64,000 nucleotides of DNA from Vicinamibacteria bacterium (GTDB lineage Bacteria > Acidobacteriota > Vicinamibacteria > Fen-336 > JAGNNV01). The notes under the pieces were generated by a model that was not told the DNA's origin, did not search any database, and saw only the letters and a program-made list of their open reading frames with translations. The stretch is taken from contig JAIBCN010000181.1 of NCBI GenBank assembly GCA_019694155.1, positions 6,523 through 70,522 of the forward strand, written 5' to 3'. The position numbers were made by a program, and so were the translations under genes. Within the stretch, counting starts at the first letter, position 1. Every line of letters begins with the position of its first letter. Below are positions 1 through 64,000 of this stretch, piece after piece.

Positions 1-1
1 A

Positions 2-2263
2 CAGGGCTTCGACGTGGTGATCATCACGAGCGACAAGGACCTCCTGCAGCTCGTGTCCGAACACGTGAGCGTGCTCTCCCCCGGCCGCGACGGCAAACCG
101 GAGAAGCGATACGACCGCGAGGGCGTGATCGAAAAGATGGGCGTGCCTCCGGAGCGCGTGGTCGATCTGCTCGCGCTGGTCGGCGATGCCGTCGACAACA
201 TCCCCGGGGTTCCGGGGATTGGAGAGAAGGGCGCTCGCGACCTCATTCAGCAGTTCGGTTCGCTCGAGGACCTGCTGGCCCGGGCCGGCGAAGTGAAGCG
301 GGCGGCCTATCGCGACGGCCTGCTCAATCACGCGGACAAGGCGCGCCTTTCGAGAACGCTCGCTACCCTCGACGACAAGGTCCCGGTCACGTTCGCCCCG
401 GAGGCGAGCTTGGTGGCGAAACCCGACCGCGAGGCGGCCTACCAGCTCTTCAAGGAACTCGAGTTCACGGCCTTCGCTCGCGACATGGCGCCGGAAGTCA
501 CCGCCTTCTCGTTCCGGCACCGGGGGGCTCACGACGCCGCGGACCTCGACCCGGTCATCGCGGCGGCCCGGCGCACCGGGGAGGCGAGCTTCTCCCTGTC
601 GATTTCGGCGGACCGGCCCATGGACGCGCGCATCCAGGGCATCGCCCTCGCCTGTGGGGACGACGTCGCGTACCTGGCGGTTTCCGCCGAGCTCCCCCCA
701 AACGTCCGCTCCTTCCTCGAGGATTCGAAGATCGACAAATGGACGACCTGCTCCCGCCGGGACTACGTGGTTCTCGGTGAGGCCGGTATCGCGCTCGGCG
801 GCCGCATCCTCGACGCGTCTCTCGCGGCCTACGTTCTCTCTCCCGGCCGTCGCGGTTCGAGCGTGCGTGAGATCGCCATCGACGAAATCGGGCTTCCGGA
901 GACGGCCGATCTTCCGAACGAGGAAGGCACTCAGGCCTCGCTGCTCGCGGACCATGATGCGGAGCGGCATTCGCGCGAGGCCGCGGTGCTGATCCGGCTG
1001 GCCCCGAGGCTCCGCGCGAGGCTCGAGGGTGACGCGTTGATGGACCTCTTCATCAATCTCGAGATGCCGCTTGCGTCCATCCTCGCCGAGATGGAGCGCA
1101 CGGGCGTCCTGGTGGATCGCCAGGCGCTCAAGGCTCTCTCCGAAGAAATCGGTCCCGAGATCGAGCAGCTGGCCCAGCGCATCTACGCACTCGCGGGAAA
1201 GACCTTCAACATCCTCTCGCCCGTCCAGCTCCGGCAGATCCTCTTCGAGGAGATGGGCCTCGAGTCGGGCCGCAAGACCGAGAAGACGAAGACCCCCTCC
1301 ACCGCGGACGATGTCCTCGAAGAACTCGCCAAGGAACACGAATTCCCGCGGCTGATCCTCGAGTACCGCGGGATCACCAAACTGCGTTCGACCTACGTGG
1401 ACGCCCTGCCGGAGATGATCAACCCGCGCACCGGCCGCATCCACGCCTCCTTCCGGCAGAACATCGCCGCCACCGGGAGACTCTCGTCCACCGATCCCAA
1501 TCTGCAGAACATCCCCATCCGCACCGCGCTGGGGCGGCGCGTCCGCGAGGCCTTCATCGCCCCGCCCGGTCATCTGTTGCTGTCCGCGGACTATTCGCAG
1601 ATCGAGTTGCGGATCCTCGCTCACCTCTCCGAGGATCCCATCCTGATCGAGACCTTCCGCCGCGGCGAGGATGTCCACGACCGCACGTCGCTCGAAATCT
1701 TCGGCCCCTTCACCACCCTGCCCAAGGACGAGCAGCGCCGCCGGTCGAAGATGGTGAACTACGCCCTGCTCTATGGCAAGACCGCCTTCACCCTCGCCCA
1801 GGACATCGGGATTTCGCGCAAGGAGGCGGACGCCTTCATTCGCGCCTACTTCGACCGGTACCCGAAGGTCCGTGGCTTCATCGATGCGTCGATCGACGAG
1901 GCGCGGAAGACGGGGATGGTGCGGACGATGATGGGACGACTGCGCCGACTTCCCGACATTCAGTCGAGGAACGTGCCCGCGCGGCTCGAGTCCGAACGCC
2001 AGGCCGTGAACACGCGAGTCCAGGGTTCAGCCGCGGATCTCATCAAGAAGGCCATGGTCGATCTCGACCACGCCCTGCGGGAACGGAAGCTGAAGACGCG
2101 GTTGATCTCGCAGATCCACGACGAACTTCTGCTCGAAACGCCGGAGGCGGAGCAGGAGGAGGCGTTGAACGTCGTCAGGAAGACCATGTCCGAGGCCATG
2201 AGCCTGAAAGTGCCGCTCGATGTGGACGCGCACGTAGGGAAGAACTGGTCCGCCGCCCACTAG
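2..2263 (+). CDS. polA: DNA polymerase I, 5'-truncated at window edge; 3'-5' exo-like and polymerase domains present
   Basis: ORF 14..2263 continues upstream of the window. Pol A family motifs seen: RRxAKxxNFGxxYG-like (RRRSKMVNYALLYGKTAF), QIHDELL, DYSQIELR. Confidence 0.95.
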   Translation, partial: QGFDVVIITSDKDLLQLVSEHVSVLSPGRDGKPEKRYDREGVIEKMGVPPERVVDLLALVGDAVDNIPGVPGIGEKGARDLIQQFGSLEDLLARAGEVKRAAYRDGLLNHADKARLSRTLATLDDKVPVTFAPEASLVAKPDREAAYQLFKELEFTAFARDMAPEVTAFSFRHRGAHDAADLDPVIAAARRTGEASFSLSISADRPMDARIQGIALACGDDVAYLAVSAELPPNVRSFLEDSKIDKWTTCSRRDYVVLGEAGIALGGRILDASLAAYVLSPGRRGSSVREIAIDEIGLPETADLPNEEGTQASLLADHDAERHSREAAVLIRLAPRLRARLEGDALMDLFINLEMPLASILAEMERTGVLVDRQALKALSEEIGPEIEQLAQRIYALAGKTFNILSPVQLRQILFEEMGLESGRKTEKTKTPSTADDVLEELAKEHEFPRLILEYRGITKLRSTYVDALPEMINPRTGRIHASFRQNIAATGRLSSTDPNLQNIPIRTALGRRVREAFIAPPGHLLLSADYSQIELRILAHLSEDPILIETFRRGEDVHDRTSLEIFGPFTTLPKDEQRRRSKMVNYALLYGKTAFTLAQDIGISRKEADAFIRAYFDRYPKVRGFIDASIDEARKTGMVRTMMGRLRRLPDIQSRNVPARLESERQAVNTRVQGSAADLIKKAMVDLDHALRERKLKTRLISQIHDELLLETPEAEQEEALNVVRKTMSEAMSLKVPLDVDAHVGKNWSAAH

Positions 2264-2279
2264 GTAGAGCCTCAGGAGG

Positions 2280-3170
2280 CTACGTGGGGGGCGAGACTCC
2301 GGCGTCCCCGCGTCTCGCGGCCTCGAGGGCGTTGCGGAGTTCCTCCAACTTGCTCTGGACCTTGGCGCGATTGTCGGGCCCCATGCGGATGAGCATCTTC
2401 TGAGCCGAGGCCAGGGCCTCGAGCTTCGGATCGGCAAACCCGAAGGACGCCTTCTGGCGCACCAGCTCGAACCGGCGAGGCGACGGGGGGGTGGCGAGGA
2501 GACGGGCGAGGGCGCGGGAGAAGGTCTGATCGAATTCCCCTTTGGGATGCCCCAACTCGGCATACGCATCGTCGAAGAGGGGGCCGAGGTTCAGGAAGAG
2601 TCGCGCGGCGGCGGTCGCGTCGATGGATGCCACAACGCTCGCGAAGCTGTCGAAGCGGCGATAGCTCTTCGGGTCGGCCACGAGTGCCGTTCTCGGCCCC
2701 ATGGCCTGGAATCCGGCGGGCGGAGCGAGGTGCCGGATGTGCGCGCTCGGATCCTCGTCCTCGGCGATGTTGTCGACCGCGGCCACGAACTTCCGGACGA
2801 GCTGTTCGGGGAGGAGCCACTTCGCGAAGTCGCGATTTGCGGACAGGGCGGCGACGAGACTTCGGACGACGGCGTCGCTCGCGTTGAGCGCAGGCAGGTC
2901 GAGGCGGGGCTGAATCGGCGCAGCCGCAACGCTCGCCGCCGGAATGGGTGTCGGTGTCACCGCGGGCGTGGGAGAAATCGCGGGAGCACCGGAGCGGAAC
3001 GCGAAATAACCCCCGACCAGAAACACCACCAGCGTGATTACCGGAATTGCCGGATGGATCCCGGACTCGGGCCGAGGCGGCGCCGCCTCCGTGGCCGGAT
3101 CGAAGGTCTCATCGAATTCGTCGGGGCGCTTGTCCCGAGGCCGAAGGTCCAGATCGTCAAGGTCGTTCAC
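2280..3170 (-). CDS. DUF3014-like membrane-anchored protein (acidic N-terminus, single TM, roughly 230-aa periplasmic domain)
   Basis: 296-aa ORF. TM segment IPVITLVVFLVGGYFAF. Pro/Ala/Thr linker. Recalled similarity to the DUF3014 family. Convergent with polA. Confidence 0.6.
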   Translation of the reverse strand: MNDLDDLDLRPRDKRPDEFDETFDPATEAAPPRPESGIHPAIPVITLVVFLVGGYFAFRSGAPAISPTPAVTPTPIPAASVAAAPIQPRLDLPALNASDAVVRSLVAALSANRDFAKWLLPEQLVRKFVAAVDNIAEDEDPSAHIRHLAPPAGFQAMGPRTALVADPKSYRRFDSFASVVASIDATAAARLFLNLGPLFDDAYAELGHPKGEFDQTFSRALARLLATPPSPRRFELVRQKASFGFADPKLEALASAQKMLIRMGPDNRAKVQSKLEELRNALEAARRGDAGVSPPT

Positions 3171-3440
3171 GTCGCCTCCTTTCTTTCCCAGTTTTTTGAC
3201 GCGGAAGCAGGCTCGGGGGTCTTGCCTTGATGTGGGCGCCGACGATGCTCACCACAGCCTAACGCCCCACCCGGAACGGCGTGGGACGTTCGCGTCACGT
3301 CGTCGCTTTCATCCAGCCGATTTCGGAACCCGCAATCAGCCGACGGACCCGACTGGGCCGCGAACCCTACCTGCGCAAGGCGCGGGTAGGGTCAGCGGTG
3401 AGGCCTCGGTGGGCCGGCAGGAGAGCCGAGCGAGACCCCC

Positions 3441-3487
3441 AAAAAGCTGGGGCCTCTTTCGGATCCTTTCGGATCTTCAAGAGGCCC
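3441..3487 (-). terminator. Rho-independent terminator downstream of the fmdB-like gene
   Basis: Stem gggcctctt (3450-3458) pairs with aagaggccc (3479-3487). On the minus-strand transcript it is followed by CAGCUUUUUGGGGG. It lies about 55 nt after the stop at 3540. The loop carries a direct repeat of tcggatc. Confidence 0.5.
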
Positions 3488-3539
3488 TGTTGCGTCGAGG
3501 TGGGGTACTCGGAAGAGGTGGGGAACGTCTTTTGGGATG

Positions 3540-3917
3540 CTACTGACTCGTGTTTGCAGTCGGCGCCATGGCCGGGGCTGCGGAGGCAGCGCTTTCTTTG
3601 GGAGGGGAGTTCGTCGACGACTTGGAGTCAGCCGACGTTGGCGTGGAAGCTTCCTTGGAAGACGCGCCATTTCCCGCGTCCGACGATTTCGAATCCGACC
3701 CCTTCGAGGCGGCGTCTTTCGACCCCGCCCCCTCGGTTCCGGATTTGCCATAGTCGGTCACGTACCACCCCGAGCCTTTGAACTGGAAAGCCGGCGCCGA
3801 AATCAGTCGTTCGACGGCTCCCCCGCAGGTGGGGCATTCGGCAAGCGGATTGTCCGAGAACTTTTGAAGTGTCTCGAAACGACCGCATTTCTTGCAGTGG
3901 TATTCGTAAAGCGGCAT
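3540..3917 (-). CDS. FmdB-family zinc-ribbon protein with long Ser/Lys/Ala-rich low-complexity tail
   Basis: N-terminus MPLYEYHCKKCGRFE...CPTCGG is the classic FmdB CxxC-x(n)-CxxC ribbon. C-terminal about 70 aa is S/K/A/T-rich. Confidence 0.8.
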   Translation of the reverse strand: MPLYEYHCKKCGRFETLQKFSDNPLAECPTCGGAVERLISAPAFQFKGSGWYVTDYGKSGTEGAGSKDAASKGSDSKSSDAGNGASSKEASTPTSADSKSSTNSPPKESAASAAPAMAPTANTSQ

Positions 3918-4006
3918 GGTTACTGTCTTTTTTCAGAGAAGCGACCCAAGGAGCTTAGCATTGCCACCCTGATCGGCCGCAAAGCGCAAGAGGCCAGCGG
4001 TTCTCC

Positions 4007-5155
4007 ATGAAACTCATCGTCGCTTCCATACCGCTTTTCTTCATCCTCATCGCGATCGAGATGCTCGCGGCGCGGCTTCTGGAACGGCGTGTTTATCGCT
4101 TCGCGGACTCCTTCGCGGACCTGGGTTGCGGGATGATCGAGCAGCTTCTCGGCGTCCTGGTGAAGGGCCTCCTCTTCGCGGCCTACCTTGGCCTCTACGA
4201 TCGGGCGCGCCTCTTCGAGCTTTCCGAGGGATCCTGGGCAGTCTTTGGGGCCTGTCTTCTCGGGGTTGATTTTCTCTACTACTGGTTCCACCGGATGAGC
4301 CATGAGATCGGGGCCTTCTGGGCGGCTCACTCCGTTCACCATCAGTCGGAGGAGTACAACCTGTCCGTGGCCCTTCGCCAGGGCGCGTTTCAGAGTTTCT
4401 TCTCGTGGGTGTTCTATCTGCCGCTCGCCGTCATCGGCTTTCCGCCCGCCACCTTCATCACTTGCTCCGCCCTCAACACCCTCTACCAGTTCTGGATCCA
4501 CACCCGCCTCATCGGCAAGCTGGGCCCGCTCGAGTGGATCCTCAACACACCCTCGCACCATCGCGTGCACCATGGGCGCAATCCCCGCTACATCGACCGC
4601 AATCACGCGGGCTCCCTCATCATCTGGGACCGGATGTTCGGCACCTTCGTCGAGGAGACGGACGAACCGGTGTACGGAGTCGTGAAGCCCCTGCAAAGCG
4701 CCAACCCCCTGTGGGCCAATTTCGCGGGCTGGGTGGACCTGTGGAAGGTGGCGAGGAGCGCCCGTTCCATCGTGGATCGCCTGCGCCCGCTCGTGGCCGC
4801 GCCCGGATGGCGTCCCCTCGAGCAGGGCGGGCCCCTCATGCCGCCGGAGGTCAGCCGGCCGAAGGACGAGCCTGCGGCCCCGCCGACCCCGCGCGGGCTC
4901 GCGGCGTACGTCTTCATTCATTTCGCGCTGCTGCTGGCCCTGACCGCGGCGTCCCTGGCCCGCGCGCAGACCCTCGGCACGGCGCTCTTCGCGGCGATTG
5001 CGCTCGTGGTGGTGTCGAGCCTCGTCGTGCTTTCCGCCCTGCTCGAGCAGCGATCCTGGGCGCGCTCTTTCGAAGGCGCGCGGGTGCTAGCCGTTCTCGG
5101 CCTGGTCCTCCTCTTCGGGCCGGGCCTCTTCAAGCTTCTCTTCGGAAACCCGTAG
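4007..5155 (+). CDS. Sterol desaturase / fatty-acid hydroxylase superfamily membrane protein with extra C-terminal TM domain
   Basis: His-box motifs HRMSHE, HSVHHQSEEYN, HHRVHHG, arranged as in the FA_hydroxylase family. Hydrophobic N- and C-terminal segments. Confidence 0.85.
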   Translation: MKLIVASIPLFFILIAIEMLAARLLERRVYRFADSFADLGCGMIEQLLGVLVKGLLFAAYLGLYDRARLFELSEGSWAVFGACLLGVDFLYYWFHRMSHEIGAFWAAHSVHHQSEEYNLSVALRQGAFQSFFSWVFYLPLAVIGFPPATFITCSALNTLYQFWIHTRLIGKLGPLEWILNTPSHHRVHHGRNPRYIDRNHAGSLIIWDRMFGTFVEETDEPVYGVVKPLQSANPLWANFAGWVDLWKVARSARSIVDRLRPLVAAPGWRPLEQGGPLMPPEVSRPKDEPAAPPTPRGLAAYVFIHFALLLALTAASLARAQTLGTALFAAIALVVVSSLVVLSALLEQRSWARSFEGARVLAVLGLVLLFGPGLFKLLFGNP

Positions 5156-5824
5156 CGTTTCGCCGGTGTCGCCCGGAATGCGCACCGTCTCTCCTGAATC
5201 CTCCTTGGGAGGAGCCACGCAACGGCCCACCACCACGCGGGCCGCGCGCACGATGTGCTCGTCGAGGCGATAGCCGCGGACGAGCTCCCGGATCACCAAG
5301 CCGTCCTGCGTGGGGTCGTCGACGTCCTCGATCTGAATGGCTTCGCTCGTGTTCGGGTCGTAGGGAAGGCCAAGGGTGCGCACCCGGTCGAAGCCGCCGT
5401 CCTTGAGGACCTGGACCACCTGATTGCGCACGAGAATGAAGCCTTCCATGAGGCTGTGGCTCGCTGCTCTCGCCTCGACCGTGTCGAAGGCGCGGTCGAA
5501 GTTGTCGAGGATCTCGATGTAGCGGGCGTAGATGGTCTCCCGCTCGTTCTGAAGCTCGCGGGCCGCCGCCCGCTTCTGGCGGGCGAGAGAGGCTCCGATG
5601 TCCTGGGTCGCGCTGCGGTGCTTCTCGTGAAGGTCCCCGATCTGGGCGCGCAGGGCCTCGTTTTCCGCGCGCAGCGCGTGGTAGCCGGCCATGGCCTGTT
5701 CGAGCTTCGCCTCGGCCAGCCGCGCCCGCGTCTCCGTCTCCTCGAGCAGGGCCTGCATCTCGGCCGCCGCGGGCGCAGCTTCGCCCGGTTGCGGTGCAGA
5801 GTTGGGCGGATCTTCGACGGCCAT
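5087..5824 (-). CDS. grpE: Nucleotide exchange factor GrpE with acidic C-terminal extension
   Basis: Coiled-coil N-terminus, then a GrpE core (ERETIYARYIEILDNFDRAF ... LVRGYRLDEHIVRAARVVVG). Confidence 0.9.
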   Translation of the reverse strand: MAVEDPPNSAPQPGEAAPAAAEMQALLEETETRARLAEAKLEQAMAGYHALRAENEALRAQIGDLHEKHRSATQDIGASLARQKRAAARELQNERETIYARYIEILDNFDRAFDTVEARAASHSLMEGFILVRNQVVQVLKDGGFDRVRTLGLPYDPNTSEAIQIEDVDDPTQDGLVIRELVRGYRLDEHIVRAARVVVGRCVAPPKEDSGETVRIPGDTGETLRVSEEKLEEARPEEEDQAENG

Positions 5825-5842
5825 TTGGGGTAAGGGCTTAGG

Positions 5843-7117
5843 TTATCCCACTACGACTGTGACGTCGGCCACATTGGTTCCGGTAGGCCCGGTGACGATG
5901 AGGCCGCCGAGGCGCCGCAACGCCTCGTGGGAATCGTTCCGCTCGAGCGCCTCGTCAATCGACACGCCGCGCGCGCGGGCCCGGCCCGCGGTCAGATCGT
6001 CCACCAGGCCGCCGCTCGCAGGCGAGCGTCCGTCCCGGCCATCAGTCGCGAAGGCGGCGAGAACGGTGGGTTCCCGTCGTCGAGCGAGGGCTTCGACCGC
6101 GGAGAGCGCCACTTCCTGATTCCGCCCTCCAATACCGCGGCCCCGCACCCTGACCACGCTCTCGCCCGTCGCGATGAGACACAAGGGTCTACCCCGGCGC
6201 GCCGCCTCGAACCTGGCGAGGAGCGCGGAACCGCAGAGCCGGGCCTCACCTTGAAGCGCGTCCGGCCGGAGGAGAACGCGGAATCCAAGGGCCCTGGCTT
6301 CGAGTGCGGCTGCCTGCGCGAACGTCCTGCCGCTCCCGACAACTCTGGTTCGCGAGGCTGACACCGGGCGCGATTTCGGTGAGGGTTGCGCGAGGGCTCC
6401 TGCCACTCGCGGCGGCGGCGGTTCGGTGGAGAAGTACTTTCGAAGGACACTTAGCGCCGCGGGCCGTGCGCTTCGGTCTTCCACCGTGGGACCCGACCCG
6501 ATGGTGCCCGGATCATCGCCCGGCACGTCCGAGATGGCCAGCGTGAAGACGCGGGCGGGCGAGGCGAGGCGGGTGAAACCGCCGCCTTTGAGGCGAGAGA
6601 GCCTCTTCCGCACGGCGTTCATCTCGTGGATGGCGGCGCCGCGCCGCAGAAGCGCCGCCGTCATGCGTTGCTTGTCCTTCAGCGTAATGCCTTCGATGGG
6701 GGCTGGCATCAGCGCGGAAGCGCCGCCCGACAGGAGCAGAAGGACGACATCGCCCCGGCCCGCCGTCTCCAGGAGGCGGATCACTCTTCGGCCCGCGCGC
6801 AGACCCGCCGCGTCGGGCACCGGATGACCGGCGACGAAACTCTCCGTCCTTGGCATGCGCGGCGCCTTTCCAGGCGCAATCACGATGGCCGAGGCGAGCT
6901 TCTCCCCGAGGATTCGATGCGCGGCCTGCGCCATCGGGATCGCGGCCTTGCCCACCGAAACGACGAACAGGCGGCGCGGCGCCACGCGAGCGCCCGCGAT
7001 TCGCATAGCGCCGCCCTCTCTCCTCAGGTGCGCGCGCAGAAGCCGCCCGGGCTCCACCGCGGCGAGACCCTTCTTCAGGATCCTGCGCGCGGCTGAACGG
7101 AGCTGGGCGCGCGTCAA
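5843..7117 (-). CDS. Glycerate 2-kinase (MOFRL/DUF4147 family)
   Basis: 424 aa. Glycine-rich motifs (LLLSGGASALM; GGIGGRNQE) and the overall architecture of the MOFRL glycerate kinase / hydroxypyruvate reductase-associated family. Confidence 0.8.
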   Translation of the reverse strand: MTRAQLRSAARRILKKGLAAVEPGRLLRAHLRREGGAMRIAGARVAPRRLFVVSVGKAAIPMAQAAHRILGEKLASAIVIAPGKAPRMPRTESFVAGHPVPDAAGLRAGRRVIRLLETAGRGDVVLLLLSGGASALMPAPIEGITLKDKQRMTAALLRRGAAIHEMNAVRKRLSRLKGGGFTRLASPARVFTLAISDVPGDDPGTIGSGPTVEDRSARPAALSVLRKYFSTEPPPPRVAGALAQPSPKSRPVSASRTRVVGSGRTFAQAAALEARALGFRVLLRPDALQGEARLCGSALLARFEAARRGRPLCLIATGESVVRVRGRGIGGRNQEVALSAVEALARRREPTVLAAFATDGRDGRSPASGGLVDDLTAGRARARGVSIDEALERNDSHEALRRLGGLIVTGPTGTNVADVTVVVG

Positions 7118-8139
7118 GCGCCGATGGCGGCGAAGGGCTCGGCCTCGAGATTCGACCCCGCCCGGACGCCGCGGTCGAAAGCGACCGTGCCGGCCGCGCC
7201 GATCATCGCGGCGTTGTCGGTCGTGAGATTCAGGGGCGGCACGAAGAGAGGCACGGAGAGCGTCGACATCATGGCCTGCGCGTCCTTCCGCAGGCGGGAG
7301 TTGGCGGCGACACCGCCCGTGAGGATCACGCTCGCCGGCCGGTGGCGCTCGACCGCGTCCTTCAGGCGGCGCAGCAAAGCCGTGACCACGGCCTTCTGGA
7401 AGGAAGCGAGGAGATCGCGCACGTCGCCTGGGACGTCGTCACGAGACGCCACGGGAGGCAGGCCGTGCGCCTTCACGTGGTGCAGCACCGCCGTCTTGAG
7501 GCCGGAGAAGGAGAAGTCGGGCTTGCCGTCGCTCATCTTCGCCATCTTGAAGAAGACCGCGTCGTCGCGCCCGGTCGCGGCCAGCTTGTCTACGATCGGC
7601 CCGCCGGGGTAGCCGAGTCCGAGGAGCTTCGCGACCTTGTCGTAGGCCTCGCCCGCGGCGTCGTCGCGGGTGCGCGAGAGCAGTTCGTAGACCCCCAGTT
7701 CCTTCATCAGGAAGAGGCTCGTATGACCGCCCGAGACCACGAGGGCGATGGCGGGCAGGGGAATGTGGTCGAAGGAGAGGAAGGGGGCGTGGATGTGACC
7801 GGCGATGTGATGCACGGGGACGAGGGGCTTGCCATGCGTCCAGGCGATGGCCTTGGCGTATTCGAGACCCACGAGGAGCGACCCCACGAGCCCCGGGCCG
7901 TAGGTCACGGCGACGGCGTCGAGAGATTCGATCCTGACATTCGCGGCCCCGAGGGCCTCGTCGACCACGGGGCCGATGGATTCGAGGTGCCGGCGAGACG
8001 CGAGTTCGGGAACGACTCCGCCCCACCGGGCGTGGATTTCGATCTGCGTCGATACGACGTTCGAGAGGATGCGCCGGCCGTCCTCGACGACCGCAGCGGC
8101 CGTCTCATCGCACGAGCTTTCGATGGCGAGGAGTCTCAT
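7114..8139 (-). CDS. tsaD: tRNA N6-adenosine threonylcarbamoyltransferase TsaD (Kae1/YgjD)
   Basis: MRLLAIESSCDETAAAVV start. Motifs HIAGHIHA and GGVAAN. 341 aa. 4-nt overlap with the downstream glycerate kinase. Confidence 0.95.
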   Translation of the reverse strand: MRLLAIESSCDETAAAVVEDGRRILSNVVSTQIEIHARWGGVVPELASRRHLESIGPVVDEALGAANVRIESLDAVAVTYGPGLVGSLLVGLEYAKAIAWTHGKPLVPVHHIAGHIHAPFLSFDHIPLPAIALVVSGGHTSLFLMKELGVYELLSRTRDDAAGEAYDKVAKLLGLGYPGGPIVDKLAATGRDDAVFFKMAKMSDGKPDFSFSGLKTAVLHHVKAHGLPPVASRDDVPGDVRDLLASFQKAVVTALLRRLKDAVERHRPASVILTGGVAANSRLRKDAQAMMSTLSVPLFVPPLNLTTDNAAMIGAAGTVAFDRGVRAGSNLEAEPFAAIGA

Positions 8140-8255
8140 TGAATTTCTGAGGATAGAAGCTGCGCCGCTGAAACGCCGAGCGGCGGGCCCCGGTCGCTAG
8201 AATGGCCCATCGGGCGATTCCTCCAAACTCGACTTGCGCAAGGAGCCACTTCACC

Positions 8256-11200
8256 ATGCTTAGCAACTATCGACGATCGCAGATGCTGAGGGCGGCCATT
8301 CTGGCCGCGCTCGCGCTCAGCCCCGCACTACTCACGGCCCAGCCCCCGGCCGCGGCCCGGCCCGGCGCTCAAGCCGGCCCCTTCGGCGTCCTGCGCTGGC
8401 GCAGCCTCGGCCCTCTTCGCGGCGGGCGGTCGATCGCCGCGGAGGGCAGCGTGGCCAGGCCGAACGAGTACTACTTCGGCGCCACCGGCGGAGGACTTTG
8501 GAAGACCACGGACGGCGGCACCACCTGGCGCCCGGTCACCGACGGCCAGATCAATTCGTCCTCGGTGGGAGCGATCGGCATCGCTCCCAGCAATCCCGAC
8601 ATCGTCTACATCGGCATGGGTGAGACCGAGATCCGCGGCAACATCGCCCAGGGCGACGGCATCTACAAGACCACGGACGGCGGCAAGACCTGGAAGCACA
8701 TGGGGCTCGCCGACACCCTCGCGGTGGCGAAGGTCCGCGTGCATCCCAAGAACCCCGACCTCGTCTACGTGGCGGCTCTCGGGCATCCCGCCGGCCCCAA
8801 TGACGAACGCGGCGTCTTCCGGTCCAAGGACGGCGGCGCCACCTGGCAGAAGATCCTCTTCAAGGACAACAAGACCGGCGCCATCGAGCTGATCCTCGAT
8901 CCCGGCAATCCCCAGGTCGTCTACGTCGCCATGTGGGAAGCGGGGCGCACCTCGCACGGCATGACCTCCGGCGGACCGGGGAGCGGCATCTTCAAATCCA
9001 CGAACGGCGGCGACACCTGGACCGAGATCTCGCGCAACCCCGGGCTGCCCAAGGGAGTGCTCGGCAAGATCGGAATCTCCGTCTCCGGGGCCGATTCCAA
9101 CCGCGTCTACGCGCAGGTCGAAGCGGAGGACGGCGGCTTCTTCATGTCGGACGACGCCGGCGCGACCTGGAAGCTCATCAACAACCGGCGCGACCTGCGG
9201 CAGCGGGCTTTCTACTACACACGCGTCTACGCCGATCCGAAGGCGAAAGACACCGTGTACGTCCTGAACGTCGGCTTCAACAAGTCGGTGGACGCGGGCA
9301 AGACCTGGACCACCATCCGCCCGCCGCATGGCGACAATCACGACATGTGGATCGCCTCCGACGATCCGAAGCGGATGATCGAAGCCAACGACGGAGGCGC
9401 CAACGTCTCCGTGAACGGCGGGGAGACCTGGACCGATCAGGACTATCCGACCGCGCAGTTCTACCACGTGACCACCACCACCGACGTTCCGTATCACGTC
9501 TGCGGCGCCCAGCAGGACAACAGCACCGCGTGCGTGTCGAGCGAGCTGTCGGCGGGAGGATTCGGCGGCCGGGTCGCGCCCGTCTTCTACTCGGTGGGCG
9601 GCGGCGAGAGCGGCTACATCGCTTCGAATCCGAAGAACCCCGACATCTTCTACGCGGGCAGCTACGGCGGCCTCATCACGCGCTACGACCGCCGCACCGA
9701 CCAGAGCCGCGAGATCAACGCCTACCCCGACAACCCCATGGGCTACGCGTCCGCCGACATCGCGGAGCGCTTCCAGTGGACCTTCCCCATCGTGTTCTCC
9801 CCGCAGGACTCGAACGTGATCTACATCGGGTCGCAGCACCTGTGGAAGACCACCAACGAGGGCCAGAGCTGGACCAAGATCTCGCCCGACCTCACCCGCG
9901 CGGATCCCTCGACGCTCGGACCCTCGGGCGGGCCCATCACCAAGGACCACACCGGCGTCGAGACCTACGCGACCATCTTCTCGATCGCACCCTCCCCCAG
10001 GGACGCTAATGTCATCTGGACCGGTTCCGATGACGGCTACGTGCAGATCACGAAGGACGCCGGCAAGACCTGGACGAACGTGACTCCGAAGGACCTCGGC
10101 GATTTCGCGCGCATCAGCCTTGTGGAAGCCTCGCCTTATCGCGCGGGCTCGGCCTACGTGGCCGCGAACCGCTACGGCCGCGACGACTTCGCGCCCTACG
10201 TCTACCGCACCGACGACTACGGCCAGACCTGGACCAAGATCGTGAACGGCGTAGGCCCCCGCGACTTCGCGCGCGCCATCCGCGAGGACATCAAGCGCGA
10301 GAAGATGCTCTACCTCGGCACCGAGAACGGCATCTATGTCTCCTTCAACAACGGAGACACCTGGCAGTCGCTGAAACAGAACCTGCCCGTGACGCCCGTG
10401 CACGACATCGCGGTGACGGAGCGCGACCTCGTCATCGCGACCCACGGCCGCGCCTTCTACATCCTCGACAACATCGCGCCCATCCGGCAGCAGAACGACG
10501 CCGTGAAGGCCGCCGCCTTCCACCTCTACAAGCCGGAGCCCGCCCGCCGCGGACTCGACACCTCCGTCGCCTTCGACTACTCGCTCAAAGCGAACGCGCA
10601 GAGCGTGATCATCGAGGTTCAGGATGGAAAGGGCCAGACCATCAAGACCTTCACCGGCGCCCCCGAGCCCGCGGACAAGAAGCCCGAGCCGCCCCCGAGC
10701 GACGGCGAGTTCCGCCGCCCGCCCGAGCCCAAGCCCGCGGTGACCGCGGGAACGCATCGCCTCAACTGGGACATGCGCTACCCGGGCGCCACGGAGTTCC
10801 CCGGCCTCATCATGTGGGCGGCGAGCCCGCGTGGTCCGGTGGCGGCCCCCGGCAATTACACGGTCAAGCTCACCGTGGACGGGGCGTCGCAAAGCCAGCC
10901 GTTCGTGATCAAGCGCGAGGAGACACTCCTCAAGGACATCACCGACGCCGATCTTCAAGCCCAGTTCGACCTCGCCATGCAGGTTCGCAACAAGGCAAGC
11001 CAGGCGAACGACGCCATCCTGCTCATCCGCGGCATCAAGGGCCAGGTCGATGAGCGCATCAAGAAGCTCGACACCGGCAAGAAGCCTTCGGCGACTCTTC
11101 TCGCCGCTCGCTCGCTCAACGACAAGCTGTCGGCCGTGGAAGGCGAGATCTACCAGGTGAAGAACCAGAGCTCGCAGGATCCTCTGAACTTCCCGATCAA

Positions 11201-11426
11201 GCTCAACAACAAGATCGCGGCGCTCCAGGGCATCATCGAGAGCGCGGACGCCCGGCCTACCGATCAGAGCCGGGAGGTCTTCAAGATGCTGTCCGACAAG
11301 CTCGACGTTCAGTTGGGCAGGATGGACGCCGTCATCAAGACCGATCTTCCGAAGCTCGTGACCATGCTCCAGAAGCAGAAGCTCGACGCGGTCACGGTTA
11401 CGCCGCTCAAGACCGACACCAAGTAG
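8256..11426 (+). CDS. Secreted Sortilin/VPS10-like BNR (Asp-box) repeat beta-propeller protein, about 1055 aa
   Basis: Signal peptide. More than 10 Asp-box motifs (S/T-x-D-x-G-x-T-W: TTDGGTTW, TTDGGKTW, SKDGGATW, STNGGDTW, SDDAGATW, SVDAGKTW, TKDAGKTW, TDDYGQTW ...). The track ORF starts at 8202. The likely starts are M19 (8256) or M28 (8283). Confidence 0.8.
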   Translation: MLSNYRRSQMLRAAILAALALSPALLTAQPPAAARPGAQAGPFGVLRWRSLGPLRGGRSIAAEGSVARPNEYYFGATGGGLWKTTDGGTTWRPVTDGQINSSSVGAIGIAPSNPDIVYIGMGETEIRGNIAQGDGIYKTTDGGKTWKHMGLADTLAVAKVRVHPKNPDLVYVAALGHPAGPNDERGVFRSKDGGATWQKILFKDNKTGAIELILDPGNPQVVYVAMWEAGRTSHGMTSGGPGSGIFKSTNGGDTWTEISRNPGLPKGVLGKIGISVSGADSNRVYAQVEAEDGGFFMSDDAGATWKLINNRRDLRQRAFYYTRVYADPKAKDTVYVLNVGFNKSVDAGKTWTTIRPPHGDNHDMWIASDDPKRMIEANDGGANVSVNGGETWTDQDYPTAQFYHVTTTTDVPYHVCGAQQDNSTACVSSELSAGGFGGRVAPVFYSVGGGESGYIASNPKNPDIFYAGSYGGLITRYDRRTDQSREINAYPDNPMGYASADIAERFQWTFPIVFSPQDSNVIYIGSQHLWKTTNEGQSWTKISPDLTRADPSTLGPSGGPITKDHTGVETYATIFSIAPSPRDANVIWTGSDDGYVQITKDAGKTWTNVTPKDLGDFARISLVEASPYRAGSAYVAANRYGRDDFAPYVYRTDDYGQTWTKIVNGVGPRDFARAIREDIKREKMLYLGTENGIYVSFNNGDTWQSLKQNLPVTPVHDIAVTERDLVIATHGRAFYILDNIAPIRQQNDAVKAAAFHLYKPEPARRGLDTSVAFDYSLKANAQSVIIEVQDGKGQTIKTFTGAPEPADKKPEPPPSDGEFRRPPEPKPAVTAGTHRLNWDMRYPGATEFPGLIMWAASPRGPVAAPGNYTVKLTVDGASQSQPFVIKREETLLKDITDADLQAQFDLAMQVRNKASQANDAILLIRGIKGQVDERIKKLDTGKKPSATLLAARSLNDKLSAVEGEIYQVKNQSSQDPLNFPIKLNNKIAALQGIIESADARPTDQSREVFKMLSDKLDVQLGRMDAVIKTDLPKLVTMLQKQKLDAVTVTPLKTDTK

Positions 11427-11496
11427 ATAGAAACCGCGCGTCGGGGTCGGGTCTCCCCGGAGATCCGGCCCCTTCTCCGCGAGAAGGGCGACAATC

Positions 11497-12114
11497 ATGG
11501 TCTCACCCGCGGAGGGACTTGTTCGTCTCAAGGGCGGCAACCGGCGCTTTCTCGCCGGGGAGGCGAGAGCCGATTCGCTGGTCAACGAAGCGCGGCGGAG
11601 GGAGCTGGTGAACACCCAGAATCCCTTCGCCATCATTCTCGGCTGCTCCGACGCGCGGGTTCCCGCCGAGATCATCTTCGATCAGGGTCTGGGCGATCTC
11701 TTCGTCATCCGGGTGGCCGGCAACATCGTGGCTCCTTCCCAGATCGGCAGCGTGGAGTTCGCGGCCGAGCGCTTCGGCACCAAACTCGTGGTGGTCCTCG
11801 GCCACACCGGATGCGGCGCCATCTACGCGACGCTCGAGGAATTGCGGCGGCCCACCGAGGGCCACTCTCCGAACCTGCGCTCGATCGTCGACCGCGTCCG
11901 GCCCTCGGTCGAGGCTCTGTTCGAAGGCAGCGCGCCCCCGAACGACGAGGCCCTCGAGCACCGGGCGGTCCGGGCCAACATTCGCGCATCCGCGAACCAG
12001 CTCCGGCACGGTTCGCAGATCCTCGAGCGACTGATCGAGTACGAGGGCCTGCGCGTGGTGGGCGCCGAGTACAACCTGGAGACCGGCGAAGTCGACTTCT
12101 TTGAAGGGGTGTAG
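11497..12114 (+). CDS. Beta-class carbonic anhydrase
   Basis: CSDARV (CxDxR) plus HTGCGA motifs, which are the zinc ligands of beta-CA. 205 aa. Confidence 0.9.
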   Translation: MVSPAEGLVRLKGGNRRFLAGEARADSLVNEARRRELVNTQNPFAIILGCSDARVPAEIIFDQGLGDLFVIRVAGNIVAPSQIGSVEFAAERFGTKLVVVLGHTGCGAIYATLEELRRPTEGHSPNLRSIVDRVRPSVEALFEGSAPPNDEALEHRAVRANIRASANQLRHGSQILERLIEYEGLRVVGAEYNLETGEVDFFEGV

Positions 12115-12250
12115 TCCCAAAACGCCGCAAATCCTGGCGCGGAAGTCGTGGCAGCGAGGCCGTCCAACGTCGGGACGATTCGAAGGGACCCCTCGTTGAA
12201 GCCACTCGAGACTGAGCGAAGCGAAGGACCGACGCTGCCTCTCTCGCCAG

Positions 12251-12280
12251 AGCTTTTCGGGCCAAGGGCCCGAAAAAGCT
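12251..12280. terminator. Near-perfect 13-bp palindromic hairpin abutting the 3' end of tRNA-Ser (possible terminator / processing element)
   Basis: agcttttcgggcc-aag-ggcccgaaaaagct. It lies immediately 3' of the tRNA on the minus strand and about 137 nt downstream of the carbonic anhydrase gene on the plus strand. Confidence 0.4.
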
Positions 12281-12372
12281 TGGCGGAGAGAGGGGGATTC
12301 GAACCCCCGGTGCAGGAAACCCCGCACAACAGGTTAGCAACCTGGCCCGTTCAGCCACTCCGGCATCTCTCC
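12281..12372 (-). tRNA. tRNA-Ser (anticodon GCT), class II with long variable arm, encoded CCA
   Basis: The reverse complement reads GGAGAGATGCCGGAGTGGCTGAACGGGCCAGGTTGCTAACCTGTTGTGCGGGGTTTCCTGCACCGGGGGTTCGAATCCCCCTCTCTCCGCCA. It has a 7-bp acceptor stem, a GTTCGAATC T-loop, an anticodon loop TTGCTAA, and a 19-nt variable arm. Confidence 0.85.
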
Positions 12373-12416
12373 GCGATGAGTCGACTCGGCCTCTTCGGAC
12401 CGCTTAGGATGGGCTC

Positions 12417-13145
12417 TTGAAGACCGAGGAGCGTATCACGAAGCCCGGAGAAGCCGGTTCCAACCAGGCTCCGCCCCCGCCGATCCCGAGGCGCCGCTCC
12501 CGCCGCAAGACGGCGCTCGTGTCGCTCGGCCTGATCGCCGTCGTCGGCGCGCTCGCCTGGGCCTTGAACTACTGGTGGGCTCACCGGCCCACGAGCGAAG
12601 CGGAGATCGCCGCCATCGAATCGCTGATCGTCGCGGGGCGTGCCGATGAGGCCCGCGCCCTCATGGTCGACGCCCAGGTCCGCTCGAAGGACGTGGCCGC
12701 CCTGCGCCTGCGCATCGGACGCGCATTCCTGCGCGAAGGTCAGATCGGTCCGGCCACGGCTCTTCTCTCACAGGTGGAGGAGTCCCTCATCAAGGAGGAA
12801 CGGACGGCCCTGGCCGAGTACTTCCTGGTGGCCGGTGACCCCTTCTCCGCGGCGCGCTTCTACGAGGCGGCCATGAAGACCGGTATGCCGCGCACCGCCT
12901 CCCTCCTCGGGCGCTATGGCGAGGCTCTGGCGCTCTCCGCCAATCCCGAGGGCGCGGTGGCCGCCTTCCGGGAGTCGATCGTTCTCGACGATTCGAAGCC
13001 GCGAGTCCGTCTCCATCTCGCCCTCACTCTCGCGAATCTCGGGCGTCTGGCCGAGGCGAAGACCGAAGCCCTCGCCGTTCTGAAAGCCGAACCCGGGAAC
13101 GAGAAGGCCGTGGCACTGCTCCAGGCTCTGGGCGGTTCTCGATAG
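12417..13145 (+). CDS. TPR-repeat protein with N-terminal membrane anchor
   Basis: N-terminal Arg-rich segment followed by a TM (LVSLGLIAVVGALAWAL). The remainder is helical, Ala/Leu-rich, with TPR-like repeats. Confidence 0.65.
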   Translation: MKTEERITKPGEAGSNQAPPPPIPRRRSRRKTALVSLGLIAVVGALAWALNYWWAHRPTSEAEIAAIESLIVAGRADEARALMVDAQVRSKDVAALRLRIGRAFLREGQIGPATALLSQVEESLIKEERTALAEYFLVAGDPFSAARFYEAAMKTGMPRTASLLGRYGEALALSANPEGAVAAFRESIVLDDSKPRVRLHLALTLANLGRLAEAKTEALAVLKAEPGNEKAVALLQALGGSR

Positions 13146-13257
13146 CCGCTCTGCGCAAGGCCCGGAGGCCCCTCGTGGTAGCCTAGACGGAACCCCAAGG
13201 TCATGCCCCGACGGTCCACGGACCGATCAAGATTTACGACACTTTCAGGAGGTTCGA

Positions 13258-16218
13258 ATGACGTTTTCCCGCGCATTGCGCATGCTTTTGTCCCTTTCCC
13301 TGGTGGCGCTCTCTTCGCCCCTCTGGGCCCAGCAGACGGGCGCCATCAGCGGCAAGGTCACCGACACGAGCGGCGGCGTCCTTCCCGGCGTCACCGTATC
13401 GGCCCGCTCCAGCGTCCTCCCCACCCCCCGCGTCACCACCACCGACGGGTCCGGTGAGTTCCGCATGCCGGCCCTGCCCCCGGGCGAGTACAGCCTGGAG
13501 TTCACGCTCTCCGGAATGCAGACGGCGACCCGAAAGGCCATGGTTCAACTGGCTCTCGACACCCTCGTGAACGTGAAGCTCGGCCTGCAGAACGTCACCG
13601 AGAACGTCGAAGTGACAGCGAGCGTCTCTTTGGTGGATCAGAATACCGCGAGCGTCACGAGCGGCCTCTCCACCGCGCAGCTCGCCGGATTGCCCCTGGG
13701 CACGGAATACCGTGACCTCATCAAGGTCATCCCGGGCATTCAGTACTCTCAGGACACCGTGCGTGGTCCGAGCGCCGGCGGGAGCGGGCAGGACAACACC
13801 TACAACTTCGACGGCGTCAACGTCACCCTGCCCCTCTTCGGAACGCTGTCCGCGGATCCGGCGGCGCACGATATCGCCCAGGTCACCGTGATCAAGGGCG
13901 GCGCCCGCGCCGTGGATTTCGATCGCTCGGGCGGCTTCATGGTGGACTCGCTCAGCAAGTCCGGTTCTTCGGCCTGGGCCGGGCAGGTGAGCTTCCGTCT
14001 GCAGAACCACAAGATGTCCGCGGACCTCAAGAACGCCATCTCCCGCTTCGAGCAGGACAAGACGTGGACCACGGTGAACCTCGGAGGTCCCCTCCTCAAG
14101 GACCGCCTGTTCTTCTACGGCTCCTACTATCGTCCCGACAACTCCCGCGAGAATCGCGCCAACCTTTATGGTCCGCTGCCCGCCTACAGCCTCAAGCGGA
14201 ATGAAGGCTTCGGCAAGCTGACCTACACGCCGAACTCGTCGGTTCTCCTGAACGCGAGCTACCGCCAGTCGAAGAAGGTCGAGGAAAGCGATCTCTTCGC
14301 TTCGAACGCCGCGGCCACGAGCGGCTCCGGCAGCGAATCGCGACAAAAGATCTTCACCGCGGACGGCTCCTGGATCATCAATCCCAAGAGCTACGCCTCG
14401 TTCAAGTTCACCCGCTTCGAGAACCCCGGCCAGGGCCGCCCCGACATCGAGTCGGACGCGGTTCCGTCTACTACGATCGGTTCGAGGATCGATGTCTCCA
14501 ACCTCGACAAGCTCGGGCGTTTCACCGTCCCCACCCTGGTGGCGAACGGAGTCGGCAACGCCTTTGCCCAGACCCTGATCGATCGCTACGGCTATACCGC
14601 GAACGGGGTGAAGACGGGCGGCGGCATCGTCGGCTACGGGCTCTCGTTCGACCGGGATGACTTTTACCGGACCGCGGGACAAGTCGCCTACAACCTGACC
14701 TTCGGCGGCTCCGTGCGCCACGACCTGCATTTGGGGGCTCAGGCCTCCAAGGACGAAGAGGATTTCGGACGCAAGTCCAACGGCCTCGGCGCCATCACGG
14801 CGCCCGCCGGCCGTACATCCTTCAACGGGACGCCGATCTTCTATACCGTGAACTTCCTCCAGCAGGGCCAGGGCCTTCTGCCCATCATTCACTCCGAGTA
14901 TCACTCCCTGAACCTCGAGGTCAACGACACCATCCGCTACAAGGACTGGGCATTCAACCTTGGCGTGGTGGCGAGCCGGGACACCCTCTACGGACAGGGC
15001 CTCAAGAATGACGACTCCGTGCTCTCCGGTTTCACCCTGGCCCTCGGGAACAAGTACAAGCAGTACACCATCCCCTTCAGCAAGATGATCCAGCCGCGCC
15101 TCGGCGCCACCTGGAGCTACAACGGCAAGGACACCATCTATGCGAGCTTCGCGAAGTACAACCCCGCGGTGAGTTCGCTGTCCCGCGCCGCGGCCTGGGA
15201 CCGCAACTACGCCGGCGCCTCCGTGAACGTCCACTACGACCAGAACGGCGTGGCCTTCGGCGTGCAGCCTGTCGCTTCGTCTTCGGGCAAGCTCTTTGTT
15301 GAGGACATGACTCCCCGCACCATCAAGGAGTACCTGGTCGGCACGGCACGCGAGCTCAACAGGAACCTAACGGGTCGGGTCTATGGCCGCTACCGCGAAG
15401 GCTCCCACTTCTGGGAGGACACGAACAACAACGCCCGACAGGCGTTTAACCCTCCCGCTGGAGTCCCTCGGGATCTCTATATTCCGAACCTCGACGATCA
15501 GCGTCGTCAGATCGGAAACGGCACCTTGAACGGCTCGACCTACGTTATTGCCGAACTGGATGGCGCCTACACCAAGTACTGGGAGGGCACGATCGAACTG
15601 GAGTGGCACAGCGCGAAGACGCACGCGAACCTCACCTACACGCGCAGCCACTACTATGGCAACTTCGATCAGGACAACTCGACCACGGGGAACGACGCGA
15701 ACATCTTCATCGGCTCTTCGAATATCGCGGACGACGCGGGACGTCAGCTCTGGGACTTCAAGGACGGGACCCTGCGTGGCGACCGGCCCCATGTGTTCAA
15801 GCTGAACGCTTTCCGGACCCTTCCCTGGAAGGCGACCGCGGGCTTCTTCGCCCTCGCGCAGTCCGGGCAGCCGTGGGAGACCTGGAGCTACGAACCGTAC
15901 CGGGCGCTCACCACGTCTACGAGCGACACCAACCGCTACGCGGAGAAGGCGGGTTCAAGGCGCAGCGACAGCCACTACCAGCTCGACCTCAACTACACCC
16001 AGGACATTCCGCTCAAGAACAAGCTGAAACTCCAGCTGGTGGCCAATCTCTTCAACGTGTTCGACAAGCAGACGGGGTACAACATCCAGCCGAGCATCCA
16101 CGTTCCGGTGACGACGTCCACCCTGGCCGATGGCCGGCAGGTGCAGACCGGTTACGGACTGCCGCGGACCTTCTTCGATCCGCGGCGTCTCGAACTCGAA
16201 GCCCGCATCCGCTTCTAG
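13258..16218 (+). CDS. TonB-dependent receptor-like outer-membrane protein with N-terminal carboxypeptidase-regulatory-like (CarbopepD_reg) domain
   Basis: Signal peptide. Motif GKVTDTSGGVLPGVTVSA...TTDGSGEFRMPALPPGEYSL. 986 aa. C-terminal aromatic residue (…ARIRF). AGGAGG RBS 7 nt upstream of the ATG. Confidence 0.85.
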   Translation: MTFSRALRMLLSLSLVALSSPLWAQQTGAISGKVTDTSGGVLPGVTVSARSSVLPTPRVTTTDGSGEFRMPALPPGEYSLEFTLSGMQTATRKAMVQLALDTLVNVKLGLQNVTENVEVTASVSLVDQNTASVTSGLSTAQLAGLPLGTEYRDLIKVIPGIQYSQDTVRGPSAGGSGQDNTYNFDGVNVTLPLFGTLSADPAAHDIAQVTVIKGGARAVDFDRSGGFMVDSLSKSGSSAWAGQVSFRLQNHKMSADLKNAISRFEQDKTWTTVNLGGPLLKDRLFFYGSYYRPDNSRENRANLYGPLPAYSLKRNEGFGKLTYTPNSSVLLNASYRQSKKVEESDLFASNAAATSGSGSESRQKIFTADGSWIINPKSYASFKFTRFENPGQGRPDIESDAVPSTTIGSRIDVSNLDKLGRFTVPTLVANGVGNAFAQTLIDRYGYTANGVKTGGGIVGYGLSFDRDDFYRTAGQVAYNLTFGGSVRHDLHLGAQASKDEEDFGRKSNGLGAITAPAGRTSFNGTPIFYTVNFLQQGQGLLPIIHSEYHSLNLEVNDTIRYKDWAFNLGVVASRDTLYGQGLKNDDSVLSGFTLALGNKYKQYTIPFSKMIQPRLGATWSYNGKDTIYASFAKYNPAVSSLSRAAAWDRNYAGASVNVHYDQNGVAFGVQPVASSSGKLFVEDMTPRTIKEYLVGTARELNRNLTGRVYGRYREGSHFWEDTNNNARQAFNPPAGVPRDLYIPNLDDQRRQIGNGTLNGSTYVIAELDGAYTKYWEGTIELEWHSAKTHANLTYTRSHYYGNFDQDNSTTGNDANIFIGSSNIADDAGRQLWDFKDGTLRGDRPHVFKLNAFRTLPWKATAGFFALAQSGQPWETWSYEPYRALTTSTSDTNRYAEKAGSRRSDSHYQLDLNYTQDIPLKNKLKLQLVANLFNVFDKQTGYNIQPSIHVPVTTSTLADGRQVQTGYGLPRTFFDPRRLELEARIRF

Positions 16219-16250
16219 GCGAAGCAGCCGGGTGATTCCCGGCCGAGGCC

Positions 16251-16308
16251 CGGCGCCCCCCTTTTGGGGGCAAGCGCCGGGCCTTCTTTTTTCGGGGGGG
16301 GAAGGCCC
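16251..16308. terminator. Bidirectional terminator region between convergent genes
   Basis: Two GC-rich hairpins: cggcgcccccc-tttt-gggggcaagcgccg, and gggccttc-ttttttcggggggg-gaaggccc. T-runs follow on the plus strand. The 3' arm of the second hairpin abuts the minus-strand stop at 16308. Confidence 0.5.
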
Positions 16309-18359
16309 TAGCGCGGGCCGCTCTGGAACAAGCGTTCCCTCGCGATGAGTTCCCGGGTGGTCGCGTCCGCGCCGCGGCGCGCCGCCTCGATGCGCGAGGC
16401 GCGGTCGGGCTCGCGCAGCAGCACGCTCACCTGGGCGCGCTTGAAGAGCGCCATCGGATAGGCGGGATGGCGCGGCGACACACGATCGAGAGCCGCCCGC
16501 GCCTCCTCGAAACGCCGCGCCGAGAGATAGAGGACGCCAAGCTCCAGATTGTGGCGGAAGTCCGAACCCTGGGCGATACGGGCGGCCTCGAATGCGGACA
16601 GGGCTCCCTCGGTGTCCTCGGCCTCCATGGAGAGTTCGCCGACCTTGATCAGCTCCAGAGCACCCGCCCGCCGCAGAGAGTGGATCTGCCGCCAGAAGGC
16701 AAGAGCCTCCAGCGTCCTTCCCTGTCGCTCGCGAACCCGGGCGAGCGCCTCCAGGACGGGAACACGGCCCGGAGACTCGGCCGCGATTTTCTCGAGCATG
16801 GGGACCGCTTCCTCCCACCGCGCGCCCCGGGCCAGGTGGAGAGCCCAATAGGTCCGGACGTCCGCGGATTGCGGCGCCAGCCCCCTCGCCCGGTCGAACA
16901 TCTTCGTCGCGGCCTCGTCGTGGCCGAGGGCGGAGTGGGCGGTGGCGAGGCGGAGGACCGCGTCGAGGTTGAAGGCGTCCTTGGCCCGGATCTGCTCCAG
17001 CAGGGGAATGGCGCGCGCGTACTCCTCGCGCACGAACAGATCGGATGCCTTCTCCATGACGTCGAAGAGAAATGCCATGTCCACCGGGCGCGGCGCGTCC
17101 TTCCGCACGACCGGAGCGGCGCCCGCGCTCACGTAGCCCAGGCTCGCGAGCTTCCTCCGGTCTTCCTCCGAGAGTCCGGAGGGCGCGTTCGCGACACCCG
17201 GTGATGGAACCGGGTAGTCCTTGAGCGCATTCCGGGCGGCCCGCGAGAGTGTGGCGGTAGACGCGATGTCCGATGCCTCCTTCGGGTCGGCCGTCATGTC
17301 GTAGACCTCGTTCCTGCCCGCGAAGATGATCTTCTGGGCGCCATCCACGGCCATGATCTGCGGCTGCCAGCCGTATTCGAGGAACGGCTTCATCGCCTCG
17401 CCGAGAACCAGCTCCGGGCCGAGGCCCGCGCGCAGACTGTCCGCGCCGCCCAGGCCCGCGAGGTCGAGGATTGTGTGGAAGATCCGTCGCGTGCTGACGG
17501 GCGCATCGACCGTGCCCGCAGAGACCCCCGGCCCCACGAGAACCAGAGGCACCCGCATGGTGCTGTCGTAGAGCAGGTTCCCGTGCTGCGCCTCGCCGTG
17601 ATCGCCCAGACCCTCCCCGTGGTCGCCCACGACCACAACCGCCACCGGGCCGGGAGCGCCGGCCTGAAACGCCGCTACCAGACGGCCGAGCTGTTCGTCC
17701 ACGGCCGCGATCTCACCCAGGTACGGGTTCTTCAGGTAGCGCGTGCGGAACGGCTCGGCAGGAGCGTAGGGGGCGTGCGCATCGAAGTAGTGAACCCAGA
17801 GGAACACAGGCCCATCCGCCTTTCCGGCCAGGTACTCCAAGGCTCGATCGGTGGTCTCGCGCGCGGGACGTTCGGGCCTTTCCACGTCGTCATAGTTCCC
17901 GAAGCCGCGCCCGAGACCGAACCGGCGGGCCAGCACGAACGAAGAGACGAACGCGGCGGTGCGATAGCCCGACTGCTGCAGGCGTTCGGCGAGAAGGGCC
18001 GGTTCCGCGGGCAGCGCGCGGCCGTTCTCGTGGATGCCATGTCCGGCCGGATACAGGCCCGTCATCATCGAGCTGTGCGCGGGCAGGGTTTCCGGCGCCG
18101 CGGCGTAGGCGCGGGTAAACCGGCGTCCCCGCGCGACGAGCGCGTTGAAGCTCGGGGTCTCGACGCCTCGGGCGTCGGGTCCGATCGCGTCCGCCCGCGT
18201 GGTGTCGAGAGTCACGAGCAGAATCGAGGGCTTGTTCGCGCGGAGGGGCGCGGACGAGGCCGGCTCGGCCTCATTCGTCCGGGCGCAACCGGCGAGGACC
18301 ACCGAGGCGACAAGAAGGGCGCCGGAGCGCAGCCGCGACCAGGATGGGGAAAGACGCAT
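16308..18359 (-). CDS. Sulfatase-like (alkaline-phosphatase superfamily) hydrolase fused to C-terminal TPR repeats; lipoprotein
   Basis: Lipobox LAGC. N-terminal LLVTLDTTRADAIG is the metal-binding motif of the sulfatase/AP fold. The position of the canonical C/S-x-P-x-R formylglycine motif reads ETLPAH, which is T-x-P-x-H. The C-terminal roughly 280 aa are TPR-like. Confidence 0.8.
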   Translation of the reverse strand: MRLSPSWSRLRSGALLVASVVLAGCARTNEAEPASSAPLRANKPSILLVTLDTTRADAIGPDARGVETPSFNALVARGRRFTRAYAAAPETLPAHSSMMTGLYPAGHGIHENGRALPAEPALLAERLQQSGYRTAAFVSSFVLARRFGLGRGFGNYDDVERPERPARETTDRALEYLAGKADGPVFLWVHYFDAHAPYAPAEPFRTRYLKNPYLGEIAAVDEQLGRLVAAFQAGAPGPVAVVVVGDHGEGLGDHGEAQHGNLLYDSTMRVPLVLVGPGVSAGTVDAPVSTRRIFHTILDLAGLGGADSLRAGLGPELVLGEAMKPFLEYGWQPQIMAVDGAQKIIFAGRNEVYDMTADPKEASDIASTATLSRAARNALKDYPVPSPGVANAPSGLSEEDRRKLASLGYVSAGAAPVVRKDAPRPVDMAFLFDVMEKASDLFVREEYARAIPLLEQIRAKDAFNLDAVLRLATAHSALGHDEAATKMFDRARGLAPQSADVRTYWALHLARGARWEEAVPMLEKIAAESPGRVPVLEALARVRERQGRTLEALAFWRQIHSLRRAGALELIKVGELSMEAEDTEGALSAFEAARIAQGSDFRHNLELGVLYLSARRFEEARAALDRVSPRHPAYPMALFKRAQVSVLLREPDRASRIEAARRGADATTRELIARERLFQSGPR

Positions 18360-18400
18360 GAGGAGCGATCAACGTTAACCTCGTCGACCGCGACCCGCGC

Positions 18401-19768
18401 ATGCCCGGCGAAACCCGAAACCGACTGCCCCTACCCACGCTGCTGTGGGCGTCTGTCGCCTTCGTCGCGGGCCTGGTCGTTCGTCTCTATTTCGTCTCGT
18501 CCCACGGCTCCTGGGACACTGAGTACTGGAAAGCCTGGGCCAGTGAGACCGCGAATGCCGGCGTCACCCAGGCCTATGGCGGCCCCGATGCCGTGCCCCC
18601 GGGCGACTTCATGCCTCAGCTTCTCGCCCAGAAGCCGCGGCACCGTGTGTTGTTCCGGGGCCGCGACTTTCCCATCGACTATCCGCCGCTCGGGCTCGCG
18701 GCCTGGGGCGCTTCCTGGCGCTTCTTCACCTCGAAACCGCGCCCCTATCGCGGGGCCGAGGCGGAGAACCTCGCGGTCAAATTCCCCGCGGTGCTGGGCG
18801 ATGCCCTGGCCGTGGGCGTATTGCTTTGGGCCTTTCGCTCGAACCCGCGTGCTGCAGCCACCCTGGCCGCCCTTTACTGGATCTTCCCCGTCACCTGGGT
18901 TTCCTCCGCCATCCTGGGTTTCTTCGATGGCTTCGTGCCGCCTTTCCTCCTGGTCAGCCTGCTCCTGGTCCCTGCCTCTCCGGCCCTCGCCGGCGCGGCT
19001 TTCGCCGTCACCTGCCTGATCAAGCCCACGGCGGCGGTGGCGCTGCCCGTCTTGTACCTTGGCGCGCGACGTCAGGATTGGGTGCGCATCACCGCGGGCG
19101 GCGCCCTCGTCACCGCCCTCGTGTTCCTGCCCTACCTTGTCGCGGGCACGTTTGAAACCGCGTTCATCCAGATCGCCCGCCTCTTTTCGCAGGACCGGCT
19201 CTCCGGCGGCTACGCGAACCCGTGGTGGCTGCTCGGTCATGCGGTGACGGTGGCCGCGGGCAAGGCCGAGTGGTCCGACCCTATCGACTACGTGCGGCGC
19301 GATTCCATCGCCCTGCCTCTTGGCCTCATGGGCTTCGTCGCCGCCGGCCTCGTCGCGTTGTGGATCCTGCGCCAGGCGAGCCGCATCACCACGCCTCGCG
19401 CCGCGGTTTATGTGAGCGCGCTGCTTCTCTTCGCCTGGGGCGTTCTCACCATCGGTGTCCACGACAACCACAACCATCCCCTCTTTCTCCTCCTCGTCGC
19501 CACCGGCCTGGGCACGCCGTTCCTCCGGGGGTTTGCGTTCGCGGCGGCGACCTCCACCCTGCTCGGCAGCGTGTGTCTGCACGGCCTCGGCCGGTACTAC
19601 GGCCCGCAGTGGAGAACCGTGCTGCCGATCGCCGACTCCGTGGCCCGGCTGCGGATGGCCGCGGGCTTCGATCTCACCCTGCTGCTGGGGCTGGTCAATT
19701 GGGCGCTCCTCGCCGTCGCGTTGTGGCGCCTGAAGCCCACGCTCGAGAGCCTGGAGAAGGAGCCCTAG
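18401..19768 (+). CDS. Polytopic membrane protein, putative GT-C-fold glycosyltransferase (DUF2029/PMT_2-like)
   Basis: 455 aa with about 10 predicted TM helices. A large first loop carries the conserved acidic/aromatic residues typical of GT-C mannosyltransferase-like proteins. Divergent from the sulfatase-like gene, 41-bp spacer. Confidence 0.5.
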   Translation: MPGETRNRLPLPTLLWASVAFVAGLVVRLYFVSSHGSWDTEYWKAWASETANAGVTQAYGGPDAVPPGDFMPQLLAQKPRHRVLFRGRDFPIDYPPLGLAAWGASWRFFTSKPRPYRGAEAENLAVKFPAVLGDALAVGVLLWAFRSNPRAAATLAALYWIFPVTWVSSAILGFFDGFVPPFLLVSLLLVPASPALAGAAFAVTCLIKPTAAVALPVLYLGARRQDWVRITAGGALVTALVFLPYLVAGTFETAFIQIARLFSQDRLSGGYANPWWLLGHAVTVAAGKAEWSDPIDYVRRDSIALPLGLMGFVAAGLVALWILRQASRITTPRAAVYVSALLLFAWGVLTIGVHDNHNHPLFLLLVATGLGTPFLRGFAFAAATSTLLGSVCLHGLGRYYGPQWRTVLPIADSVARLRMAAGFDLTLLLGLVNWALLAVALWRLKPTLESLEKEP

Positions 19769-21342
19769 AGATCCTCGATCCGGACCGCGACGAAACGGAT
19801 CATGGTCTTCCCGGGAACGGCCTGGGCGAGAAGGCCCAGGTCGTCGCTCACCACGCACGCGATCTTCGGATAGCCGCCGGTGGTGGGACAGTCCGAGAGC
19901 ATCACGATGGGACGTCCGTCCGGTGGAACCTGGATGCAACCGGGCACCATGCCGTCCGACACGATTTCCGTCGGGCCGGCGTGCTTCAGTCGCAGGCCAT
20001 CGAGGCGTGCGCCCACCCGATCCGAGTCGAGACCCGCGCGCCAATCCGCTTCGAGGAACGCATCGATCGTGGCCTCGTCGAAGTGACGATCCTGGGGACC
20101 GAGGATCACGCGAACGGCCGCGGCCCGGGGCGCGACAGGGACGGGATCGCGGCGCGCGCGATCGGAATCGAACCACGCCACATCGAGCCCGTCGTTCGCC
20201 TCCAGCGGGCGAAGGAAGCGGGACCCCAGATCCACCGAGGCCGACCCGAGAACGCGCGGAGCCTGCAGGCCGGAGATGGCGACGTAGGCCCGCGAGCCGT
20301 CTTCCACGCTTCGTATGGTCAGGGTGTTCGATGGGCGCACGCGGGCCGCGACGTTCATGGGCAAGGGGAGGCTCGCATGGCCGAGATCGGCGCGCTCCAG
20401 CTCCGCGGTGACGGTGGCGCCGGCGAGCGCGACAAAGGCCGTCTTCTCGAACCGCAGCCGGAGGCCCGGTCCACAGATCTCGATGACGGGCGCGTCCTTC
20501 GGATTTCCCACGCACTGGTTTGCGACACGGGCGGAGGCCGGGTCCGCGTATCCGGTGCGAGGGACAGCCACCCGCCGCAGGCCCGGGCGGCCCGCGTCCT
20601 GGATGGTGGTGAGAATTCCCGGCTCCAGGACCGAAACTCCATGGCCCGCGTAGCGTACGTTGGGCGGGACGGGAGCAGGCTCCAAGCGCGGGGTTGGGAC
20701 GAACCGCACACGGTCGCCCGGCATGAGTCGCGACGGAGTTTCGCCCGCCTCGACCAGGGGGTCGAAGAGCGGAACCGTCGTGCGGCCGAGGAGGTTCCAG
20801 CCGCCGGGCAGGGTTCGCGGATAGATCCCGGTCTGGGGTCCGGCGATCGCCACCGACCCGGCGGGGACGCGTGTCCTCGGGGTCTTCCGGCGCGGCAGAC
20901 GGAGGCGCTCATCGACGAAGCCCATGTAGGCGAAGCCCGGTGAGAAACCGAGCATGAGCGCCGAATAGTCCCGGCCCGAATGCAGTTCGACCACGCCGTC
21001 CCTGTCGAGCCCGCACGTCGTTGCGACCTCGTCGAGATCCTCGCCGTCGTAAAGAACCGGGATCTCCATCAGGCGTCCGGGCGGATTCGAGGCGGGAAGG
21101 TCGAGCGCGAGGGCCAGCAGCGTGGCGCGCAGCTCCGGGTAGGGCAATGCGCGGCGGTCGTAGATGACGAGCAGGCTCGCGTAAGTGGGAACCGCTTCGA
21201 GAACGCCTGCCGGCGACGCTTCGCGCAGACGCTCGTCGAGTGCCCGGACGCGCCCGACTGTTTCCTCATCGAGCGAGGCGCCGACCTCCACCGTCACCGC
21301 GCGGTCGCCCACCGGAAGCACGCGGGGGTAGGTGCCGCTCAT
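19765..21342 (-). CDS. pxpBC: 5-oxoprolinase subunits B and C fused (PxpB/KipI + PxpC/KipA; allophanate-hydrolase-subunit-like)
   Basis: N-terminal KipI-like domain (MSGTYPRVLPVGDRAVTVEVG...), then a KipA-like C-terminal half. Immediately follows pxpA. The start at the internal Met (21342) avoids a long overlap with pxpA. Confidence 0.8.
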   Translation of the reverse strand: MSGTYPRVLPVGDRAVTVEVGASLDEETVGRVRALDERLREASPAGVLEAVPTYASLLVIYDRRALPYPELRATLLALALDLPASNPPGRLMEIPVLYDGEDLDEVATTCGLDRDGVVELHSGRDYSALMLGFSPGFAYMGFVDERLRLPRRKTPRTRVPAGSVAIAGPQTGIYPRTLPGGWNLLGRTTVPLFDPLVEAGETPSRLMPGDRVRFVPTPRLEPAPVPPNVRYAGHGVSVLEPGILTTIQDAGRPGLRRVAVPRTGYADPASARVANQCVGNPKDAPVIEICGPGLRLRFEKTAFVALAGATVTAELERADLGHASLPLPMNVAARVRPSNTLTIRSVEDGSRAYVAISGLQAPRVLGSASVDLGSRFLRPLEANDGLDVAWFDSDRARRDPVPVAPRAAAVRVILGPQDRHFDEATIDAFLEADWRAGLDSDRVGARLDGLRLKHAGPTEIVSDGMVPGCIQVPPDGRPIVMLSDCPTTGGYPKIACVVSDDLGLLAQAVPGKTMIRFVAVRIEDL

Positions 21343-21350
21343 GCCGAACG

Positions 21351-22130
21351 CTAGGCCGGTCCGTGCGGCCCTAGAGCCTGGACCTTCACTCCCGCTGCTT
21401 CGAGGGCCTGGCGGACCGCCCGGGCGATCTCGATGGCACTCCGGTTGTCGCCATGCAGGCACAGCGTCTCCGCCGTCACGGCCACGGGGGAACCATCGCG
21501 GGCGGTGACCTTCCCATCCCTCGCGATCGACACGGCCTGTCTCGCCGCCGCTTCACCGCTATCGAGCAGGGCTCCGGGAGTGCCTCGCTTCGCGAGGGTT
21601 CCATCGGCCTCGTAGGCCCGGTCCACGAAGGCTTCGCCCGCGAAGGGAACCCCTTCGATCCGCGCGGCGTCCCGGAAGATCGGGGAGGTCGCGAGGCCCA
21701 CGAGAGTGACCCCTCCCCCCAGCCGGCGGACGCCCCGAGCGATGGCCCGGGCGAGGGACTCGTTCTTGGCGGCCTGGTTGTAGAGCGCGCCATGAGGCTT
21801 CACGTGCCACAGACGACCCCCGCGCGACTCCACGAAGGCGCGAAGCGCGCCCGCCTGGTAGAGCACATCGGTTTCGACTTCTTCGGGTGACGCCTGGATC
21901 TCCCTTCGCCCGAAGCCCCGCAGGTCGAGGTGCGAGGGATGCGCGCCGATGCGGATTCCCCGTTCGAGGGCGAGGCTCACGGTGCGGTCCATCGCGATGG
22001 GATCGCCCGCGTGGAAACCGCAGGCGACGTTCACCGAGGTCACGAAGGGAAGCAGCCCCGCGTCGCTTCCCATGGGCCAGGGGCCGAAGCTCTCACCGAC
22101 ATCCGCGTTCAGGTCAATGATGTCGGCCAC
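21351..22130 (-). CDS. pxpA: 5-oxoprolinase subunit A (LamB/YcsF family)
   Basis: MADIIDLNADVGESFG...NVACGFHAGDP, the canonical LamB/YcsF N-terminus. 259 aa. Confidence 0.9.
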   Translation of the reverse strand: MADIIDLNADVGESFGPWPMGSDAGLLPFVTSVNVACGFHAGDPIAMDRTVSLALERGIRIGAHPSHLDLRGFGRREIQASPEEVETDVLYQAGALRAFVESRGGRLWHVKPHGALYNQAAKNESLARAIARGVRRLGGGVTLVGLATSPIFRDAARIEGVPFAGEAFVDRAYEADGTLAKRGTPGALLDSGEAAARQAVSIARDGKVTARDGSPVAVTAETLCLHGDNRSAIEIARAVRQALEAAGVKVQALGPHGPA

Positions 22131-22155
22131 GGCGGCGAAGATCCCTCCCGCGGCG

Positions 22156-22995
22156 CTAGTTGAGGAACAGCCGGAGGCTTCGCGCGATCGACGCCTTCAT
22201 CTCCCGGCGGTCGACCACCGCGTCGATCATCCCGTGGGTGAGGAGGAACTCGGAACGCTGGAATCCTTCGGGCAGCTTCTGACGGATGGTCTGTTCGATG
22301 ACCCGCGGTCCCGCGAAGCCGATGAGTGCTCCCGGTTCGGCGATGTTCAAGTCCCCGAGCATCGCGAAAGACGCGGTGACGCCGCCCGTGGTGGGATCGG
22401 TGAGGACGGAGATGAATGGAATCTTCGCGTCATCGAGACGGGCGAGGGCCGAGGAGATCTTCGCCATCTGCATGAGGGACAAGGCACCCTCCATCATGCG
22501 CGCGCCGCCGGAGCAGGAGACCACGATGAGGGGCGCCCTCGTGGACATGGCCCGTTCGGTGGCTCGCGTGATCTTCTCGCCGACCACGACGCCCATGGAG
22601 CCCCCGATGAAGCCGTACTCCATCGCGCAGATCAGCACGTCGCGGTTGTCGAGCTTTCCGGAAGCCGAGACGAGGGCATCCTTGCCGCCCGTCTTCTCCT
22701 GGCCGTCCTTCAGCCGGGAGGCGTAGGCCTTGGTGTCCCTGAACTTGAGGGGGTCGGCGCTCGCGAGCTCACGGTCGAACTCCTCGTAGGGGCCGTCGAA
22801 GAGCAGTTCCAGCCGCTCCCTTGCGGTGATCCGGAAGTGAAAGGCGCACTTGGGGCACACGGACGCGTTTTGCAGCACGTCCTTGCGATAGATGATCTCG
22901 CGACAGCCCGTGCACTTGATCCACAGGCCCTCGGGGACCCGGTTGACCTGCTCGCCTACCGGCAGTTTTTGGTCTTCTCGCTTGAACCAGGCCAT
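22156..22995 (-). CDS. accD: Acetyl-CoA carboxylase carboxyltransferase beta subunit
   Basis: N-terminal Zn-ribbon (CTGCREIIYRKDVLQNASVCPKCAFH). Carboxyltransferase core GGSMGVVVGEKI...GGARM. Confidence 0.95.
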   Translation of the reverse strand: MAWFKREDQKLPVGEQVNRVPEGLWIKCTGCREIIYRKDVLQNASVCPKCAFHFRITARERLELLFDGPYEEFDRELASADPLKFRDTKAYASRLKDGQEKTGGKDALVSASGKLDNRDVLICAMEYGFIGGSMGVVVGEKITRATERAMSTRAPLIVVSCSGGARMMEGALSLMQMAKISSALARLDDAKIPFISVLTDPTTGGVTASFAMLGDLNIAEPGALIGFAGPRVIEQTIRQKLPEGFQRSEFLLTHGMIDAVVDRREMKASIARSLRLFLN

Positions 22996-23049
22996 TGCTC
23001 CTAGTGTATCGCGGCGCGCATTCGCGGCGCTTTCGAAGACCCGCCCTGG

Positions 23050-24135
23050 CTAGCTGCCGGTGGTGGTCGTCTCCCTCGAACTGGCGTCGAACACGATGCG
23101 CATGAACTGCGCCAGCTGCGGCGAACCGACGGCCGGCCGTTCGTGGAGGACGCGGTCGAGGGCGGCCGCCATCTTGCCTGCGTCGGCGTAGCGTTCGTCC
23201 GGGGAGCTCGCGACCGCGTTCATCACGACCTTCTCGAGCCTCGGAGTGACCCTGGACGAGATGAAGCGAAGAGGGACGATGTCCGCCTTTCGGACCTCAT
23301 CCATGGACGGCATGTCGGGGTTGCCGGCGAAGGGGCGGCGGCCCGCGATCATCTCGTAGAGGATCACGCCCAGAGAGAAGATGTCCGATCGGGCGTCGAT
23401 CGGGCCTCCTGTGGCCTGCTCGGGGCTCATGTACTGGAGCTTTCCCTGGGGAGCATGCTTTCGCGCCTCCACGTACGACGACGGCTTCGAGATTCCGAAG
23501 TCGGTCAGCTTCACCATGCCCGCGAAGGAGATGAGAATGTTCGGCGGGCTCACATCGCGGTGGACGATTTCCAGCGGCCGTCCGTCCGGGCCTTCGCGCG
23601 TGAAGGCGAAATCGAGGGCGCTCGCGATGCGCGCGGCCACGTAGACGGCGAGATCCAGAGGCAGCTTCAGGCCCTTCTCCTGCGCTTTCCGCAGCATGGT
23701 CTTGAGGTCGAAGCCGTTGACGTACTCCATCGTCATGTAGAGATCGCCGTTGATCTCGCCGAGCTCATGAACGGGAACGATGTGGGGATGATCGAGAAGG
23801 GCCACCGTCTTCGCCTCCTCGATGAAGAGGCGGCGGAAGTCGTCGTTGTGGGCGAGACCGGGCAGGATCTTCTTCAGGACCACGGTCTTGCGGAAGCTGT
23901 GCGGCCCGGTCCGCTGCGCCCGGTAGATCTCGGCCATGCCGCCGCGCGACAGGAGCTCTTCGAGGACGTAGGTCCCGAAGATCTTCGGAAAGCTCGGCCG
24001 GTTCGTCTCCTTGGTGTCCGCCTCCAGGAGCCCATCCGGAATCTCCGGCGCTTCCGGCGGGCGGGGCGCGGAGCCCTCCGTTGACCCGCCGGAGGCAAGG
24101 GCTCGCATCTTGGGACGAGAGTGTGCGCCGGTCAT
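23050..24135 (-). CDS. Ser/Thr protein kinase (Hanks-type), soluble, with about 90-aa C-terminal tail
   Basis: Motifs VLKKI (VAIK-like Lys), HRDVSPPNILI, DFGISK, and SPE in the activation segment. Confidence 0.9.
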   Translation of the reverse strand: MTGAHSRPKMRALASGGSTEGSAPRPPEAPEIPDGLLEADTKETNRPSFPKIFGTYVLEELLSRGGMAEIYRAQRTGPHSFRKTVVLKKILPGLAHNDDFRRLFIEEAKTVALLDHPHIVPVHELGEINGDLYMTMEYVNGFDLKTMLRKAQEKGLKLPLDLAVYVAARIASALDFAFTREGPDGRPLEIVHRDVSPPNILISFAGMVKLTDFGISKPSSYVEARKHAPQGKLQYMSPEQATGGPIDARSDIFSLGVILYEMIAGRRPFAGNPDMPSMDEVRKADIVPLRFISSRVTPRLEKVVMNAVASSPDERYADAGKMAAALDRVLHERPAVGSPQLAQFMRIVFDASSRETTTTGS

Positions 24136-24212
24136 GGATGGGAGGGGGAGGCTTCGACGTTACCAGACGCGTGGAAACGACCCGGCCGCGTCGTCCCGGG
24201 GCGTGAGCGCGG

Positions 24213-25034
24213 TCACATCCAGAACGCCGCGATCGAAAGCCGCATCGCCACCAGGACGAGAGAGGTGGCGAGGATCCCCTTGATCGAGCGAACCGCGATG
24301 TGCCGCGAAAGCCACGAGCCGAAAATGCTCCCCGGGAGCGACCCCAGGGCCACGGCGGCCGTGATGAGCGGGTCCATGTCGCCCCGGCTCAGGTAGAGAA
24401 ACGCGGAGATGGAAGCGGTCGGGCCGATCATGAAGGCCGAGGTGGCGGCGGCGACCCGGATCGGAATGCCGCAGAAGGAGTTCAGGACCGGCACCTGGAT
24501 GACGCCGCCCCCGACCCCGAGAAGTCCGGAGATGCCGCCCGCGATGAGCGACACCACCATGGCGACGGGGAGGCGCTTCATGCGGTAGCTGAGCGTTTTC
24601 CCCTCTTCCTCGATCCGGCCCCCGAGCGCGCCCGTATCCATGGTGGCGTCGTCGATCACATTTCTCTTCCCTGAGCGTGAGGTGACGATGAGGGAAACCA
24701 CGAAGAGGGTCGAGGCGAAGATGATGTAGAGCGCACGCGTGGAGATGTGGTGTGCGAATGTGCTTCCGGCAAGGCTCCCGACCGAGGTGGCAAGGAGCAG
24801 ACTGAAAGCCAGGGGAACATTCACGAGGCTGCGCCGCATGTTGACCATGGTGGCGGTGGAGGAGCTCGTGACCACGGCCACCAGGCTTGCCGCCACCGCG
24901 GTACGCGGCTCGACACCAAAGCCGAGGGCGAGGAGGGGCACGAGGAACACGCCGCCGCCCAGGCCGAGCAGGGCTCCAATCATCCCCGTGAGGGCGCCCG
25001 TGAGGGCGAAGGCGGCGAGATCGACGGACGGCAT
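24213..25034 (-). CDS. TauE/SafE (DUF81) family sulfite/anion exporter
   Basis: Two-repeat membrane protein with GxxxG-rich helices (LTGMIGALLGLGGGVFLVPLL ... GLLGVGGGVIQVPVL). Confidence 0.85.
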   Translation of the reverse strand: MPSVDLAAFALTGALTGMIGALLGLGGGVFLVPLLALGFGVEPRTAVAASLVAVVTSSSTATMVNMRRSLVNVPLAFSLLLATSVGSLAGSTFAHHISTRALYIIFASTLFVVSLIVTSRSGKRNVIDDATMDTGALGGRIEEEGKTLSYRMKRLPVAMVVSLIAGGISGLLGVGGGVIQVPVLNSFCGIPIRVAAATSAFMIGPTASISAFLYLSRGDMDPLITAAVALGSLPGSIFGSWLSRHIAVRSIKGILATSLVLVAMRLSIAAFWM

Positions 25035-25041
25035 CCCGGAC

Positions 25042-26319
25042 CTACACGTACCGGAGGGATTCGGCGGGCCGTTGCCTCGATGCCGACCAGGAGGGGACGA
25101 ACGAGGCGATCACGCTGACTCCGAGCATGATGAGCGGCGGCGTCAGCACGTCTCCGAGCTTGAGTGTGGGAAACAGGCGATCGCCGCCGTAGGTGTATTT
25201 CTGCGCCTCGCTGAAGGCCGGGATGCCGTGCTGGGAGAAGTAGACGATGGTCGCCGCTCCAAGCACCGCGCCCAGGGTTGCGCCGAACAGGCCCAGCAGA
25301 AACCCTTCGGACAGGAAGATGGAGAGGACATCCTGCTTGCGCGCGCCCATGGCCCGCATGGTGCCCATCTCCCGGGTGCGCTCGAAGGTGGCCATGAGGA
25401 CGGTGTTGAGAACCCCCGCGGCCACGATCACGCCCATGACGAAGTTCATGATGGCGGCGATGAACCTCGTGACCAGCATGCCGCCGATGAAGGGGCCTCC
25501 CATGTCCTCCCAGGTGAAGGCGGTGGCGTTCACGCCCCGTGCCTTGAAAGCCGCGTTCAGCCGGTCGCGCACGGAATCCGCCTCCCGCCCGGAGTCCTTC
25601 AGGCGGAGCACCACGAGTCCCGCCTGGCCCGGCACATCGAGAATCTCCTGGACGCCTTCGAGGTCGGCGTAGCACGAGCCCCATTCGTAGGCTTCGAGCC
25701 CCTTGATCGTGTAGATGCCGGTGACTTGGAGTCTCGTTCCGTTGAGGCGCCCATCCGAGGTGGTCCCGAGAGCCACGAGGTCGTCACCGGGCCCAATTCC
25801 CAGCCTTCGGGCGACCCCGCGGTTGATGAGGACGCCCTTCTCGCCGGGTTCGAAGTGCCGGCCCTCGACCACGGAGAGGGCCGGGTAGGTGGCCGCCCGG
25901 GCCCGAGCGTCGATGCCGATGAGCACGCCGTCCATGGTTGTGTCCTTGAACGAAAGAAGAGCGCCCACCATGAGCCTGGAGAGACCCGACTCGATGCGCG
26001 GGTCCATGCGTCGGGCTTCTTCGATGAGGTCCAGCGGTTTGCTGATCAGCCGGTAGTTGTTCTGCGGCATGATGAACGAGATCTCCCCGGTCTCATCCGC
26101 GGCGGCGTCGCTCCGGTAGATCTGCACATGGCCGAGCGTCGCGTTCTTCGCCGGTTCCACCACCGCGCGCTCCATCGCATCCGTCCACGCCTGCCCGAGG
26201 ACCATGAGGGCGATGCCGAACGCGAGGGCGCCGATGGTGAGTCCCGTGCGCCGGCGGTGCCGCGAGAGATTCCGGAAAGCCAGGCGCAGGATGAACGGCG
26301 TCGCGGAGGTCGTGCTCAC
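25042..26319 (-). CDS. FtsX-like ABC transporter permease (MacB/LolE type, with periplasmic domain); no cognate ATPase in the window
   Basis: N-terminal LRLAFRNLSRHRRRTG motif, a large periplasmic domain, and a C-terminal FtsX 3-TM bundle. A GTG start is inferred at 26317-26319, overlapping the upstream stop (TAGTG). The track shows it fused inside a 754-aa ORF. Confidence 0.8.
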   Translation of the reverse strand: MSTTSATPFILRLAFRNLSRHRRRTGLTIGALAFGIALMVLGQAWTDAMERAVVEPAKNATLGHVQIYRSDAAADETGEISFIMPQNNYRLISKPLDLIEEARRMDPRIESGLSRLMVGALLSFKDTTMDGVLIGIDARARAATYPALSVVEGRHFEPGEKGVLINRGVARRLGIGPGDDLVALGTTSDGRLNGTRLQVTGIYTIKGLEAYEWGSCYADLEGVQEILDVPGQAGLVVLRLKDSGREADSVRDRLNAAFKARGVNATAFTWEDMGGPFIGGMLVTRFIAAIMNFVMGVIVAAGVLNTVLMATFERTREMGTMRAMGARKQDVLSIFLSEGFLLGLFGATLGAVLGAATIVYFSQHGIPAFSEAQKYTYGGDRLFPTLKLGDVLTPPLIMLGVSVIASFVPSWSASRQRPAESLRYV

Positions 26320-27287
26320 TAGGCGAGAACCCCAACCTGCCCGCCCGTGTGCCAGAAGAGAACCGACGTCGTGTCGGCAAGCGACCCACTCCGCACCAGA
26401 GCGATGAGCCCGGCCAGAGCCTTGGCGGTGTAGGTGTGATCCACCACGATGCCTTCGCTGCGGGCGAGAAGGGTCTGGGCCTCCCGCGAGGCCTCGGTGG
26501 GAATCCCGTAGCCCTCGCCCACGAAGGAATCGTCCACTTCCGCCTTCCGCGGGGCCGCGTCCGACCCCGCGAGGTGGAGCAGGCCTCTCTCGATGTCTTC
26601 GACGAGAGCGCCAAGCGGCGCCGCGCGTTCGTCGGCGCTGATGCCGATCACCCGGGTTTTCAGGCCCGTGAGAACCACGCCCGCCAGCAGCCCCCCCTGC
26701 GTGCCTCCGGATGAGGAGGCGTGGACGATCACGTCCGGCTGATGCCCGGCGTCGAGCATTTCGGAGACGCCGAGGGCGAGGCCCGCCGCTCCGAGCGGCG
26801 TGGAGGCGCCAAGGGGAATCACGAACGGCCTTCGCCCCTCCGCCCGCCGTTCCTTCTCGAGCGCCGCCATCGCCGGCGCGCGATCGGCGCGGTCGGGCAC
26901 GAAATGAAGCCTCGCTCCGAACATCTCGTCGAGGCGGGTGTTTCCAGTGAGGATCGCCGGGCGAGCCCCCGAGAGGACGAGGTCGCAGTCGAGGCCCAGT
27001 CGCGCGGCGGCGGCGGCGGTGGCGCGGCAGTGGTTCGACTGGATTCCGCCGCAGGTGATCACGGTGAGCGCGTCTTCCCCCACCGCGGCCGCCATCACCA
27101 GCTCCAGCTTGCGCACTTTGTTCCCGCCGAATCCGAACGGGATGGAGTCGTCGCGCTTGATGAAGATCGGGCCTCGCGAGTCGATGGCCTTCTCGAACCG
27201 ATCGAGGCGGTGCACGAGCGACGGCGCGCCCATCAGGGACACGCGGGGCAGGGCCCGAAGGGGGGCGAGGGGCTTGTCGGGGCTCAC
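26319..27287 (-). CDS. PLP-dependent D-cysteine desulfhydrase / ACC deaminase family enzyme
   Basis: GGNKVRKLE motif (PLP-Lys). Fold-type II PLP enzyme architecture. 322 aa. Confidence 0.85.
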
Positions 27288-27383
27288 GGGGAGGCCAATC
27301 TACCAAGCCTGCGCCGGAGCGCCGGCCTGGGTCCAGGGCCTTCAGGGCCCTCCCGTGGGCCGCCGATATACTGCACCGCCCCT

Positions 27384-28382
27384 ATGAACCGCCGCGCCGC
27401 CATCACCTCCATTGGCCGGTACCTGCCTCCCCGGGTGCTGGATAACAAGCACTTCGAGAAGCTCGTGGCCACGAACGATGAGTGGATCCGCACGCGCACC
27501 GGGATCACCACCCGCCACCACGCCGAGAAGGGCGTCGGCAGTTCTGAACTCGGCGCCGCGGCCGCCCGCGAATGCCTCGAGCGGCGCGGGATCAAGGCGT
27601 CCGAGGTCGATCTCATCATCGTGGCCACGGTCACGCCCGACATGGTCTTCCCCGCGACGGCCTGCCTGATCCAGGACAGGATCGGCGCCTCCAGGGCCTG
27701 GGGCTTCGATCTTTCCGCCGCCTGTTCCGGCTTCGTCTACGCCCTCACCGTGGGCGCGCAGTTCATCGAAAGCGGCTCGCACCAGAAGGTCCTGGTCATC
27801 GGCGCCGAAGTCATGTCCTCGATTCTCGACTTCCAGGACCGCACCACCTGCGTTCTCTTTGGAGACGGTGCGGGCGCGATCCTCCTCGAGCCCTCGGACG
27901 ATGGTTCCGGGCTTCTCGCCTTCACCCACGAAGTCGACGGCTCGGGGGCCGGCTTCCTGCAGATGCCCGCGGGCGGCAGCCTCCATCCCCCTTCGCACGA
28001 GACCATCGACAAGCGGATGCACTACGTGAAGCAGGAAGGCCAGGCCGTCTTCAAGTACGCGGTGCGGAAGATGGCGGAGGCCTCGGTTCTGGCCGTGGAG
28101 AAAGCCGGCCTGAGGAACGAGGACATCGGACTGTTCATTCCGCACCAGGCGAACATCAGGATCATCGAAGCCGCTCAGGCGCGGCTCGGGCTCCCCGACT
28201 CCAAGGTGGTGAAGAACATCGCGACCTACGGCAACACCACCGCGGCGACCATTCCCCTCGGCATCTACACCGCCCTCGAGGAGAAGCGCCTCGCCAAAGG
28301 CGACAACCTCCTCATGACCGCGGTGGGCGCGGGCTTCACCGTGGGTTCGGCCGTCCTGCGCTGGTCGACGCTCGCGCTTTAG
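27384..28382 (+). CDS. fabH: 3-oxoacyl-ACP synthase III (KAS III)
   Basis: Cys-His-Asn triad motifs [17 protein letters not shown] and [10 protein letters not shown]. 336 aa. The ATG is at 27384, inside the longer track ORF 26721..28382. Confidence 0.95.
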
Positions 28383-28394
28383 GGCGCGTTCCCC

Positions 28395-28706
28395 ATGGGC
28401 TTCCTGGCCTTCATCGTTCGGGCCATCCTCTTCCTATTCGTCTTTCGCCTCGCCGGTATCGTGCTGCGCGCCTTCATGGGAGGGTTCCGCCAGGGCTCGA
28501 AACCCGAGGGGGCGTCGCGGGTCAATCGGCACGCGGCGTGGCCCCCGAGTCCGGAGCCCCGGGGACAGGTGGAGGAACTGGTGAAAGACCCGGTGTGCGG
28601 CGTGCACACCGCGCGCTCTTCGGCGATCGTCGGGCGCCATCAGGGCTCGACCGCCTACTTTTGTTCCGAAGAGTGCGCGGCCCGGGCGGACGCGGGGACC
28701 GCCTGA
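28395..28706 (+). CDS. Small membrane-anchored YHS/TRASH-like metal-binding domain protein
   Basis: N-terminal TM (FLAFIVRAILFLFVFRLAGIVL). C-terminal DPVCGVHT...YFCSEEC matches the YHS domain consensus (DPVCGMxV...YYFCSxxC). Confidence 0.6.
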   Translation: MGFLAFIVRAILFLFVFRLAGIVLRAFMGGFRQGSKPEGASRVNRHAAWPPSPEPRGQVEELVKDPVCGVHTARSSAIVGRHQGSTAYFCSEECAARADAGTA

Positions 28707-28712
28707 CCGGCC

Positions 28713-29498
28713 CTAAGCCTGGGCGGGCTCTTTCTTCGCGGCGAGAGAGGCCTTGAGCGCCTCCATGATGTCGATGATCTGGGCCCGCGGCTGTTCGGGA
28801 GCCACGGAGATCTCCTGGCCCTGGATCTTCCGGTCGATGGCCGCCTGCATCCGCTTCCGCACCTCGTCCTCGTAGTGCGAAGGTTCGAAAGCGGGTGACG
28901 TGATCTGGTCGATGAGCTGCACGGCCAGCTTCAGCTCGTTCTCCTTGGTCTCCGCCGTTCCCACCGGCACTTCGTCCAGCGGCCGGACCTCGTCGGGATA
29001 GCGGAGCTGCTGCAGGATCACCACGTTCTTCAAGGGCCGCAACAGAACGAGATACTGCTTGCCCCGCGCCGCCCATTTCGCCACCGCGACCCGCCCCGTC
29101 TTCTTCATGGCGTCGCAGAGAAGACGGTAAGCCTTCTCGCCGCCCTTGTCCGGCGCCAGGTAGGAGGCGTTTTCGTAGTAGATCGGGTCGACCTCCTTGA
29201 TATCGAGGAACTCAGCGATGTCGATGAGGCCGGTCTTCTCCTCCTCCATCTTCTTGATCTCGTCCGCCGTGAACACCACGTACTGTTCCTTGGCGAACTC
29301 GTAGCCTTTGACCATCTCGGTCCTCGGGACCACCACGCCCGCGTCGCGTTCGCAGATGTACTGCTGCTTCACGCGTCCCTTGCACTTCTCGTGCAGCATG
29401 TTGAAGGAGATGGAAGCCTTGCTCTCGGTGGCCGAGAAGAGCTTCACGGGAATGGAAACCATTCCGAACGAAATGGTGGCGGCAGCGGTAGGTCTCAT
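28713..29498 (-). CDS. ku: Ku protein (NHEJ DNA-end-binding)
   Basis: MRPTAAATISFGMVSIPVKLFSATE... is the canonical bacterial Ku N-terminus. Basic C-terminal tail. 261 aa. The ATG is at 29498, inside the 856-aa track ORF. Confidence 0.9.
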   Translation of the reverse strand: MRPTAAATISFGMVSIPVKLFSATESKASISFNMLHEKCKGRVKQQYICERDAGVVVPRTEMVKGYEFAKEQYVVFTADEIKKMEEEKTGLIDIAEFLDIKEVDPIYYENASYLAPDKGGEKAYRLLCDAMKKTGRVAVAKWAARGKQYLVLLRPLKNVVILQQLRYPDEVRPLDEVPVGTAETKENELKLAVQLIDQITSPAFEPSHYEDEVRKRMQAAIDRKIQGQEISVAPEQPRAQIIDIMEALKASLAAKKEPAQA

Positions 29499-29533
29499 GG
29501 GGTGTCCTTGCCTGCGAAGAAGTTCGGAAGAGC

Positions 29534-31078
29534 TTATGCCCGGGCCGCGGTCGCCCGGGTGAGCCTTGTCTCCTCGTCCACCGCGATGGTCCGCGCGGCC
29601 AGGACGAAGAGCGCAAAGGCGACCACATTCGACAGGGTCGCGGCCATGAAGGCGAGGCGCAGGCTTCCCCAAAGATCCGAGAGCCGCCCCACGACGTAGG
29701 GGCCGAGGGTCAGCCCGATGATGGTGACGAAGAGCAGGAAGACCGCGGACGCGCGCGCGCGCATGTGAGGGAGAACGAGGTCCTGCACGGTGGAGCTGCC
29801 GGCTCCCAGCCAGAGCGCCGCGAAGACCTGGGCGAGGGCGAAGAGCCAAAGGGCCAGGTCCCGGTCTGCGACGGTCAGGGCCAGGAGCAGGAGGGGTATG
29901 GGGATCAGGGCATTCATCATTCCCACGATCAGACGCCCGGAAGGGGTCCGCCGCCGCAGCCGGTCGGCGAGGATCCCGCCCACCGTGACACCGAGGCCGC
30001 CTCCCAGCGCCGAGATCAATCCGAGTCGCGCGCCGATCTCGGATGCCGAGTAACCGTGGTAGCGGATGAAGAACTGCGCGGTCCACAGGCTGACGGCGTA
30101 GCCGGTGAAAGAGAGAAAGGAGAAACCCAGGGCGGCCAGGCGAAGAGAGGGCGTCTCGAAGATGAGGGCGAAGGCGTCTGGCTCGCGCACCCGAAGGCGT
30201 TGAGCCAGGGTGACGACCACGTAGAGACCGACCGCGACGCACGTCCACTGAATCGGGTCGCCGAAGGCCAGCGACAGCGAAGCGGCGCCCGCGAGGCAGG
30301 CCGCGAATGCTCCGGCGTTCTGGGCGGCGGGCACCGAGTCGCGCCGGAGGACGAACAGCGAGAAAGGAGGCATCAGGGCCAGGCCCTCTCGCAGCGCGGA
30401 GCGAAGCGCACTCGAGCCGCCCACCGGAGGCGTGGCGGGGATTTCCTCCTGAGCGCCGCGCTCGGGCTCGCGGAACGAGAGCACCAGGGGTACGAGCAGG
30501 AGGCCGGGAAGTCCCGCGATCAGGAACGCCGCCTGCCAGCCGCGGAGTCCAAAGGGCTCCTGGCCTGGAAGGAAGGCGGCGCTCCACGCGTCCACCACCG
30601 TGCCTCCCAGATACGAACTCAGGCCGATGCCGACATAGATTCCAAGGGAGTAGATCCCGAGCGCCGTGCCCCGTCGCGCCCTGGGAAAGAGGTCGGCGAG
30701 GAGAGAGTAGGCGGCGGGGGACGCGCTCGCTTCGCCCACACCCACACCCACCCGCGCGAGAGCCAGGCTCGAGAAGCCGGTGGCGAGCCCGGAGGCCGCG
30801 GTCATGAGGCTCCACAGAGCGAGGCCCGAGGCGATGAGCTTGCGCCTCGAGCCCAGATCGGCGTAGATCCCCAGAGGAACGCCGAACACCGCGTAGAAAA
30901 TGCCGAACACCGTCCCGTACAGGAAGCCGATCTGCGCGTCGGAGATCAGCAGGTCGGCCTTCACCTTCCCGGCGAGGATGGCGAGGATCTGCCGGTCGAC
31001 GAAGTTCAGTATCGACACGGCGAACAGCACCGCGAGGATGAGGCGGGACCGGGTGTTCTTCGCGACCTCGCCTTCCAT
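29534..31078 (-). CDS. MFS transporter (Spinster-like)
   Basis: 12-TM topology. MFS motif A-like GxLaDrxGrR (GIYADLGSRRKL). Confidence 0.85.
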   Translation of the reverse strand: MEGEVAKNTRSRLILAVLFAVSILNFVDRQILAILAGKVKADLLISDAQIGFLYGTVFGIFYAVFGVPLGIYADLGSRRKLIASGLALWSLMTAASGLATGFSSLALARVGVGVGEASASPAAYSLLADLFPRARRGTALGIYSLGIYVGIGLSSYLGGTVVDAWSAAFLPGQEPFGLRGWQAAFLIAGLPGLLLVPLVLSFREPERGAQEEIPATPPVGGSSALRSALREGLALMPPFSLFVLRRDSVPAAQNAGAFAACLAGAASLSLAFGDPIQWTCVAVGLYVVVTLAQRLRVREPDAFALIFETPSLRLAALGFSFLSFTGYAVSLWTAQFFIRYHGYSASEIGARLGLISALGGGLGVTVGGILADRLRRRTPSGRLIVGMMNALIPIPLLLLALTVADRDLALWLFALAQVFAALWLGAGSSTVQDLVLPHMRARASAVFLLFVTIIGLTLGPYVVGRLSDLWGSLRLAFMAATLSNVVAFALFVLAARTIAVDEETRLTRATAARA

Positions 31079-31142
31079 GCGGCGCCCAAGTTAATACGCC
31101 AGCCCGCTTCTCCTCACGTCGCCCCTGTCGCATGATTGAGCC

Positions 31143-31940
31143 ATGATGGAGACCGCGAAGAACTTTCTGGTGACCCGGGGAGTCGATTTCCTCGTCCAGC
31201 TGGGGGCGGCAATTGCGCTCTACGTGACCGGGCGCTGGGCGATCCGGTTCGTGAGAATCTTCGCCCGCCGCGCTCTGGATCACCGGAAACTCGATCCGAC
31301 CCTCGCCAAGTACATCGACCAGACGCTCGGCGTCGTTCTCACCACCCTCCTCATCATCGCGTCCCTGGGCGTGATCGGTGTGCAGACGAACTCGCTCGCC
31401 GGACTGCTTGCCGCCGCCGGCGTGGCGATCGGCGTCGCCTGGTCCGGACTTCTCTCGAACATCGCGGCCGGCCTGTTCATGATCTCCCTGCGTCCGTTCA
31501 AGAAGGGGGACACGGTTCAGATCGGCGGCGTGCTCGGCGACGTCGAGCTCATCGGCTTCTTCGGCACCTCACTCCTGGCCCCCGACGGCACCAAGATCAT
31601 CGTGGGCAACGCGAAAGCGCTCGCCGACAACATCCACAACCTCTCGGGGGGGCCGTTCCGCAGGGTCGACGCGCGCGCTCAACTCCCCTGGGGATGCGAT
31701 CCCTCGGCCTTCTACGAGGCCGTGCGCCGCCGCCTGGCCCAGGAACCAAAGGTGCTGGCCATGCCCGTGCCCGTGGTGGAGACGTTCGACAACAACGCCG
31801 CGGGCCCGGTCGCGGTGATCCGGCCCTGTTGCGCTCCCGCCGACTACGGGGAGATCTTCTTCCTCACCAACCGGATCGTGGCGGAGGAGATCGCGAAGGC
31901 GGGGCTCAGCGCGCCTTCTCCCCCGGGCCTGCTCAGGTAA
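31143..31940 (+). CDS. Small-conductance mechanosensitive channel (MscS family)
   Basis: Three N-terminal TMs, then the beta-domain motif (RPFKKGDTVQIGGVLGDVELIGFFGTSLLAPDGTKIIVGN). Confidence 0.85.
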   Translation: MMETAKNFLVTRGVDFLVQLGAAIALYVTGRWAIRFVRIFARRALDHRKLDPTLAKYIDQTLGVVLTTLLIIASLGVIGVQTNSLAGLLAAAGVAIGVAWSGLLSNIAAGLFMISLRPFKKGDTVQIGGVLGDVELIGFFGTSLLAPDGTKIIVGNAKALADNIHNLSGGPFRRVDARAQLPWGCDPSAFYEAVRRRLAQEPKVLAMPVPVVETFDNNAAGPVAVIRPCCAPADYGEIFFLTNRIVAEEIAKAGLSAPSPPGLLR

Positions 31941-32565
31941 GGAACGGGTTCGACGCTCGCTCCTCGGCGATGGTGGTGTCCGGCCCGTGGCCGGCGATCA
32001 CCCGGGTCTGGCCGGGCAGAGGCAGAAGCCGCTCGCGAATGGAACGGATCTCCGTGTCGAAATCACCGCCCCACAGATCGGTGCGGCCGATGCTTCCGGA
32101 GAAGAGCGTGTCTCCCGAGAAGAGCAGGTTCCGGCTGCCCAGAAAGAACGAGCAGGAACCCGGGGTGTGCCCCGGCGTGTGCAGAACCTCGATGGAATCG
32201 CCCTTCGAGCCGAAGAAGATGACGTCGCCCTGGTGGATGTGCTCGTCCACCTTGCCGCGCACGGGGGTGTCGAGGCCGATCATCCCGGCCTGCATGGCGA
32301 GATTGTCGTAGAGCGGCAGGTCCTTCTCGTGGAGCATCACGCGGGCGCCCGTCTTCTCCCGCACCTCGTGGTTGCCGCCCACGTGATCGAGGTGCGTGTG
32401 GGTGATGAGGATGGCCTTCGGTATGAGCCCGTGGCCGGCGAGACGCTTCAGAACCTTGAGCGGCTCGTCGCCCGGATCGATCACGATGGCTTCACCCGTC
32501 TCGGGATCGCCGAGGATGGTGCAATTGCACTGGAGGGGGCCGACGGGGAAGGTTTCGATGATCAA
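31933..32565 (-). CDS. MBL-fold metallo-hydrolase (GloB/hydroxyacylglutathione-hydrolase-like)
   Basis: THTHLDHVGG (HxHxDH). Downstream His/Asp ligands (HTPGHTPGS). A TTG start is inferred at 32565, overlapping the upstream stop (TTGA). The longer ATG-initiated track ORF has an Arg-rich, non-coding-looking N-terminus. Confidence 0.75.
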   Translation of the reverse strand: MIIETFPVGPLQCNCTILGDPETGEAIVIDPGDEPLKVLKRLAGHGLIPKAILITHTHLDHVGGNHEVREKTGARVMLHEKDLPLYDNLAMQAGMIGLDTPVRGKVDEHIHQGDVIFFGSKGDSIEVLHTPGHTPGSCSFFLGSRNLLFSGDTLFSGSIGRTDLWGGDFDTEIRSIRERLLPLPGQTRVIAGHGPDTTIAEERASNPFLT

Positions 32566-33953
32566 GAGGCGCGTTCCTGTTCGAGCGGTCCCCGGAGGTA
32601 TCCCGAGGCGACGGCCAGGGCAATCATCGCAAGAAGGCCCCACGAATAGACATTGAAGAGGCCGACATCGAGCGGCCCGAGGCGCGGCATACCGAAAGCG
32701 CCGCCCGAAGCGGTGGCGGACGACATCAGGATGGTGGGCAGGAAATAGGGGAACAGGAACGGGTAGGTGCAGACGGTGACGTCGAGGAGATTCGCGCGGC
32801 GGTAGGCGGACAGACCGAACCGCCCGCCGGTTTCCCGGGCGAAGGCGCCCACCGCGAGCATGGCCACCACACTGTGGGTGGTGAGAAGGACGGCCAGGCT
32901 GACCGCGACCACGATCCACAGTTCCGCGGCGCGCGGCGTCTTCGCTCTGCGCCGCGCGAGATGCACGAGCGATTCCTGGAGGCCGGTGGCGATCAGCGTG
33001 CCCACGAGGCCCATCAGCAGCAGGGTGAAAATCGAAACGCCCACCCCGCGCTCGAGCCCCTTGAGAATGAGGCCTCGGGCCACGAAGTTGTCACGATCGA
33101 TATAGAGAAGCTCCGCGGGTGCGAGGAGGCCGAAGCCGAGGCCGAGGAGCACGGCCAGCATGATCCCCACGAGCAATCCGTCGAGGAGGTGCTTGCGGCG
33201 AAGCAGGAGAGCGAGCACCACGACGGGAGCCATCAGCATGGGCAGGGCGCGAAGCGATCCTCCGGGGGAGGAGGGCGTTCCGGACATGTCACCGCGGCCG
33301 AACAGCAGGTACGCGATGAGCGCGAGCAGGGCGGGCGGGAAGACGTAGCCGAAGCGGCTCCTCACCACGCCGCCGATATCGGCGCCCTGGGTTCCCGCCG
33401 AGGCGATGGTGGTATCGGAGATGGGCGAGATGCTGTCTCCGAACGTGGAGCCCGCGAGAATCGCCCCGGCGAGCCACCGCGGATCCGCGGCCAGCGATCC
33501 CCCGGCGGGATACAGCAGTGGGCCGCACACGAGGATGGTGCCGAAGCTCGTGCCGGTAGCCGTCGAGACCAGGGAGCAGATGAGGAACGACAGGGCCACG
33601 AAACCGCCGCCCCGGAGCCCGAAGGAAGAGCCTGCGGTCACGAGCGCCTGGATGAGGCCGGAGGCGCGCAGCAACTCCGACAGAACGCCGGAGAGAAGCC
33701 AGGCGAGGATCATGAGCGCCACGATCTCCTGGCTCATCGAACGGATCACCGCCTCGCTCCAGCGCGTGCGGTCCCTTGCCAGGAGCAGGCTCACGCACAG
33801 AGCGCCCAGAACGATCGGCCAGAAGCCGCGCTCGTCGGGCGCGCCGAGGAGCGCGAGGGCGGTGACTCCGGCCAGGAAGACGAGAGCGGGAACGATGGCT
33901 CCGACGACCCCGCCATGGAACGAAAGCCGGGTGGAAGGAGGTCCCTCGCTCAT
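32562..33953 (-). CDS. NhaC-family Na+/H+ antiporter-like polytopic membrane transporter
   Basis: 463 aa, about 12 TMs. Gly/Ser-rich re-entrant-like segments (GSTFGDSISPISDTTIASAG) typical of NhaC/YfcC-type carriers. Confidence 0.65.
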   Translation of the reverse strand: MSEGPPSTRLSFHGGVVGAIVPALVFLAGVTALALLGAPDERGFWPIVLGALCVSLLLARDRTRWSEAVIRSMSQEIVALMILAWLLSGVLSELLRASGLIQALVTAGSSFGLRGGGFVALSFLICSLVSTATGTSFGTILVCGPLLYPAGGSLAADPRWLAGAILAGSTFGDSISPISDTTIASAGTQGADIGGVVRSRFGYVFPPALLALIAYLLFGRGDMSGTPSSPGGSLRALPMLMAPVVVLALLLRRKHLLDGLLVGIMLAVLLGLGFGLLAPAELLYIDRDNFVARGLILKGLERGVGVSIFTLLLMGLVGTLIATGLQESLVHLARRRAKTPRAAELWIVVAVSLAVLLTTHSVVAMLAVGAFARETGGRFGLSAYRRANLLDVTVCTYPFLFPYFLPTILMSSATASGGAFGMPRLGPLDVGLFNVYSWGLLAMIALAVASGYLRGPLEQERAS

Positions 33954-33972
33954 CGTGGCTATGCTAAGTGGA

Positions 33973-34371
33973 ATGACCCGGAAACAAACGCGCCGCCGCC
34001 CTTCCGCGGAGTTTCAGCTCTTCGATCTGCGCGTCGAGGTCGAGCAGGCGAAAGGTCTGCCCATGGTCTGCAATCACAAGGTGGGGGACTCCTTCGAGCT
34101 GCGGGGCGAGAACTTCTCCTTGCCCCCGGGGCAGACGTTTCCTCTTTACGCGCTGGCCGCGATTCTTCCCCTCCTGCCCGCCAAGCAAAGGGAAACCCAT
34201 CCTCACGACTGGATGACCACGGACGCCCTGATCGCCTGTCCCGACCCCAACTGCGGCGGGCGTTTTCGCATCACCCGCGTCGGCACGAGTACCTTCGACC
34301 ACGCCGACGTGACGGTGGTGCCGCTTCCGCCCGGCCCCCCGAAGGCGCGCTCCCGGAAACGTGCGCACTGA
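33973..34371 (+). CDS. TIGR04076-like small cysteine-motif protein (function unknown)
   Basis: The C-terminal motif DALIACPDPNCGGRFRITRV resembles the conserved CCTDGxRPVVFEL block of the TIGR04076 family. 132 aa. Overlaps the AKR start by 11 nt. Confidence 0.45.
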   Translation: MTRKQTRRRPSAEFQLFDLRVEVEQAKGLPMVCNHKVGDSFELRGENFSLPPGQTFPLYALAAILPLLPAKQRETHPHDWMTTDALIACPDPNCGGRFRITRVGTSTFDHADVTVVPLPPGPPKARSRKRAH

Positions 34372-35374
34372 ACTCGCGCCGGGATACTCGATATCCCGGA
34401 TCATCAAGGGGGGGTGGCAACTCGCTCTCGGCCACAGCAACGTCCCCCCTGCGGCGCAGGCTCACGCCGACATGGCGGCCTTCGTGGACGCGGGCATCAC
34501 CACCTTCGACTGCGCGGACATCTACACGGGCGTCGAGGAGCTGATCGGCTCATTCGAGCCGCGCTCCGCGCGGGCCGTCCAGGTGCACACGAAGTACGTG
34601 CCGGACCTGGCGACTCTCGACACCGTCGACTGGGCGGTGACCAGGGCCATCATCGACAGATCGTGCACGAGGTTGCGCCGCGCGGCCCTGGATCTCGTGC
34701 AGTTTCACTGGTGGGACTATTCGGTGGACCGGTATGTCGAGACCGGGCTTCATCTCGAACGCCTGCGGGCGGACGGGGTCATTCGGCACATCGGCGTCAC
34801 CAACTTCGATACCCCGCGCCTCCGTACTCTCCTCGACGCGGGGATCCACGTGGTGTCGCATCAGGTCCAATACTCGCTCCTCGATCGACGACCGGTGGGG
34901 GGCATGACGGAGCTTTGCTCCGCCCGGAACATCCGCTTCCTCTGCTACGGCTCCGTGCTCGGCGGCTTTCTTTCGGAGCGCTGGCTGGGAGTCGCCGAAC
35001 CCAAAGGCGCTCTCGAGAACCGGTCCCTCACGAAGTACAAGCTGATCATCGACGAGGCCCTCGGCTGGGACGGATTCCAGGCGCTCCTCCGCAGCCTTCG
35101 TGGCATCTCGGCTCGGCACGGCGTCTCCATCGGCGCCATCGGCATCGCCTGGGTGCTGGCCCAGCCCCAGGTGGCCGCGGCCATCGTGGGCGCGCGGAAC
35201 GCGATCCATCTGAAGGAGACCCTCGCCGCCCTCGATGTCCGCCTCGACTCGGGCGACCTGGCCGCGATCGAGCAGGCTCGCGGCCGCGGCATTGCGGGCG
35301 ATATCTACGAGCTCGAGCGCGACCGCAACGGCCCCCACGGAAGGATCATGAAGTACGACCTGAACCGCCGCTGA
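34361..35374 (+). CDS. Aldo/keto reductase family oxidoreductase
   Basis: AKR fold motifs (DCADIYTG; IGVTNF; GSVLGGG-like). 337 aa. Confidence 0.9.
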   Translation: MRTELAPGYSISRIIKGGWQLALGHSNVPPAAQAHADMAAFVDAGITTFDCADIYTGVEELIGSFEPRSARAVQVHTKYVPDLATLDTVDWAVTRAIIDRSCTRLRRAALDLVQFHWWDYSVDRYVETGLHLERLRADGVIRHIGVTNFDTPRLRTLLDAGIHVVSHQVQYSLLDRRPVGGMTELCSARNIRFLCYGSVLGGFLSERWLGVAEPKGALENRSLTKYKLIIDEALGWDGFQALLRSLRGISARHGVSIGAIGIAWVLAQPQVAAAIVGARNAIHLKETLAALDVRLDSGDLAAIEQARGRGIAGDIYELERDRNGPHGRIMKYDLNRR

Positions 35375-35386
35375 GGATCGAGACGA

Positions 35387-37069
35387 TCAGCGCGGGATCC
35401 GCACGGCGTGGACGCTCTGATTCCGATTTCCCGCGCACGAATGTCCCACCGCGCAGATGTCGCCTGATTCGGTGAGATCGCGCAGGTCCGTCCAGGCCGC
35501 CCAGGCGCCGTCCGCGTTCGCGGCGATACCGATGTAGTCGCCGATGAAGCCGTATCGCTCGATCGCGCAGTTCTCGTTTGCCGCCGCCTTGACCACGTTC
35601 GACCCGGAAGTGCGCGGGTCGAAGTCGTGGGGCCTCTCCGACGCCGTGGACGTCGCCCCCACGGGCCGCGGCCGGGTGAACACCGGCCGATCGGCGCGCT
35701 GAACCTCCGGAGTGAGCCGGCTCACGCGCTGAACGGTGAGAGAGTCATCGAGGACCGCGGCGTAGACATCCACGCCACGGATCGGGGACAGCGGCGCGAA
35801 CTCCAGGTCGTTTCGGGAGTCGTACCAGACGGCAAAGACACGCCCGCCCCTCGCCGCGACCGACGGCATGAGCTGGTTGCCCCGGCCCGGATTGTCGATG
35901 GGCGTCGGCGTGGACCAGGTCGCCGCCCCGTCCGTCGATCTCGAGATGAGCGTCTGCGAGCGCCGGCTTACGGGGTCCAGCGCGTGGACGACCGCGAAGA
36001 GGCGGCCTGTCGCAGCGTCGATCGCCGGCATGAAGTACGAACCGAACCGGAAGGTCCCGTCGTAGCCCGACGCCCCGTACGCGGTGAGACCGGAAAGGCG
36101 GGAAGGAAGAAACGTCCAGGCGAGCGGGTCCTTGAGGCGGGATTCGAGCGCCGCGGTTCCGGACACGCCGTCGATGTCCGCCTTCACCACGTGCATGGCG
36201 ATCACGTTCGCCGCGCTCTGGGTGCGAAGGATGACGTAGAGCATCCGGTGGCCGTTCTGGGGGTCCCGCCCCAGGAGAGGCTGGTAGAACTGAGACTCGG
36301 CGGCCTGCACGGCCGGAACCGGAAGCCGGATCGGCGTCGAAAAAGTCGCGGCCCCGTCGCCCGAGATCGCGATCCATCCTCCCTCGGGCGCGAGGGCATC
36401 CGCGCCCACCGTGAACAGTCGCCAGCTCGCGACCACGACCGTGCGGTCCGACGGAGCATCCCGGTCGACGGCGAGCCAGTTCTTGTCGTTGAAGAGGCGC
36501 GCGTCGTTCTCGAGGCCGAGAAGCCGGACCGAACCCTGGATGAAGGTGCCATCAGGGTTCCGCCGCGATACCACCACGGCTGACGGGTCGCCTCCCGCGT
36601 TGGGTTCGAAGGCGAGGGCCGAGGTGTAGAGGACGCCATCGCGGTCGTAGGCCACCACGGGGTCGCTTTCGTGGGTCAGCGCGAGCGGCGTGCCCCGGGG
36701 GCGGCCGTAGGAGCCGTCGGTCACGCCGCTGACCCCGGTGTCCGGCGTCGCGTCCTCGAAGGCGAAGTTCTTCCACGAGGCGCCGTCGGCCGAAACGTAG
36801 AGCCCGTTCCAGACCCGGTTGTTGTAGGTGATATCCGCGGTCGGGCTGAATCGGTAGTCCTTGGCTGCCGCGGCGAGCCGGCCGCCCTCCGAGACGTCGA
36901 TCCAGACCTCGCCCTGAGGCTGGCGATTGATATCGTCCGTGTCCCTGGGCAGCCCCAGGGGCGCCACGCACACGCCCGCTCCCGGCCCTTCCGCGATGAC
37001 GTTGACTGATTGCGCGCCGGCCGTCCCGGAGAGAAGGAGGAGACCCGCGCCGAAGGCCAGTCGTTTCAT
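35387..37069 (-). CDS. Secreted BNR/Asp-box repeat (sialidase-like beta-propeller) protein
   Basis: Signal peptide. Asp-boxes STDGAATWSTP and SGDGAATFSTP. 560 aa. Confidence 0.6.
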   Translation of the reverse strand: MKRLAFGAGLLLLSGTAGAQSVNVIAEGPGAGVCVAPLGLPRDTDDINRQPQGEVWIDVSEGGRLAAAAKDYRFSPTADITYNNRVWNGLYVSADGASWKNFAFEDATPDTGVSGVTDGSYGRPRGTPLALTHESDPVVAYDRDGVLYTSALAFEPNAGGDPSAVVVSRRNPDGTFIQGSVRLLGLENDARLFNDKNWLAVDRDAPSDRTVVVASWRLFTVGADALAPEGGWIAISGDGAATFSTPIRLPVPAVQAAESQFYQPLLGRDPQNGHRMLYVILRTQSAANVIAMHVVKADIDGVSGTAALESRLKDPLAWTFLPSRLSGLTAYGASGYDGTFRFGSYFMPAIDAATGRLFAVVHALDPVSRRSQTLISRSTDGAATWSTPTPIDNPGRGNQLMPSVAARGGRVFAVWYDSRNDLEFAPLSPIRGVDVYAAVLDDSLTVQRVSRLTPEVQRADRPVFTRPRPVGATSTASERPHDFDPRTSGSNVVKAAANENCAIERYGFIGDYIGIAANADGAWAAWTDLRDLTESGDICAVGHSCAGNRNQSVHAVRIPR

Positions 37070-37075
37070 GGCCGC

Positions 37076-37864
37076 TTAGAACCTGCTCAGGAAACCGGCG
37101 AGCGCTTCGTTGAAAGCGTCCGGTGTCTCCATCGCGGTCAGGTGACCCGACCTCGGGATCATCACGAGCTCCGCGCCTTTGATGCCGCGCTGAAGGATCT
37201 CCGCCTCCGGCCGGGGCGTGATGACATCCTCCTCGCCGCAGATCACCAGGGTGGGGACGGTGATCTCACGCAGGAGCGGGGTCGCATCCTGGCGGGTGGC
37301 GAGGCCGTGAAGGCCGTCCGAGATTCCCTGGGGCGAGGCTTTCAGGATGATGTCCTTGAGTTTCGCGATGACGTCGGCGCGGGAGGCCTTCGTGGTCTCG
37401 CCCACGAGCTTCGGAAGGAAAGCGTCGAGGGCCGCCTGGGCGCCCTCCTTCATGACCTTCGCGGCGAGGTCTCCTCTCCCCTTTCGCGCCTCGGGGGAAT
37501 CCGCACCTGCGCGGGTGTCCACCAGAACGAGGCCGCGCAGGAGCGAGGCGTGCTTCTGCGCGAAGGAAAGAGCCGCGTACCCGCCCATGGAGCAGCCCAC
37601 GAGGACCACGGGCCCGAGGCGCAGCCGCTCGATCAGCACCGCCGCGTCATCGGCGATCCTCGCCATGGTGAGCATGGCGTCCCCCACGTCCGAGCCGCCG
37701 AAGCCGCGTGCGTCGAAGCGAACGATCCGGCAGCGGGGCGCGAGAGCCTCCTGGCCGTCCCACATGCGGAGGGAGAGAGGGAAGGCGTGCAGGAAGAGAA
37801 CAGCCGGGCCGGTTCCCTTGTCGGCATACTGGATATCAATGCCGCCGATGGGGATCGTCTTCAT
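37076..37864 (-). CDS. Alpha/beta hydrolase (3-oxoadipate enol-lactonase-like)
   Basis: GCSMGG nucleophile elbow, HAFPLS motif. 262 aa. Confidence 0.85.
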   Translation of the reverse strand: MKTIPIGGIDIQYADKGTGPAVLFLHAFPLSLRMWDGQEALAPRCRIVRFDARGFGGSDVGDAMLTMARIADDAAVLIERLRLGPVVLVGCSMGGYAALSFAQKHASLLRGLVLVDTRAGADSPEARKGRGDLAAKVMKEGAQAALDAFLPKLVGETTKASRADVIAKLKDIILKASPQGISDGLHGLATRQDATPLLREITVPTLVICGEEDVITPRPEAEILQRGIKGAELVMIPRSGHLTAMETPDAFNEALAGFLSRF

Positions 37865-38982
37865 GGTTCCACCGCCCGCTTCGCCGTGTCGTCTTCGTAG
37901 CGGGTTCGCCGTGCCGATTCGGATTTCGCCCTTCGTCCCAGGGCCAGGCGCTCCTCCACGATGCGGTCGGCGACCACCCCGGGCGGCTGCTCCTCCTCTT
38001 CCGATCGCTGCCAGATGTCGGCGAGCCTCGGGCCGATCATGCGCACTCGCTCGACGACACCTTCCTCGTCGGCCTGCTTCGTTTCGTAGAGCAGGCTCAG
38101 AAGGCCGCCCGCGTTCACCACGTAGTCGGGCGCCCAGAGGATCCGTATGGAATTCAGCAGCTCGCCGTGCCGGGGCTCCTTCAGCTGTTCGTTCGCTCCG
38201 CCCACGATGGCCTGAACCTTGAGCCGCGCGATGGTGTCGTCGTTGAGGATGCCGCCCATGGCGTTCGGGGAGAACACGTCCGCTTCGACGTCATAGATGG
38301 CGTCCGGCTCCACGACCTTGGCCTCGAGCGAGCGCGCCGCCCGCTGCGCGCGCGAGGCCTCGACATCGGCCACGGTCAGCCGGGCCCCGTGATCTGCGAG
38401 GAGCTTCGCGAGGTGGAACCCGACGGCCCCCACGCCCTGGATCGACACGTGAAGTCCCGACAGCGTCCGCCCGAGAACCGCGCTCGCCGCGGCGATGCCT
38501 TCGAAGACACCGAGGGCCGCGAGATACGAAGTGTCGAGCGGCGAATCCTCGTTCGCGTGTGAGAGGTGCTTCGTGTGCCGCTGCATGACCTTGAGGTCCC
38601 GCGGTTCGATTCCCATGTCGCAGCCCGTGAAGAATCGCCCGCCGAGGCGATCCACCGCCTTGGCATAGGCCACGAGCAGAGGCCGCGTCTTCTCCCGGCT
38701 CGGGTCGCCCATGATCACGGCTTTGGCCCCGCCATACGGCATCTCCACCATGGTGGCCTTGTAGGTCATGGCCCGGGCCAGGCGCAGGGCGTCGACCACG
38801 GCATCGTCGTAGGTAGGGTACAGACGCATGCGCGTACCCCCCACACTCGGCCCGAACGTGGAGTCGTGGATCGCGATTGCGCCGCGCAGACCGGACTCCC
38901 GGTCGTGAAGAAGGACGACCTCCTCGTGACCGAGTTCGGCGCCGAGTTCGAGGGCTTTCAGTTCGCCCACTTCTTGAGCCAC
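37861..38982 (-). CDS. Glu/Leu/Phe/Val dehydrogenase family enzyme, leucine-dehydrogenase-like
   Basis: GLRGAIAIHDSTFGPSVGGTRM (matches Leu-DH [22 protein letters not shown]). Rossmann motif GVGAVG. A GTG start is inferred near 38982, inside the 579-aa track ORF. Confidence 0.8.
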   Translation of the reverse strand: MAQEVGELKALELGAELGHEEVVLLHDRESGLRGAIAIHDSTFGPSVGGTRMRLYPTYDDAVVDALRLARAMTYKATMVEMPYGGAKAVIMGDPSREKTRPLLVAYAKAVDRLGGRFFTGCDMGIEPRDLKVMQRHTKHLSHANEDSPLDTSYLAALGVFEGIAAASAVLGRTLSGLHVSIQGVGAVGFHLAKLLADHGARLTVADVEASRAQRAARSLEAKVVEPDAIYDVEADVFSPNAMGGILNDDTIARLKVQAIVGGANEQLKEPRHGELLNSIRILWAPDYVVNAGGLLSLLYETKQADEEGVVERVRMIGPRLADIWQRSEEEEQPPGVVADRIVEERLALGRRAKSESARRTRYEDDTAKRAVEP

Positions 38983-40940
38983 CCGAGGACCTCGTCGTAC
39001 CAGCGCACCGAGTTCTCGGCTTTCAGGACCCAGTGGTTCTCTTCGGGGAACATGACGAGGCGCGAGGGGACGCCCTGACGCTGAAGGGCGGTGAAGAGCT
39101 GAATGCCCTGCTCGATGGGCAACCGGTAATCGCGGTCGTTGTGGATGACGAGCATGGGCGTCGTGCACTGGGTGATGAAGTTGCTGGGCGAGAACTTCTG
39201 GTACTGGGTCTTGTCCTTGCCCCAGGGCGGACCGCCGAATTCCCAGTCGGAGAACCACTGTTCCTCGGTGGAGGCGGCCATGGACGGGAGGTCGTACACG
39301 CCGTCGTGCGAGACCAGGGCCTTGAAGCGCTTGGTCTGCGTGCACATCCAGTTCATCATGTAGCCGCCGTAGGAGGCACCCGCGGCGAGCACGCGGTCCT
39401 TGTCCACGTAGGGCAGGGCCGCGGCCACGTCCGTGCCCTTCATGATGTCCTCGTAGGCCTTGCCGCCCCAGTCCTTCGTGACGTCGTCGGTGAAGGCCTG
39501 GCCGAAGCCCGTCGAGCCGCGCGGATTGGGGCTGAAGACCACGAAGCCCGCTCCCGCGAAGACCTGGGGATTCCAGCGGAAGCTCCAGCTGTCGCCCCAC
39601 ACGCCCTGCGGTCCGCCATGGGCGAGGACGAGCAGCGGGTACCTCTTCGTCGCGTCGAAGTTCGCGGGTTTCGTGATCCAGCCCTGAACGGGCTTGCCGA
39701 GGGCGCCCGGGTAGGTGATCGATTCCGGGGGCAGCAAGGCGAACGCGGCGAGCGCCGCGTCATTCGCCTGGGTGATGCGTGTGACCTTCCCGCTCGCGAG
39801 GTCCACACTCACCACGTCCGCGGGCTTCACGAGGGAGTCGAGGGCCATGATCGCCTTCGAGCCGTCGCTCGCGATGGAGAGCTGGGTGAGGTGCCCGTCC
39901 GCCACCTTGCGGGGCGCGCCGCCCGCGGCGGGAATGGCGAAGAGCGGATTGGCGGTGCCGTCGCCCGCCGTGAAGTAGATCGTCTTCGAATCGGGCGACC
40001 AGGCGATCTCGTCGACGCTGCGGTCGAAAGGCTCGGAGAGGTTGCGCGTGGCTCCGGTCTTGCGGTCGTAGACGATCAGACGAAAGCGGTCGGCCTCGAA
40101 GCCCGCGCGGAACTGGGCGTGATACGCGATCATCGAACCGTCGGGGCTGTATACGGGCGAGCCGTCGAAGCCGGGAGTGGCCGCGATCTTCTTCGGCGTT
40201 CCGCCCGCGGTGGGCACCACGAACAGATCCGCGTTCGTCGAGGCGGATTCGTCCTTGTCGTCGTTGCGCCCAAACGCCACCTCGGAGCCGTCGGGCGACA
40301 CGTCGAAGTCGTTCGGCCCCGCGTAGGGCGGCACATCGGCGTCGCCGGGCGTGAGGTCGGTGGCCTGGCCGGTCTTCGCGTCGACCCACAGGACATGCGA
40401 ACGAAGGCCGTCCTCCCAGGTGTCCCAGTGGCGGATGAAGAGCTTGTCGTACACCCGGACGTTCTCGCCCTTCTCCTCGACCTTCTTCTTCGTGCAGGCG
40501 TCGAAGTCCGCGCCGGCGCACGCGGGATGGACGTCGCTGATCACCACGAACTTCCCTCCCGCCGCCCAGCGGAAGTTCGAAACCCCCTGCGAGAGATTGG
40601 TGACGCGTCGCGCTTCGCCCCCGGCCAGGTCGAGAACGTAGATCTGCGGCGCGCCGTCACGCGAGGAGAGAAACGCGATCTGCGACCCGTCCTTCGAGAA
40701 ACGCCCCTGCGAGTCCGACTTCGGATGCGAGGTGAGGGCGCGAGGCGCGCCGCCGGCCGCGGGCACGATGAAGAGGTCGGTATTCCGGCTCTTTCCGAGG
40801 TCGATGGTGGTCTGCTGGTAGAGCACCCACTTCGAGTCCGGGGAGATCTGCGGGTCGGCGAGCCGCTTGAGGGAGTGCATGTCCTTCGCGGTGAAGGCGG
40901 GCGCCGCGAGGGTGAGGGCGACGGAGGCGATGAGCATCAT
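38958..40940 (-). CDS. S9-family serine peptidase (acylaminoacyl-peptidase / DPP-like) with N-terminal beta-propeller, secreted
   Basis: Signal peptide. Propeller region with repeated SPDG motifs. GASYGGY nucleophile motif and a C-terminal His. Confidence 0.85.
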   Translation of the reverse strand: MMLIASVALTLAAPAFTAKDMHSLKRLADPQISPDSKWVLYQQTTIDLGKSRNTDLFIVPAAGGAPRALTSHPKSDSQGRFSKDGSQIAFLSSRDGAPQIYVLDLAGGEARRVTNLSQGVSNFRWAAGGKFVVISDVHPACAGADFDACTKKKVEEKGENVRVYDKLFIRHWDTWEDGLRSHVLWVDAKTGQATDLTPGDADVPPYAGPNDFDVSPDGSEVAFGRNDDKDESASTNADLFVVPTAGGTPKKIAATPGFDGSPVYSPDGSMIAYHAQFRAGFEADRFRLIVYDRKTGATRNLSEPFDRSVDEIAWSPDSKTIYFTAGDGTANPLFAIPAAGGAPRKVADGHLTQLSIASDGSKAIMALDSLVKPADVVSVDLASGKVTRITQANDAALAAFALLPPESITYPGALGKPVQGWITKPANFDATKRYPLLVLAHGGPQGVWGDSWSFRWNPQVFAGAGFVVFSPNPRGSTGFGQAFTDDVTKDWGGKAYEDIMKGTDVAAALPYVDKDRVLAAGASYGGYMMNWMCTQTKRFKALVSHDGVYDLPSMAASTEEQWFSDWEFGGPPWGKDKTQYQKFSPSNFITQCTTPMLVIHNDRDYRLPIEQGIQLFTALQRQGVPSRLVMFPEENHWVLKAENSVRWYDEVLGWLKKWAN

Positions 40941-41024
40941 GATGGTTGGTTCCTTGCAGGGCGAATCATGACTCTATCGAAGGCCCCTGTCGCAGCCCTG
41001 GCGCTCCGTCTGCCCGGAAATCGA

Positions 41025-43058
41025 TCAGACCCGCTCCACCTGCCACAGGATGTAGGCGTAATCTGAAGCGGTTTCCCGAAGGGCGTCGTACCGGCCCGAG
41101 GCCCCGCCGTGGCCCGCCTTCATGAGAGTGCGCAGCAGCAGCGGTGTGTCGTTGGTCTTGAGGGTCCGCAGCTTCGCCGTGTACTTCGCCGCTTCCCAGT
41201 ACATGACCTGCGAGTCGTTGAATGAGTTGCGCAGCAGGATCGCGGGATAGTCTTTCGCCTCCATGTTCGTATACGGGCAGTAGGACCGCATCACACGGTA
41301 GTCCGCGAGGATCTTCGGGTTCCCCCACTCTTCGAATTCGGCCACGGTGAGGGGAAGGTCTTCGTCGAGCATGGAGTTGATCACGTCGACGAAAGGCACT
41401 TTCGCGATCACCGCCTTCATGAGGTCGGGTCGCAGATTGGTGACGGCGCCCATGAGGAGGCCGCCCGCCGACCCGCCTTCGATGACAAGTCTCGACGACG
41501 ACGTATGGCCACGCTCGATGAGGCTCGTCGCGCAGTCGATGAAGTCGGTGAAGGTGTTCATCTTCTCGGCCATGCGTCCCGCGTCGTGCCAGGGCTTCCC
41601 CATCTCGCCGCCGCCCCGGATATGGGCGAGGGCGATCACGAATCCGCGGTCGAGGAGCGAGAGCCGGTGGGAGAGAAAGGAAACCGGGTAGGGATACCCA
41701 TAAGAGCCGTACCCGAGCAGGTGCATGGGCGCCGTGCCGTCGACCGGCGTGTCGCGTCGGCGGACGAGCGAGATGGGGATCTTCGTTCCGTCCTTGGCCG
41801 TGGCCGAGGTCCACTCGGAAACGTAGCGGCTGCGATCGAAGGATCCGAGAACCTTTGTCTGCTTGACCAGCGCGCTCTGGCCGGTCTCCAGGTCGAGGTC
41901 GAACACCGAGGGCGGTGTTACCAGAGACTGGTACGAGTAGCGGAAGGTCGACGTCCCGAACTCACGGTTGTCCTGGGGAAACGCGGTGTAGGTCGGCTCG
42001 TCGAACCAGGCCTGGACCCCGGGCGATCCGGCGTCAGGGAGGGACCGGAAGGAGGGAAGACCGCCCGCGCGTTCGCACAGGACCACATGCCGCTCGAAGG
42101 CGAGCACGGCCTCGAGCATCACTTCCGGACGATGCGGCACGAGCTCGCGCCAGCTTTCTTCGCCCGGGCTTTCCACCGGGGCTTCGACCAGCCGGAAGTT
42201 GCGGCCCCGATCGTTGGTGCGGATGAGGAAACGACCGCCCTGATGATCGAGTTCGTATTCGTGGTCCTGCCGCCGTGGGGCGACCATCCGGAAAGAAGCC
42301 TCGGGGGTGCCGGCGTCGAGGACGTGGAACTCGGCGGTGGTGTGCGACGCCTTGGCCAGGAAGAGGAACGCGCCGCTGCGCGAGCGGAAGATCTCGAGGC
42401 TGAAGCGCTCGTCGTCTTCCTCGCAGACGAGGACGGGTAGGGCGGCGTCAAAGGCCCGCACCCGGTAGAGCCGCGCCGCGCGCTTGGCATGATCCTCCTC
42501 GGTGAAGAAGATCGTTCTCGAATCGGCGGCCCAGGCCACGGAGATCGTCTTCTCGAACGTGCGGCCCCACAATTCACCGGTTCGCAGGTTCTTGACCTGC
42601 AGGCGGTACTGGCGGAAGCCCGTGTCGTCGGTGGAATACGCGAGCAGCTCGCCGTCGTCGCTCATCAGGTAGGCCCCAAGCGACATGAAGGAACGCCCCT
42701 CCGCGAGGGCGTTCACGTCGAGCGTCGTCTCCGCCGGAGCGCCCGCTCCGGTGGTTCGCCTCCGGTGGTGGATCGGGTACTGGCGGCCCTTCACCGTCTC
42801 CATCCAATGGTCGAAGCCGCGGAAGCGGTAGGGTGCGGTGGTGTCGTCCTCCTGGATCCGGGCGAGCATCTCGTCGTAGAGGGCGGCGGTCAGGCCGGAG
42901 AGGTGCGCGGTTGCCGCATCGGCGTACGCGTTCTCCGCCTCGAGATACTCCCGGACCGCGGGGTTCTCTTTCTCGCGGAGCCAGAAGTAGGGGTCGACCA
43001 GGGTCTCTCCGTGAAGGACGGTGGTCCTGGGAATCCGGGCGGCGACAGGGGGCTTCAT
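41025..43058 (-). CDS. ptrB: Oligopeptidase B (S9A prolyl oligopeptidase family)
   Basis: N-terminus DPYFWLRE. GGSAGGLL nucleophile. 677 aa. Confidence 0.9.
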   Translation of the reverse strand: MKPPVAARIPRTTVLHGETLVDPYFWLREKENPAVREYLEAENAYADAATAHLSGLTAALYDEMLARIQEDDTTAPYRFRGFDHWMETVKGRQYPIHHRRRTTGAGAPAETTLDVNALAEGRSFMSLGAYLMSDDGELLAYSTDDTGFRQYRLQVKNLRTGELWGRTFEKTISVAWAADSRTIFFTEEDHAKRAARLYRVRAFDAALPVLVCEEDDERFSLEIFRSRSGAFLFLAKASHTTAEFHVLDAGTPEASFRMVAPRRQDHEYELDHQGGRFLIRTNDRGRNFRLVEAPVESPGEESWRELVPHRPEVMLEAVLAFERHVVLCERAGGLPSFRSLPDAGSPGVQAWFDEPTYTAFPQDNREFGTSTFRYSYQSLVTPPSVFDLDLETGQSALVKQTKVLGSFDRSRYVSEWTSATAKDGTKIPISLVRRRDTPVDGTAPMHLLGYGSYGYPYPVSFLSHRLSLLDRGFVIALAHIRGGGEMGKPWHDAGRMAEKMNTFTDFIDCATSLIERGHTSSSRLVIEGGSAGGLLMGAVTNLRPDLMKAVIAKVPFVDVINSMLDEDLPLTVAEFEEWGNPKILADYRVMRSYCPYTNMEAKDYPAILLRNSFNDSQVMYWEAAKYTAKLRTLKTNDTPLLLRTLMKAGHGGASGRYDALRETASDYAYILWQVERV

Positions 43059-43147
43059 GCTTGTCGTGGAAGGCTAGTTCAACCGCCCGCTCGCCCGCTT
43101 TCCCGGAGGCTGCGTGTAGTGGTCCGGGGCGGGGTTCCCGAACGGCC

Positions 43148-43600
43148 CTAACGCGCGCCGATGGTCCGCGCGAAGTCGGGGACGATCCGTTCGTATTCCT
43201 CGGCCATCAGGTGGCTGGAGAGGATGAAGTCCGCGGTGGCCCGGTTGCAGGCGATCGGCGTGTTGTAGACGACCGCGATGCGAAGCAGGGCCTTCACGTC
43301 AACGTCATGGGGCTGAGGCTCGAGCGGATCCCAGAAGAAGATCACGAAGTCGATCCGCCCTTCGGCGAGCGCCGCGCCGACCTGCTGATCGCCGCCGAGG
43401 GGCCCGCTCAGGAAACGCGTGACCGGAAGACCGAGTTCCCGCGCGAGCAGGCCGCCCGTGGTGCCGGTCGCGAACAGCTCGTGCTGGCCGAGGGTGCCAC
43501 GGTTGTAGCGGGCCCAGTCGAGAATGTCCGTCTTGCGGTTGTCGTGGGCGATGAGCGCGATCCGCTTGCGGCGCTTCATCTTCACCGATTCGATGGTCAT
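43148..43600 (-). CDS. mgsA: Methylglyoxal synthase
   Basis: IALIAHD...ATGTTG...GGDQQVGA...DPxDxxAL, near-identical in motifs to E. coli MgsA. Confidence 0.95.
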   Translation of the reverse strand: MTIESVKMKRRKRIALIAHDNRKTDILDWARYNRGTLGQHELFATGTTGGLLARELGLPVTRFLSGPLGGDQQVGAALAEGRIDFVIFFWDPLEPQPHDVDVKALLRIAVVYNTPIACNRATADFILSSHLMAEEYERIVPDFARTIGAR

Positions 43601-43723
43601 GGGTCGCTCTGTTTCGGGCTTTCGTGCGCGGGCATCGGCGATCGTAACCGAGCGACCCCGACCGGACCGCCGGGGAGCGAGGAAGGTAAACTTCCGGTCC
43701 GTGGGCGGAGCGAGGAGTAGCCC

Positions 43724-44161
43724 ATGACGATCTCACCCACGGATGCGAAGGCGGCCGAACTCACGCGGTACCTCGACGCCCTCGATCGGGCCGGGCATCT
43801 CGGCTCCCGGGCGCTCGATCAGGCGCTCGGCAATCCGCCGCCCGGGTTGAGTGCCCACGAGATCAGCGTCGACAAACGGTTCACGCGGGTGAGCACCGGC
43901 CATCGCACCCTTCTCGGCTACAGCCCCGGAGACCTCGTGGGGAAGCCGGTTTCGAACTACGTGGTGCTGAAGGAGACGGCCGAGCGGGCGATGAGCCGCA
44001 AGCTCTCGCCCGGCGCCGTTCTTCTTCCCTACACGCGCACCTTCCGCAAAGCGGATGGCGGCGAAATCTCACTCCTCCTCATCGATCGCCATCTGAAAGG
44101 CGACGATGGCCACGTCACCGGCATACGCACCGCTTTCGCCGAGGCCCCGAAACCCTCCTGA
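43724..44161 (+). CDS. Stand-alone PAS-domain protein
   Basis: LGYSPGDLVGKPVSNYV matches the PAS consensus (ilGYspeELiGks). 145 aa, no output domain. Confidence 0.5.
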   Translation: MTISPTDAKAAELTRYLDALDRAGHLGSRALDQALGNPPPGLSAHEISVDKRFTRVSTGHRTLLGYSPGDLVGKPVSNYVVLKETAERAMSRKLSPGAVLLPYTRTFRKADGGEISLLLIDRHLKGDDGHVTGIRTAFAEAPKPS

Positions 44162-44170
44162 GGCCTCTCC

Positions 44171-45577
44171 CTAGCCGAGGGTCAGAGCGGACAGATCCAC
44201 GAGCCCGGTCACGGTCGGCAGGAAACCGCGCAGCCGCCACGCGTGGGCGACGCAGGCGCGGCCGTACATGAGGGGCACGAGGGGAACATCGCGCCCGAGA
44301 AGCATGCCGATTTCGCCGAGCGTCTCCTCGCGCCGCTCCTTGCGATAGGAGGCGATGAGGTCGTCCATCTCGCGGCTCCGGTAGCGCGAGAAGTTGAACG
44401 CGAAGGACGAGCCCTCGGCGCCCGAGGGCACGGCATCCGAACCGACGACCGCGGAGAGGTAGTCGCTTGGATCCGGACTGTCGGGAATGTTGCCCATGAG
44501 GGCGAGGTCGTAGTCGCCCGAGTTGACCTTCGTGATCAGTTCGCCCGACGCGACCTCCGAGGCCTCGATGATTGCGCCGAGCCTACGGAAGCGGTCGCGC
44601 AGGTGTCGGGCCACCGCGGCGGGCGCGGGGAGATAGGGGCGGGGGGCCGGGGAATAGATGATCGACATCGGCTTTTCGTAGCCGCCGGCTTCCTGCCACT
44701 CGGCGCGCGCGCGTTCGCCGTCGGGGGTGAGCCGGTCGTTGGTCTTGCCTAGGGCGGGAGGGAGAAGTCCGGTGGCTCGAAAGGCCAGGGGGTTTTCGCC
44801 GAAGGCGATCTCGGCGACGATGGTGCGGTCGACCGCCTTGGCCAGGGCGGCGCGAAGCCGCGCGTCCTTCAGCCGCTCGTTGTTGATGTAGAGCATGCAG
44901 GTCGAATTGACCGGCTTCATCACCACCGCGGTGTTCTTGAGCACGTTGACGTCCCGCCACGAAAGGCGCGGAGCGAGATCGACCTCGCCCTTCTCGAGGG
45001 CATTCAGGAGCGCGACCGGCCTTCCCGTCTGCGCATCGACGGGGTAGTGACGAACTTCTATCGACTCGATCCTGGAGGGCGTCCGCGCATGCGGATTGCG
45101 AACCAGCCGGACCACATCCTTGTCGGAGGGCCCGATCATGTACGCGCCGGTTCCAGCGAGGCCGCCCGCCGTCTCCCGATAGAGCATCCCGCACATGGTG
45201 AGGAAGAGATCGAAGCGTGTGTTGGGCGCGAACAGGGTGAGATGCACGCGCCCGTCCCGGTACGACGCCGATGCCCGACTGGTGAAGACGGGGTCGTGGG
45301 CCAGCGCCCCCACGACATCCTCGGCGGTCGCAGGCGTGCCATCGCTGAAGCGGGCGTCCCGCCGCACCGTGGTGGAGAACTTCAATCCGCCGCTTCCCGC
45401 CTCCTCGGTGAGTTTCTCCTCGAAGAGGGCGGGAGTGGCGTCACCCGCCGCCGAGGCCAGAAACGGAGTTTCGAAGATCTGGCGGGCGAGCAGAATCGTG
45501 GTCGCCTCGGCCATAGTGCGGGGATCGATCGATCCCACCGGATCGACCACTCCTATGCGGAGCACCGAGGACGCCAT
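44171..45577 (-). CDS. Solute-binding protein family 5 (peptide/nickel-type ABC substrate-binding fold); no signal peptide apparent, no adjacent permeases
   Basis: SBP_bac_5-like architecture. 468 aa. The N-terminus MASSVLRIGVVDPVGSIDP lacks a hydrophobic signal. Confidence 0.7.
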   Translation of the reverse strand: MASSVLRIGVVDPVGSIDPRTMAEATTILLARQIFETPFLASAAGDATPALFEEKLTEEAGSGGLKFSTTVRRDARFSDGTPATAEDVVGALAHDPVFTSRASASYRDGRVHLTLFAPNTRFDLFLTMCGMLYRETAGGLAGTGAYMIGPSDKDVVRLVRNPHARTPSRIESIEVRHYPVDAQTGRPVALLNALEKGEVDLAPRLSWRDVNVLKNTAVVMKPVNSTCMLYINNERLKDARLRAALAKAVDRTIVAEIAFGENPLAFRATGLLPPALGKTNDRLTPDGERARAEWQEAGGYEKPMSIIYSPAPRPYLPAPAAVARHLRDRFRRLGAIIEASEVASGELITKVNSGDYDLALMGNIPDSPDPSDYLSAVVGSDAVPSGAEGSSFAFNFSRYRSREMDDLIASYRKERREETLGEIGMLLGRDVPLVPLMYGRACVAHAWRLRGFLPTVTGLVDLSALTLG

Positions 45578-45630
45578 GGCCCATTGTAGCGACTCACCGC
45601 TGCACGCGGCGCACGCGCCGCCGTCAGGGC

Positions 45631-45975
45631 TCAGTCGTGGCGGCGTTCGTACCCGCGGCCGCGACGCTCGTAGTAGCCGCGCTCGTAGCCGGCTCGGAAA
45701 CCTTCCGCGTACTCGATCTTCGATCCGAAGTAGGGGCGGTAGCCGTCGGTGCCGCGGCGGTATCGGCCGTCGTCCCAGAAGCTGCGGCGATACGTCTTCC
45801 CCCGGTCGCGGTATCCGGCCCAGCGTCCGTCGCTCAGGCCGTGCCGGAAGCCTTCTTCATAGGCCGAGTACGCGGGCCGGTAGGGGACGGGCCGTCCCTC
45901 GTACGCCCGCGTGTAAGAGCACGCGGGCGACACGAGGGCCAGGCCGAGAACGACAGCGGCGATTCTCCGGTTCAT
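45631..45975 (-). CDS. Small secreted Arg/Tyr/Gly/Asp-rich low-complexity protein (paralog 1)
   Basis: Signal peptide MNRRIAAVVLGLALVSPAC. The mature part is about 60% R/Y/G/D/E with motifs EGFRHG and AEGFRAGYERGYYERRGRGY. Confidence 0.6.
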   Translation of the reverse strand: MNRRIAAVVLGLALVSPACSYTRAYEGRPVPYRPAYSAYEEGFRHGLSDGRWAGYRDRGKTYRRSFWDDGRYRRGTDGYRPYFGSKIEYAEGFRAGYERGYYERRGRGYERRHD

Positions 45976-45996
45976 GGCGTTCGTCCTTCCGCGGGT

Positions 45997-46413
45997 TCAG
46001 CGGTCGTAGCGGCGTCCGTCGCGCCAGTCACGGTCGTTGTATCGCCCGCCCCGGACGTTCGCGTAGCCCCGCCGATATCCCTCGGCAAAGCCCCGGCGGT
46101 AGGCCGAGACGTACTCGTAGCGGGGGCCGTATTCGCGACGGTAGCCGGCATCACCGCTCCGATAACGGCCCTCGTCCCGGTAGTTGAAACGGTCGTCGTG
46201 ACGATCGTCCTTCTCGCCCTCGCGCAGGCCGTCGCGGTATCCGTTGTCGAACGCGATGCGCTCCACGTTGTACCGGCCGCGGTAGCCGTCACGATCGTAG
46301 TAGGGGGACCGATCCGTGGCGACGACCACTCCCACGCGTACACCCGCCTGCGCGGGCAGGGTGCTCAAGAGTGCGACGGATGCGGCGATGGCGGTGAGGG
46401 CGATTCGATTCAT
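45997..46413 (-). CDS. Small secreted Arg/Tyr/Gly/Asp-rich low-complexity protein (paralog 2)
   Basis: Signal peptide with AQA-G cleavage site. Motifs DGLREG and AEGYRRGYANVRGGRY. Clear paralogy with the 45631..45975 gene. Confidence 0.6.
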   Translation of the reverse strand: MNRIALTAIAASVALLSTLPAQAGVRVGVVVATDRSPYYDRDGYRGRYNVERIAFDNGYRDGLREGEKDDRHDDRFNYRDEGRYRSGDAGYRREYGPRYEYVSAYRRGFAEGYRRGYANVRGGRYNDRDWRDGRRYDR

Positions 46414-46634
46414 GGTGTGTCTCCTTCGCCAGCCAGGAGGAGCAACCCCCGTGCCAGGTAATGCGGGTCACATTCCGGGCCGCCGCTGTACTCGGCCGGC
46501 GACAGCAGTGTCGTCGACCGAGCGCGATCCCGGGTGCTGCATCCAAGGCTCTGAACACCGCCATGTCGGGGCCAGAAGGGCGACGAAGTGGGCGGTTGAC
46601 GCTGTCCGTGCGGTGGCCGTACCGTGCGGCCGTC

Positions 46635-47546
46635 ATGAGCTTTCACTACCTGCACCTCGACGTGTTCACACCGAAGCCACTTTCCGGCAATCAGCTCGCG
46701 GTCTTCCTCGACCCGCCACGGTGGCCGGACGAGACCATGCAGGCGATTGCCCGGGAGATTGCGTTTTCGGAGACGACGTTCGTTTACCCGCCATCGCACG
46801 ACGGGTCCCTGGCGCAGGTCCGGATCTTCACGCCCGGCGGCGAACTGCCCATGGCCGGCCATCCCACGATTGGAACCACGTTCGCTCTCGCGCTGCGCGA
46901 GCGGATCCCGCATGGCACCAAGCACGTTGTGCTCGATCTCGGCGTGGGTCCGACCCCGGTGGACCTCGAATGGGACGGCGCGGCCCGCAGACTCCGCTTC
47001 GCCTGGATGACCCAACCCCGGCCGGCCTTCGGGCCGCGGCTCGAGAATCGTGAGGAGGCGGCGCGCGCGCTCGGCCTGGAGCCCGCGGACCTGGCAGCGG
47101 ATCTCCCCGTCGAGATCGTCTCGTGCGGCGTGCCCTTCGCCTACCTGCCCCTCGTTTCCCGCCATGCCGTAGACCGGGCCCGCGTGGACCGCGCCCGGTG
47201 GCAGGGTGTATGCGCCGCGAATTCCGTCGAGGAGCACAAGATCTTCGTCTTCTCGATCGAGGAGCGGAACACGACGCCCATTCGCCTTTACAGCCGCATG
47301 TTCGCGCCCCTGATCGGCATCGCCGAGGATCCCGGCACCGGCGGCGCCTCCGGGCCGCTCGGCTCCTACCTCGTGCGCCACGGCGTTGCGTCCGGGCCGG
47401 TTTCCGATTTCCTGAGCCATCAGGGTGTCGCCATGCATCGACCCTGCGAAATCTCCATCCGGATCGCGAGCGAAGGGACGGACATCACCCGCGTTCAGAT
47501 CGGCGGCACCGCCACACTCGCGGGTGAGGCCACGCTGCGCGTCTGA
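46635..47546 (+). CDS. PhzF-family isomerase (phenazine biosynthesis-like / DAP-epimerase fold)
   Basis: LHLDVFT...GNQLAVF and E(S)ETTF motifs. 303 aa. The ATG is at 46635, inside the longer track ORF. Confidence 0.9.
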   Translation: MSFHYLHLDVFTPKPLSGNQLAVFLDPPRWPDETMQAIAREIAFSETTFVYPPSHDGSLAQVRIFTPGGELPMAGHPTIGTTFALALRERIPHGTKHVVLDLGVGPTPVDLEWDGAARRLRFAWMTQPRPAFGPRLENREEAARALGLEPADLAADLPVEIVSCGVPFAYLPLVSRHAVDRARVDRARWQGVCAANSVEEHKIFVFSIEERNTTPIRLYSRMFAPLIGIAEDPGTGGASGPLGSYLVRHGVASGPVSDFLSHQGVAMHRPCEISIRIASEGTDITRVQIGGTATLAGEATLRV

Positions 47547-47589
47547 GGCGGAACGCTTTCCCCCGCGCGTGTCCTTCGTGCCAGAGTTC

Positions 47590-48618
47590 ATGATCATGAC
47601 CAGTCCCGTGATCTCGACGGAGCCGCTTGGATTCCCCTGGGCGACCGCGGACCCCTTCCTCTTCTGCGTGCATCACAACGACGCCTACCCGGAAGGCAAC
47701 GACAAGCTCGGTCCGCGCGCTTCACTCACCGGTCGGGATATCGGTCAGGATTTCAGCGGCCGGGATGGGTGGAGCATGTATCACGGCGACGTGGTGCCGG
47801 GCTTCCCGCAGCACCCCCATCGCGGCTTCGAGACCGTGACCCTGGTCCGGAGCGGCTACATCGACCATTCCGATTCACTCGGCGCCACCGCGCGCTTCGG
47901 CCGCGGCGACGCGCAGTGGCTGACCGCGGGCGCAGGCATCGTTCACTGCGAGATGTTTCCGCTGCTCGAAGAGACAAAGCCGAACCCGGTCGAACTGTTT
48001 CAGATCTGGCTCAACCTTCCCGGCGAAGACAAGCTGGTGGCGCCCCACTTCGCCATGCTCTGGGGCGAGGACATCCCGCAGCGTGTGTTCACGGACGACG
48101 CCGGCCGCGTCACGCGGGTGACGGTGGTGGCGGGTCAACTCGACGGAAGCCGCGCGCCGTCCCCTCCTCCGAGGTCCTGGGCCTCGAGGTCCGACACCGA
48201 TGTCGCGATCTGGAGCATCCGCCTGTCAGCCGGAGCGAAGTGGATGCTTCCCTGCGCGGCCGGTTCGGCAACCGTTCGCAATCTCTACTTCTTCGCCGGC
48301 CCCTCGGTGAAGATCGGCGAGCATCAGCAAAAGTCACACGCAGGAATCGAAGTGAAGGCCTCGATCGACCTCGAGATCCAGGCCGGCGACGGAGAGTGCG
48401 AGATCCTGCTTCTGCAGGGCCGCCCTATCGGCGAGCCTGTGGCGCAATATGGACCGTTCGTCATGAACACGCGGGCGGAGATCGAGCAGGCCATCGCCGA
48501 CTACCGCCGGACTCAGTTCGGCGGATGGCCGTGGCCCGTCAACGACCCGGTCCATCCCCGGGGGGAGGGCCGCTTCGCGAAGCACGCGGATGGAGAAGTG
48601 GAACGCCGGGATCGCTGA
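47590..48618 (+). CDS. Pirin-family cupin protein
   Basis: HPHRGFETVT (HxHxxxE cupin metal site). Pirin C-terminal domain. 342 aa. Confidence 0.9.
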   Translation: MIMTSPVISTEPLGFPWATADPFLFCVHHNDAYPEGNDKLGPRASLTGRDIGQDFSGRDGWSMYHGDVVPGFPQHPHRGFETVTLVRSGYIDHSDSLGATARFGRGDAQWLTAGAGIVHCEMFPLLEETKPNPVELFQIWLNLPGEDKLVAPHFAMLWGEDIPQRVFTDDAGRVTRVTVVAGQLDGSRAPSPPPRSWASRSDTDVAIWSIRLSAGAKWMLPCAAGSATVRNLYFFAGPSVKIGEHQQKSHAGIEVKASIDLEIQAGDGECEILLLQGRPIGEPVAQYGPFVMNTRAEIEQAIADYRRTQFGGWPWPVNDPVHPRGEGRFAKHADGEVERRDR

Positions 48619-48621
48619 GCT

Positions 48622-49905
48622 TCAACCCGCCCGCTGCAGATACAACTGAAGGGTCTGGCCCGCCAGGTCCTTCGCGGAAACCGAGGCCACCGCCACCCCC
48701 GAATGCCGGAGGCGGGCCGCCATGCGCCGGTTGCCGGCGAGGATGCCAAGCGCCTCCGTCTGGGCGAAGGCGTCAATCGGGGTGCGACACTCGGCCGAAA
48801 CCAGGCGGTGCACGTCGGGATCCTCCAGGTTGATCAGGATCGGCCGGTGGCGTCTTCGGAGCATCCCGAGAGCGTTGCGCACCGCCTCCGCGGCCGCGAT
48901 GTCGACCACGGAGGTCATCAACAGAGCCACCGTCCGCCGCGAGTCGAGCGAGTCGACCGCTTCCGCGGCGAGTTCGTAGGCGGGCTCCTTCAGCGTCGCT
49001 TCCAGATCGAACAGCGCGGCGTAGGCCGCCGCCGCCCCTCGCGATCCCGGCCGCACGCGGACCGTCCGCAGAATCCGGTCAGCAAACGCGATCACGGTGA
49101 CGTGGTCCCCGCGGCCGGCCGCCACGCGAACCAGAGCGAGGGTGGCGGCGAGGGCCCAATCGAGTTTCCCCCGATCGCCATCGACGCTCGCCATCGAGCG
49201 CCCGCAGTCGAGGAGAACCGCCAGGCGCCCTCCTCGTTCCCATGCGTCTTCACGACTGATCAGGTGCCCGCGCCGCGCGGACGCCTTCCAGTGGATCTTC
49301 GTCCTCGGGTCGCCGGATCGATACTCCCGAAGGGCGTAAGGCTCGTAGCCCATTCCCCGGTCCTTGAGCGGATTCTGGCCGAGCTGCTTTCGATGGGCGA
49401 GGTTCAGAAGATGACCGACGCTTCCATCCCATCTCACCTGCGGAAGGACCCGGACTTCCTCGTCGGCCAGGAACTCCCTTTGGGTCAGGGCGAGGCCCAG
49501 CGGTCCGGGAATGCGCGCGACGAGCGGCCCCAGGGCGTGCGTCCCGCGCGTCTTCGGGGTCACCATGTAGGTCCAGGCGCCGGTTCCATCCTGGACCCGC
49601 ACGGTGGCGCGACGGGGCGCCTCCGCGACGCCCGGATGCAGGGTCTCGCGCAGTTCCACGGTCAGGTCGCGATCCCCGCGCAGGTTCACCTCGCATGAGG
49701 TCTTCGCGCCCTGAACCAGAAATCCCGACCGTGATCTCGTAGCACTCAGGACCGTTCGTCGGGCAAGAAGCAGATCCGCGCCGAAGAGGGCCAGGGCCAG
49801 AACATCGGCGCCGAGAATCGCCGCGAAGGCGCGCTCCTCGAGCACCGCGACGGAGCTCGCGAACACGAGCAGCAGTCCCGTGAGCAGCAGGCGCCTTGTG
49901 GGCAT
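48622..49905 (-). CDS. DUF58 (vWA-like) protein, MoxR partner
   Basis: Two N-terminal TMs. DUF58 core (REYRSGDPRTKIHWKASARRGHLISRE). vWA-like region LLDCGRSM. Confidence 0.85.
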   Translation of the reverse strand: MPTRRLLLTGLLLVFASSVAVLEERAFAAILGADVLALALFGADLLLARRTVLSATRSRSGFLVQGAKTSCEVNLRGDRDLTVELRETLHPGVAEAPRRATVRVQDGTGAWTYMVTPKTRGTHALGPLVARIPGPLGLALTQREFLADEEVRVLPQVRWDGSVGHLLNLAHRKQLGQNPLKDRGMGYEPYALREYRSGDPRTKIHWKASARRGHLISREDAWERGGRLAVLLDCGRSMASVDGDRGKLDWALAATLALVRVAAGRGDHVTVIAFADRILRTVRVRPGSRGAAAAYAALFDLEATLKEPAYELAAEAVDSLDSRRTVALLMTSVVDIAAAEAVRNALGMLRRRHRPILINLEDPDVHRLVSAECRTPIDAFAQTEALGILAGNRRMAARLRHSGVAVASVSAKDLAGQTLQLYLQRAG

Positions 49906-49913
49906 TTGCGGTG

Positions 49914-50873
49914 CTAGTGGGGGACGTCCACGGTCTGAATCACCCGGGCCACCGCGGCGCCCGGAGTGAGACCCTCGATCTCCGCCTCCGCGGTCAGTCG
50001 GATGCGGTGGGCCCAGACCGGAACCGCGAAGCGCTTGAGGTCATCGGGAATGAGGAAGTCGCGGTCGGCGAGAAGCGCGGAAGCGCGGCCAACTTCCAGG
50101 AGCGACAGCGCCGCTCGCGGGGAAGGCCCGATCTCGACCTGGGGCGCCTTTCTCACCGCGGCGGCCAGGCGCTGCAGATAGGCGATCGATTCCGCGGAGG
50201 CGTGCACCAGGCGCGAAGCCTCCCGCAGCGCCCTGGCCTCCTCGAGACTCGAAACCACGGTGGGGACGGCCCTTGAATCGAGGGCGCGTCCTTCAGCCGC
50301 GGCCTGCAGCATGGCGATCTCATCGCCGTCGGGCGGAAGACCCACGATCACCCGGAGCGCGAAACGATCCAGCTGCGCTTCGGGAAGGGAATACGTGCCC
50401 TCATGCTCGATGGGATTCTGGGTGGCGGCCACGAAGAACGCGGGATCCAGCACATGACTCACGCCGTCGATCGTCACCTGTTCTTCCTGCATGGCCTCGA
50501 GCAGGGCCGACTGGGTCTTCGGCGGCGTCCGGTTGATCTCATCGGCCAGAAGGAAGTGGGTGAAAACCGGCCCCCGCACCAGGTGGAAAGTGCGCGTAGA
50601 CGGGTCGAAGACGTTGGCTCCCAGCAGGTCCGCGGGCATGAGGTCGGGAGTGAGCTGCACTCGCGAGAACTGCATGCCGAGGAGCTTTGCGAGCGACCGC
50701 GCGAGCGTGGTCTTGCCCACGCCCGGCATGCCCTCGATGAGGATGTGGCCCCCGGACAGGAACCCGGCGACCATCGATTCGCAGACGTCGTGCTGGCCGA
50801 CCACGCTCTGCTCGAGGGCGTTCACGATCTCTCTCGCTCTTGCCTTCGCCCAGCCACTATCCCTTGCCGTCAT
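49914..50873 (-). CDS. MoxR-family AAA+ ATPase
   Basis: Walker A GMPGVGKT. Walker B LLADEINR. ATFNP-like sensor motif (ATQNP). 319 aa. Confidence 0.95.
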   Translation of the reverse strand: MTARDSGWAKARAREIVNALEQSVVGQHDVCESMVAGFLSGGHILIEGMPGVGKTTLARSLAKLLGMQFSRVQLTPDLMPADLLGANVFDPSTRTFHLVRGPVFTHFLLADEINRTPPKTQSALLEAMQEEQVTIDGVSHVLDPAFFVAATQNPIEHEGTYSLPEAQLDRFALRVIVGLPPDGDEIAMLQAAAEGRALDSRAVPTVVSSLEEARALREASRLVHASAESIAYLQRLAAAVRKAPQVEIGPSPRAALSLLEVGRASALLADRDFLIPDDLKRFAVPVWAHRIRLTAEAEIEGLTPGAAVARVIQTVDVPH

Positions 50874-51934
50874 TGGGTCCGCCCCTCCTTCTGTTTCGCA
50901 TGGATCCGTCGCGCGACCTCCATGAGCGCACGCGCCCCATCGGCGGTGCCCGCCGGCGGAGGCGCGACCTCGACTCCCAGCACTTCGTGGGCCCGGCTTT
51001 GAAGCGCGCGTGCCGCGTCGTGGTGGTGACCGAGTCGGTCATGAATCCCCGCAATGGTCGTGAGGAATGCGCCGGTCGCGCCGCTTGCCGGAACAGGCTC
51101 GGGCCACTCCGGGCCGAAACGGCGGCCGAGGGCCGCCACGAAGAGCCCGTAGACCAGGAGAATCTGGAAGATGAAGAGGTCCAGACCCCGGCGGGACTGG
51201 ACGCCTGAAGGTGAAGCCGCGCTCGCGACGCCATGGTGGTACTCATCGAAGGCCCACCGGCCGTCCTCGCCGAAGCGGACCCGAACCCCCTCGAGAAGCG
51301 CGCTGTTGCCCGGTTCTTTCAGTCTCCCGTTGGAGAGCGTCTCGTCGGGCAGCAGCAGGATCTCTCCGTCGCCGACCGGCCGCAGGAGCACGAGCGATTC
51401 CCCGTGCGCGTTGCGCAACAGGATCTCATCGCCCGACTCGGCGCTCGGATGTTCCCTCACCACGCCCACCGCCACCAGCGGCCCGCTACCGCCAAGGGCG
51501 ATTCGATCGGTCTTCGAAGCCTCGCCCATCCAGGCCAGCGGATTGAGGGAGCGCGGGCGCGTGGCGCTGTCTTTGAAGCTCAGGCCCAGGCGCTTGCGCA
51601 GAACCGAGGATCTGGGTCGCAGCCCATATCCAAGGACGAGCCGGCCGCCCTTTTGGACGAAACGCTCCACTTCGCCCGCTTCCGCCGTCGAGAGATCGGA
51701 GGATGTGGAGCCCGTGAGCACGAGCACATCCGTTTCCCGGAGATTCCCGGCGATCGGCGCATCGAGAGTGCGGACCTCCGACCCCATCTCCTCGATGTAC
51801 CAGCGGGCCGCGCTCCACCCTGACGAGGTGCGCGACAAGGAGCTCGCGTCGGTGGGGCCCTGCCGGCCCACGCTCAGCAGGGTGATGAGGGCGAGCGCCA
51901 TCAGGGTCCCGATCCACCAGGCGTGCCGCTTCAC
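50870..51934 (-). CDS. DUF4350-like secreted/membrane protein
   Basis: N-terminal signal/TM and a C-terminal TM. Position within the conserved MoxR operon. 4-nt overlaps on both sides. Confidence 0.65.
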   Translation of the reverse strand: MKRHAWWIGTLMALALITLLSVGRQGPTDASSLSRTSSGWSAARWYIEEMGSEVRTLDAPIAGNLRETDVLVLTGSTSSDLSTAEAGEVERFVQKGGRLVLGYGLRPRSSVLRKRLGLSFKDSATRPRSLNPLAWMGEASKTDRIALGGSGPLVAVGVVREHPSAESGDEILLRNAHGESLVLLRPVGDGEILLLPDETLSNGRLKEPGNSALLEGVRVRFGEDGRWAFDEYHHGVASAASPSGVQSRRGLDLFIFQILLVYGLFVAALGRRFGPEWPEPVPASGATGAFLTTIAGIHDRLGHHHDAARALQSRAHEVLGVEVAPPPAGTADGARALMEVARRIHAKQKEGRTQ

Positions 51935-52545
51935 ACCCGAGCCTCGAGATCCGAGAGCAACCGACGAACCTCCGGCGGCGTCGGTGTGGCCGCGCCGAAG
52001 CGGAGCCGATCCAGAACGCGCGCGGGCTCGCGCAGGTCGAGGCGCCGAGAGCGCGCGATCACGTCATGAGTGGTCAGGGCGGAGTCCGGCTGATCTTTGA
52101 GGGCGGCCGACGCGAACCACCACCAGACGGAGGAGAGGGCACCGCGTGCATCGCCCCGCTCGAGCGCGGCCAGCGCGTCCCGCCGATATTCCTGCGGCGA
52201 AAGCGCGCGCATCGCCTTTCTGGGTCGCGCCGCCTCCAGCCCCAGGGTCTGCGGCTTGTGGCGAAGGGCCCGAAGGGCTCGGACGGCAACCGCGACCACC
52301 AGGACCAGGGCAAGCGCCGCCACCAGCCACGCGAGCCAGATCTGCGCACCCGGGCCGAGGGCGTGGACGAGCGGACGGGCGACTCCGCCCAGCCACTCCG
52401 CGATTCTGTGCGCCAGCAGGTCCGCGTACTCGGACCAATCCAGCGACGGCGCCCCGGTGGATGCACCGCTGTCTCTGAACGCGTCCGCGAGCGTCTTCGG
52501 GTCGGCGGCAAGCCACTCGAACGAGGGCCGGGCGACGTCAGGCAT
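51931..52545 (-). CDS. DUF4129-like membrane protein
   Basis: Central TM (LAWLVAALALVLVVAVAV), helical C-terminal domain. An internal Met start (52545) gives an 8-nt overlap (ATGCCTGA) with the upstream gene. Confidence 0.55.
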   Translation of the reverse strand: MPDVARPSFEWLAADPKTLADAFRDSGASTGAPSLDWSEYADLLAHRIAEWLGGVARPLVHALGPGAQIWLAWLVAALALVLVVAVAVRALRALRHKPQTLGLEAARPRKAMRALSPQEYRRDALAALERGDARGALSSVWWWFASAALKDQPDSALTTHDVIARSRRLDLREPARVLDRLRFGAATPTPPEVRRLLSDLEARV

Positions 52546-53383
52546 TCCGGCCGGCGTCCAGGGCGTCGATGGCGGAATCGAGGTCCTTCGCTTCCTGACG
52601 TCCACGGATGTCGAAGTACACGACCGCGGTTCCGAGATTCCCGAGCAGCGTCATTGCCGCCTGGATGAAACTCGTCACGATGCTCGTGGGGACCTGCAGC
52701 CACTGAACGAAAGAAGAGAATTGGCCATCCCTCCGTCCGTCGGCGATGCTCCTGGCCGTTTCGACGGCCACCGCCACGATGAGCGGCAGCTGGGCGAGGC
52801 CCATGAGGAGATAGGTGGTCGCGAGCGTGACCACGAAGATCAGGAAGATCCGGAAGCGCGGATCGTTGCCGAGACCTCCCGCCGGGTTGAAGCGGGACAG
52901 TTCGTGACTTCGTGACAGCGCCGCGGAGTGCGCGAAGGTGGGTTCTTCGAACACGACCGGCAGAGCCATCGCCCAGACCAGCCCGAAGTACATGCCGGGG
53001 AGCAGGCAGAAGATGAGTCCCACGCCCACCCCCAACCCCTGCAGCATGAGCGTTCCCCACGCGCGGAACCGGAGTCCTGCCCGCCACGAATCCGCGGGCG
53101 CGGTCTCCCGGCCCGCCGCGAGCCCCACCGCCATGTGCGCGAGCGCGCCGTAGCCCACAACTCCGATCACTCCGGCCAGAATCAACGCCCCGAAGAAGAC
53201 CAGTATCAAACCCGGGTTCGTGGCCAGTTGCGTCTGAACCGCGGTCATGGCGGCGCTCAAGAGTCCCGACACCAGGGCGAGCGGCAGCAGGATACTCAGG
53301 GCGGGCCGCGCGAACTCGCGCCGAAAAAGCTCCATGGCCCTATTGAAGATCTGGCCGAGCGTGAGCCCCGATGTGATGTTCAT
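52538..53383 (-). CDS. Polytopic integral membrane protein (GP-PDE-membrane-domain-like)
   Basis: 281 aa, 6-7 TM helices. The start MNITSGL is at 53383. It is embedded in a 493-aa track ORF. Confidence 0.55.
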   Translation of the reverse strand: MNITSGLTLGQIFNRAMELFRREFARPALSILLPLALVSGLLSAAMTAVQTQLATNPGLILVFFGALILAGVIGVVGYGALAHMAVGLAAGRETAPADSWRAGLRFRAWGTLMLQGLGVGVGLIFCLLPGMYFGLVWAMALPVVFEEPTFAHSAALSRSHELSRFNPAGGLGNDPRFRIFLIFVVTLATTYLLMGLAQLPLIVAVAVETARSIADGRRDGQFSSFVQWLQVPTSIVTSFIQAAMTLLGNLGTAVVYFDIRGRQEAKDLDSAIDALDAGRNA

Positions 53384-54360
53384 GATGCTTCTCCCCTGGC
53401 GATCGGACGGAAGGCGACGAGAAGGAAGGAAGCGAGCAGCGCCGCTCCCAGAGCGACCTTGACCTCCGGGTCGACGGTTTCCGAGGGCGAGACGAATCCC
53501 TCCACCACGCCTAGGACGAGAAACCACGGCAGGATGCCGACGAGCCCGGTCATCGCGCGTCGCGCCGCCGCGCCGGCCGCGGCCTGGCGTGATCGATCGT
53601 GGGGAGCGAGCAGCGCGTGACCCATGGCCAGCCCATGGCCCGCGCTCACCAGGATCAACGTCAGCTCGAGGGGCCCATGAGCCCCGATGAATTCGAAGAG
53701 GTCGCCGCTCATGCCGAACCGGGTTGTGGTCGCGAAGACCGCTCCGAGCAGGAAGCCGTTGTTCAGCACCACGAAGATGGAACCGAGGCCAAAAAGGACA
53801 CCGCCGACCCAGGCGGTTATGGCCACCGACATGTTGTTCGTGGCGATGGCCGAGGACGACACGCTCGCGGGCACCACCCGGGAGATGCTCTCCGTCCACA
53901 GTTCTCCCCGCTCGAGATTGGTGATCGCCTCCGGTCCGAGGATCTGCGTTCCGATCGAGGGCTGAATCGTGGAGGCCGAGAACGCCATCGCGATGGAGCA
54001 GACGAACAAGACGGCGCACAGGGCCATGTGCGGCGCGTGGGCCCGCATCGCGGCCGGGAAGAGGTCTGCGAAGAAGCGCCGCAAAGAGAAGCGCTCTTTC
54101 GGGTCTTCGGCGAAAAGGAGGTGCGTGGCTTCCACGGCGAGAGCCTCCAGCCGCCGGCCGAGAGCGCTCCCGGGAAACCGCGCGCGGGCCAAAGCGTGGT
54201 CCTGAAGAATGCGCCGATAGTCCACGGCGAGCGCCTCGAGACCGTCGAAAGTCAGCGACCCGGGTGCGGCGCGCGCGCTACGCAAACGTTCCGCGAAAGA
54301 GGACCAGAAGGCCTCCCGCGACTTCGCGAAATGAATGTAGCCCTGAGCCCCTTCATGCAT
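53380..54360 (-). CDS. Stage II sporulation protein M-like (DUF95) membrane protein
   Basis: Soluble N-terminal domain, then 5-6 TMs with the characteristic GFLLG / VEGFVSP region. Confidence 0.65.
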   Translation of the reverse strand: MHEGAQGYIHFAKSREAFWSSFAERLRSARAAPGSLTFDGLEALAVDYRRILQDHALARARFPGSALGRRLEALAVEATHLLFAEDPKERFSLRRFFADLFPAAMRAHAPHMALCAVLFVCSIAMAFSASTIQPSIGTQILGPEAITNLERGELWTESISRVVPASVSSSAIATNNMSVAITAWVGGVLFGLGSIFVVLNNGFLLGAVFATTTRFGMSGDLFEFIGAHGPLELTLILVSAGHGLAMGHALLAPHDRSRQAAAGAAARRAMTGLVGILPWFLVLGVVEGFVSPSETVDPEVKVALGAALLASFLLVAFRPIARGEAS

Positions 54361-55046
54361 CGGTCACACCCAACTCGTGGCGCAGCCGTTCCACCGGATC
54401 GCGCTCGGTTACCGGGCCCAGAAAGCCCGGACTGTCTCTTCCGATGCTATCAAGCAAACGTTCGGCCAGGCCGCGCGCCCGCGCCGGCTCCATCGAGCCG
54501 CTCCGGCGCAGGAACTCCTCGGCCACCGCGATCTCCTTCGACCCCCAGTGCTGGGGCACGCGTCGCACGATCGCCTCCTTCGTGTGACCCGCGGTTTCGA
54601 GCACCAGGGTCGAGGCGAGACGATCGCCGATGCGCTGCGCCAGGGGGTGCCAGATCATGAAGGGCACGCCCACGGCCATGTCCAGGCTGCGGAAGGCGTT
54701 TCTCACCAGGATCGCCCCCTTGGACGCCTGTCCGCCCAGTCGGGTCGTGACTCGCAGGCCGAACACCCGTTTCCCCGGGGTCTGTCCCCCCATCGCGATT
54801 TCGAGTCCGACGAAGTACCCGTATTCGAGGACGAAGTAACCGAGGATGAACACCGCGATGAACCACGGTGATCGTGCGCCCGTGCTGATGACGCCCCAGA
54901 CTCCGAACACCATGATCGCGGTCACGAGGATTCCGAAGATCAGATAGTCCAGCAGGCTCGCGAGGATGCGCAGCGGAAAGGGAGCGATGGGAAGACGCAC
55001 CTCGACGTTGTCGAGGCCCAGCAGGGTTTCAGGGCGCAGATCCGAC
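54353..55046 (-). CDS. RDD-family membrane protein with C-terminal soluble extension
   Basis: RDD signature context (RILASLLDYLIFGILV...GQTPGKRVFGLRV). A non-ATG start is inferred just downstream of the ROK kinase stop (TTG at about 55046). The start is uncertain. Confidence 0.6.
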
Positions 55047-55053
55047 AAGGGCG

Positions 55054-55956
55054 TCAGGCCTTCTCCGGCCAAAGCCAGGCCGCGCCCCGGACGCCGCTCG
55101 AGTCGCCGAACTTCGGAGACAGCAATTCGGTGGTGACGCGATCCGAGAACACGTATCGGGACCACTGCGCGGGCACGTCGCGGTAAAGCCGCTCGATACT
55201 CGACAGACCGCCGCCCAGGACGATGGCGTCGGGGTCGATCACGTTGATGATGGTCGCAAGGGCGCGCGCGAGCCGGTTCACGTACCGATCGAGGCACGAC
55301 ACCGCCTCTCGCTCGCCCGCCCCGGCGCGACCCACGATCTCCACGGGCTCGGCCGGCTGACCGGTGGCCTGCTTGTAGTCGCGAGCGAGCCCGGGTCCGG
55401 AGAGGAACGTCTCGATGCAGCCGCTGCGCCCGCAGTAGCAGCTCTCGCCCGGCCATTCGCCGCTTTCCGGCCAGGGCATGGGGTTGTGCCCCCACTCTCC
55501 GCCCACCGCGTTCCGGCCATGCAGGATGCGCCCCCGCACCACCACGCCTCCGCCCGTCCCGGTTCCGAGGATGACGCCGAACACGCATTCGCGTCCCGCG
55601 GCCGCGCCGTCGCTCGCCTCCGAGAGCGCGAAGCAGTTCGCGTCGTTTTCAATTCGGAGCGGACGGCCGAGGGCGGCCAGAAGATCGCGGTCGAGGGGCC
55701 GGCCGTTCAAGCACACCGAGTTCGCATTCTTCACGAGGCCGGTCGCGGGGGAGATGATCCCCGGCATGCCCATTCCGATCGAAGCGCCCACGCCGGTCTC
55801 GCTCTCGAGGCGGCGCACCAGGTCGACGATGGCTCGCACCGTGCCGTCGTAGTCCCCCTGGGGTGTGGGCACGCGACGCCGCGCCGTGATGACGCCCGCG
55901 GCATCGAGCACGACGCCTTCGATCTTGGTTCCGCCGAGGTCGATGCCGAGTCTCAA
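55054..55956 (-). CDS. ROK-family sugar kinase (N-acetylglucosamine kinase / glucokinase-like)
   Basis: LGIDLGGTKI, GxGxGGG, and the Zn motif CYCGRSGC (CxCGxxGC). 300 aa. Confidence 0.9.
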   Translation of the reverse strand: MRLGIDLGGTKIEGVVLDAAGVITARRRVPTPQGDYDGTVRAIVDLVRRLESETGVGASIGMGMPGIISPATGLVKNANSVCLNGRPLDRDLLAALGRPLRIENDANCFALSEASDGAAAGRECVFGVILGTGTGGGVVVRGRILHGRNAVGGEWGHNPMPWPESGEWPGESCYCGRSGCIETFLSGPGLARDYKQATGQPAEPVEIVGRAGAGEREAVSCLDRYVNRLARALATIINVIDPDAIVLGGGLSSIERLYRDVPAQWSRYVFSDRVTTELLSPKFGDSSGVRGAAWLWPEKA

Positions 55957-55959
55957 GCG

Positions 55960-57054
55960 CTACACCTTGATGTGGATCTGGCGCCGGTCGAGCCACCACA
56001 AGACGGCGTACCAGCCCGCCACGTTGGCGAGGGCGAAGGCGAGGGAAGCGTTAAACGGAGTCAGCCAGGACGACAAGAGAGTCTTGTAGATGAAGACCTG
56101 GGATGAGACCGAACTCTCGCCGAGAGGGAGCTTGATGATGGCCATGGTCTTGGCCAGGAGCCCCGAGGCCACGAAGACCACGATGGCGTTGACGCCGTAG
56201 ATCACCATGGGTTTCATGGGGCTCTTGAAACCCCTCACGTCGGCGATCCAGTAGAAGCCCGCCAGCAGGAGCGAGGCGAGACCGGCGGTGAAGAGAACGT
56301 AGGAGGACGTCCACAGACTCTTGTTGATGGGGAAGACGGTATCCCACGCGATTCCCGAGACGCAAAGGATGAAGCCCGAGATCACCAGCCGCCGGATGAT
56401 TTCAGTCGCCGCGAGACCCGCCCGGAAGAGCGAACCGGCGAGATAGCCGAGGAGCGTCGTGCCCACCGCGGGGACCGAAGAGAGGAGGCCCTCCGGATCC
56501 CAGGTCTTCGAGGTGACCCACAGGTGCGGTCCGAAGATCAGACGGTCGAGCCAGGCTCCGAGATTCGTTTCCGGCTCGAGGTTCGGCGCGATGCCGCCGG
56601 GCACGGGAACCACGGTCATCAGGAACCAGTAGCCAAGGCAGCAAGCCGCGGCGATCGCCGCCACCCCGCGCAGACTGAAGTGCTTCTTGACCAGGAATGC
56701 GACGAAGTAGCACAGGGCGATCCTGGGCAGAACGCCGGGAATCCGCACAGTGAAGATGTTGAACCGCGGATAGAAGGCCATGAAGAAGCCGAGGCCGAAG
56801 ATCTTCAGGGCACGGATGGCTGCGGCCTTCGTGGTGTCGCGGGTGGAGAAGGCGAGCGAAGCCCCCACGATGAACAGGAAGAAGGGAAAGATGAGGTCGG
56901 TGGGCGTCCAGCCGTTCCACGGCGCGTGCTCGAGGGGCCAGTAGATGTGGCCCCAGTCGCCCGGGTTGTTCACCAGAATCATGGCCGCGACCGTGGCCCC
57001 GCGGAACGCATCGACCGACACCAGCCGTTCGCGAGTCATCGTGGTGTACGGCAT
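55960..57054 (-). CDS. HGSNAT-like membrane acyltransferase (DUF1624/DUF5009; heparan-alpha-glucosaminide N-acetyltransferase catalytic-domain-like)
   Basis: N-terminal RxxSVDxxRG motif (RLVSVDAFRGATV). About 10 TMs. Adjacent to the ROK kinase. Confidence 0.65.
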   Translation of the reverse strand: MPYTTMTRERLVSVDAFRGATVAAMILVNNPGDWGHIYWPLEHAPWNGWTPTDLIFPFFLFIVGASLAFSTRDTTKAAAIRALKIFGLGFFMAFYPRFNIFTVRIPGVLPRIALCYFVAFLVKKHFSLRGVAAIAAACCLGYWFLMTVVPVPGGIAPNLEPETNLGAWLDRLIFGPHLWVTSKTWDPEGLLSSVPAVGTTLLGYLAGSLFRAGLAATEIIRRLVISGFILCVSGIAWDTVFPINKSLWTSSYVLFTAGLASLLLAGFYWIADVRGFKSPMKPMVIYGVNAIVVFVASGLLAKTMAIIKLPLGESSVSSQVFIYKTLLSSWLTPFNASLAFALANVAGWYAVLWWLDRRQIHIKV

Positions 57055-57055
57055 C

Positions 57056-58354
57056 CTACAAGCGGATGAGGCGGTCCTTCAGGCTGGGGTAGTCGGGCTC
57101 CAGGATTTCGCTCGCAGCCGGGCGCGCGAGCATGGCTCGAAGCGCGGGCGGGGGCTCGACCTCATGACCGACCAGCGGTTCCACCACGTCCTCGAACTTG
57201 GAAGGATGAGCGGTGGCCACGACACAGAAGTCATCCTTCGATCCGCCCCGCCGCTCGTGCTCGAGCATCTCGATCCCGCAGGCGGTGTGAGGGCAGAAGA
57301 CCTTGCCGTAGTCCGCTTCGCCCGACTTGATGCGCGCGCGGATGGTCTCGTCATCGACCGACAGAGCGCTCAAAGCGGCGTGGAGCGCGGGGTCCTTCGC
57401 CATCATGAAGCGCAGGCGCGCCACGTTCGAGGGGTCGCCCACATCCATGGCGTTCGCGAGGGTGGCGACACTCGGCCGGGCATGATATTCGCCGGTCTCC
57501 ACGAACTCCGGCACCGTCCGGTTTCGGTTCGTCGCGAACAGCACGCGGTGGATGGGCAGGCCCGCCCCCTTCGCGATGAGGGCGGCCACCGCGTTGCCGA
57601 GGTTCCCGGTCGGCACGATGAAGGAAAGGGACCGGCCGGTGGCGCGATGATGAAGCAGCGAGGCGAAGGCGTAGTACGTCGCCTGCGGCAGCAGACGACC
57701 CAGGCTGATGCTGTTCGCGGAGGAGAGAGGCACCCTCGCGCGCAGATCGGAATCCGAGAAGGCCTGCTTCGCGAGGGCCTGACACTGATCGAAGCCCGCG
57801 GGCACGCGCAGGGCGAGGACGTTGTCGCCGAAGCAACCGAGTTGATGGGCCTGTCGCTTCGAAACCCGGCCGTCCGGGTAGAGGATGACCACGCGAAAGC
57901 CCGGCATGCGATGAAACGCGGCGGCCACCGCTGACCCGGTGTCTCCCGAAGTCGCGACCAGAATGGTGAGAGGCGTCTCGCCCGCCTCCGTTCCGCGGAG
58001 CCGGCCCAGCGTGTTCGCGAGGAAGCGTGCGCCGTAGTCCTTGAAGGCCGCCGTTGGACCGTGAAACAGCTCGAGGAGGTACGAGCTCTCCGCAAGGGAA
58101 ACGAGGGGCGTCTCGATGTCGAGACTCAGATCGCAGATGAGTCTCAGATCGTCGTGCAGGATATCGCCTTCGAAGAAAGGTCTCAGGAAGACCCGGGCCA
58201 CCTGAGGGAGGGTGGTGCACGCATCGAACCGGCGGAACGGCGAAGCTTCGATCCGATCGGGAAAGTACAGGCCGCCGTCCGGAGCCAGGCCCGCGAGGAG
58301 CGCGGTCGAAAGACCCGCCGGGTCCGCGCGTCCGTTGGTGCTGATGAACTTCAT
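57056..58354 (-). CDS. thrC: Threonine synthase
   Basis: PLP-Lys motif FKDYG (FKDxG) and overall ThrC architecture. 432 aa. Confidence 0.95.
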   Translation of the reverse strand: MKFISTNGRADPAGLSTALLAGLAPDGGLYFPDRIEASPFRRFDACTTLPQVARVFLRPFFEGDILHDDLRLICDLSLDIETPLVSLAESSYLLELFHGPTAAFKDYGARFLANTLGRLRGTEAGETPLTILVATSGDTGSAVAAAFHRMPGFRVVILYPDGRVSKRQAHQLGCFGDNVLALRVPAGFDQCQALAKQAFSDSDLRARVPLSSANSISLGRLLPQATYYAFASLLHHRATGRSLSFIVPTGNLGNAVAALIAKGAGLPIHRVLFATNRNRTVPEFVETGEYHARPSVATLANAMDVGDPSNVARLRFMMAKDPALHAALSALSVDDETIRARIKSGEADYGKVFCPHTACGIEMLEHERRGGSKDDFCVVATAHPSKFEDVVEPLVGHEVEPPPALRAMLARPAASEILEPDYPSLKDRLIRL

Positions 58355-59283
58355 GCGATCACCGAGGCCTTCGGCCCGTCGACCGGAGAAATGTAGACGT
58401 CGGAGTCGAAGCCCGCGCGACCGAAGGCCCTCTGCATCGACGGCGCCGAGCGTTCGGCGGTTCCCCGGTCCGCGAACCAGGCGAACACACTCGGGCCCCC
58501 GCCCGAGATCGAAGCGCCGAGGGCGCCCTCATCCATCGCAGCGTCCTTGACACCCTTGAAGCCGGGGATGAGATGCGCGCGACGCGGTTCCACCAGGACG
58601 TCCCTCAGACCGGCCCGGAGCGAATCGGGATTTCCGGTGAAGAGGCCCACCAGCATCTGCGCGAGTCCGGCGCTTTGGGGCACGAAGTCCGAGATCGCGT
58701 AGGGCATCACGAGGGCTTCGCGCGCCGTTCGTGTTTCGAGCACGAGATGCGGATGGACGACGACGCACGTGAGGCCTTTGGGCACGGGCAGCCGGATGAG
58801 ACGATCCTCGGTCGCGAGCGCGAGTCCTCCGATCAGCATCGGGCCCACGTTGTCGCCATGGCGGCCGCCGCTCGCCGCCGCCTCGCCTTCGAGGGCGAAT
58901 GGATAGAGCTCGGACGCGCGCAGGGGCGTCTCGAGCAGCGCGTTCGCGGCGACGAGAGCCGCGACCGCCGAGGCCGCGGATCCTCCCATTCCCGAGCCGA
59001 GCGGAATCCCCTTCACCACGTCGACTTCGAACCCGAAAGGAAGCCGATGCGCGATCCGGAGCGCGTCGAGAGCCCGCAGCGCCGTGTTCTGTGCGACCTC
59101 AGGAGGAAGTTCCGTGAGGACGCCGGTCACCGATCGCAGTCGCACTTCACCGTCCTCGATCCGCTCCACGCGAACACGGTCCTTCGGACCCTCGAGGGTG
59201 TGGCCGAGGACATCGAAGCCGGTGGCGACGTTGCCGACCGAAGACGGGGCTTCGGCGGTCGCGATGAGAGCGGGATCGGGCAC
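58351..59283 (-). CDS. thrB: Homoserine kinase (GHMP family)
   Basis: GHMP motif PLGSGMGGSAASAVA. 4-nt overlap with thrC. Confidence 0.9.
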   Translation of the reverse strand: MPDPALIATAEAPSSVGNVATGFDVLGHTLEGPKDRVRVERIEDGEVRLRSVTGVLTELPPEVAQNTALRALDALRIAHRLPFGFEVDVVKGIPLGSGMGGSAASAVAALVAANALLETPLRASELYPFALEGEAAASGGRHGDNVGPMLIGGLALATEDRLIRLPVPKGLTCVVVHPHLVLETRTAREALVMPYAISDFVPQSAGLAQMLVGLFTGNPDSLRAGLRDVLVEPRRAHLIPGFKGVKDAAMDEGALGASISGGGPSVFAWFADRGTAERSAPSMQRAFGRAGFDSDVYISPVDGPKASVIA

Positions 59284-59343
59284 GGGAGGTCCATTCTCCC
59301 ATTGCGGGTCCGCGCCCAGAACCTTGTGCTAGCTTCTGGCTCG

Positions 59344-60393
59344 ATGCACGACACGTTCGATCCGAACGCACCCGCGAGTGCGGAGGGCATTTTCGGCCTC
59401 CCCGACAAGCCCGAGGACTCCCGCGTCGTTCTCATTCCAGTGCCGTGGGAAGCCACGGTCTCCTATGGCTCGGGCACCGGAGACGGCCCGTCCGCCATCC
59501 TTCGCGCGAGCCGTCAGGTCGATCTTCTCGATCGCGACACCGGCAAGCCCTATGAATCCGGGATCGCCATGCTGCCGATCTCGGAGACCGTTCACGCCTG
59601 GAGTGAAGAGGCGAAGGCCCTGGCCGCGACCATCATCGAAAAGGGCGGGACGCACGGCGACCCGGAGCTCGAGGCGAACCTGGAGCGGGTCAACCATCTC
59701 GGGCGTCTCCTGAACGGCTGGGTGGCGAACGAAACCCGGGCCTGGCTCGAATGCGACAAGATCGTGGGCATCGTCGGCGGCGATCACTCGGTGCCCCTGG
59801 GCGCCATCGCCGCGATCGCCGACAGGAATCCGGGCCTCGGCATTCTCCACATCGACGCCCACGCGGATCTGCGCGTCGCTTACGAGGGTTTCACCTTCTC
59901 CCATGCCTCCATCATGGACAACGTGATCCGCGAGATTCCCACCGTCGCGAAGCTCGTCCAGGTGGGAGTCCGCGATTACTGCGAGCAGGAAGACAACGCG
60001 ATCAGGGACAGCGCCGGGAGGATCCGGACGTTCTTCGAATCCGACGTAAGGCGCGAGCTTCTCGACGCGGGCTCGTGGCGGCGGGTCTGCAACCGGATCG
60101 TGGCCGAGCTTCCCGAGACCAACTACATTTCGTTCGACATCGACGGCCTCGATCCGACGCTGTGCCCGAACACCGGCACCCCCGTCCCCGGCGGCCTCTC
60201 CTTCGCCGAGATGGTGGTGCTGCTGCGCACTCTCGTTGACAGCGGCCGCAGGATCGTGGGCTTCGACCTCGTCGAAGTGGCGCCCGATCCCACCGGCGCC
60301 TCGGAGTGGGACGGCAACGTCGCGGCCCGCGTGCTCTACAAGATGATCGGCCTTGCCCTGATGTCGAACCGAGGCTTCCCCCGCGCGGCCTAG
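59344..60393 (+). CDS. Arginase/ureohydrolase family enzyme (agmatinase / formiminoglutamase-like)
   Basis: Motifs GGDHS, DAHADL and SFDIDGLDP, which are the binuclear Mn ligands. The ATG is at 59344, inside the 606-aa track ORF. Confidence 0.85.
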   Translation: MHDTFDPNAPASAEGIFGLPDKPEDSRVVLIPVPWEATVSYGSGTGDGPSAILRASRQVDLLDRDTGKPYESGIAMLPISETVHAWSEEAKALAATIIEKGGTHGDPELEANLERVNHLGRLLNGWVANETRAWLECDKIVGIVGGDHSVPLGAIAAIADRNPGLGILHIDAHADLRVAYEGFTFSHASIMDNVIREIPTVAKLVQVGVRDYCEQEDNAIRDSAGRIRTFFESDVRRELLDAGSWRRVCNRIVAELPETNYISFDIDGLDPTLCPNTGTPVPGGLSFAEMVVLLRTLVDSGRRIVGFDLVEVAPDPTGASEWDGNVAARVLYKMIGLALMSNRGFPRAA

Positions 60394-61211
60394 CCCTTCG
60401 GCTTCTCCTCGGTATCGACGCTGAACCGTCGATAGTTCGAGTAAGTCGTGGTGCTGCGGATCCGGAAAGTCTTGAAGAGGAAGGCGCGGCCGGTGGCGAG
60501 GGTCACCACCTTCCTCGGCAGCCACACCTTACCGTCGATCGCGGCGTACTCCATGAGCAGTTCGAAGCTTCCGACCTTCACCCCGGTGGCTACACTCGCT
60601 TTCTGTCCGGGCGTGTTCCGGGCCTCGAGCTTCGCTACCCTCAGATCCGCTTCGTCTATGTGCAGCCGACCGGTGAGGATCCGTGTGACCGCGTCCGCGG
60701 CCCGGTCTCCCCGCCTTTTCGGCGCCGCTTCTTTCCGCGGCTCGAAATCGAAGACGAGCGTGGGCCGTCCCTCACGCTCCTCCCGGGCCACCGTCTTGAA
60801 GTCGAACGAGTCGAGGAGGGTGGCGAGCCTGAGTCCGGGTTGCTCGCTCACCGTCCGTCCCTCCGCGATGGCCCTCGCCTGCGCCTCCGCCCGCCGATCG
60901 ACCTCCGCCTGCTCGGCGGCCCCGAGGGGCACGCCGTTCCGCGAGATCAGCCGTTTCACCGGCCGGGTTTTGACGAAGTACACCTCGTAGCGCCGCGTCT
61001 CGCGCGAGGTTGCGATGCCGTCCTTGTCGAGATGCTCCCGGGACTCCTCGAGGTCGTACGAGTAGTCGTTGATCAGCGTGTCCTGCGGACGGGCGCCGCC
61101 GATCGCGCTCCGGACGTACGCGTTCCCTTCGGGAAGGGCCTCCTGCGGGAAGGCCCGAGGGGAGAAGGCGAGCGACCAGACCGCGACCGCCGCGATCCGG
61201 GCCGGACTCAA
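60390..61211 (-). CDS. Secreted hypothetical protein
   Basis: Signal peptide (AAVAVWSLAFSPRAF). Mixed charged/beta-rich sequence. No recognisable motif. Confidence 0.5.
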   Translation of the reverse strand: MSPARIAAVAVWSLAFSPRAFPQEALPEGNAYVRSAIGGARPQDTLINDYSYDLEESREHLDKDGIATSRETRRYEVYFVKTRPVKRLISRNGVPLGAAEQAEVDRRAEAQARAIAEGRTVSEQPGLRLATLLDSFDFKTVAREEREGRPTLVFDFEPRKEAAPKRRGDRAADAVTRILTGRLHIDEADLRVAKLEARNTPGQKASVATGVKVGSFELLMEYAAIDGKVWLPRKVVTLATGRAFLFKTFRIRSTTTYSNYRRFSVDTEEKPKG

Positions 61212-62227
61212 GAGCGGCTTCTCTGGATCCGGGTCGCGATCGCCTCTTCGACCTCGCTCGTGGAAGCGCTGCCTCCGAGATCGCGCGGCATGTGCCTGCC
61301 TTCCTTGAGGACGGCGGCAACCGCGGCGCGCACGCGGTTTCCGGCTTCGAGCTCGCCGATGTGGTCGAGGAGCATCGCGCCGGAGAGGATCACCGCGATG
61401 GGGTTCGCGATGTTCTTCCCCGCGATGTCGGGAGCGCTCCCGTGAACGGCCTCGAAGGTGGCGCCTTTCTCGCCGATGTTGGCGCCGGGGGCGAGTCCGA
61501 GGCCGCCCACGAGGCCCGCGCAGAGGTCGGAGACGATGTCGCCGTACAGATTCTCTAGCAGCAGCATGTCGAAGCGGGTGGGGTCGAGGACGAGCTGCAT
61601 GCAGCAGTTGTCCACGATGATGTCGTCATACTTGATGTCGGGGAAGTCGGCCGCGACCTTGGCGCAGCAGTCGAGGAACAGTCCATCCGAGAGCTTCATG
61701 ATGTTGGCCTTGTGCACGGCGGTGATCCGCTTGCGGCCGTGGGTGCGCGCGTAGTTGAAGGCGAACTTCGCGATTCGGGTCGAAGCCTTCTCCGTGATGA
61801 CCTTGATGGACTCGACCACCCCCGGCACCACCACGTGCTCGAGGCCGGAGTAGAGGTCCTCGGTGTTCTCCCGGATGATGACCATGTCCACGTGGTCGTA
61901 CCGGCTCTTGACTCCGGGCAGGGTCTTGATCGGGCGCACGTTGGCGTACAGGTCGAGCGTCTTGCGCAGGGCCACGTTGATGGAGGCATGGCCCCCCCCG
62001 ATCGGTGTGGTGGTGGGTCCTTTCAGGGCCAGGCCGGTCTTGCGGATCGAGTCGAGCGTTTTCTGGGGAAGAGGCGTGCCCTCCATGGCGATGGCCATGG
62101 CCCCCGCCATCTGGGTCTCCCACTTGATGACGACGCCGGTCGCCTCGATCACACGGACGGTGGCCGCCACCACCTCGGGGCCGATTCCATCGCCCGCGAT
62201 CAACGTCCCTTTTCGAACTGCGCTCAT
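61208..62227 (-). CDS. NAD-dependent isocitrate / homoisocitrate / isopropylmalate dehydrogenase family enzyme
   Basis: Motifs IRENTEDLYSG and NLYGDIVSDL, GxGxxPEV N-terminus. 339 aa. Confidence 0.85.
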   Translation of the reverse strand: MSAVRKGTLIAGDGIGPEVVAATVRVIEATGVVIKWETQMAGAMAIAMEGTPLPQKTLDSIRKTGLALKGPTTTPIGGGHASINVALRKTLDLYANVRPIKTLPGVKSRYDHVDMVIIRENTEDLYSGLEHVVVPGVVESIKVITEKASTRIAKFAFNYARTHGRKRITAVHKANIMKLSDGLFLDCCAKVAADFPDIKYDDIIVDNCCMQLVLDPTRFDMLLLENLYGDIVSDLCAGLVGGLGLAPGANIGEKGATFEAVHGSAPDIAGKNIANPIAVILSGAMLLDHIGELEAGNRVRAAVAAVLKEGRHMPRDLGGSASTSEVEEAIATRIQRSRS

Positions 62228-62892
62228 TACGTTCCCCCGTTCTGGTGCTTCTTGAGTATCTCGATGACGGCCTCTGGCGTTTCCGCGACCTGCAGGATCT
62301 TCGCCTCCTGCGCCCCCACTTTCCCACGCGCGACCAGTGAGTTCTGAATCCAGTCGAGAAGGCCCTGCCAGTGCGCCCGGTCCCCGGCCAGAATGATGGG
62401 GAAGGGCTCGATCTTCTTGGTCTGCACGAGGGTCACCGCCTCGAAGAGCTCATCGAGCGTTCCGAAGCCTCCCGGCATCACCACGAAGGCGCGCGCGAAC
62501 TTGACGAACATCACCTTGCGCACGAAGAAGTACTTGAAGGAGATCGTGTGGGTCAGGTAGGGGTTGGGCTTTTCTTCGCGGGGGAGGAGGATGCAAAGGC
62601 CGACCGACCGTCCTTCCGCCTCGAAGGCCCCCCGGTTCGCCGCCTCCATGTCTCCCGGCCCCCCGCCCGTGATGACGTCGTATCCCGCCTTGGCGAGGGC
62701 GTAGCCCATGGCGCGGGCATCCTCGTAGTCCTGGGTTCCAGGCTTCGACCGGGCTGACCCGAACACCGTGACGCCTCGCTCGATGCCCTGGAGTTCGTCG
62801 AACCCCTCGACGAACTCCGACATGATCTTGAACATCCGCCAGGCGTCTTTGCCGGAAAAGTCGATCCCGGAAAACCCTATGCCTTCTGCCAT
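62227..62892 (-). CDS. LOG-family protein (TIGR00730; cytokinin riboside 5'-monophosphate phosphoribohydrolase-like)
   Basis: Motifs GGGPGDMEA and PGGFGTLDELFE. Confidence 0.9.
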   Translation of the reverse strand: MAEGIGFSGIDFSGKDAWRMFKIMSEFVEGFDELQGIERGVTVFGSARSKPGTQDYEDARAMGYALAKAGYDVITGGGPGDMEAANRGAFEAEGRSVGLCILLPREEKPNPYLTHTISFKYFFVRKVMFVKFARAFVVMPGGFGTLDELFEAVTLVQTKKIEPFPIILAGDRAHWQGLLDWIQNSLVARGKVGAQEAKILQVAETPEAVIEILKKHQNGGT

Positions 62893-62983
62893 GGCTTCAT
62901 TATCCCTTGTCTTTCGCGGGAACCTTTCCCGAATCCCGGGCGTTAGAAAGGTCAGGAACCACCGGACTCAGGAGAAACATCCA

Positions 62984-63391
62984 ATGCTTCAACGACTTGC
63001 GATCACCGCGGCCCTGGCCTTCACCACCGTCGGGTGCCTGGTCAATGTCAGCCACGTCTCAAACCCCGACCGCTATTTCGACGAGGCGAGGCGCAGCGCG
63101 AACTCGGTGGCCGGCCAGCAGGGGCCGGCGAGGGAGCTGCGGGTCCTCGTGTACGACGCCGACGAACGGAAGCTGGTTCGGGTCGAGGTGCCTCTCTCCC
63201 TCGTCCGCCGGCTGGCAGACAACCAGGATTTCGACGATCACGACTTCTGCCACTCCGGGAGCCGGGGCTGTTCCGAGGCGCGCCGCAAGCTCCGGAAGTT
63301 CCGGGGCCGGGACCTTGAAAAGCTCCCGCTCGGCCCGCTCGTCGAAGTCACCGAGGATGATGGCGAACGTGTCTTTGTCTATTTGCGCTGA
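62984..63391 (+). CDS. Small lipoprotein, hypothetical
   Basis: Lipobox TTVGC. GGAG RBS upstream of the ATG at 62984. 135 aa. Confidence 0.55.
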   Translation: MLQRLAITAALAFTTVGCLVNVSHVSNPDRYFDEARRSANSVAGQQGPARELRVLVYDADERKLVRVEVPLSLVRRLADNQDFDDHDFCHSGSRGCSEARRKLRKFRGRDLEKLPLGPLVEVTEDDGERVFVYLR

Positions 63392-63412
63392 GGTCATCGA
63401 AGATCCCATCTT

Positions 63413-63985
63413 GTGGACCGGTGGAACGGAGTCGCCGATACCGATCTGCTCGCCCGACTGCGGGGAGGAGATGACGACGCCCTGTCCCCGCTCATGGTCC
63501 GGCACGAGCGACGGCTCTATGGGATCGCGTACGGGTATTTGCGAAACTCCGAGGATGCGCTCGAGGTCGTCCAGGATGCCTTCGTCAAACTGTTCCAGCA
63601 GTCGGAACGGATCGACGCGCGCGCGGAAGTCGGCGCCTGGCTCACCCGGGTGGCCATCAACGCGGCCATCGACCGCTACCGGCAGAAGAAACGCCGGGGC
63701 AGCCGCGAGGTCGGTGTGGAGGCCGAGGACCTTCAGCACGTTCCCGCCCGGCACGAACGGGACGCTCTCGACAACCTTCACAATGACGAATCCAGGCGCG
63801 CCCTGGAGCGGGCGCTTCTTTCCCTCAACGAAAGGCAGCGCGCGGTCGTGACCCTGCGGCATTTCTCCGACCTCTCCCTCGACGAGATCGCCTCGACGCT
63901 CGGCGTGCGCCTGGGGACGGTGAAGAGCTCGCTCAATCGCGCCCTTGCCAGGATGAAGACCGCACTGGGGGAGGCGCGCGCATGA
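63413..63985 (+). CDS. ECF-subfamily RNA polymerase sigma-70 factor
   Basis: Region 2 (LMVRHERRLYGIAYGYLRNSEDALEVVQDAFVKLF) and region 4 (LSLNERQRAVVTLRHFSDLSLDEIASTLGVRLGTVKSSLNRA). Confidence 0.9.
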   Translation: MDRWNGVADTDLLARLRGGDDDALSPLMVRHERRLYGIAYGYLRNSEDALEVVQDAFVKLFQQSERIDARAEVGAWLTRVAINAAIDRYRQKKRRGSREVGVEAEDLQHVPARHERDALDNLHNDESRRALERALLSLNERQRAVVTLRHFSDLSLDEIASTLGVRLGTVKSSLNRALARMKTALGEARA

Positions 63986-64000
63986 CTCTCTTCCACTTCA
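63982..64000 (+). CDS. Possible 5' end of an anti-sigma factor gene (truncated by window end)
   Basis: ATG overlaps the sigma-factor stop (ATGA). Only 6 codons are visible, so this is a positional inference only. Confidence 0.2.

Follow-up and report, generated by a model that had tools for sequence, protein, structure and literature searches.

Two small genes, here called A and B, lie next to each other on the minus strand of the window, as we call the whole analyzed stretch of 64,000 nucleotides, which originates from a Vicinamibacteria MAG (Acidobacteriota). Their positions and those of the associated features are given in Table 1. A previous sequence-only reading had described two adjacent minus-strand genes of 114 and 138 aa at this locus; both ORFs were found where it had placed them, and their coding frame was supported by the analyses described below.

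Table 1. Positions of the A–B genes and of associated features in the window
Feature	Position	Strand	Remarks
Upstream block	46485..46519	minus	GACGACA-N4-TGTCGCC-N4-GAGTACAG; imperfect palindrome, conserved
Predicted sigma-54 (RpoN) -24/-12 promoter	46441..46456	minus	TGGCACGGGGGTTGCT; ends 27 nt 5' of the ATG of A
Shine-Dalgarno site of A	46421..46426	minus	AAGGAG; 7 nt 5' of the ATG of A
Gene A	45997..46413	minus	138 aa; NCBI MBX7186618.1, K1Y01_15870, 'hypothetical'
Module of A	46063..46257	minus	residues ~53-117; G58-G62-G66, loop YRSGDAGYRREYG, G108-G112-G116
Shine-Dalgarno site of B	45984..45990	minus	GGAAGGA; within the 21-nt A-B spacer
Gene B	45631..45975	minus	114 aa; NCBI MBX7186617.1, K1Y01_15865, 'hypothetical'
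Module of B	45673..45867	minus	residues ~37-101; G42-G46-G50 and G92-G96-G100
Putative -10 box of the SBP_bac_5 gene	45583..45588	minus	TACAAT; 5 nt 5' of the SBP_bac_5 ATG
SBP_bac_5 gene	44171..45577	minus	directly downstream of B, same strand

With a G+C content of 67%, the window contains long spurious ORFs on every strand, and the presence of such overlapping ORFs could speak for the alternative that A and B are spurious themselves and that the true gene uses the other strand or another frame. However, GC3 was 0.81 in A and 0.84 in B, compared to 0.82–0.88 in the neighboring genes and 0.68–0.69 in the overlapping alternative frames, and dN/dS was well below 1 in pairwise comparisons with five orthologous loci (0.12–0.46 for A and 0.21–0.40 for B, with dS near saturation). 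Based on GC3 and dN/dS, a coding frame on the opposite strand, which had been named as a possibility to be checked, was rejected. Homologs in the annotated frame, of which 159 were found for A and 26 for B in a search covering 5.8 billion proteins, and the conservation of the Shine-Dalgarno sites likewise argue against spurious ORFs, leaving this alternative with a negligible probability. The block AAGGAGACACACCATG around the Shine-Dalgarno site of A is almost invariant among 21 loci, and the location of the Shine-Dalgarno site of B inside the short spacer between the two genes suggests that A and B are on one transcript.

R, Y, G, D and E dominate the mature chains, as had been recognized before, and add up to 71% in A (R 23.5, Y 13.9, G 14.8, D 13.0 and E 6.1%) and 67% in B, versus a background of 30% determined from 45 long ORFs in the window. 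V, L, I and M together account for 8.7% of mature A and 3.1% of mature B, and the mature chains have net charges of +6 and +8, respectively. The previously quoted motifs RDGYRGRY, AEGYRRGY, GRYNDRD and AEGFRAGYERGY are present. In BLASTP, A and B share 30% identity (E 2e-8), and profile-profile comparison with hhalign gave a probability of 99.2% (E 3.6e-19); by these sequence comparisons, A and B are true paralogs. From the earlier proposal of a tandem duplication followed by repeat drift, the paralogy is thus retained, whereas the drift is not, because each protein contains one module of fixed length.

Both proteins begin with the signal peptide that had been ascribed to them. The N-terminus of A consists of MNR, a hydrophobic stretch of 16 residues and PAQA|G, giving a signal peptide of residues 1–23, and A23 of the AQA motif is nearly invariant among 69 homologs of A. 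Judged by its sequence, AQA|G is a classical signal-peptidase-I cleavage site of a Sec signal peptide. B starts with MNRR and a hydrophobic stretch that ends in VSPAC, in which Cys19 is the sole Cys of B and invariant in 27 sequences. Compared to the lipobox consensus [LVI][ASTVI][GAS]C with a conserved Cys, these 27 sequences have a lipobox-like site with A/G/S at -1, mostly Pro at -2 and S/A/G/T/V/P at -3, and B itself departs from the canonical lipobox with S at -3 and P at -2. B is probably a membrane-anchored lipoprotein. Export of B by the Tat pathway is unlikely, as the RR pair is not conserved. A signal peptide was present at the start of every family member inspected.

Anatomy and predicted fold of the module

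The modules of A and B have a length of ~65 aa and consist of a GxxxGxxxG helix, a conserved loop and a second GxxxGxxxG helix, with the sequences G58-Y-R-D-G62-L-R-E-G66 and G108-F-A-E-G112-Y-R-R-G116 in A. The distance between the two GxxxGxxxG motifs is exactly 50 residues in almost every A-type and B-type protein and also in both modules of ~220-aa two-module relatives, in which the modules are connected by a Gly/Tyr-rich linker. Relative to the module of A, that of B has compensating length changes of +4 and -4 residues, and the difference in length between the two proteins stems from the N-terminal segment that follows the signal peptide and from the C-terminal low-complexity tail. Outside of the module, A contains a beta-strand-like segment, GVRVGVVVATDR, and an R/D/Y-rich tail. 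Among the 69 homologs of A, G58, G66, R85, G90, Y91, G96, G108 and G112 are invariant, and D56, D61, G62, D69, D88, R98, Y101, Y105, R106, F109, Y113 and R114 are nearly invariant. In the helix repeats, G at positions i, i+4 and i+8 is followed by an aromatic residue or Leu, then by Arg and then by Asp or Glu, a pattern that would gather glycines and aromatic side chains on a single helix face and distribute the charges over the others. The distant family members P0221 and P0274 have kept the module in an Asn/Ala/Ser-rich background without Arg/Tyr richness, indicating that the Arg/Tyr bias does not define the family.

In an AlphaFold2 model of A built with a 69-sequence alignment, residues ~48–120 adopt a helical hairpin with a pLDDT of ~90, composed of a helix from residue 40 to 71, a structured excursion and a helix from residue 98 to 124, and the signal peptide, residues 24–40 and the tail have a pLDDT below 50. 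For a two-module relative, AlphaFold2 predicted two hairpins (pLDDT 87–96) and a disordered linker, with a pTM of 0.42 that leaves the mutual arrangement of the modules undefined and supports neither packing of the modules nor an A–B heterodimer. We infer that contacts between the glycine/aromatic faces pack the hairpin and that the conserved Arg, Asp and Tyr residues act as staples, which would explain how a domain nearly free of aliphatic residues can fold. A large share of the unusual composition would then belong to the fold and the remainder to the disordered tails. The earlier view that the chains are disordered and lack a globular core is contradicted by the modelled hairpin and by the invariant glycines, and we consider this anatomy of the pair, with one module that folds as a hairpin in each protein, to be very likely. 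A sequence-profile search against the PDB yielded 0 matches at E ≤ 10, and Foldseek did not detect a match for the modelled fold in the PDB.

Probable promoter, upstream site and gene neighborhood

The -24/-12 element upstream of A is an exact match to the sigma-54 consensus TGGCAC-N5-TTGCW, with GG at -24 and GC at -12, and represents the sole match in the 64-kb window when up to one mismatch is allowed. Transcription of A is predicted to start near 46430, resulting in a 5' UTR of ~17 nt. Among syntenic metagenome loci, L001, L002, L006, L007 and L008 each contain a single copy of the element; it ends 28 nt 5' of the annotated ATG in four of these five loci and precedes a likely upstream TTG start in L007. 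All 18 A-type genome loci likewise contain the motif with 0–1 mismatch, compared to an expectation of 0.017 per upstream region, and in these loci its distance from the start codon is 26–28 nt (or about 50 nt). We regard it as highly probable that this element is a sigma-54 promoter of A. Two distant members are preceded by sigma-54-like motifs with 1 and 2 mismatches, and before most multi-module relatives the motif was not found, so this mode of regulation may be restricted to the A-type subfamily. Two A-type genes (L015 and L028), both preceded by an exact sigma-54 motif, are located on the Vicinamibacteria contig JAGNNV010000004.1, where B and the SBP gene follow the L015 copy alone.

When 21 upstream regions were aligned, three conserved islands stood out from otherwise diverged DNA, namely the imperfect palindrome GGACG-N-GTCGCC-N4-GAGTACA, the -24/-12 element and the Shine-Dalgarno block of A. 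Between the palindrome and the -24 element lie 30 nt in the window and its group (46457..46486 in the window), compared to ~41 nt in L006-L008, L011, L012, L014-L019 and L022, a difference of one helical turn. The gene 5' of the palindrome is PhzF in the window and in L007, and Pirin, Band_7 or Peptidase_M55 elsewhere. Since the block is conserved next to variable upstream neighbors, it can be assigned to A, and it is a candidate for being bound by an enhancer-binding protein. The search for such a protein in the window detected no encoded GAFTGA or Walker motif. Exclusively in L001, a gene with Response_reg and Sigma54_activat domains is located 3.4 kb away, between DUF58 and Pirin, and this gene is missing in the window. 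Positions 47590..50873 of the window contain Pirin on the plus strand, followed by DUF58/VWA and a MoxR-type AAA_3 ATPase on the minus strand, as in L001. The sole other match to the core of the upstream site, TGTCGCC-N3-CGAGTACA, was found with 2 mismatches at 13475..13492 on the plus strand; as no sigma-54 motif is near, it probably occurs by chance. The PhzF ORF (46461..47546, plus strand) appears over-extended, and its likely start at MSFHYLHLDVF near 46638 would imply ~225 nt of shared divergent regulatory DNA that holds the promoter of A and the upstream site.

The SBP_bac_5 gene had been described as directly downstream of B and co-directional, which is correct, whereas a link between this gene and the A–B pair is not supported, given its own putative -10 box and the retention of A without it. 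The sequence CCTAGAAT (TAGAAT/TACAAT) ends 5–7 nt before the SBP ATG in all 12 readable loci, and we found neither a signal peptide on the SBP_bac_5 protein nor a Shine-Dalgarno site in front of its gene. Judging from these sequences, the gene appears to have its own promoter and to give rise to a leaderless transcript, with the box marking the boundary of the A–B unit. Between B and the SBP gene, a consensus scan found no intrinsic terminator and the hairpin did not outperform shuffled sequences (z-score -0.64), so that read-through into the SBP gene is possible. The SBP_bac_5 product itself looks like a cytoplasmic 'solute-binding' protein, and no transporter genes are located alongside.

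In most of the 21 syntenic loci, all of which come from close relatives, the gene order is A-(B)-SBP_bac_5-(MGS)-Peptidase_S9. A has been kept where the SBP gene was lost (L007, L011 and L012), and B is absent from six of the 21 loci (L010-L014 and L016), so that a tandem arrangement is not found throughout. This pattern of retention and loss identifies A as the constant component, B as an optional paralog and the SBP gene as a neighbor, not a partner. In L013 (5366-5599, with an A that is 86% identical), B is missing, and a decayed B signal peptide with a remnant of the lipobox (..LIVVSPACSTTWAT..) is still present. In the window, the MGS and SBP genes are separated by 570 nt that contain a 145-aa PAS_9 ORF (43724..44161, plus strand); because this gap spans only ~110 nt in L001, the ORF is probably a lineage-specific insertion.

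Comparison with known families

Scans of A and B against Pfam and NCBIfam gave no match, the module being without a model in either collection, and both genes are annotated as 'hypothetical' at NCBI, in agreement with the earlier statement that no named family could be recognized. A literature search returned nothing on this module family, and a mention of PF09811 (PMC8546570) is unrelated. The nearest family is Yae1_N (PF09811, deca-GX3), which matched A with 9.5 bits and an E-value of 1.1, compared to a gathering threshold of 27.5, and did not match B at E ≤ 1. Of the A-type members, 58 of 69 matched PF09811 below threshold, as did 29 of 32 members with two modules; the best match among the relatives had an E-value of 5e-5, and all were below the gathering score. 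A glycine at every fourth helix residue is common to Yae1/Lto1 and the A/B module, but deca-GX3 proteins have ~10 consecutive GX3 repeats in ~40 residues, whereas A has two separate runs of three glycines at the 50-residue spacing; some family members have four glycines per run instead of three. Moreover, A and B are exported bacterial proteins without Fe-S context, in contrast to Yae1 and Lto1, which are cytosolic proteins of eukaryotes. In the Yae1–Lto1 pair, the GX3 motif mediates complex formation (PMC4523923). The sequence similarity to Yae1_N suggests a likeness in the mode of helix packing and not membership in the family.

FliH carries helical glycine repeats of the type AxxxG(xxxG)n (PMC2674601), and such repeats are rich in charged residues in FliH/YscL, as they are in the A/B module. 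Three homologs (P0079, P0092 and P0115) are named 'FliH' by JGI. In contrast to FliH/YscL, the members of the present family have a signal peptide and are not encoded near flagellar or type III secretion genes; instead, the neighbors are Pirin, PhzF, SBP_bac_5 and peptidases. The FliH Pfam domain (PF02108) was not detected at E ≤ 10 in any of 101 family members. Given the lack of a FliH domain and the presence of signal peptides, we reject the JGI label as a mis-annotation driven by the repeats.

ZraP, Spy and CpxP are small, exported and all-helical proteins, as predicted for A and B, and transcription of zraP in E. coli starts from a sigma-54 promoter that is activated by ZraR. Membership of A and B in this group, judged by LTxxQ motifs, a Pfam match and the characteristic fold, was rejected, and no fold match to Spy, CpxP or ZraP or to any other specific structure was obtained. 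Mussel foot protein 3 (Mfp-3, PF04202) resembles A and B in being an Arg/Tyr/Gly-rich, basic and secreted protein, and one of 69 family members matched PF04202 with an E-value of 2.5e-5. Kinship with Mfp-3 was rejected because this sole match is caused by composition in a tail, A and B are unmatched and the core is a conserved helical domain.

Possible role in the envelope and spread of the family

We assign a probability of roughly 0.55 to the overall reading that A and B form a sigma-54-driven unit encoding exported GX3-hairpin proteins with an inducible binding or adaptor role in the envelope. Under this reading, A and B would be expressed as a two-gene unit from a sigma-54-dependent, activator-controlled promoter, and both products would leave the cytoplasm, A as a soluble periplasmic protein and B probably as a membrane-anchored lipoprotein. 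The glycine/aromatic faces would let the helices of the hairpin pack closely, and conserved Arg, Asp and Tyr residues of the helices and of the loop between them could take over the stabilizing role of an aliphatic core. The pair would be made only when an enhancer-binding protein is activated in response to a specific signal, and would then take on a binding or adaptor function in the envelope. This could occur by protein-protein contacts via the GX3 helices, by analogy to Yae1–Lto1 or FliH, or by binding of anionic envelope polymers via the basic Arg/Tyr surface and the tails. In this way, we infer a function of A and B as inducible envelope proteins, and we put forward a role as envelope effectors as a tentative assignment. 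The closest functional analogy may be the sigma-54-controlled periplasmic ZraP of E. coli, to which there is no similarity in sequence or fold.

Several observations could also be reconciled with other roles. A and B might be disordered, charge-patterned Arg/Tyr/Gly/Asp proteins that act as matrix or adhesive components or bind minerals, nucleic acids or polysaccharides by cation-pi interactions, like mussel foot proteins. The RYGDE content of 67–71%, the net charges of +6 and +8, the low model confidence of the tails and the N-terminal segment, the match of one relative to Mfp-3 (E 2.5e-5) and the fusion of some relatives to Fn3 domains are consistent with such a function, but a helical core of fixed length that is modelled with confidence and contains invariant glycines is not. 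Furthermore, distant members keep the module and lose the Arg/Tyr bias, B is probably lipid-anchored and the Mfp-3 match is restricted to one of 69 members, and we regard disordered adhesives as quite unlikely. Arguments from the gene neighborhood point to A and B as accessories of the adjacent peptide-handling cluster, composed of SBP_bac_5, two S9 peptidases, an M55 peptidase and glutamate dehydrogenase, for example in presenting or capturing periplasmic peptides. The order A-(B)-SBP_bac_5-(MGS)-Peptidase_S9 in most of the 21 syntenic Vicinamibacteria loci would fit this idea, yet synteny among closely related genomes is weak evidence, and the SBP protein lacks a signal peptide and its gene has its own putative -10 box and an apparently leaderless start. 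As A persists without the SBP gene in three loci (L007, L011, L012) and distant members have unrelated neighbors, we judge a function in this cluster to be improbable.

The mode of regulation would additionally be compatible with A being the feedback ligand of a periplasmic sensor whose response regulator activates the sigma-54 promoter of A, following the logic of ZraP-ZraSR or CpxP-CpxA. A is small, periplasmic, all-helical and basic, it has a predicted sigma-54 promoter with a candidate activator site, and the gene with Response_reg and Sigma54_activat domains in L001 is only 3.4 kb away. However, no sensor or regulator gene is adjacent to A in the window or in most of the loci, and neither the sequence nor the fold of A is similar to CpxP, Spy or ZraP, so that we consider a feedback ligand unlikely.

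Compared to the sequence-only reading, the observation was confirmed and the interpretation was partly right: A and B belong to a well-defined domain family with a regulatory signature and are not a disordered oddity. What appeared as low complexity can now be curated as a defined domain family of ~2000 sequence clusters, and the conserved sigma-54 promoter with its candidate activator site offers a regulatory handle on this family. The promoter and the upstream site of A are new, as is the separate -10 box of the SBP gene, and two misleading readings, the JGI 'FliH' label and the assumed link to the neighboring binding-protein gene, were corrected. Helix packing by GxxxG repeats is known from membrane helices and from the cytosolic FliH and Yae1–Lto1 proteins, and the models suggest that it extends to soluble exported proteins. 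As a more far-reaching and rather doubtful generalization, the module might constitute an extracytoplasmic fold class that is new and largely limited to Acidobacteriota, a soluble helical hairpin based on glycine/aromatic packing and an Arg-Asp-Tyr network and not on an aliphatic core. In Vicinamibacteria, it would serve as a sigma-54-induced envelope effector with a lipoprotein paralog as an optional component, for example as a chaperone under stress or as an adaptor that binds polyanions or a partner.

Acidobacteriota are among the most abundant soil bacteria, and most of their envelope proteins are without an assigned function. When 1.84 billion cluster representatives (clusters at 50% identity) were searched exhaustively with an HMM, the module family comprised 1971 clusters at E ≤ 1e-3 and 769 clusters at E ≤ 1e-10, with one to four modules per protein. 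A 12-sequence alignment retrieved 74 loci from species-representative genomes, nearly all of them from Acidobacteriota (Vicinamibacteria, Vicinamibacterales, Terriglobia/Terriglobales and UBA6911), and a few odd taxon labels among these loci are probably due to binning errors. One homolog of the module family was found in Pyrinomonadaceae. The neighbors of distant members were only housekeeping genes (URO-D, ComM-like and Nth) and unknown small proteins. In one relative, the module is fused to two Fn3 domains. In many relatives of 310–330 aa (L047-L081, for example L052:3058-3990 and L065:4899-5855), a single N-terminal module is joined to a C-terminal TrbI-like segment and a glycine-zipper segment, and a precomputed match to PF03743 exists for one of them (P0324). 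In 17 loci, an unknown protein of ~200 aa is encoded immediately 5' of the 310–330-aa relative.

Follow-up and report, generated by a model that had tools for sequence, protein, structure and literature searches.

A cluster of seven minus-strand genes in a Vicinamibacteria genome window (the whole 64,000-nucleotide stretch analysed) is a real, tightly packed operon that encodes a MoxR ATPase, a DUF58 partner and five membrane proteins. The genes form a co-inherited set in stable chromosomal synteny, and the locus adds a new copy of an envelope system that had been noticed before but is functionally uncharacterised. It probably represents a chromosomal, housekeeping-type, membrane-anchored MoxR/vWA remodelling module that operates with its own co-encoded envelope client complex. 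The job of this complex is most likely envelope remodelling or transport/secretion. As an earlier sequence-only reading had stated, no established function for this gene set is found in the literature searched.

The same-direction open reading frames span positions 48622-55048 in the order RDD, SpoIIM-like, polytopic membrane protein, single-pass protein, DUF4350, MoxR and DUF58 (g1 to g7). The sequence-only reading correctly recognized an operon-like chain of seven minus-strand genes around the MoxR/DUF58 pair with co-encoded membrane proteins, but ended it at 55046, whereas g1 (54353-55048; 231 aa) reaches 55048 with a TTG start. This start lies 5 nt past the stop codon of a ROK gene, and the length of g1 agrees with the JGI gene call in orthologous locus L004. 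An 8-nt overlap (ATGCATGA) joins g1 to g2 (53380-54360; 326 aa), which shares a 4-nt ATGA with g3 (52538-53383; 281 aa). The 8-nt overlap ATGCCTGA that had been singled out between the membrane protein and DUF4129 genes is present where g3 meets g4 (51931-52545; 204 aa). Further 4-nt overlaps link g4 to the GTG-initiated g5 (GTGA; 50870-51934; 354 aa) and g5 to g6 (ATGA; 49914-50873; 319 aa). Overlaps of 4 or 8 nt thus occur at five of the six junctions rather than at all of them, because an 8-nt spacer separates g6 from g7 (48622-49905; 427 aa).

These overlaps had been taken as a sign of translational coupling for stoichiometric assembly, which overstates their meaning. Overlapping junctions are common in high-GC operons and, with approximate start assignments, a 4-nt overlap is retained by the majority of orthologous loci at g4/g5 only (66 of 81, against 37 of 82 for g5/g6). 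The seven genes also need not be the entire unit. Four genes of the same direction (ThrB, ThrC, HGSNAT-like and ROK) abut upstream with gaps of at most 5 nt or short overlaps, so the transcript in the window may exceed seven genes.

Most of the domain assignments proposed from the letters are sustained by HMM searches. RDD, SpoIIM, DUF4350, AAA_3/MoxR and DUF58 all score above curated Pfam cut-offs, whereas DUF4129 is recovered for g4 via orthologs only. The count of five membrane proteins among the seven was too low. Hydropathy identifies transmembrane (TM) segments in six proteins, the DUF58 hairpin included, and MoxR is the sole soluble product. All topologies given here are predicted only from hydropathy and the positive-inside rule.

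The g1 protein matches RDD (PF06271; E 9.6e-15, 55.5 bits, cut-off 24.1) and has two or three TM segments by hydropathy and a conserved C-terminal soluble region of ~85 aa. SpoIIM-like g2 (DUF95/COG1300; PF01944, E 2e-26) is polytopic, with about five or six TM segments after a soluble N-terminal region of ~110 aa that is labelled DUF8413 in orthologs. Both PF28475 and PF01944 are on record for the orthologs in L004, L088 and L089, and conserved motifs include IATNN, AHGpLE and PWf..L..VE. The window copy of g3 has no Pfam match; the protein is polytopic, all-helical and distantly related to the GPDPase_memb/DUF975/DUF7847 group.

The g4 protein has a TM helix at approximately residues 67-95. 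DUF4129 is undetected in the window copy even at E<=10, but PF13559 matches three of the six sequences in an alignment of this copy with five orthologs at 54-95% identity (best E 4.5e-5). Judged from these sequences, a divergent DUF4129 domain forms the C-terminal four-helix bundle (117-203), which has a predicted cytoplasmic location. In g5 (PF14258, E 3.7e-12), a signal or anchor helix is followed by a DUF4350 domain, predicted from hydropathy to be periplasmic and described in the literature as GldG/GIFT-like. An invariant W-x-FDEYHHG motif (229-235) lies just before a TM helix at 251-269, and the predicted cytoplasmic tail carries RRFGP (271) and an invariant or near-invariant H-x-R-L-G-H-H (HDRLGHH in the window; 298). 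The g5 family has 571 representatives at E<=1e-3, and a search for plasmid or phage copies found none.

By its sequence, g6 is a MoxR-type AAA+ ATPase with all catalytic motifs intact. It matches AAA_3 (E 1.2e-61, 206.8 bits) and AAA_lid_2 (E 1.3e-18), and its nearest solved structure is 2r44 (E 1.5e-64). Walker A (GMPGVGKT, residue 48), Walker B (LLADE, 108), sensor-1 (ATQNP, 150), the LDRF motif (168) and SPRAAL (251) are all present; in 81 orthologs, Walker A/B, sensor-1, LDRF and sensor-2 show conservation of 90% or more. Its neighbour g7 is a DUF58/vWA-like protein (PF01882, E 1.1e-17) with an N-terminal two-helix TM hairpin seen by hydropathy, a body predicted to be cytoplasmic, and the DUF58 signature REY..GDP..kIHWKA.AR. 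The match to VWA_2 (E 1.2e-4) is under the Pfam cut-off, and the PDB contains no sequence relative. The MIDAS of g7 is degenerate (D233-C-G-R-S), since D233 and D335 are conserved but the serine positions are not.

Of 83 loci, at least 81 of them from Acidobacteriota and 80 of them from different species, 68 carry all seven genes with order and strand unchanged. The other 15 carry subsets in the same order, as would be expected if contig ends had cut them short. Relative to the window proteins, median identity is just 22-55%, and the order shared by 68 loci indicates that the arrangement is more than chance. The RDD gene is present in 73 of 85 loci. A block of g3-like, DUF4129, DUF4350, MoxR and DUF58 genes is found in Chloroflexota (L085), Gemmatimonadota (L086) and L001, and published annotation adds Mycobacterium (PMC8191103), which bears out the earlier statement that the gene set recurs across phyla. 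The set is not fixed, as L087 has an ankyrin-repeat gene at the DUF58 position and lacks RDD and SpoIIM.

This variation bears on the possibility, which we consider unlikely, that there is no single machine: the MoxR/DUF58/DUF4350 triad would be the unit, with the RDD, SpoIIM-like, g3 and g4 genes unrelated to it and kept by operon packing. The RDD/SpoIIM genes are on the other strand or several kilobases off in L001 and L086, and no RDD or SpoIIM family is on record in the examined parts of L085 and L087. Overlaps in high-GC operons are commonplace, and housekeeping genes likewise abut the cluster in the window. However, in each phylum examined DUF4350 is preceded by equivalents of g3 and g4, and RDD/SpoIIM genes stay within a few kilobases in L001 and L086 and also, going by published annotation, in the cluster of mycobacteria. 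In L086 the two are fused into one 600-aa protein, an arrangement that speaks for physical cooperation between g1 and g2. The unrelated upstream genes (ROK, HGSNAT-like, ThrC and ThrB) accompany the cluster in just 3 of 85 loci, those of close relatives; beyond these they are lost and the seven genes persist. In L088, the seven are flanked upstream by a divergent gene and downstream by a convergent one.

A working model for the preferred remodelling module can be drawn from characterised MoxR/VWA pairs, in which a vWA finger occupies the pore of the hexamer and remodelling acts on a partner linker (PMC9976466, PMC13036017). Positive residues come after the hairpin of DUF58, the TM helix of g4 and the second TM helix of g5, and from this placement a cytoplasmic location, alongside MoxR, is predicted for the DUF58 body, the g4 bundle and the g5 tail. 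By analogy with NorQ/NorD, a cytoplasmic MoxR hexamer would dock on the vWA-like body, which the DUF58 hairpin would tether to the cytoplasmic side of the membrane. Hydrolysis of ATP might then pull or twist a segment of DUF58, passing force to the cytoplasmic parts of g4 (the DUF4129 bundle) and g5 (the His-rich tail). Their TM helices could relay this force to the periplasmic DUF4350 domain, g3, and the SpoIIM-like and RDD proteins. In this way ATP would drive the assembly, maturation or gating of the envelope complex. Because the MIDAS is noncanonical, the metal-mediated client binding of CbbO and NorD may not apply.

The same genes could instead serve metal handling, with the MoxR/vWA pair driving metal-ion insertion or trafficking like NorQD, CoxDE and the Mg/Co chelatases, the His-rich DUF4350 motifs supplying ligands and the polytopic proteins a conduit. 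The g5 histidines beside the membrane and in the tail would suit such a role, and characterised MoxR/VWA pairs frequently insert metals (PMC13036017, PMC9976466). A same-strand CDF cation-efflux gene lies downstream in 33 loci, a TauE gene is inserted in L087, and the L086 block has, 1.4 kb upstream of it and beyond an oppositely oriented aminotransferase gene, a gene for a P-type HMA ATPase. The CDF linkage, however, is confined to Thermoanaerobaculia, is absent from the window and other phyla, and may reflect nothing more than lineage synteny. A cobalt response is recorded for a DUF4350 gene of Geobacter, but this is a single gene in a transcriptome table (PMC7726332). No conserved metalloenzyme client adjoins the cluster and the MIDAS serines are not conserved, so metal handling appears quite unlikely.

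Highly improbable is the suggested kinship with the MoxR-vWA ternary conflict systems (Kaur, Burroughs, Iyer & Aravind 2020, PMC7159879), under which infection would prompt the ATPase to license an effector that damages membranes or acts as a nuclease. Pore formation is conceivable for several of the membrane proteins, and g6 marginally matches the bpMoxR Pfam model (29.7 bits, cut-off 27, far below its AAA_3 score), but Pfam domains and PADLOC reveal no defence signature, PADLOC giving no match for six proteins and P-loop-level matches only for MoxR. Those systems share the MoxR and vWA core and have extra conserved partners; the window cluster lacks VMAP, iSTAND, FtsH-like, beta-propeller, effector-associated and enzymatic effector domains, and its HEPN-like bundle lacks the Rx4-6H motif. 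Its invariant order and content in 68 loci, vertical stability and lack of plasmid or phage g5 copies also contrast with defence islands, which are typically patchy and variable.

NorQ/NorD, CbbQ/CbbO and RavA/ViaA, which belong to other MoxR subfamilies in the Snider & Houry classification, similarly place an ATPase with intact motifs adjacent to a vWA partner. RavA-ViaA also acts at the inner membrane (PMC9489729). The partners in these pairs are soluble with a canonical MIDAS, in contrast to the membrane-anchored DUF58 protein with its degenerate MIDAS, and the pairs act on known clients (cNOR, Rubisco and respiratory complexes). In Bat (Bacteroides aerotolerance) operons, which are linked to envelope or stress phenotypes, a DUF58 gene directly follows moxR. 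The MoxR gene in these operons adjoins membrane-anchored vWA-domain proteins, for example in Borrelia BB0170-BB0176 (PMC5700661); vWA (BatA/B) and TPR (BatC) proteins are added, and DUF4350, DUF4129, SpoIIM and RDD are absent. RavA-ViaA also acts at the inner membrane (PMC9489729).

Membership of g2 in the SpoIIM family invites comparison with the Bacillus SpoIID-SpoIIM-SpoIIP engulfment complex, where SpoIIM is a membrane scaffold for envelope-remodelling enzymes. The source organism is not known to be a spore-former, g2 has the additional DUF8413 region, and SpoIID and SpoIIP are absent among Pfam families recorded for called genes in nine loci and the window neighbours. SpoIIM homologs were noted beside vWA and COG0714 ATPase genes in 2015, when this neighbourhood was partly described and a DUF4350-MoxR-vWA secretion or membrane-remodelling complex was predicted (Makarova, Galperin & Koonin 2015, PMC5898192). 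Their archaeal arCOG01314 sets share the triad of membrane-anchored DUF4350, COG0714 MoxR and vWA. As described, they lack RDD, g3 and DUF4129 genes, and they contain Ig-like and S-layer-type proteins (arCOG02884 and others) for which no counterpart is seen in the window cluster. Secretion is predicted for the archaeal vWA protein, which is modelled outside the cell, in contrast to the cytoplasmic prediction for the g7 body (PMC5898192).

The closest counterpart, by published annotation only, is Rv3689-Rv3695 of Mycobacterium tuberculosis, which is functionally uncharacterised like the window cluster. Its families agree: Rv3689 (membrane protein), Rv3691 (DUF4350), Rv3692 (MoxR2), Rv3693 (DUF58), Rv3694c (SpoIIM) and Rv3695 (RDD). 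Rv3690, a possible DUF4129 equivalent, is missing from the published table and, unlike in the window, SpoIIM is on the opposite strand. The M. chelonae counterpart is BB28_RS01875-01900 plus BB28_RS24340, and RNA-seq shows co-regulation of the orthologs of Rv3689 and Rv3691-Rv3695 (PMC8191103). Both Rv3694c and Rv3695 were recovered by co-purification with Rv0954, a protein associated with the divisome (PMC8093794).

Mechanical ORF lists are crowded in this part of the window because the region has a G+C content of 66-70%. Among these crowded ORFs, the ORF listing contains a single consistent chain of seven minus-strand genes. The chain begins with genes for an RDD protein (g1, 54353-55048), a SpoIIM-like protein (g2, 53380-54360) and a polytopic membrane protein with no Pfam match (g3, 52538-53383). 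It continues with genes for a single-pass, divergent DUF4129 protein (g4, 51931-52545), a DUF4350 protein (g5, 50870-51934), a MoxR ATPase (g6, 49914-50873) and a DUF58 protein (g7, 48622-49905). Start codons were picked among candidate starts and then compared with orthologs. Orthologs of g3 begin with MN(I/V/M)TSGLTLGQ, those of g4 are 203-204 amino acids long and begin with MP(D/S), and the RDD ortholog in the close relative L004 is called at 231 amino acids, the same length as g1.

A sequence-only reading of this DNA had described start/stop overlaps throughout the chain. Direct reading of the junctions bears this out at five of the six. Neighboring genes overlap by 8 nt at g1/g2 (ATGCATGA) and g3/g4 (ATGCCTGA), and by 4 nt at g2/g3 (ATGA), g4/g5 (GTGA) and g5/g6 (ATGA). 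The exception is g6/g7, where the TAG stop and the ATG start are separated by an 8-nt spacer.

The seven genes are co-inherited across the Acidobacteriota. A motif-anchored profile was used to scan one genome per species. Its alignment consists of 22 sequences with a common FDEYHHG motif, which biases retrieval to Acidobacteriota, and all 80 loci obtained are from this phylum (Vicinamibacteria, Thermoanaerobaculia, Holophagales and others). Profiles of the window proteins were then compared with all ORFs of 85 loci. Matches are present in 73 loci for g1, 73 for g2, 77 for g3, 81 for g4, 83 for g5, 84 for g6 and 79 for g7. Gene order was taken by stop codon, since high-GC ORFs are over-extended and ordering by ORF start gives spurious swaps. 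The complete order from g1 to g7 on one strand is found in 68 of 83 loci, and the other 15 carry parts of this order, as would be expected if contig ends had cut them short. The proteins at these loci share a median identity of only 22-55% with their window counterparts; the arrangement reflects conservation under divergence rather than recent common descent. With starts assigned approximately, g4 and g5 still overlap by 4 nt in 66 of 81 loci, and the overlap of g5 with g6 persists in 37 of 82. A 1-nt overlap joins g1 and g2 in 32 of 72, and the remaining junctions vary.

Upstream of g1, four more minus-strand genes are arranged head-to-tail with the chain, separated by gaps of at most 5 nt or joined by short overlaps. 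They encode a ROK kinase (55054-55956), an HGSNAT-like membrane acyltransferase (55960-57054), threonine synthase (ThrC, 57056-58354) and homoserine kinase (ThrB, 58351-59283). Because of this packing, the cluster may share a transcript with amino-acid and sugar housekeeping genes here, and transcription in the window genome may start upstream of thrB. The four genes accompany the cluster in only three of the 85 loci, which are the window and its close relatives L003 and L004. At another locus, L088, the seven genes are flanked by a divergent gene upstream and a convergent gene downstream. The seven genes are the unit, and the ROK-to-ThrB block is a local neighbor.

Downstream, g7 is convergent with a pirin gene (47425-48618), and the two stop codons are 3 nt apart. 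Beyond it lie a PhzF-like gene on the plus strand (46461-47546) and a gene for an SBP_bac_5 solute-binding protein on the minus strand (44171-45577). In L004, a sigma-54 response regulator gene that is missing from the window is located between the DUF58 and pirin genes. In 30 Thermoanaerobaculia loci, a gene for a secreted Laminin_G_3 protein lies about 90-150 nt downstream of the DUF58 gene. A same-strand CDF cation-efflux gene follows further downstream in 33 loci of this lineage. Examples of this flank are L033 (13482-14573), L089 (13606-14703) and L080 (15183-16082). Flanking-gene clustering brought both genes to light, but neither occurs in the window or in other phyla, and they were therefore rejected as parts of the system. 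Their linkage is probably lineage synteny.

The chain had been presented as one operon, and nothing argues for its division by internal promoters or terminators in scans that are weak tests of this point. The scan from 47.5 to 57.5 kb returned zero sigma-70-like promoters. Nine terminator-like hairpins are observed within the operon, where 5.2±2.3 are expected. The two strongest (53428-53449 and 53800-53817, minus strand; dG -11.5 and -10.1 kcal/mol) are GC-rich and reside within the g2 coding sequence. The internal hairpins are weak and their T-rich tails are interrupted. They are not regarded as terminators, although attenuation at these positions may occur. Control by sigma-54 was also dropped, because a scan for -24/-12 elements in the 300 nt upstream of g1 at 69 loci gave results no better than intragenic controls. 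Genes for sigma-54-type enhancer-binding proteins are found near the cluster, though not in the window, in L004 (12831-14243), in the Gemmatimonadota locus L086 (14446-15381) and in the Pyrinomonadaceae locus L087 (1189-2598).

Representatives of the gene set occur well outside these lineages. Gene tables with precomputed Pfam matches were used for comparison across phyla. A Chloroflexota locus (L085) carries genes for GPDPase_memb, DUF4129, DUF4350, MoxR and DUF58 proteins, and L086 has the same series with DUF7847 in the first position. L086, from the Longimicrobiales, also has one gene (12364-14166) that is convergent to its DUF58 gene and encodes a 600-residue protein with RDD, DUF8413 and SpoIIM domains. 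This is a true g1-g2 fusion, because the protein is matched both by the g1 profile (E 3e-32, residues 16-233) and by the g2 profile (E 8e-44, residues 280-583). In an NCBI metagenome-assembled genome (L001), the five-gene core is present and the SpoIIM and RDD genes are about 4 kb away. The L087 locus (6816-13385) is a variant in which a gene for a TauE/SafE-type membrane protein separates DUF4350 from MoxR, an ankyrin-repeat gene takes the place of DUF58, and RDD and SpoIIM genes are missing from the vicinity. Searching with the g3 profile recovers the corresponding genes in L001, L085 and L087.

Related clusters have been described in other organisms. In Mycobacterium chelonae, genes for DUF58, MoxR, SpoIIM, RDD, DUF4350 and a membrane protein are together 6- to 8-fold down in RNA-seq data, and their orthologs are, in the same order, Rv3693, Rv3692, Rv3694c, Rv3695, Rv3691 and Rv3689 (PMC8191103). 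The mycobacterial Rv3689-Rv3695 cluster has the same family set as the window, a correspondence drawn from published annotation only (PMC8191103). An archaeal DUF4350-MoxR-vWA neighborhood was predicted to be a secretion or membrane-remodeling complex (Makarova et al. 2015, PMC5898192), and bacterial SpoIIM homologs adjoin genes for vWA proteins and COG0714 ATPases (PMC5898192). No function is assigned to the cluster in the literature searched. These loci and annotations agree with the sequence-only reading, which held that the gene set recurs across phyla and that its function is not established. Although g2 matches SpoIIM, the genes for its partners in the SpoIID/SpoIIP (DMP) machine are absent among the Pfam families of genes called in L001-L004, L085-L089 and the window neighbors scanned.

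The domain composition proposed from the sequence survives HMM search for five of its members and fails for one. Pfam matches exceed their cut-offs for RDD in g1 (PF06271, 55.5 bits, cut-off 24.1, E 9.6e-15), SpoIIM in g2 (PF01944, 93.3 bits, cut-off 26.9, E 2e-26), DUF4350 in g5 (PF14258, 47.3 bits, cut-off 30.4, E 3.7e-12) and DUF58 in g7 (PF01882, 64.4 bits, cut-off 23.4, E 1.1e-17). The MoxR protein matches both AAA_3 (206.8 bits, cut-off 27, E 1.2e-61) and AAA_lid_2 (66.9 bits, cut-off 22.7, E 1.3e-18). In NCBIfam, six of the seven proteins have no family-level match, and MoxR has only generic AAA matches below cut-off. The failure is DUF4129 (PF13559), which does not match the window copy of g4, whichever of the two candidate starts is used and with the threshold relaxed to E<=10. 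However, three of the six sequences in the g4 alignment (the window copy and five orthologs) do match PF13559, with a best E of 4.5e-5, and the gene before DUF4350 bears this domain in L085, L086 (weakly) and L087. Because orthologs and genes in the same position match, g4 is taken as a divergent DUF4129 protein. The g4 profile fails to reach the DUF4129 proteins of L085, L086 and L087. Hydropathy places transmembrane segments in six proteins of the set, including an N-terminal two-helix hairpin in DUF58, rather than in the five that had been claimed.

The MoxR protein is predicted from its sequence to be a hexamer-forming, ATP-hydrolyzing AAA+ ATPase with intact catalytic motifs. It carries Walker A GMPGVGKT (48), Walker B LLADE (108), sensor-1 ATQNP (150), LDRF (168) and SPRAAL (251), all at least 90% conserved among 81 orthologs. 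We take these motifs to supply the Walker A, Walker B, sensor-1, arginine finger and sensor-2 roles. The nearest solved structure in the PDB is 2r44, an uncharacterized MoxR protein from Cytophaga (E 1.5e-64). The DUF58 gene is directly downstream of moxR, an adjacency also seen in 78 loci, and its product retains the family signature REY..GDP..kIHWKA.AR. The body of this protein is predicted to be cytoplasmic because its hairpin has basic flanks. Its MIDAS position reads D233-C-G-R-S and departs from the canonical DxSxS. The two MIDAS serine positions are less than 60% conserved among 76 orthologs, and VWA_2 scores 23.1 bits in Pfam, below the cut-off of 27. A vWA metal site is expected to have one conserved aspartate at the end of strand 1 and another at the end of strand 4 (PMC7159879). 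Residues D233 (LLDC) and D335 (TSVVD) reach at least 90% conservation and are placed on these strands by sequence pattern only. A PDB sequence search with DUF58 returned no match.

Structure models were used to examine g3 and g4. A Vicinamibacteria metagenome-assembled genome encodes a protein with 100% identity to g3. PF10110 (GPDPase_memb) is matched weakly by 4 of 14 g3 orthologs, the window copy has no Pfam match, and the equivalents in L085 and L086 are labeled GPDPase_memb or DUF7847, both weakly. The AF2 model of g3 is all-helical (mean pLDDT 80.6). A Foldseek search with this model against the PDB gave nothing significant (best E 0.18, TM-scores <=0.34), and any transporter-like resemblance in the model serves as a lead only. 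In the AF2 model of g4 (mean pLDDT 71), a transmembrane helix is followed by a basic stretch and then by a four-helix bundle (residues 117-203, block-mean pLDDT about 85-95). The best structural matches of this bundle are HEPN-fold proteins. The bundle lacks the HEPN Rx4-6H motif, and the only R-x(4-6)-H of g4 (89-96) is juxtamembrane, outside the bundle and not conserved. The modeled bundle may be, at most, a HEPN-like, non-catalytic fold.

The DUF4350 protein has transmembrane helices at residues 5-23 (signal/anchor) and 251-269, according to hydropathy. This is the same architecture, a signal/anchor helix plus a C-proximal helix, as in the arCOG01314-like DUF4350 proteins (PMC5898192), and the DUF4350 domain is predicted to be periplasmic. 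Two histidine-rich motifs are invariant or nearly so in the subfamily. W-x-FDEYHHG (227-235) lies just before the second helix, which is directly followed by RRFGP, and H-x-RLGHH (298-304) lies within a predicted 85-residue cytoplasmic tail, so that the motifs are on opposite sides of the membrane. The DUF4350 family comprises 571 representatives at E<=1e-3 in a library clustered at 50%. A PDB sequence search returned only non-significant IFT52/GIFT matches (E 0.37-0.9), which fit the GldG link proposed in the literature and are no evidence by themselves.

Either motif could contribute to a putative metal or catalytic site. The histidine-rich motifs, precedents for metal insertion and the CDF genes that lie downstream at 33 loci suggest an alternative in which the MoxR/vWA pair is devoted to metal handling. 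Against it, linkage to CDF genes is restricted to one lineage and the cluster has no linked metalloenzyme client.

A defense or conflict role, which the sequence-only reading had connected to MoxR-vWA ternary systems, is poorly supported. The third component of such systems is a VMAP, an inactive STAND, a double FtsH-type AAA+ or a beta-propeller protein (PMC7159879). Pfam finds none of these in the seven proteins and no effector or effector-associated domain; g7 shows DUF58 and VWA_2 only. The MoxR protein scores 29.7 bits against bpMoxR (PF20030), just over the cut-off of 27, and its AAA_3 score is seven times higher. PADLOC has no match for six of the proteins and nothing specific overall, tblastn with g5 found no match in either plasmid or phage collections, and gene composition is invariant over 68 loci. 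Accidental packing of membrane genes around a MoxR core is contradicted by the presence of g3 and g4 in every phylum examined and by g1 and g2, which are fused in L086 and persistently near the core. As the L087 variant shows, outer members can be lost.

The sequence-only observation is thus real and mostly accurate, and its interpretation is sound in outline, while its remarks on conflict systems and stoichiometry are speculative. The locus is a new, clean example of a conserved neighborhood that was noticed computationally in 2015 and is annotated in mycobacteria. New details are the exact seven-gene boundary, which leaves out the upstream housekeeping genes, the RDD-SpoIIM fusion, the degenerate MIDAS, the histidine motifs of g5 and the candidate HEPN-like, non-catalytic bundle of g4. 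Few prokaryotic AAA+ systems are as widespread as MoxR/vWA pairs, yet to our knowledge clients are known for only a handful of them. The membrane-embedded seven-gene version is kept through a phylum of abundant soil bacteria and recurs in Chloroflexota and Gemmatimonadota. Knowing its job would annotate thousands of 'hypothetical' or 'DUF' genes and could uncover an envelope function that matters for the physiology of mycobacteria. Analysis of the window contributes a clean operon example, a family boundary, a fusion and conserved motifs that make targeted mutagenesis feasible.

A mechanism can be proposed by analogy with NorQ/NorD. In that system, a MoxR hexamer grips its vWA partner via a finger in the central pore, and a linker of the partner is remodeled by twisting and stretching, a scheme that the authors extend to MoxR/VWA pairs generally (PMC9976466, PMC13036017). 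For the seven-gene cluster, the domain identities, intact motifs, co-inheritance and RDD-SpoIIM fusion are shown and membrane localization is predicted, while we infer every physical contact, the direction of force and the biological output. MoxR would dock in the cytoplasm on the membrane-tethered DUF58 body. Its ATP-driven pull would pass via the cytoplasmic g4 bundle and g5 tail and then across the membrane, arriving at the DUF4350 domain in the periplasm and at the polytopic proteins g1-g3. The output might be control over how an envelope complex is assembled or gated. One precedent is SpoIIM, which scaffolds wall hydrolases. Rv3694c and Rv3695 co-purify with the divisome-associated protein Rv0954 (PMC8093794). 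Both are weak hints of an envelope or division role.

Taken to its full extent, this proposal would make the seven proteins one ATP-driven trans-membrane machine, shared from Acidobacteria to Mycobacterium tuberculosis. The MoxR ring, acting via a membrane-anchored DUF58 protein with a non-canonical vWA site, would mechanically actuate two single-pass relays. These would be DUF4129, with its non-catalytic HEPN-like bundle, and DUF4350, with its His-rich juxtamembrane motif. The RDD, SpoIIM and g3 proteins would form a channel or scaffold that is opened or assembled for export or cell-wall remodeling. We regard this reading as rather unlikely to be correct. If true, it would define a new class of envelope system, not a chaperone for an unlinked client.

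Two minor observations concern the wider surroundings. Further downstream of the cluster in L089, a Thermoanaerobaculia locus, genes for PspA/IM30 and an AAA ATPase (15184-17943) may form a membrane-stress module, which is seen at this one locus. In the window, a minus-strand tRNA-Ser(GCT) gene (12281-12372) is the sole RNA gene reported by Rfam and ARAGORN in the 64 kb.
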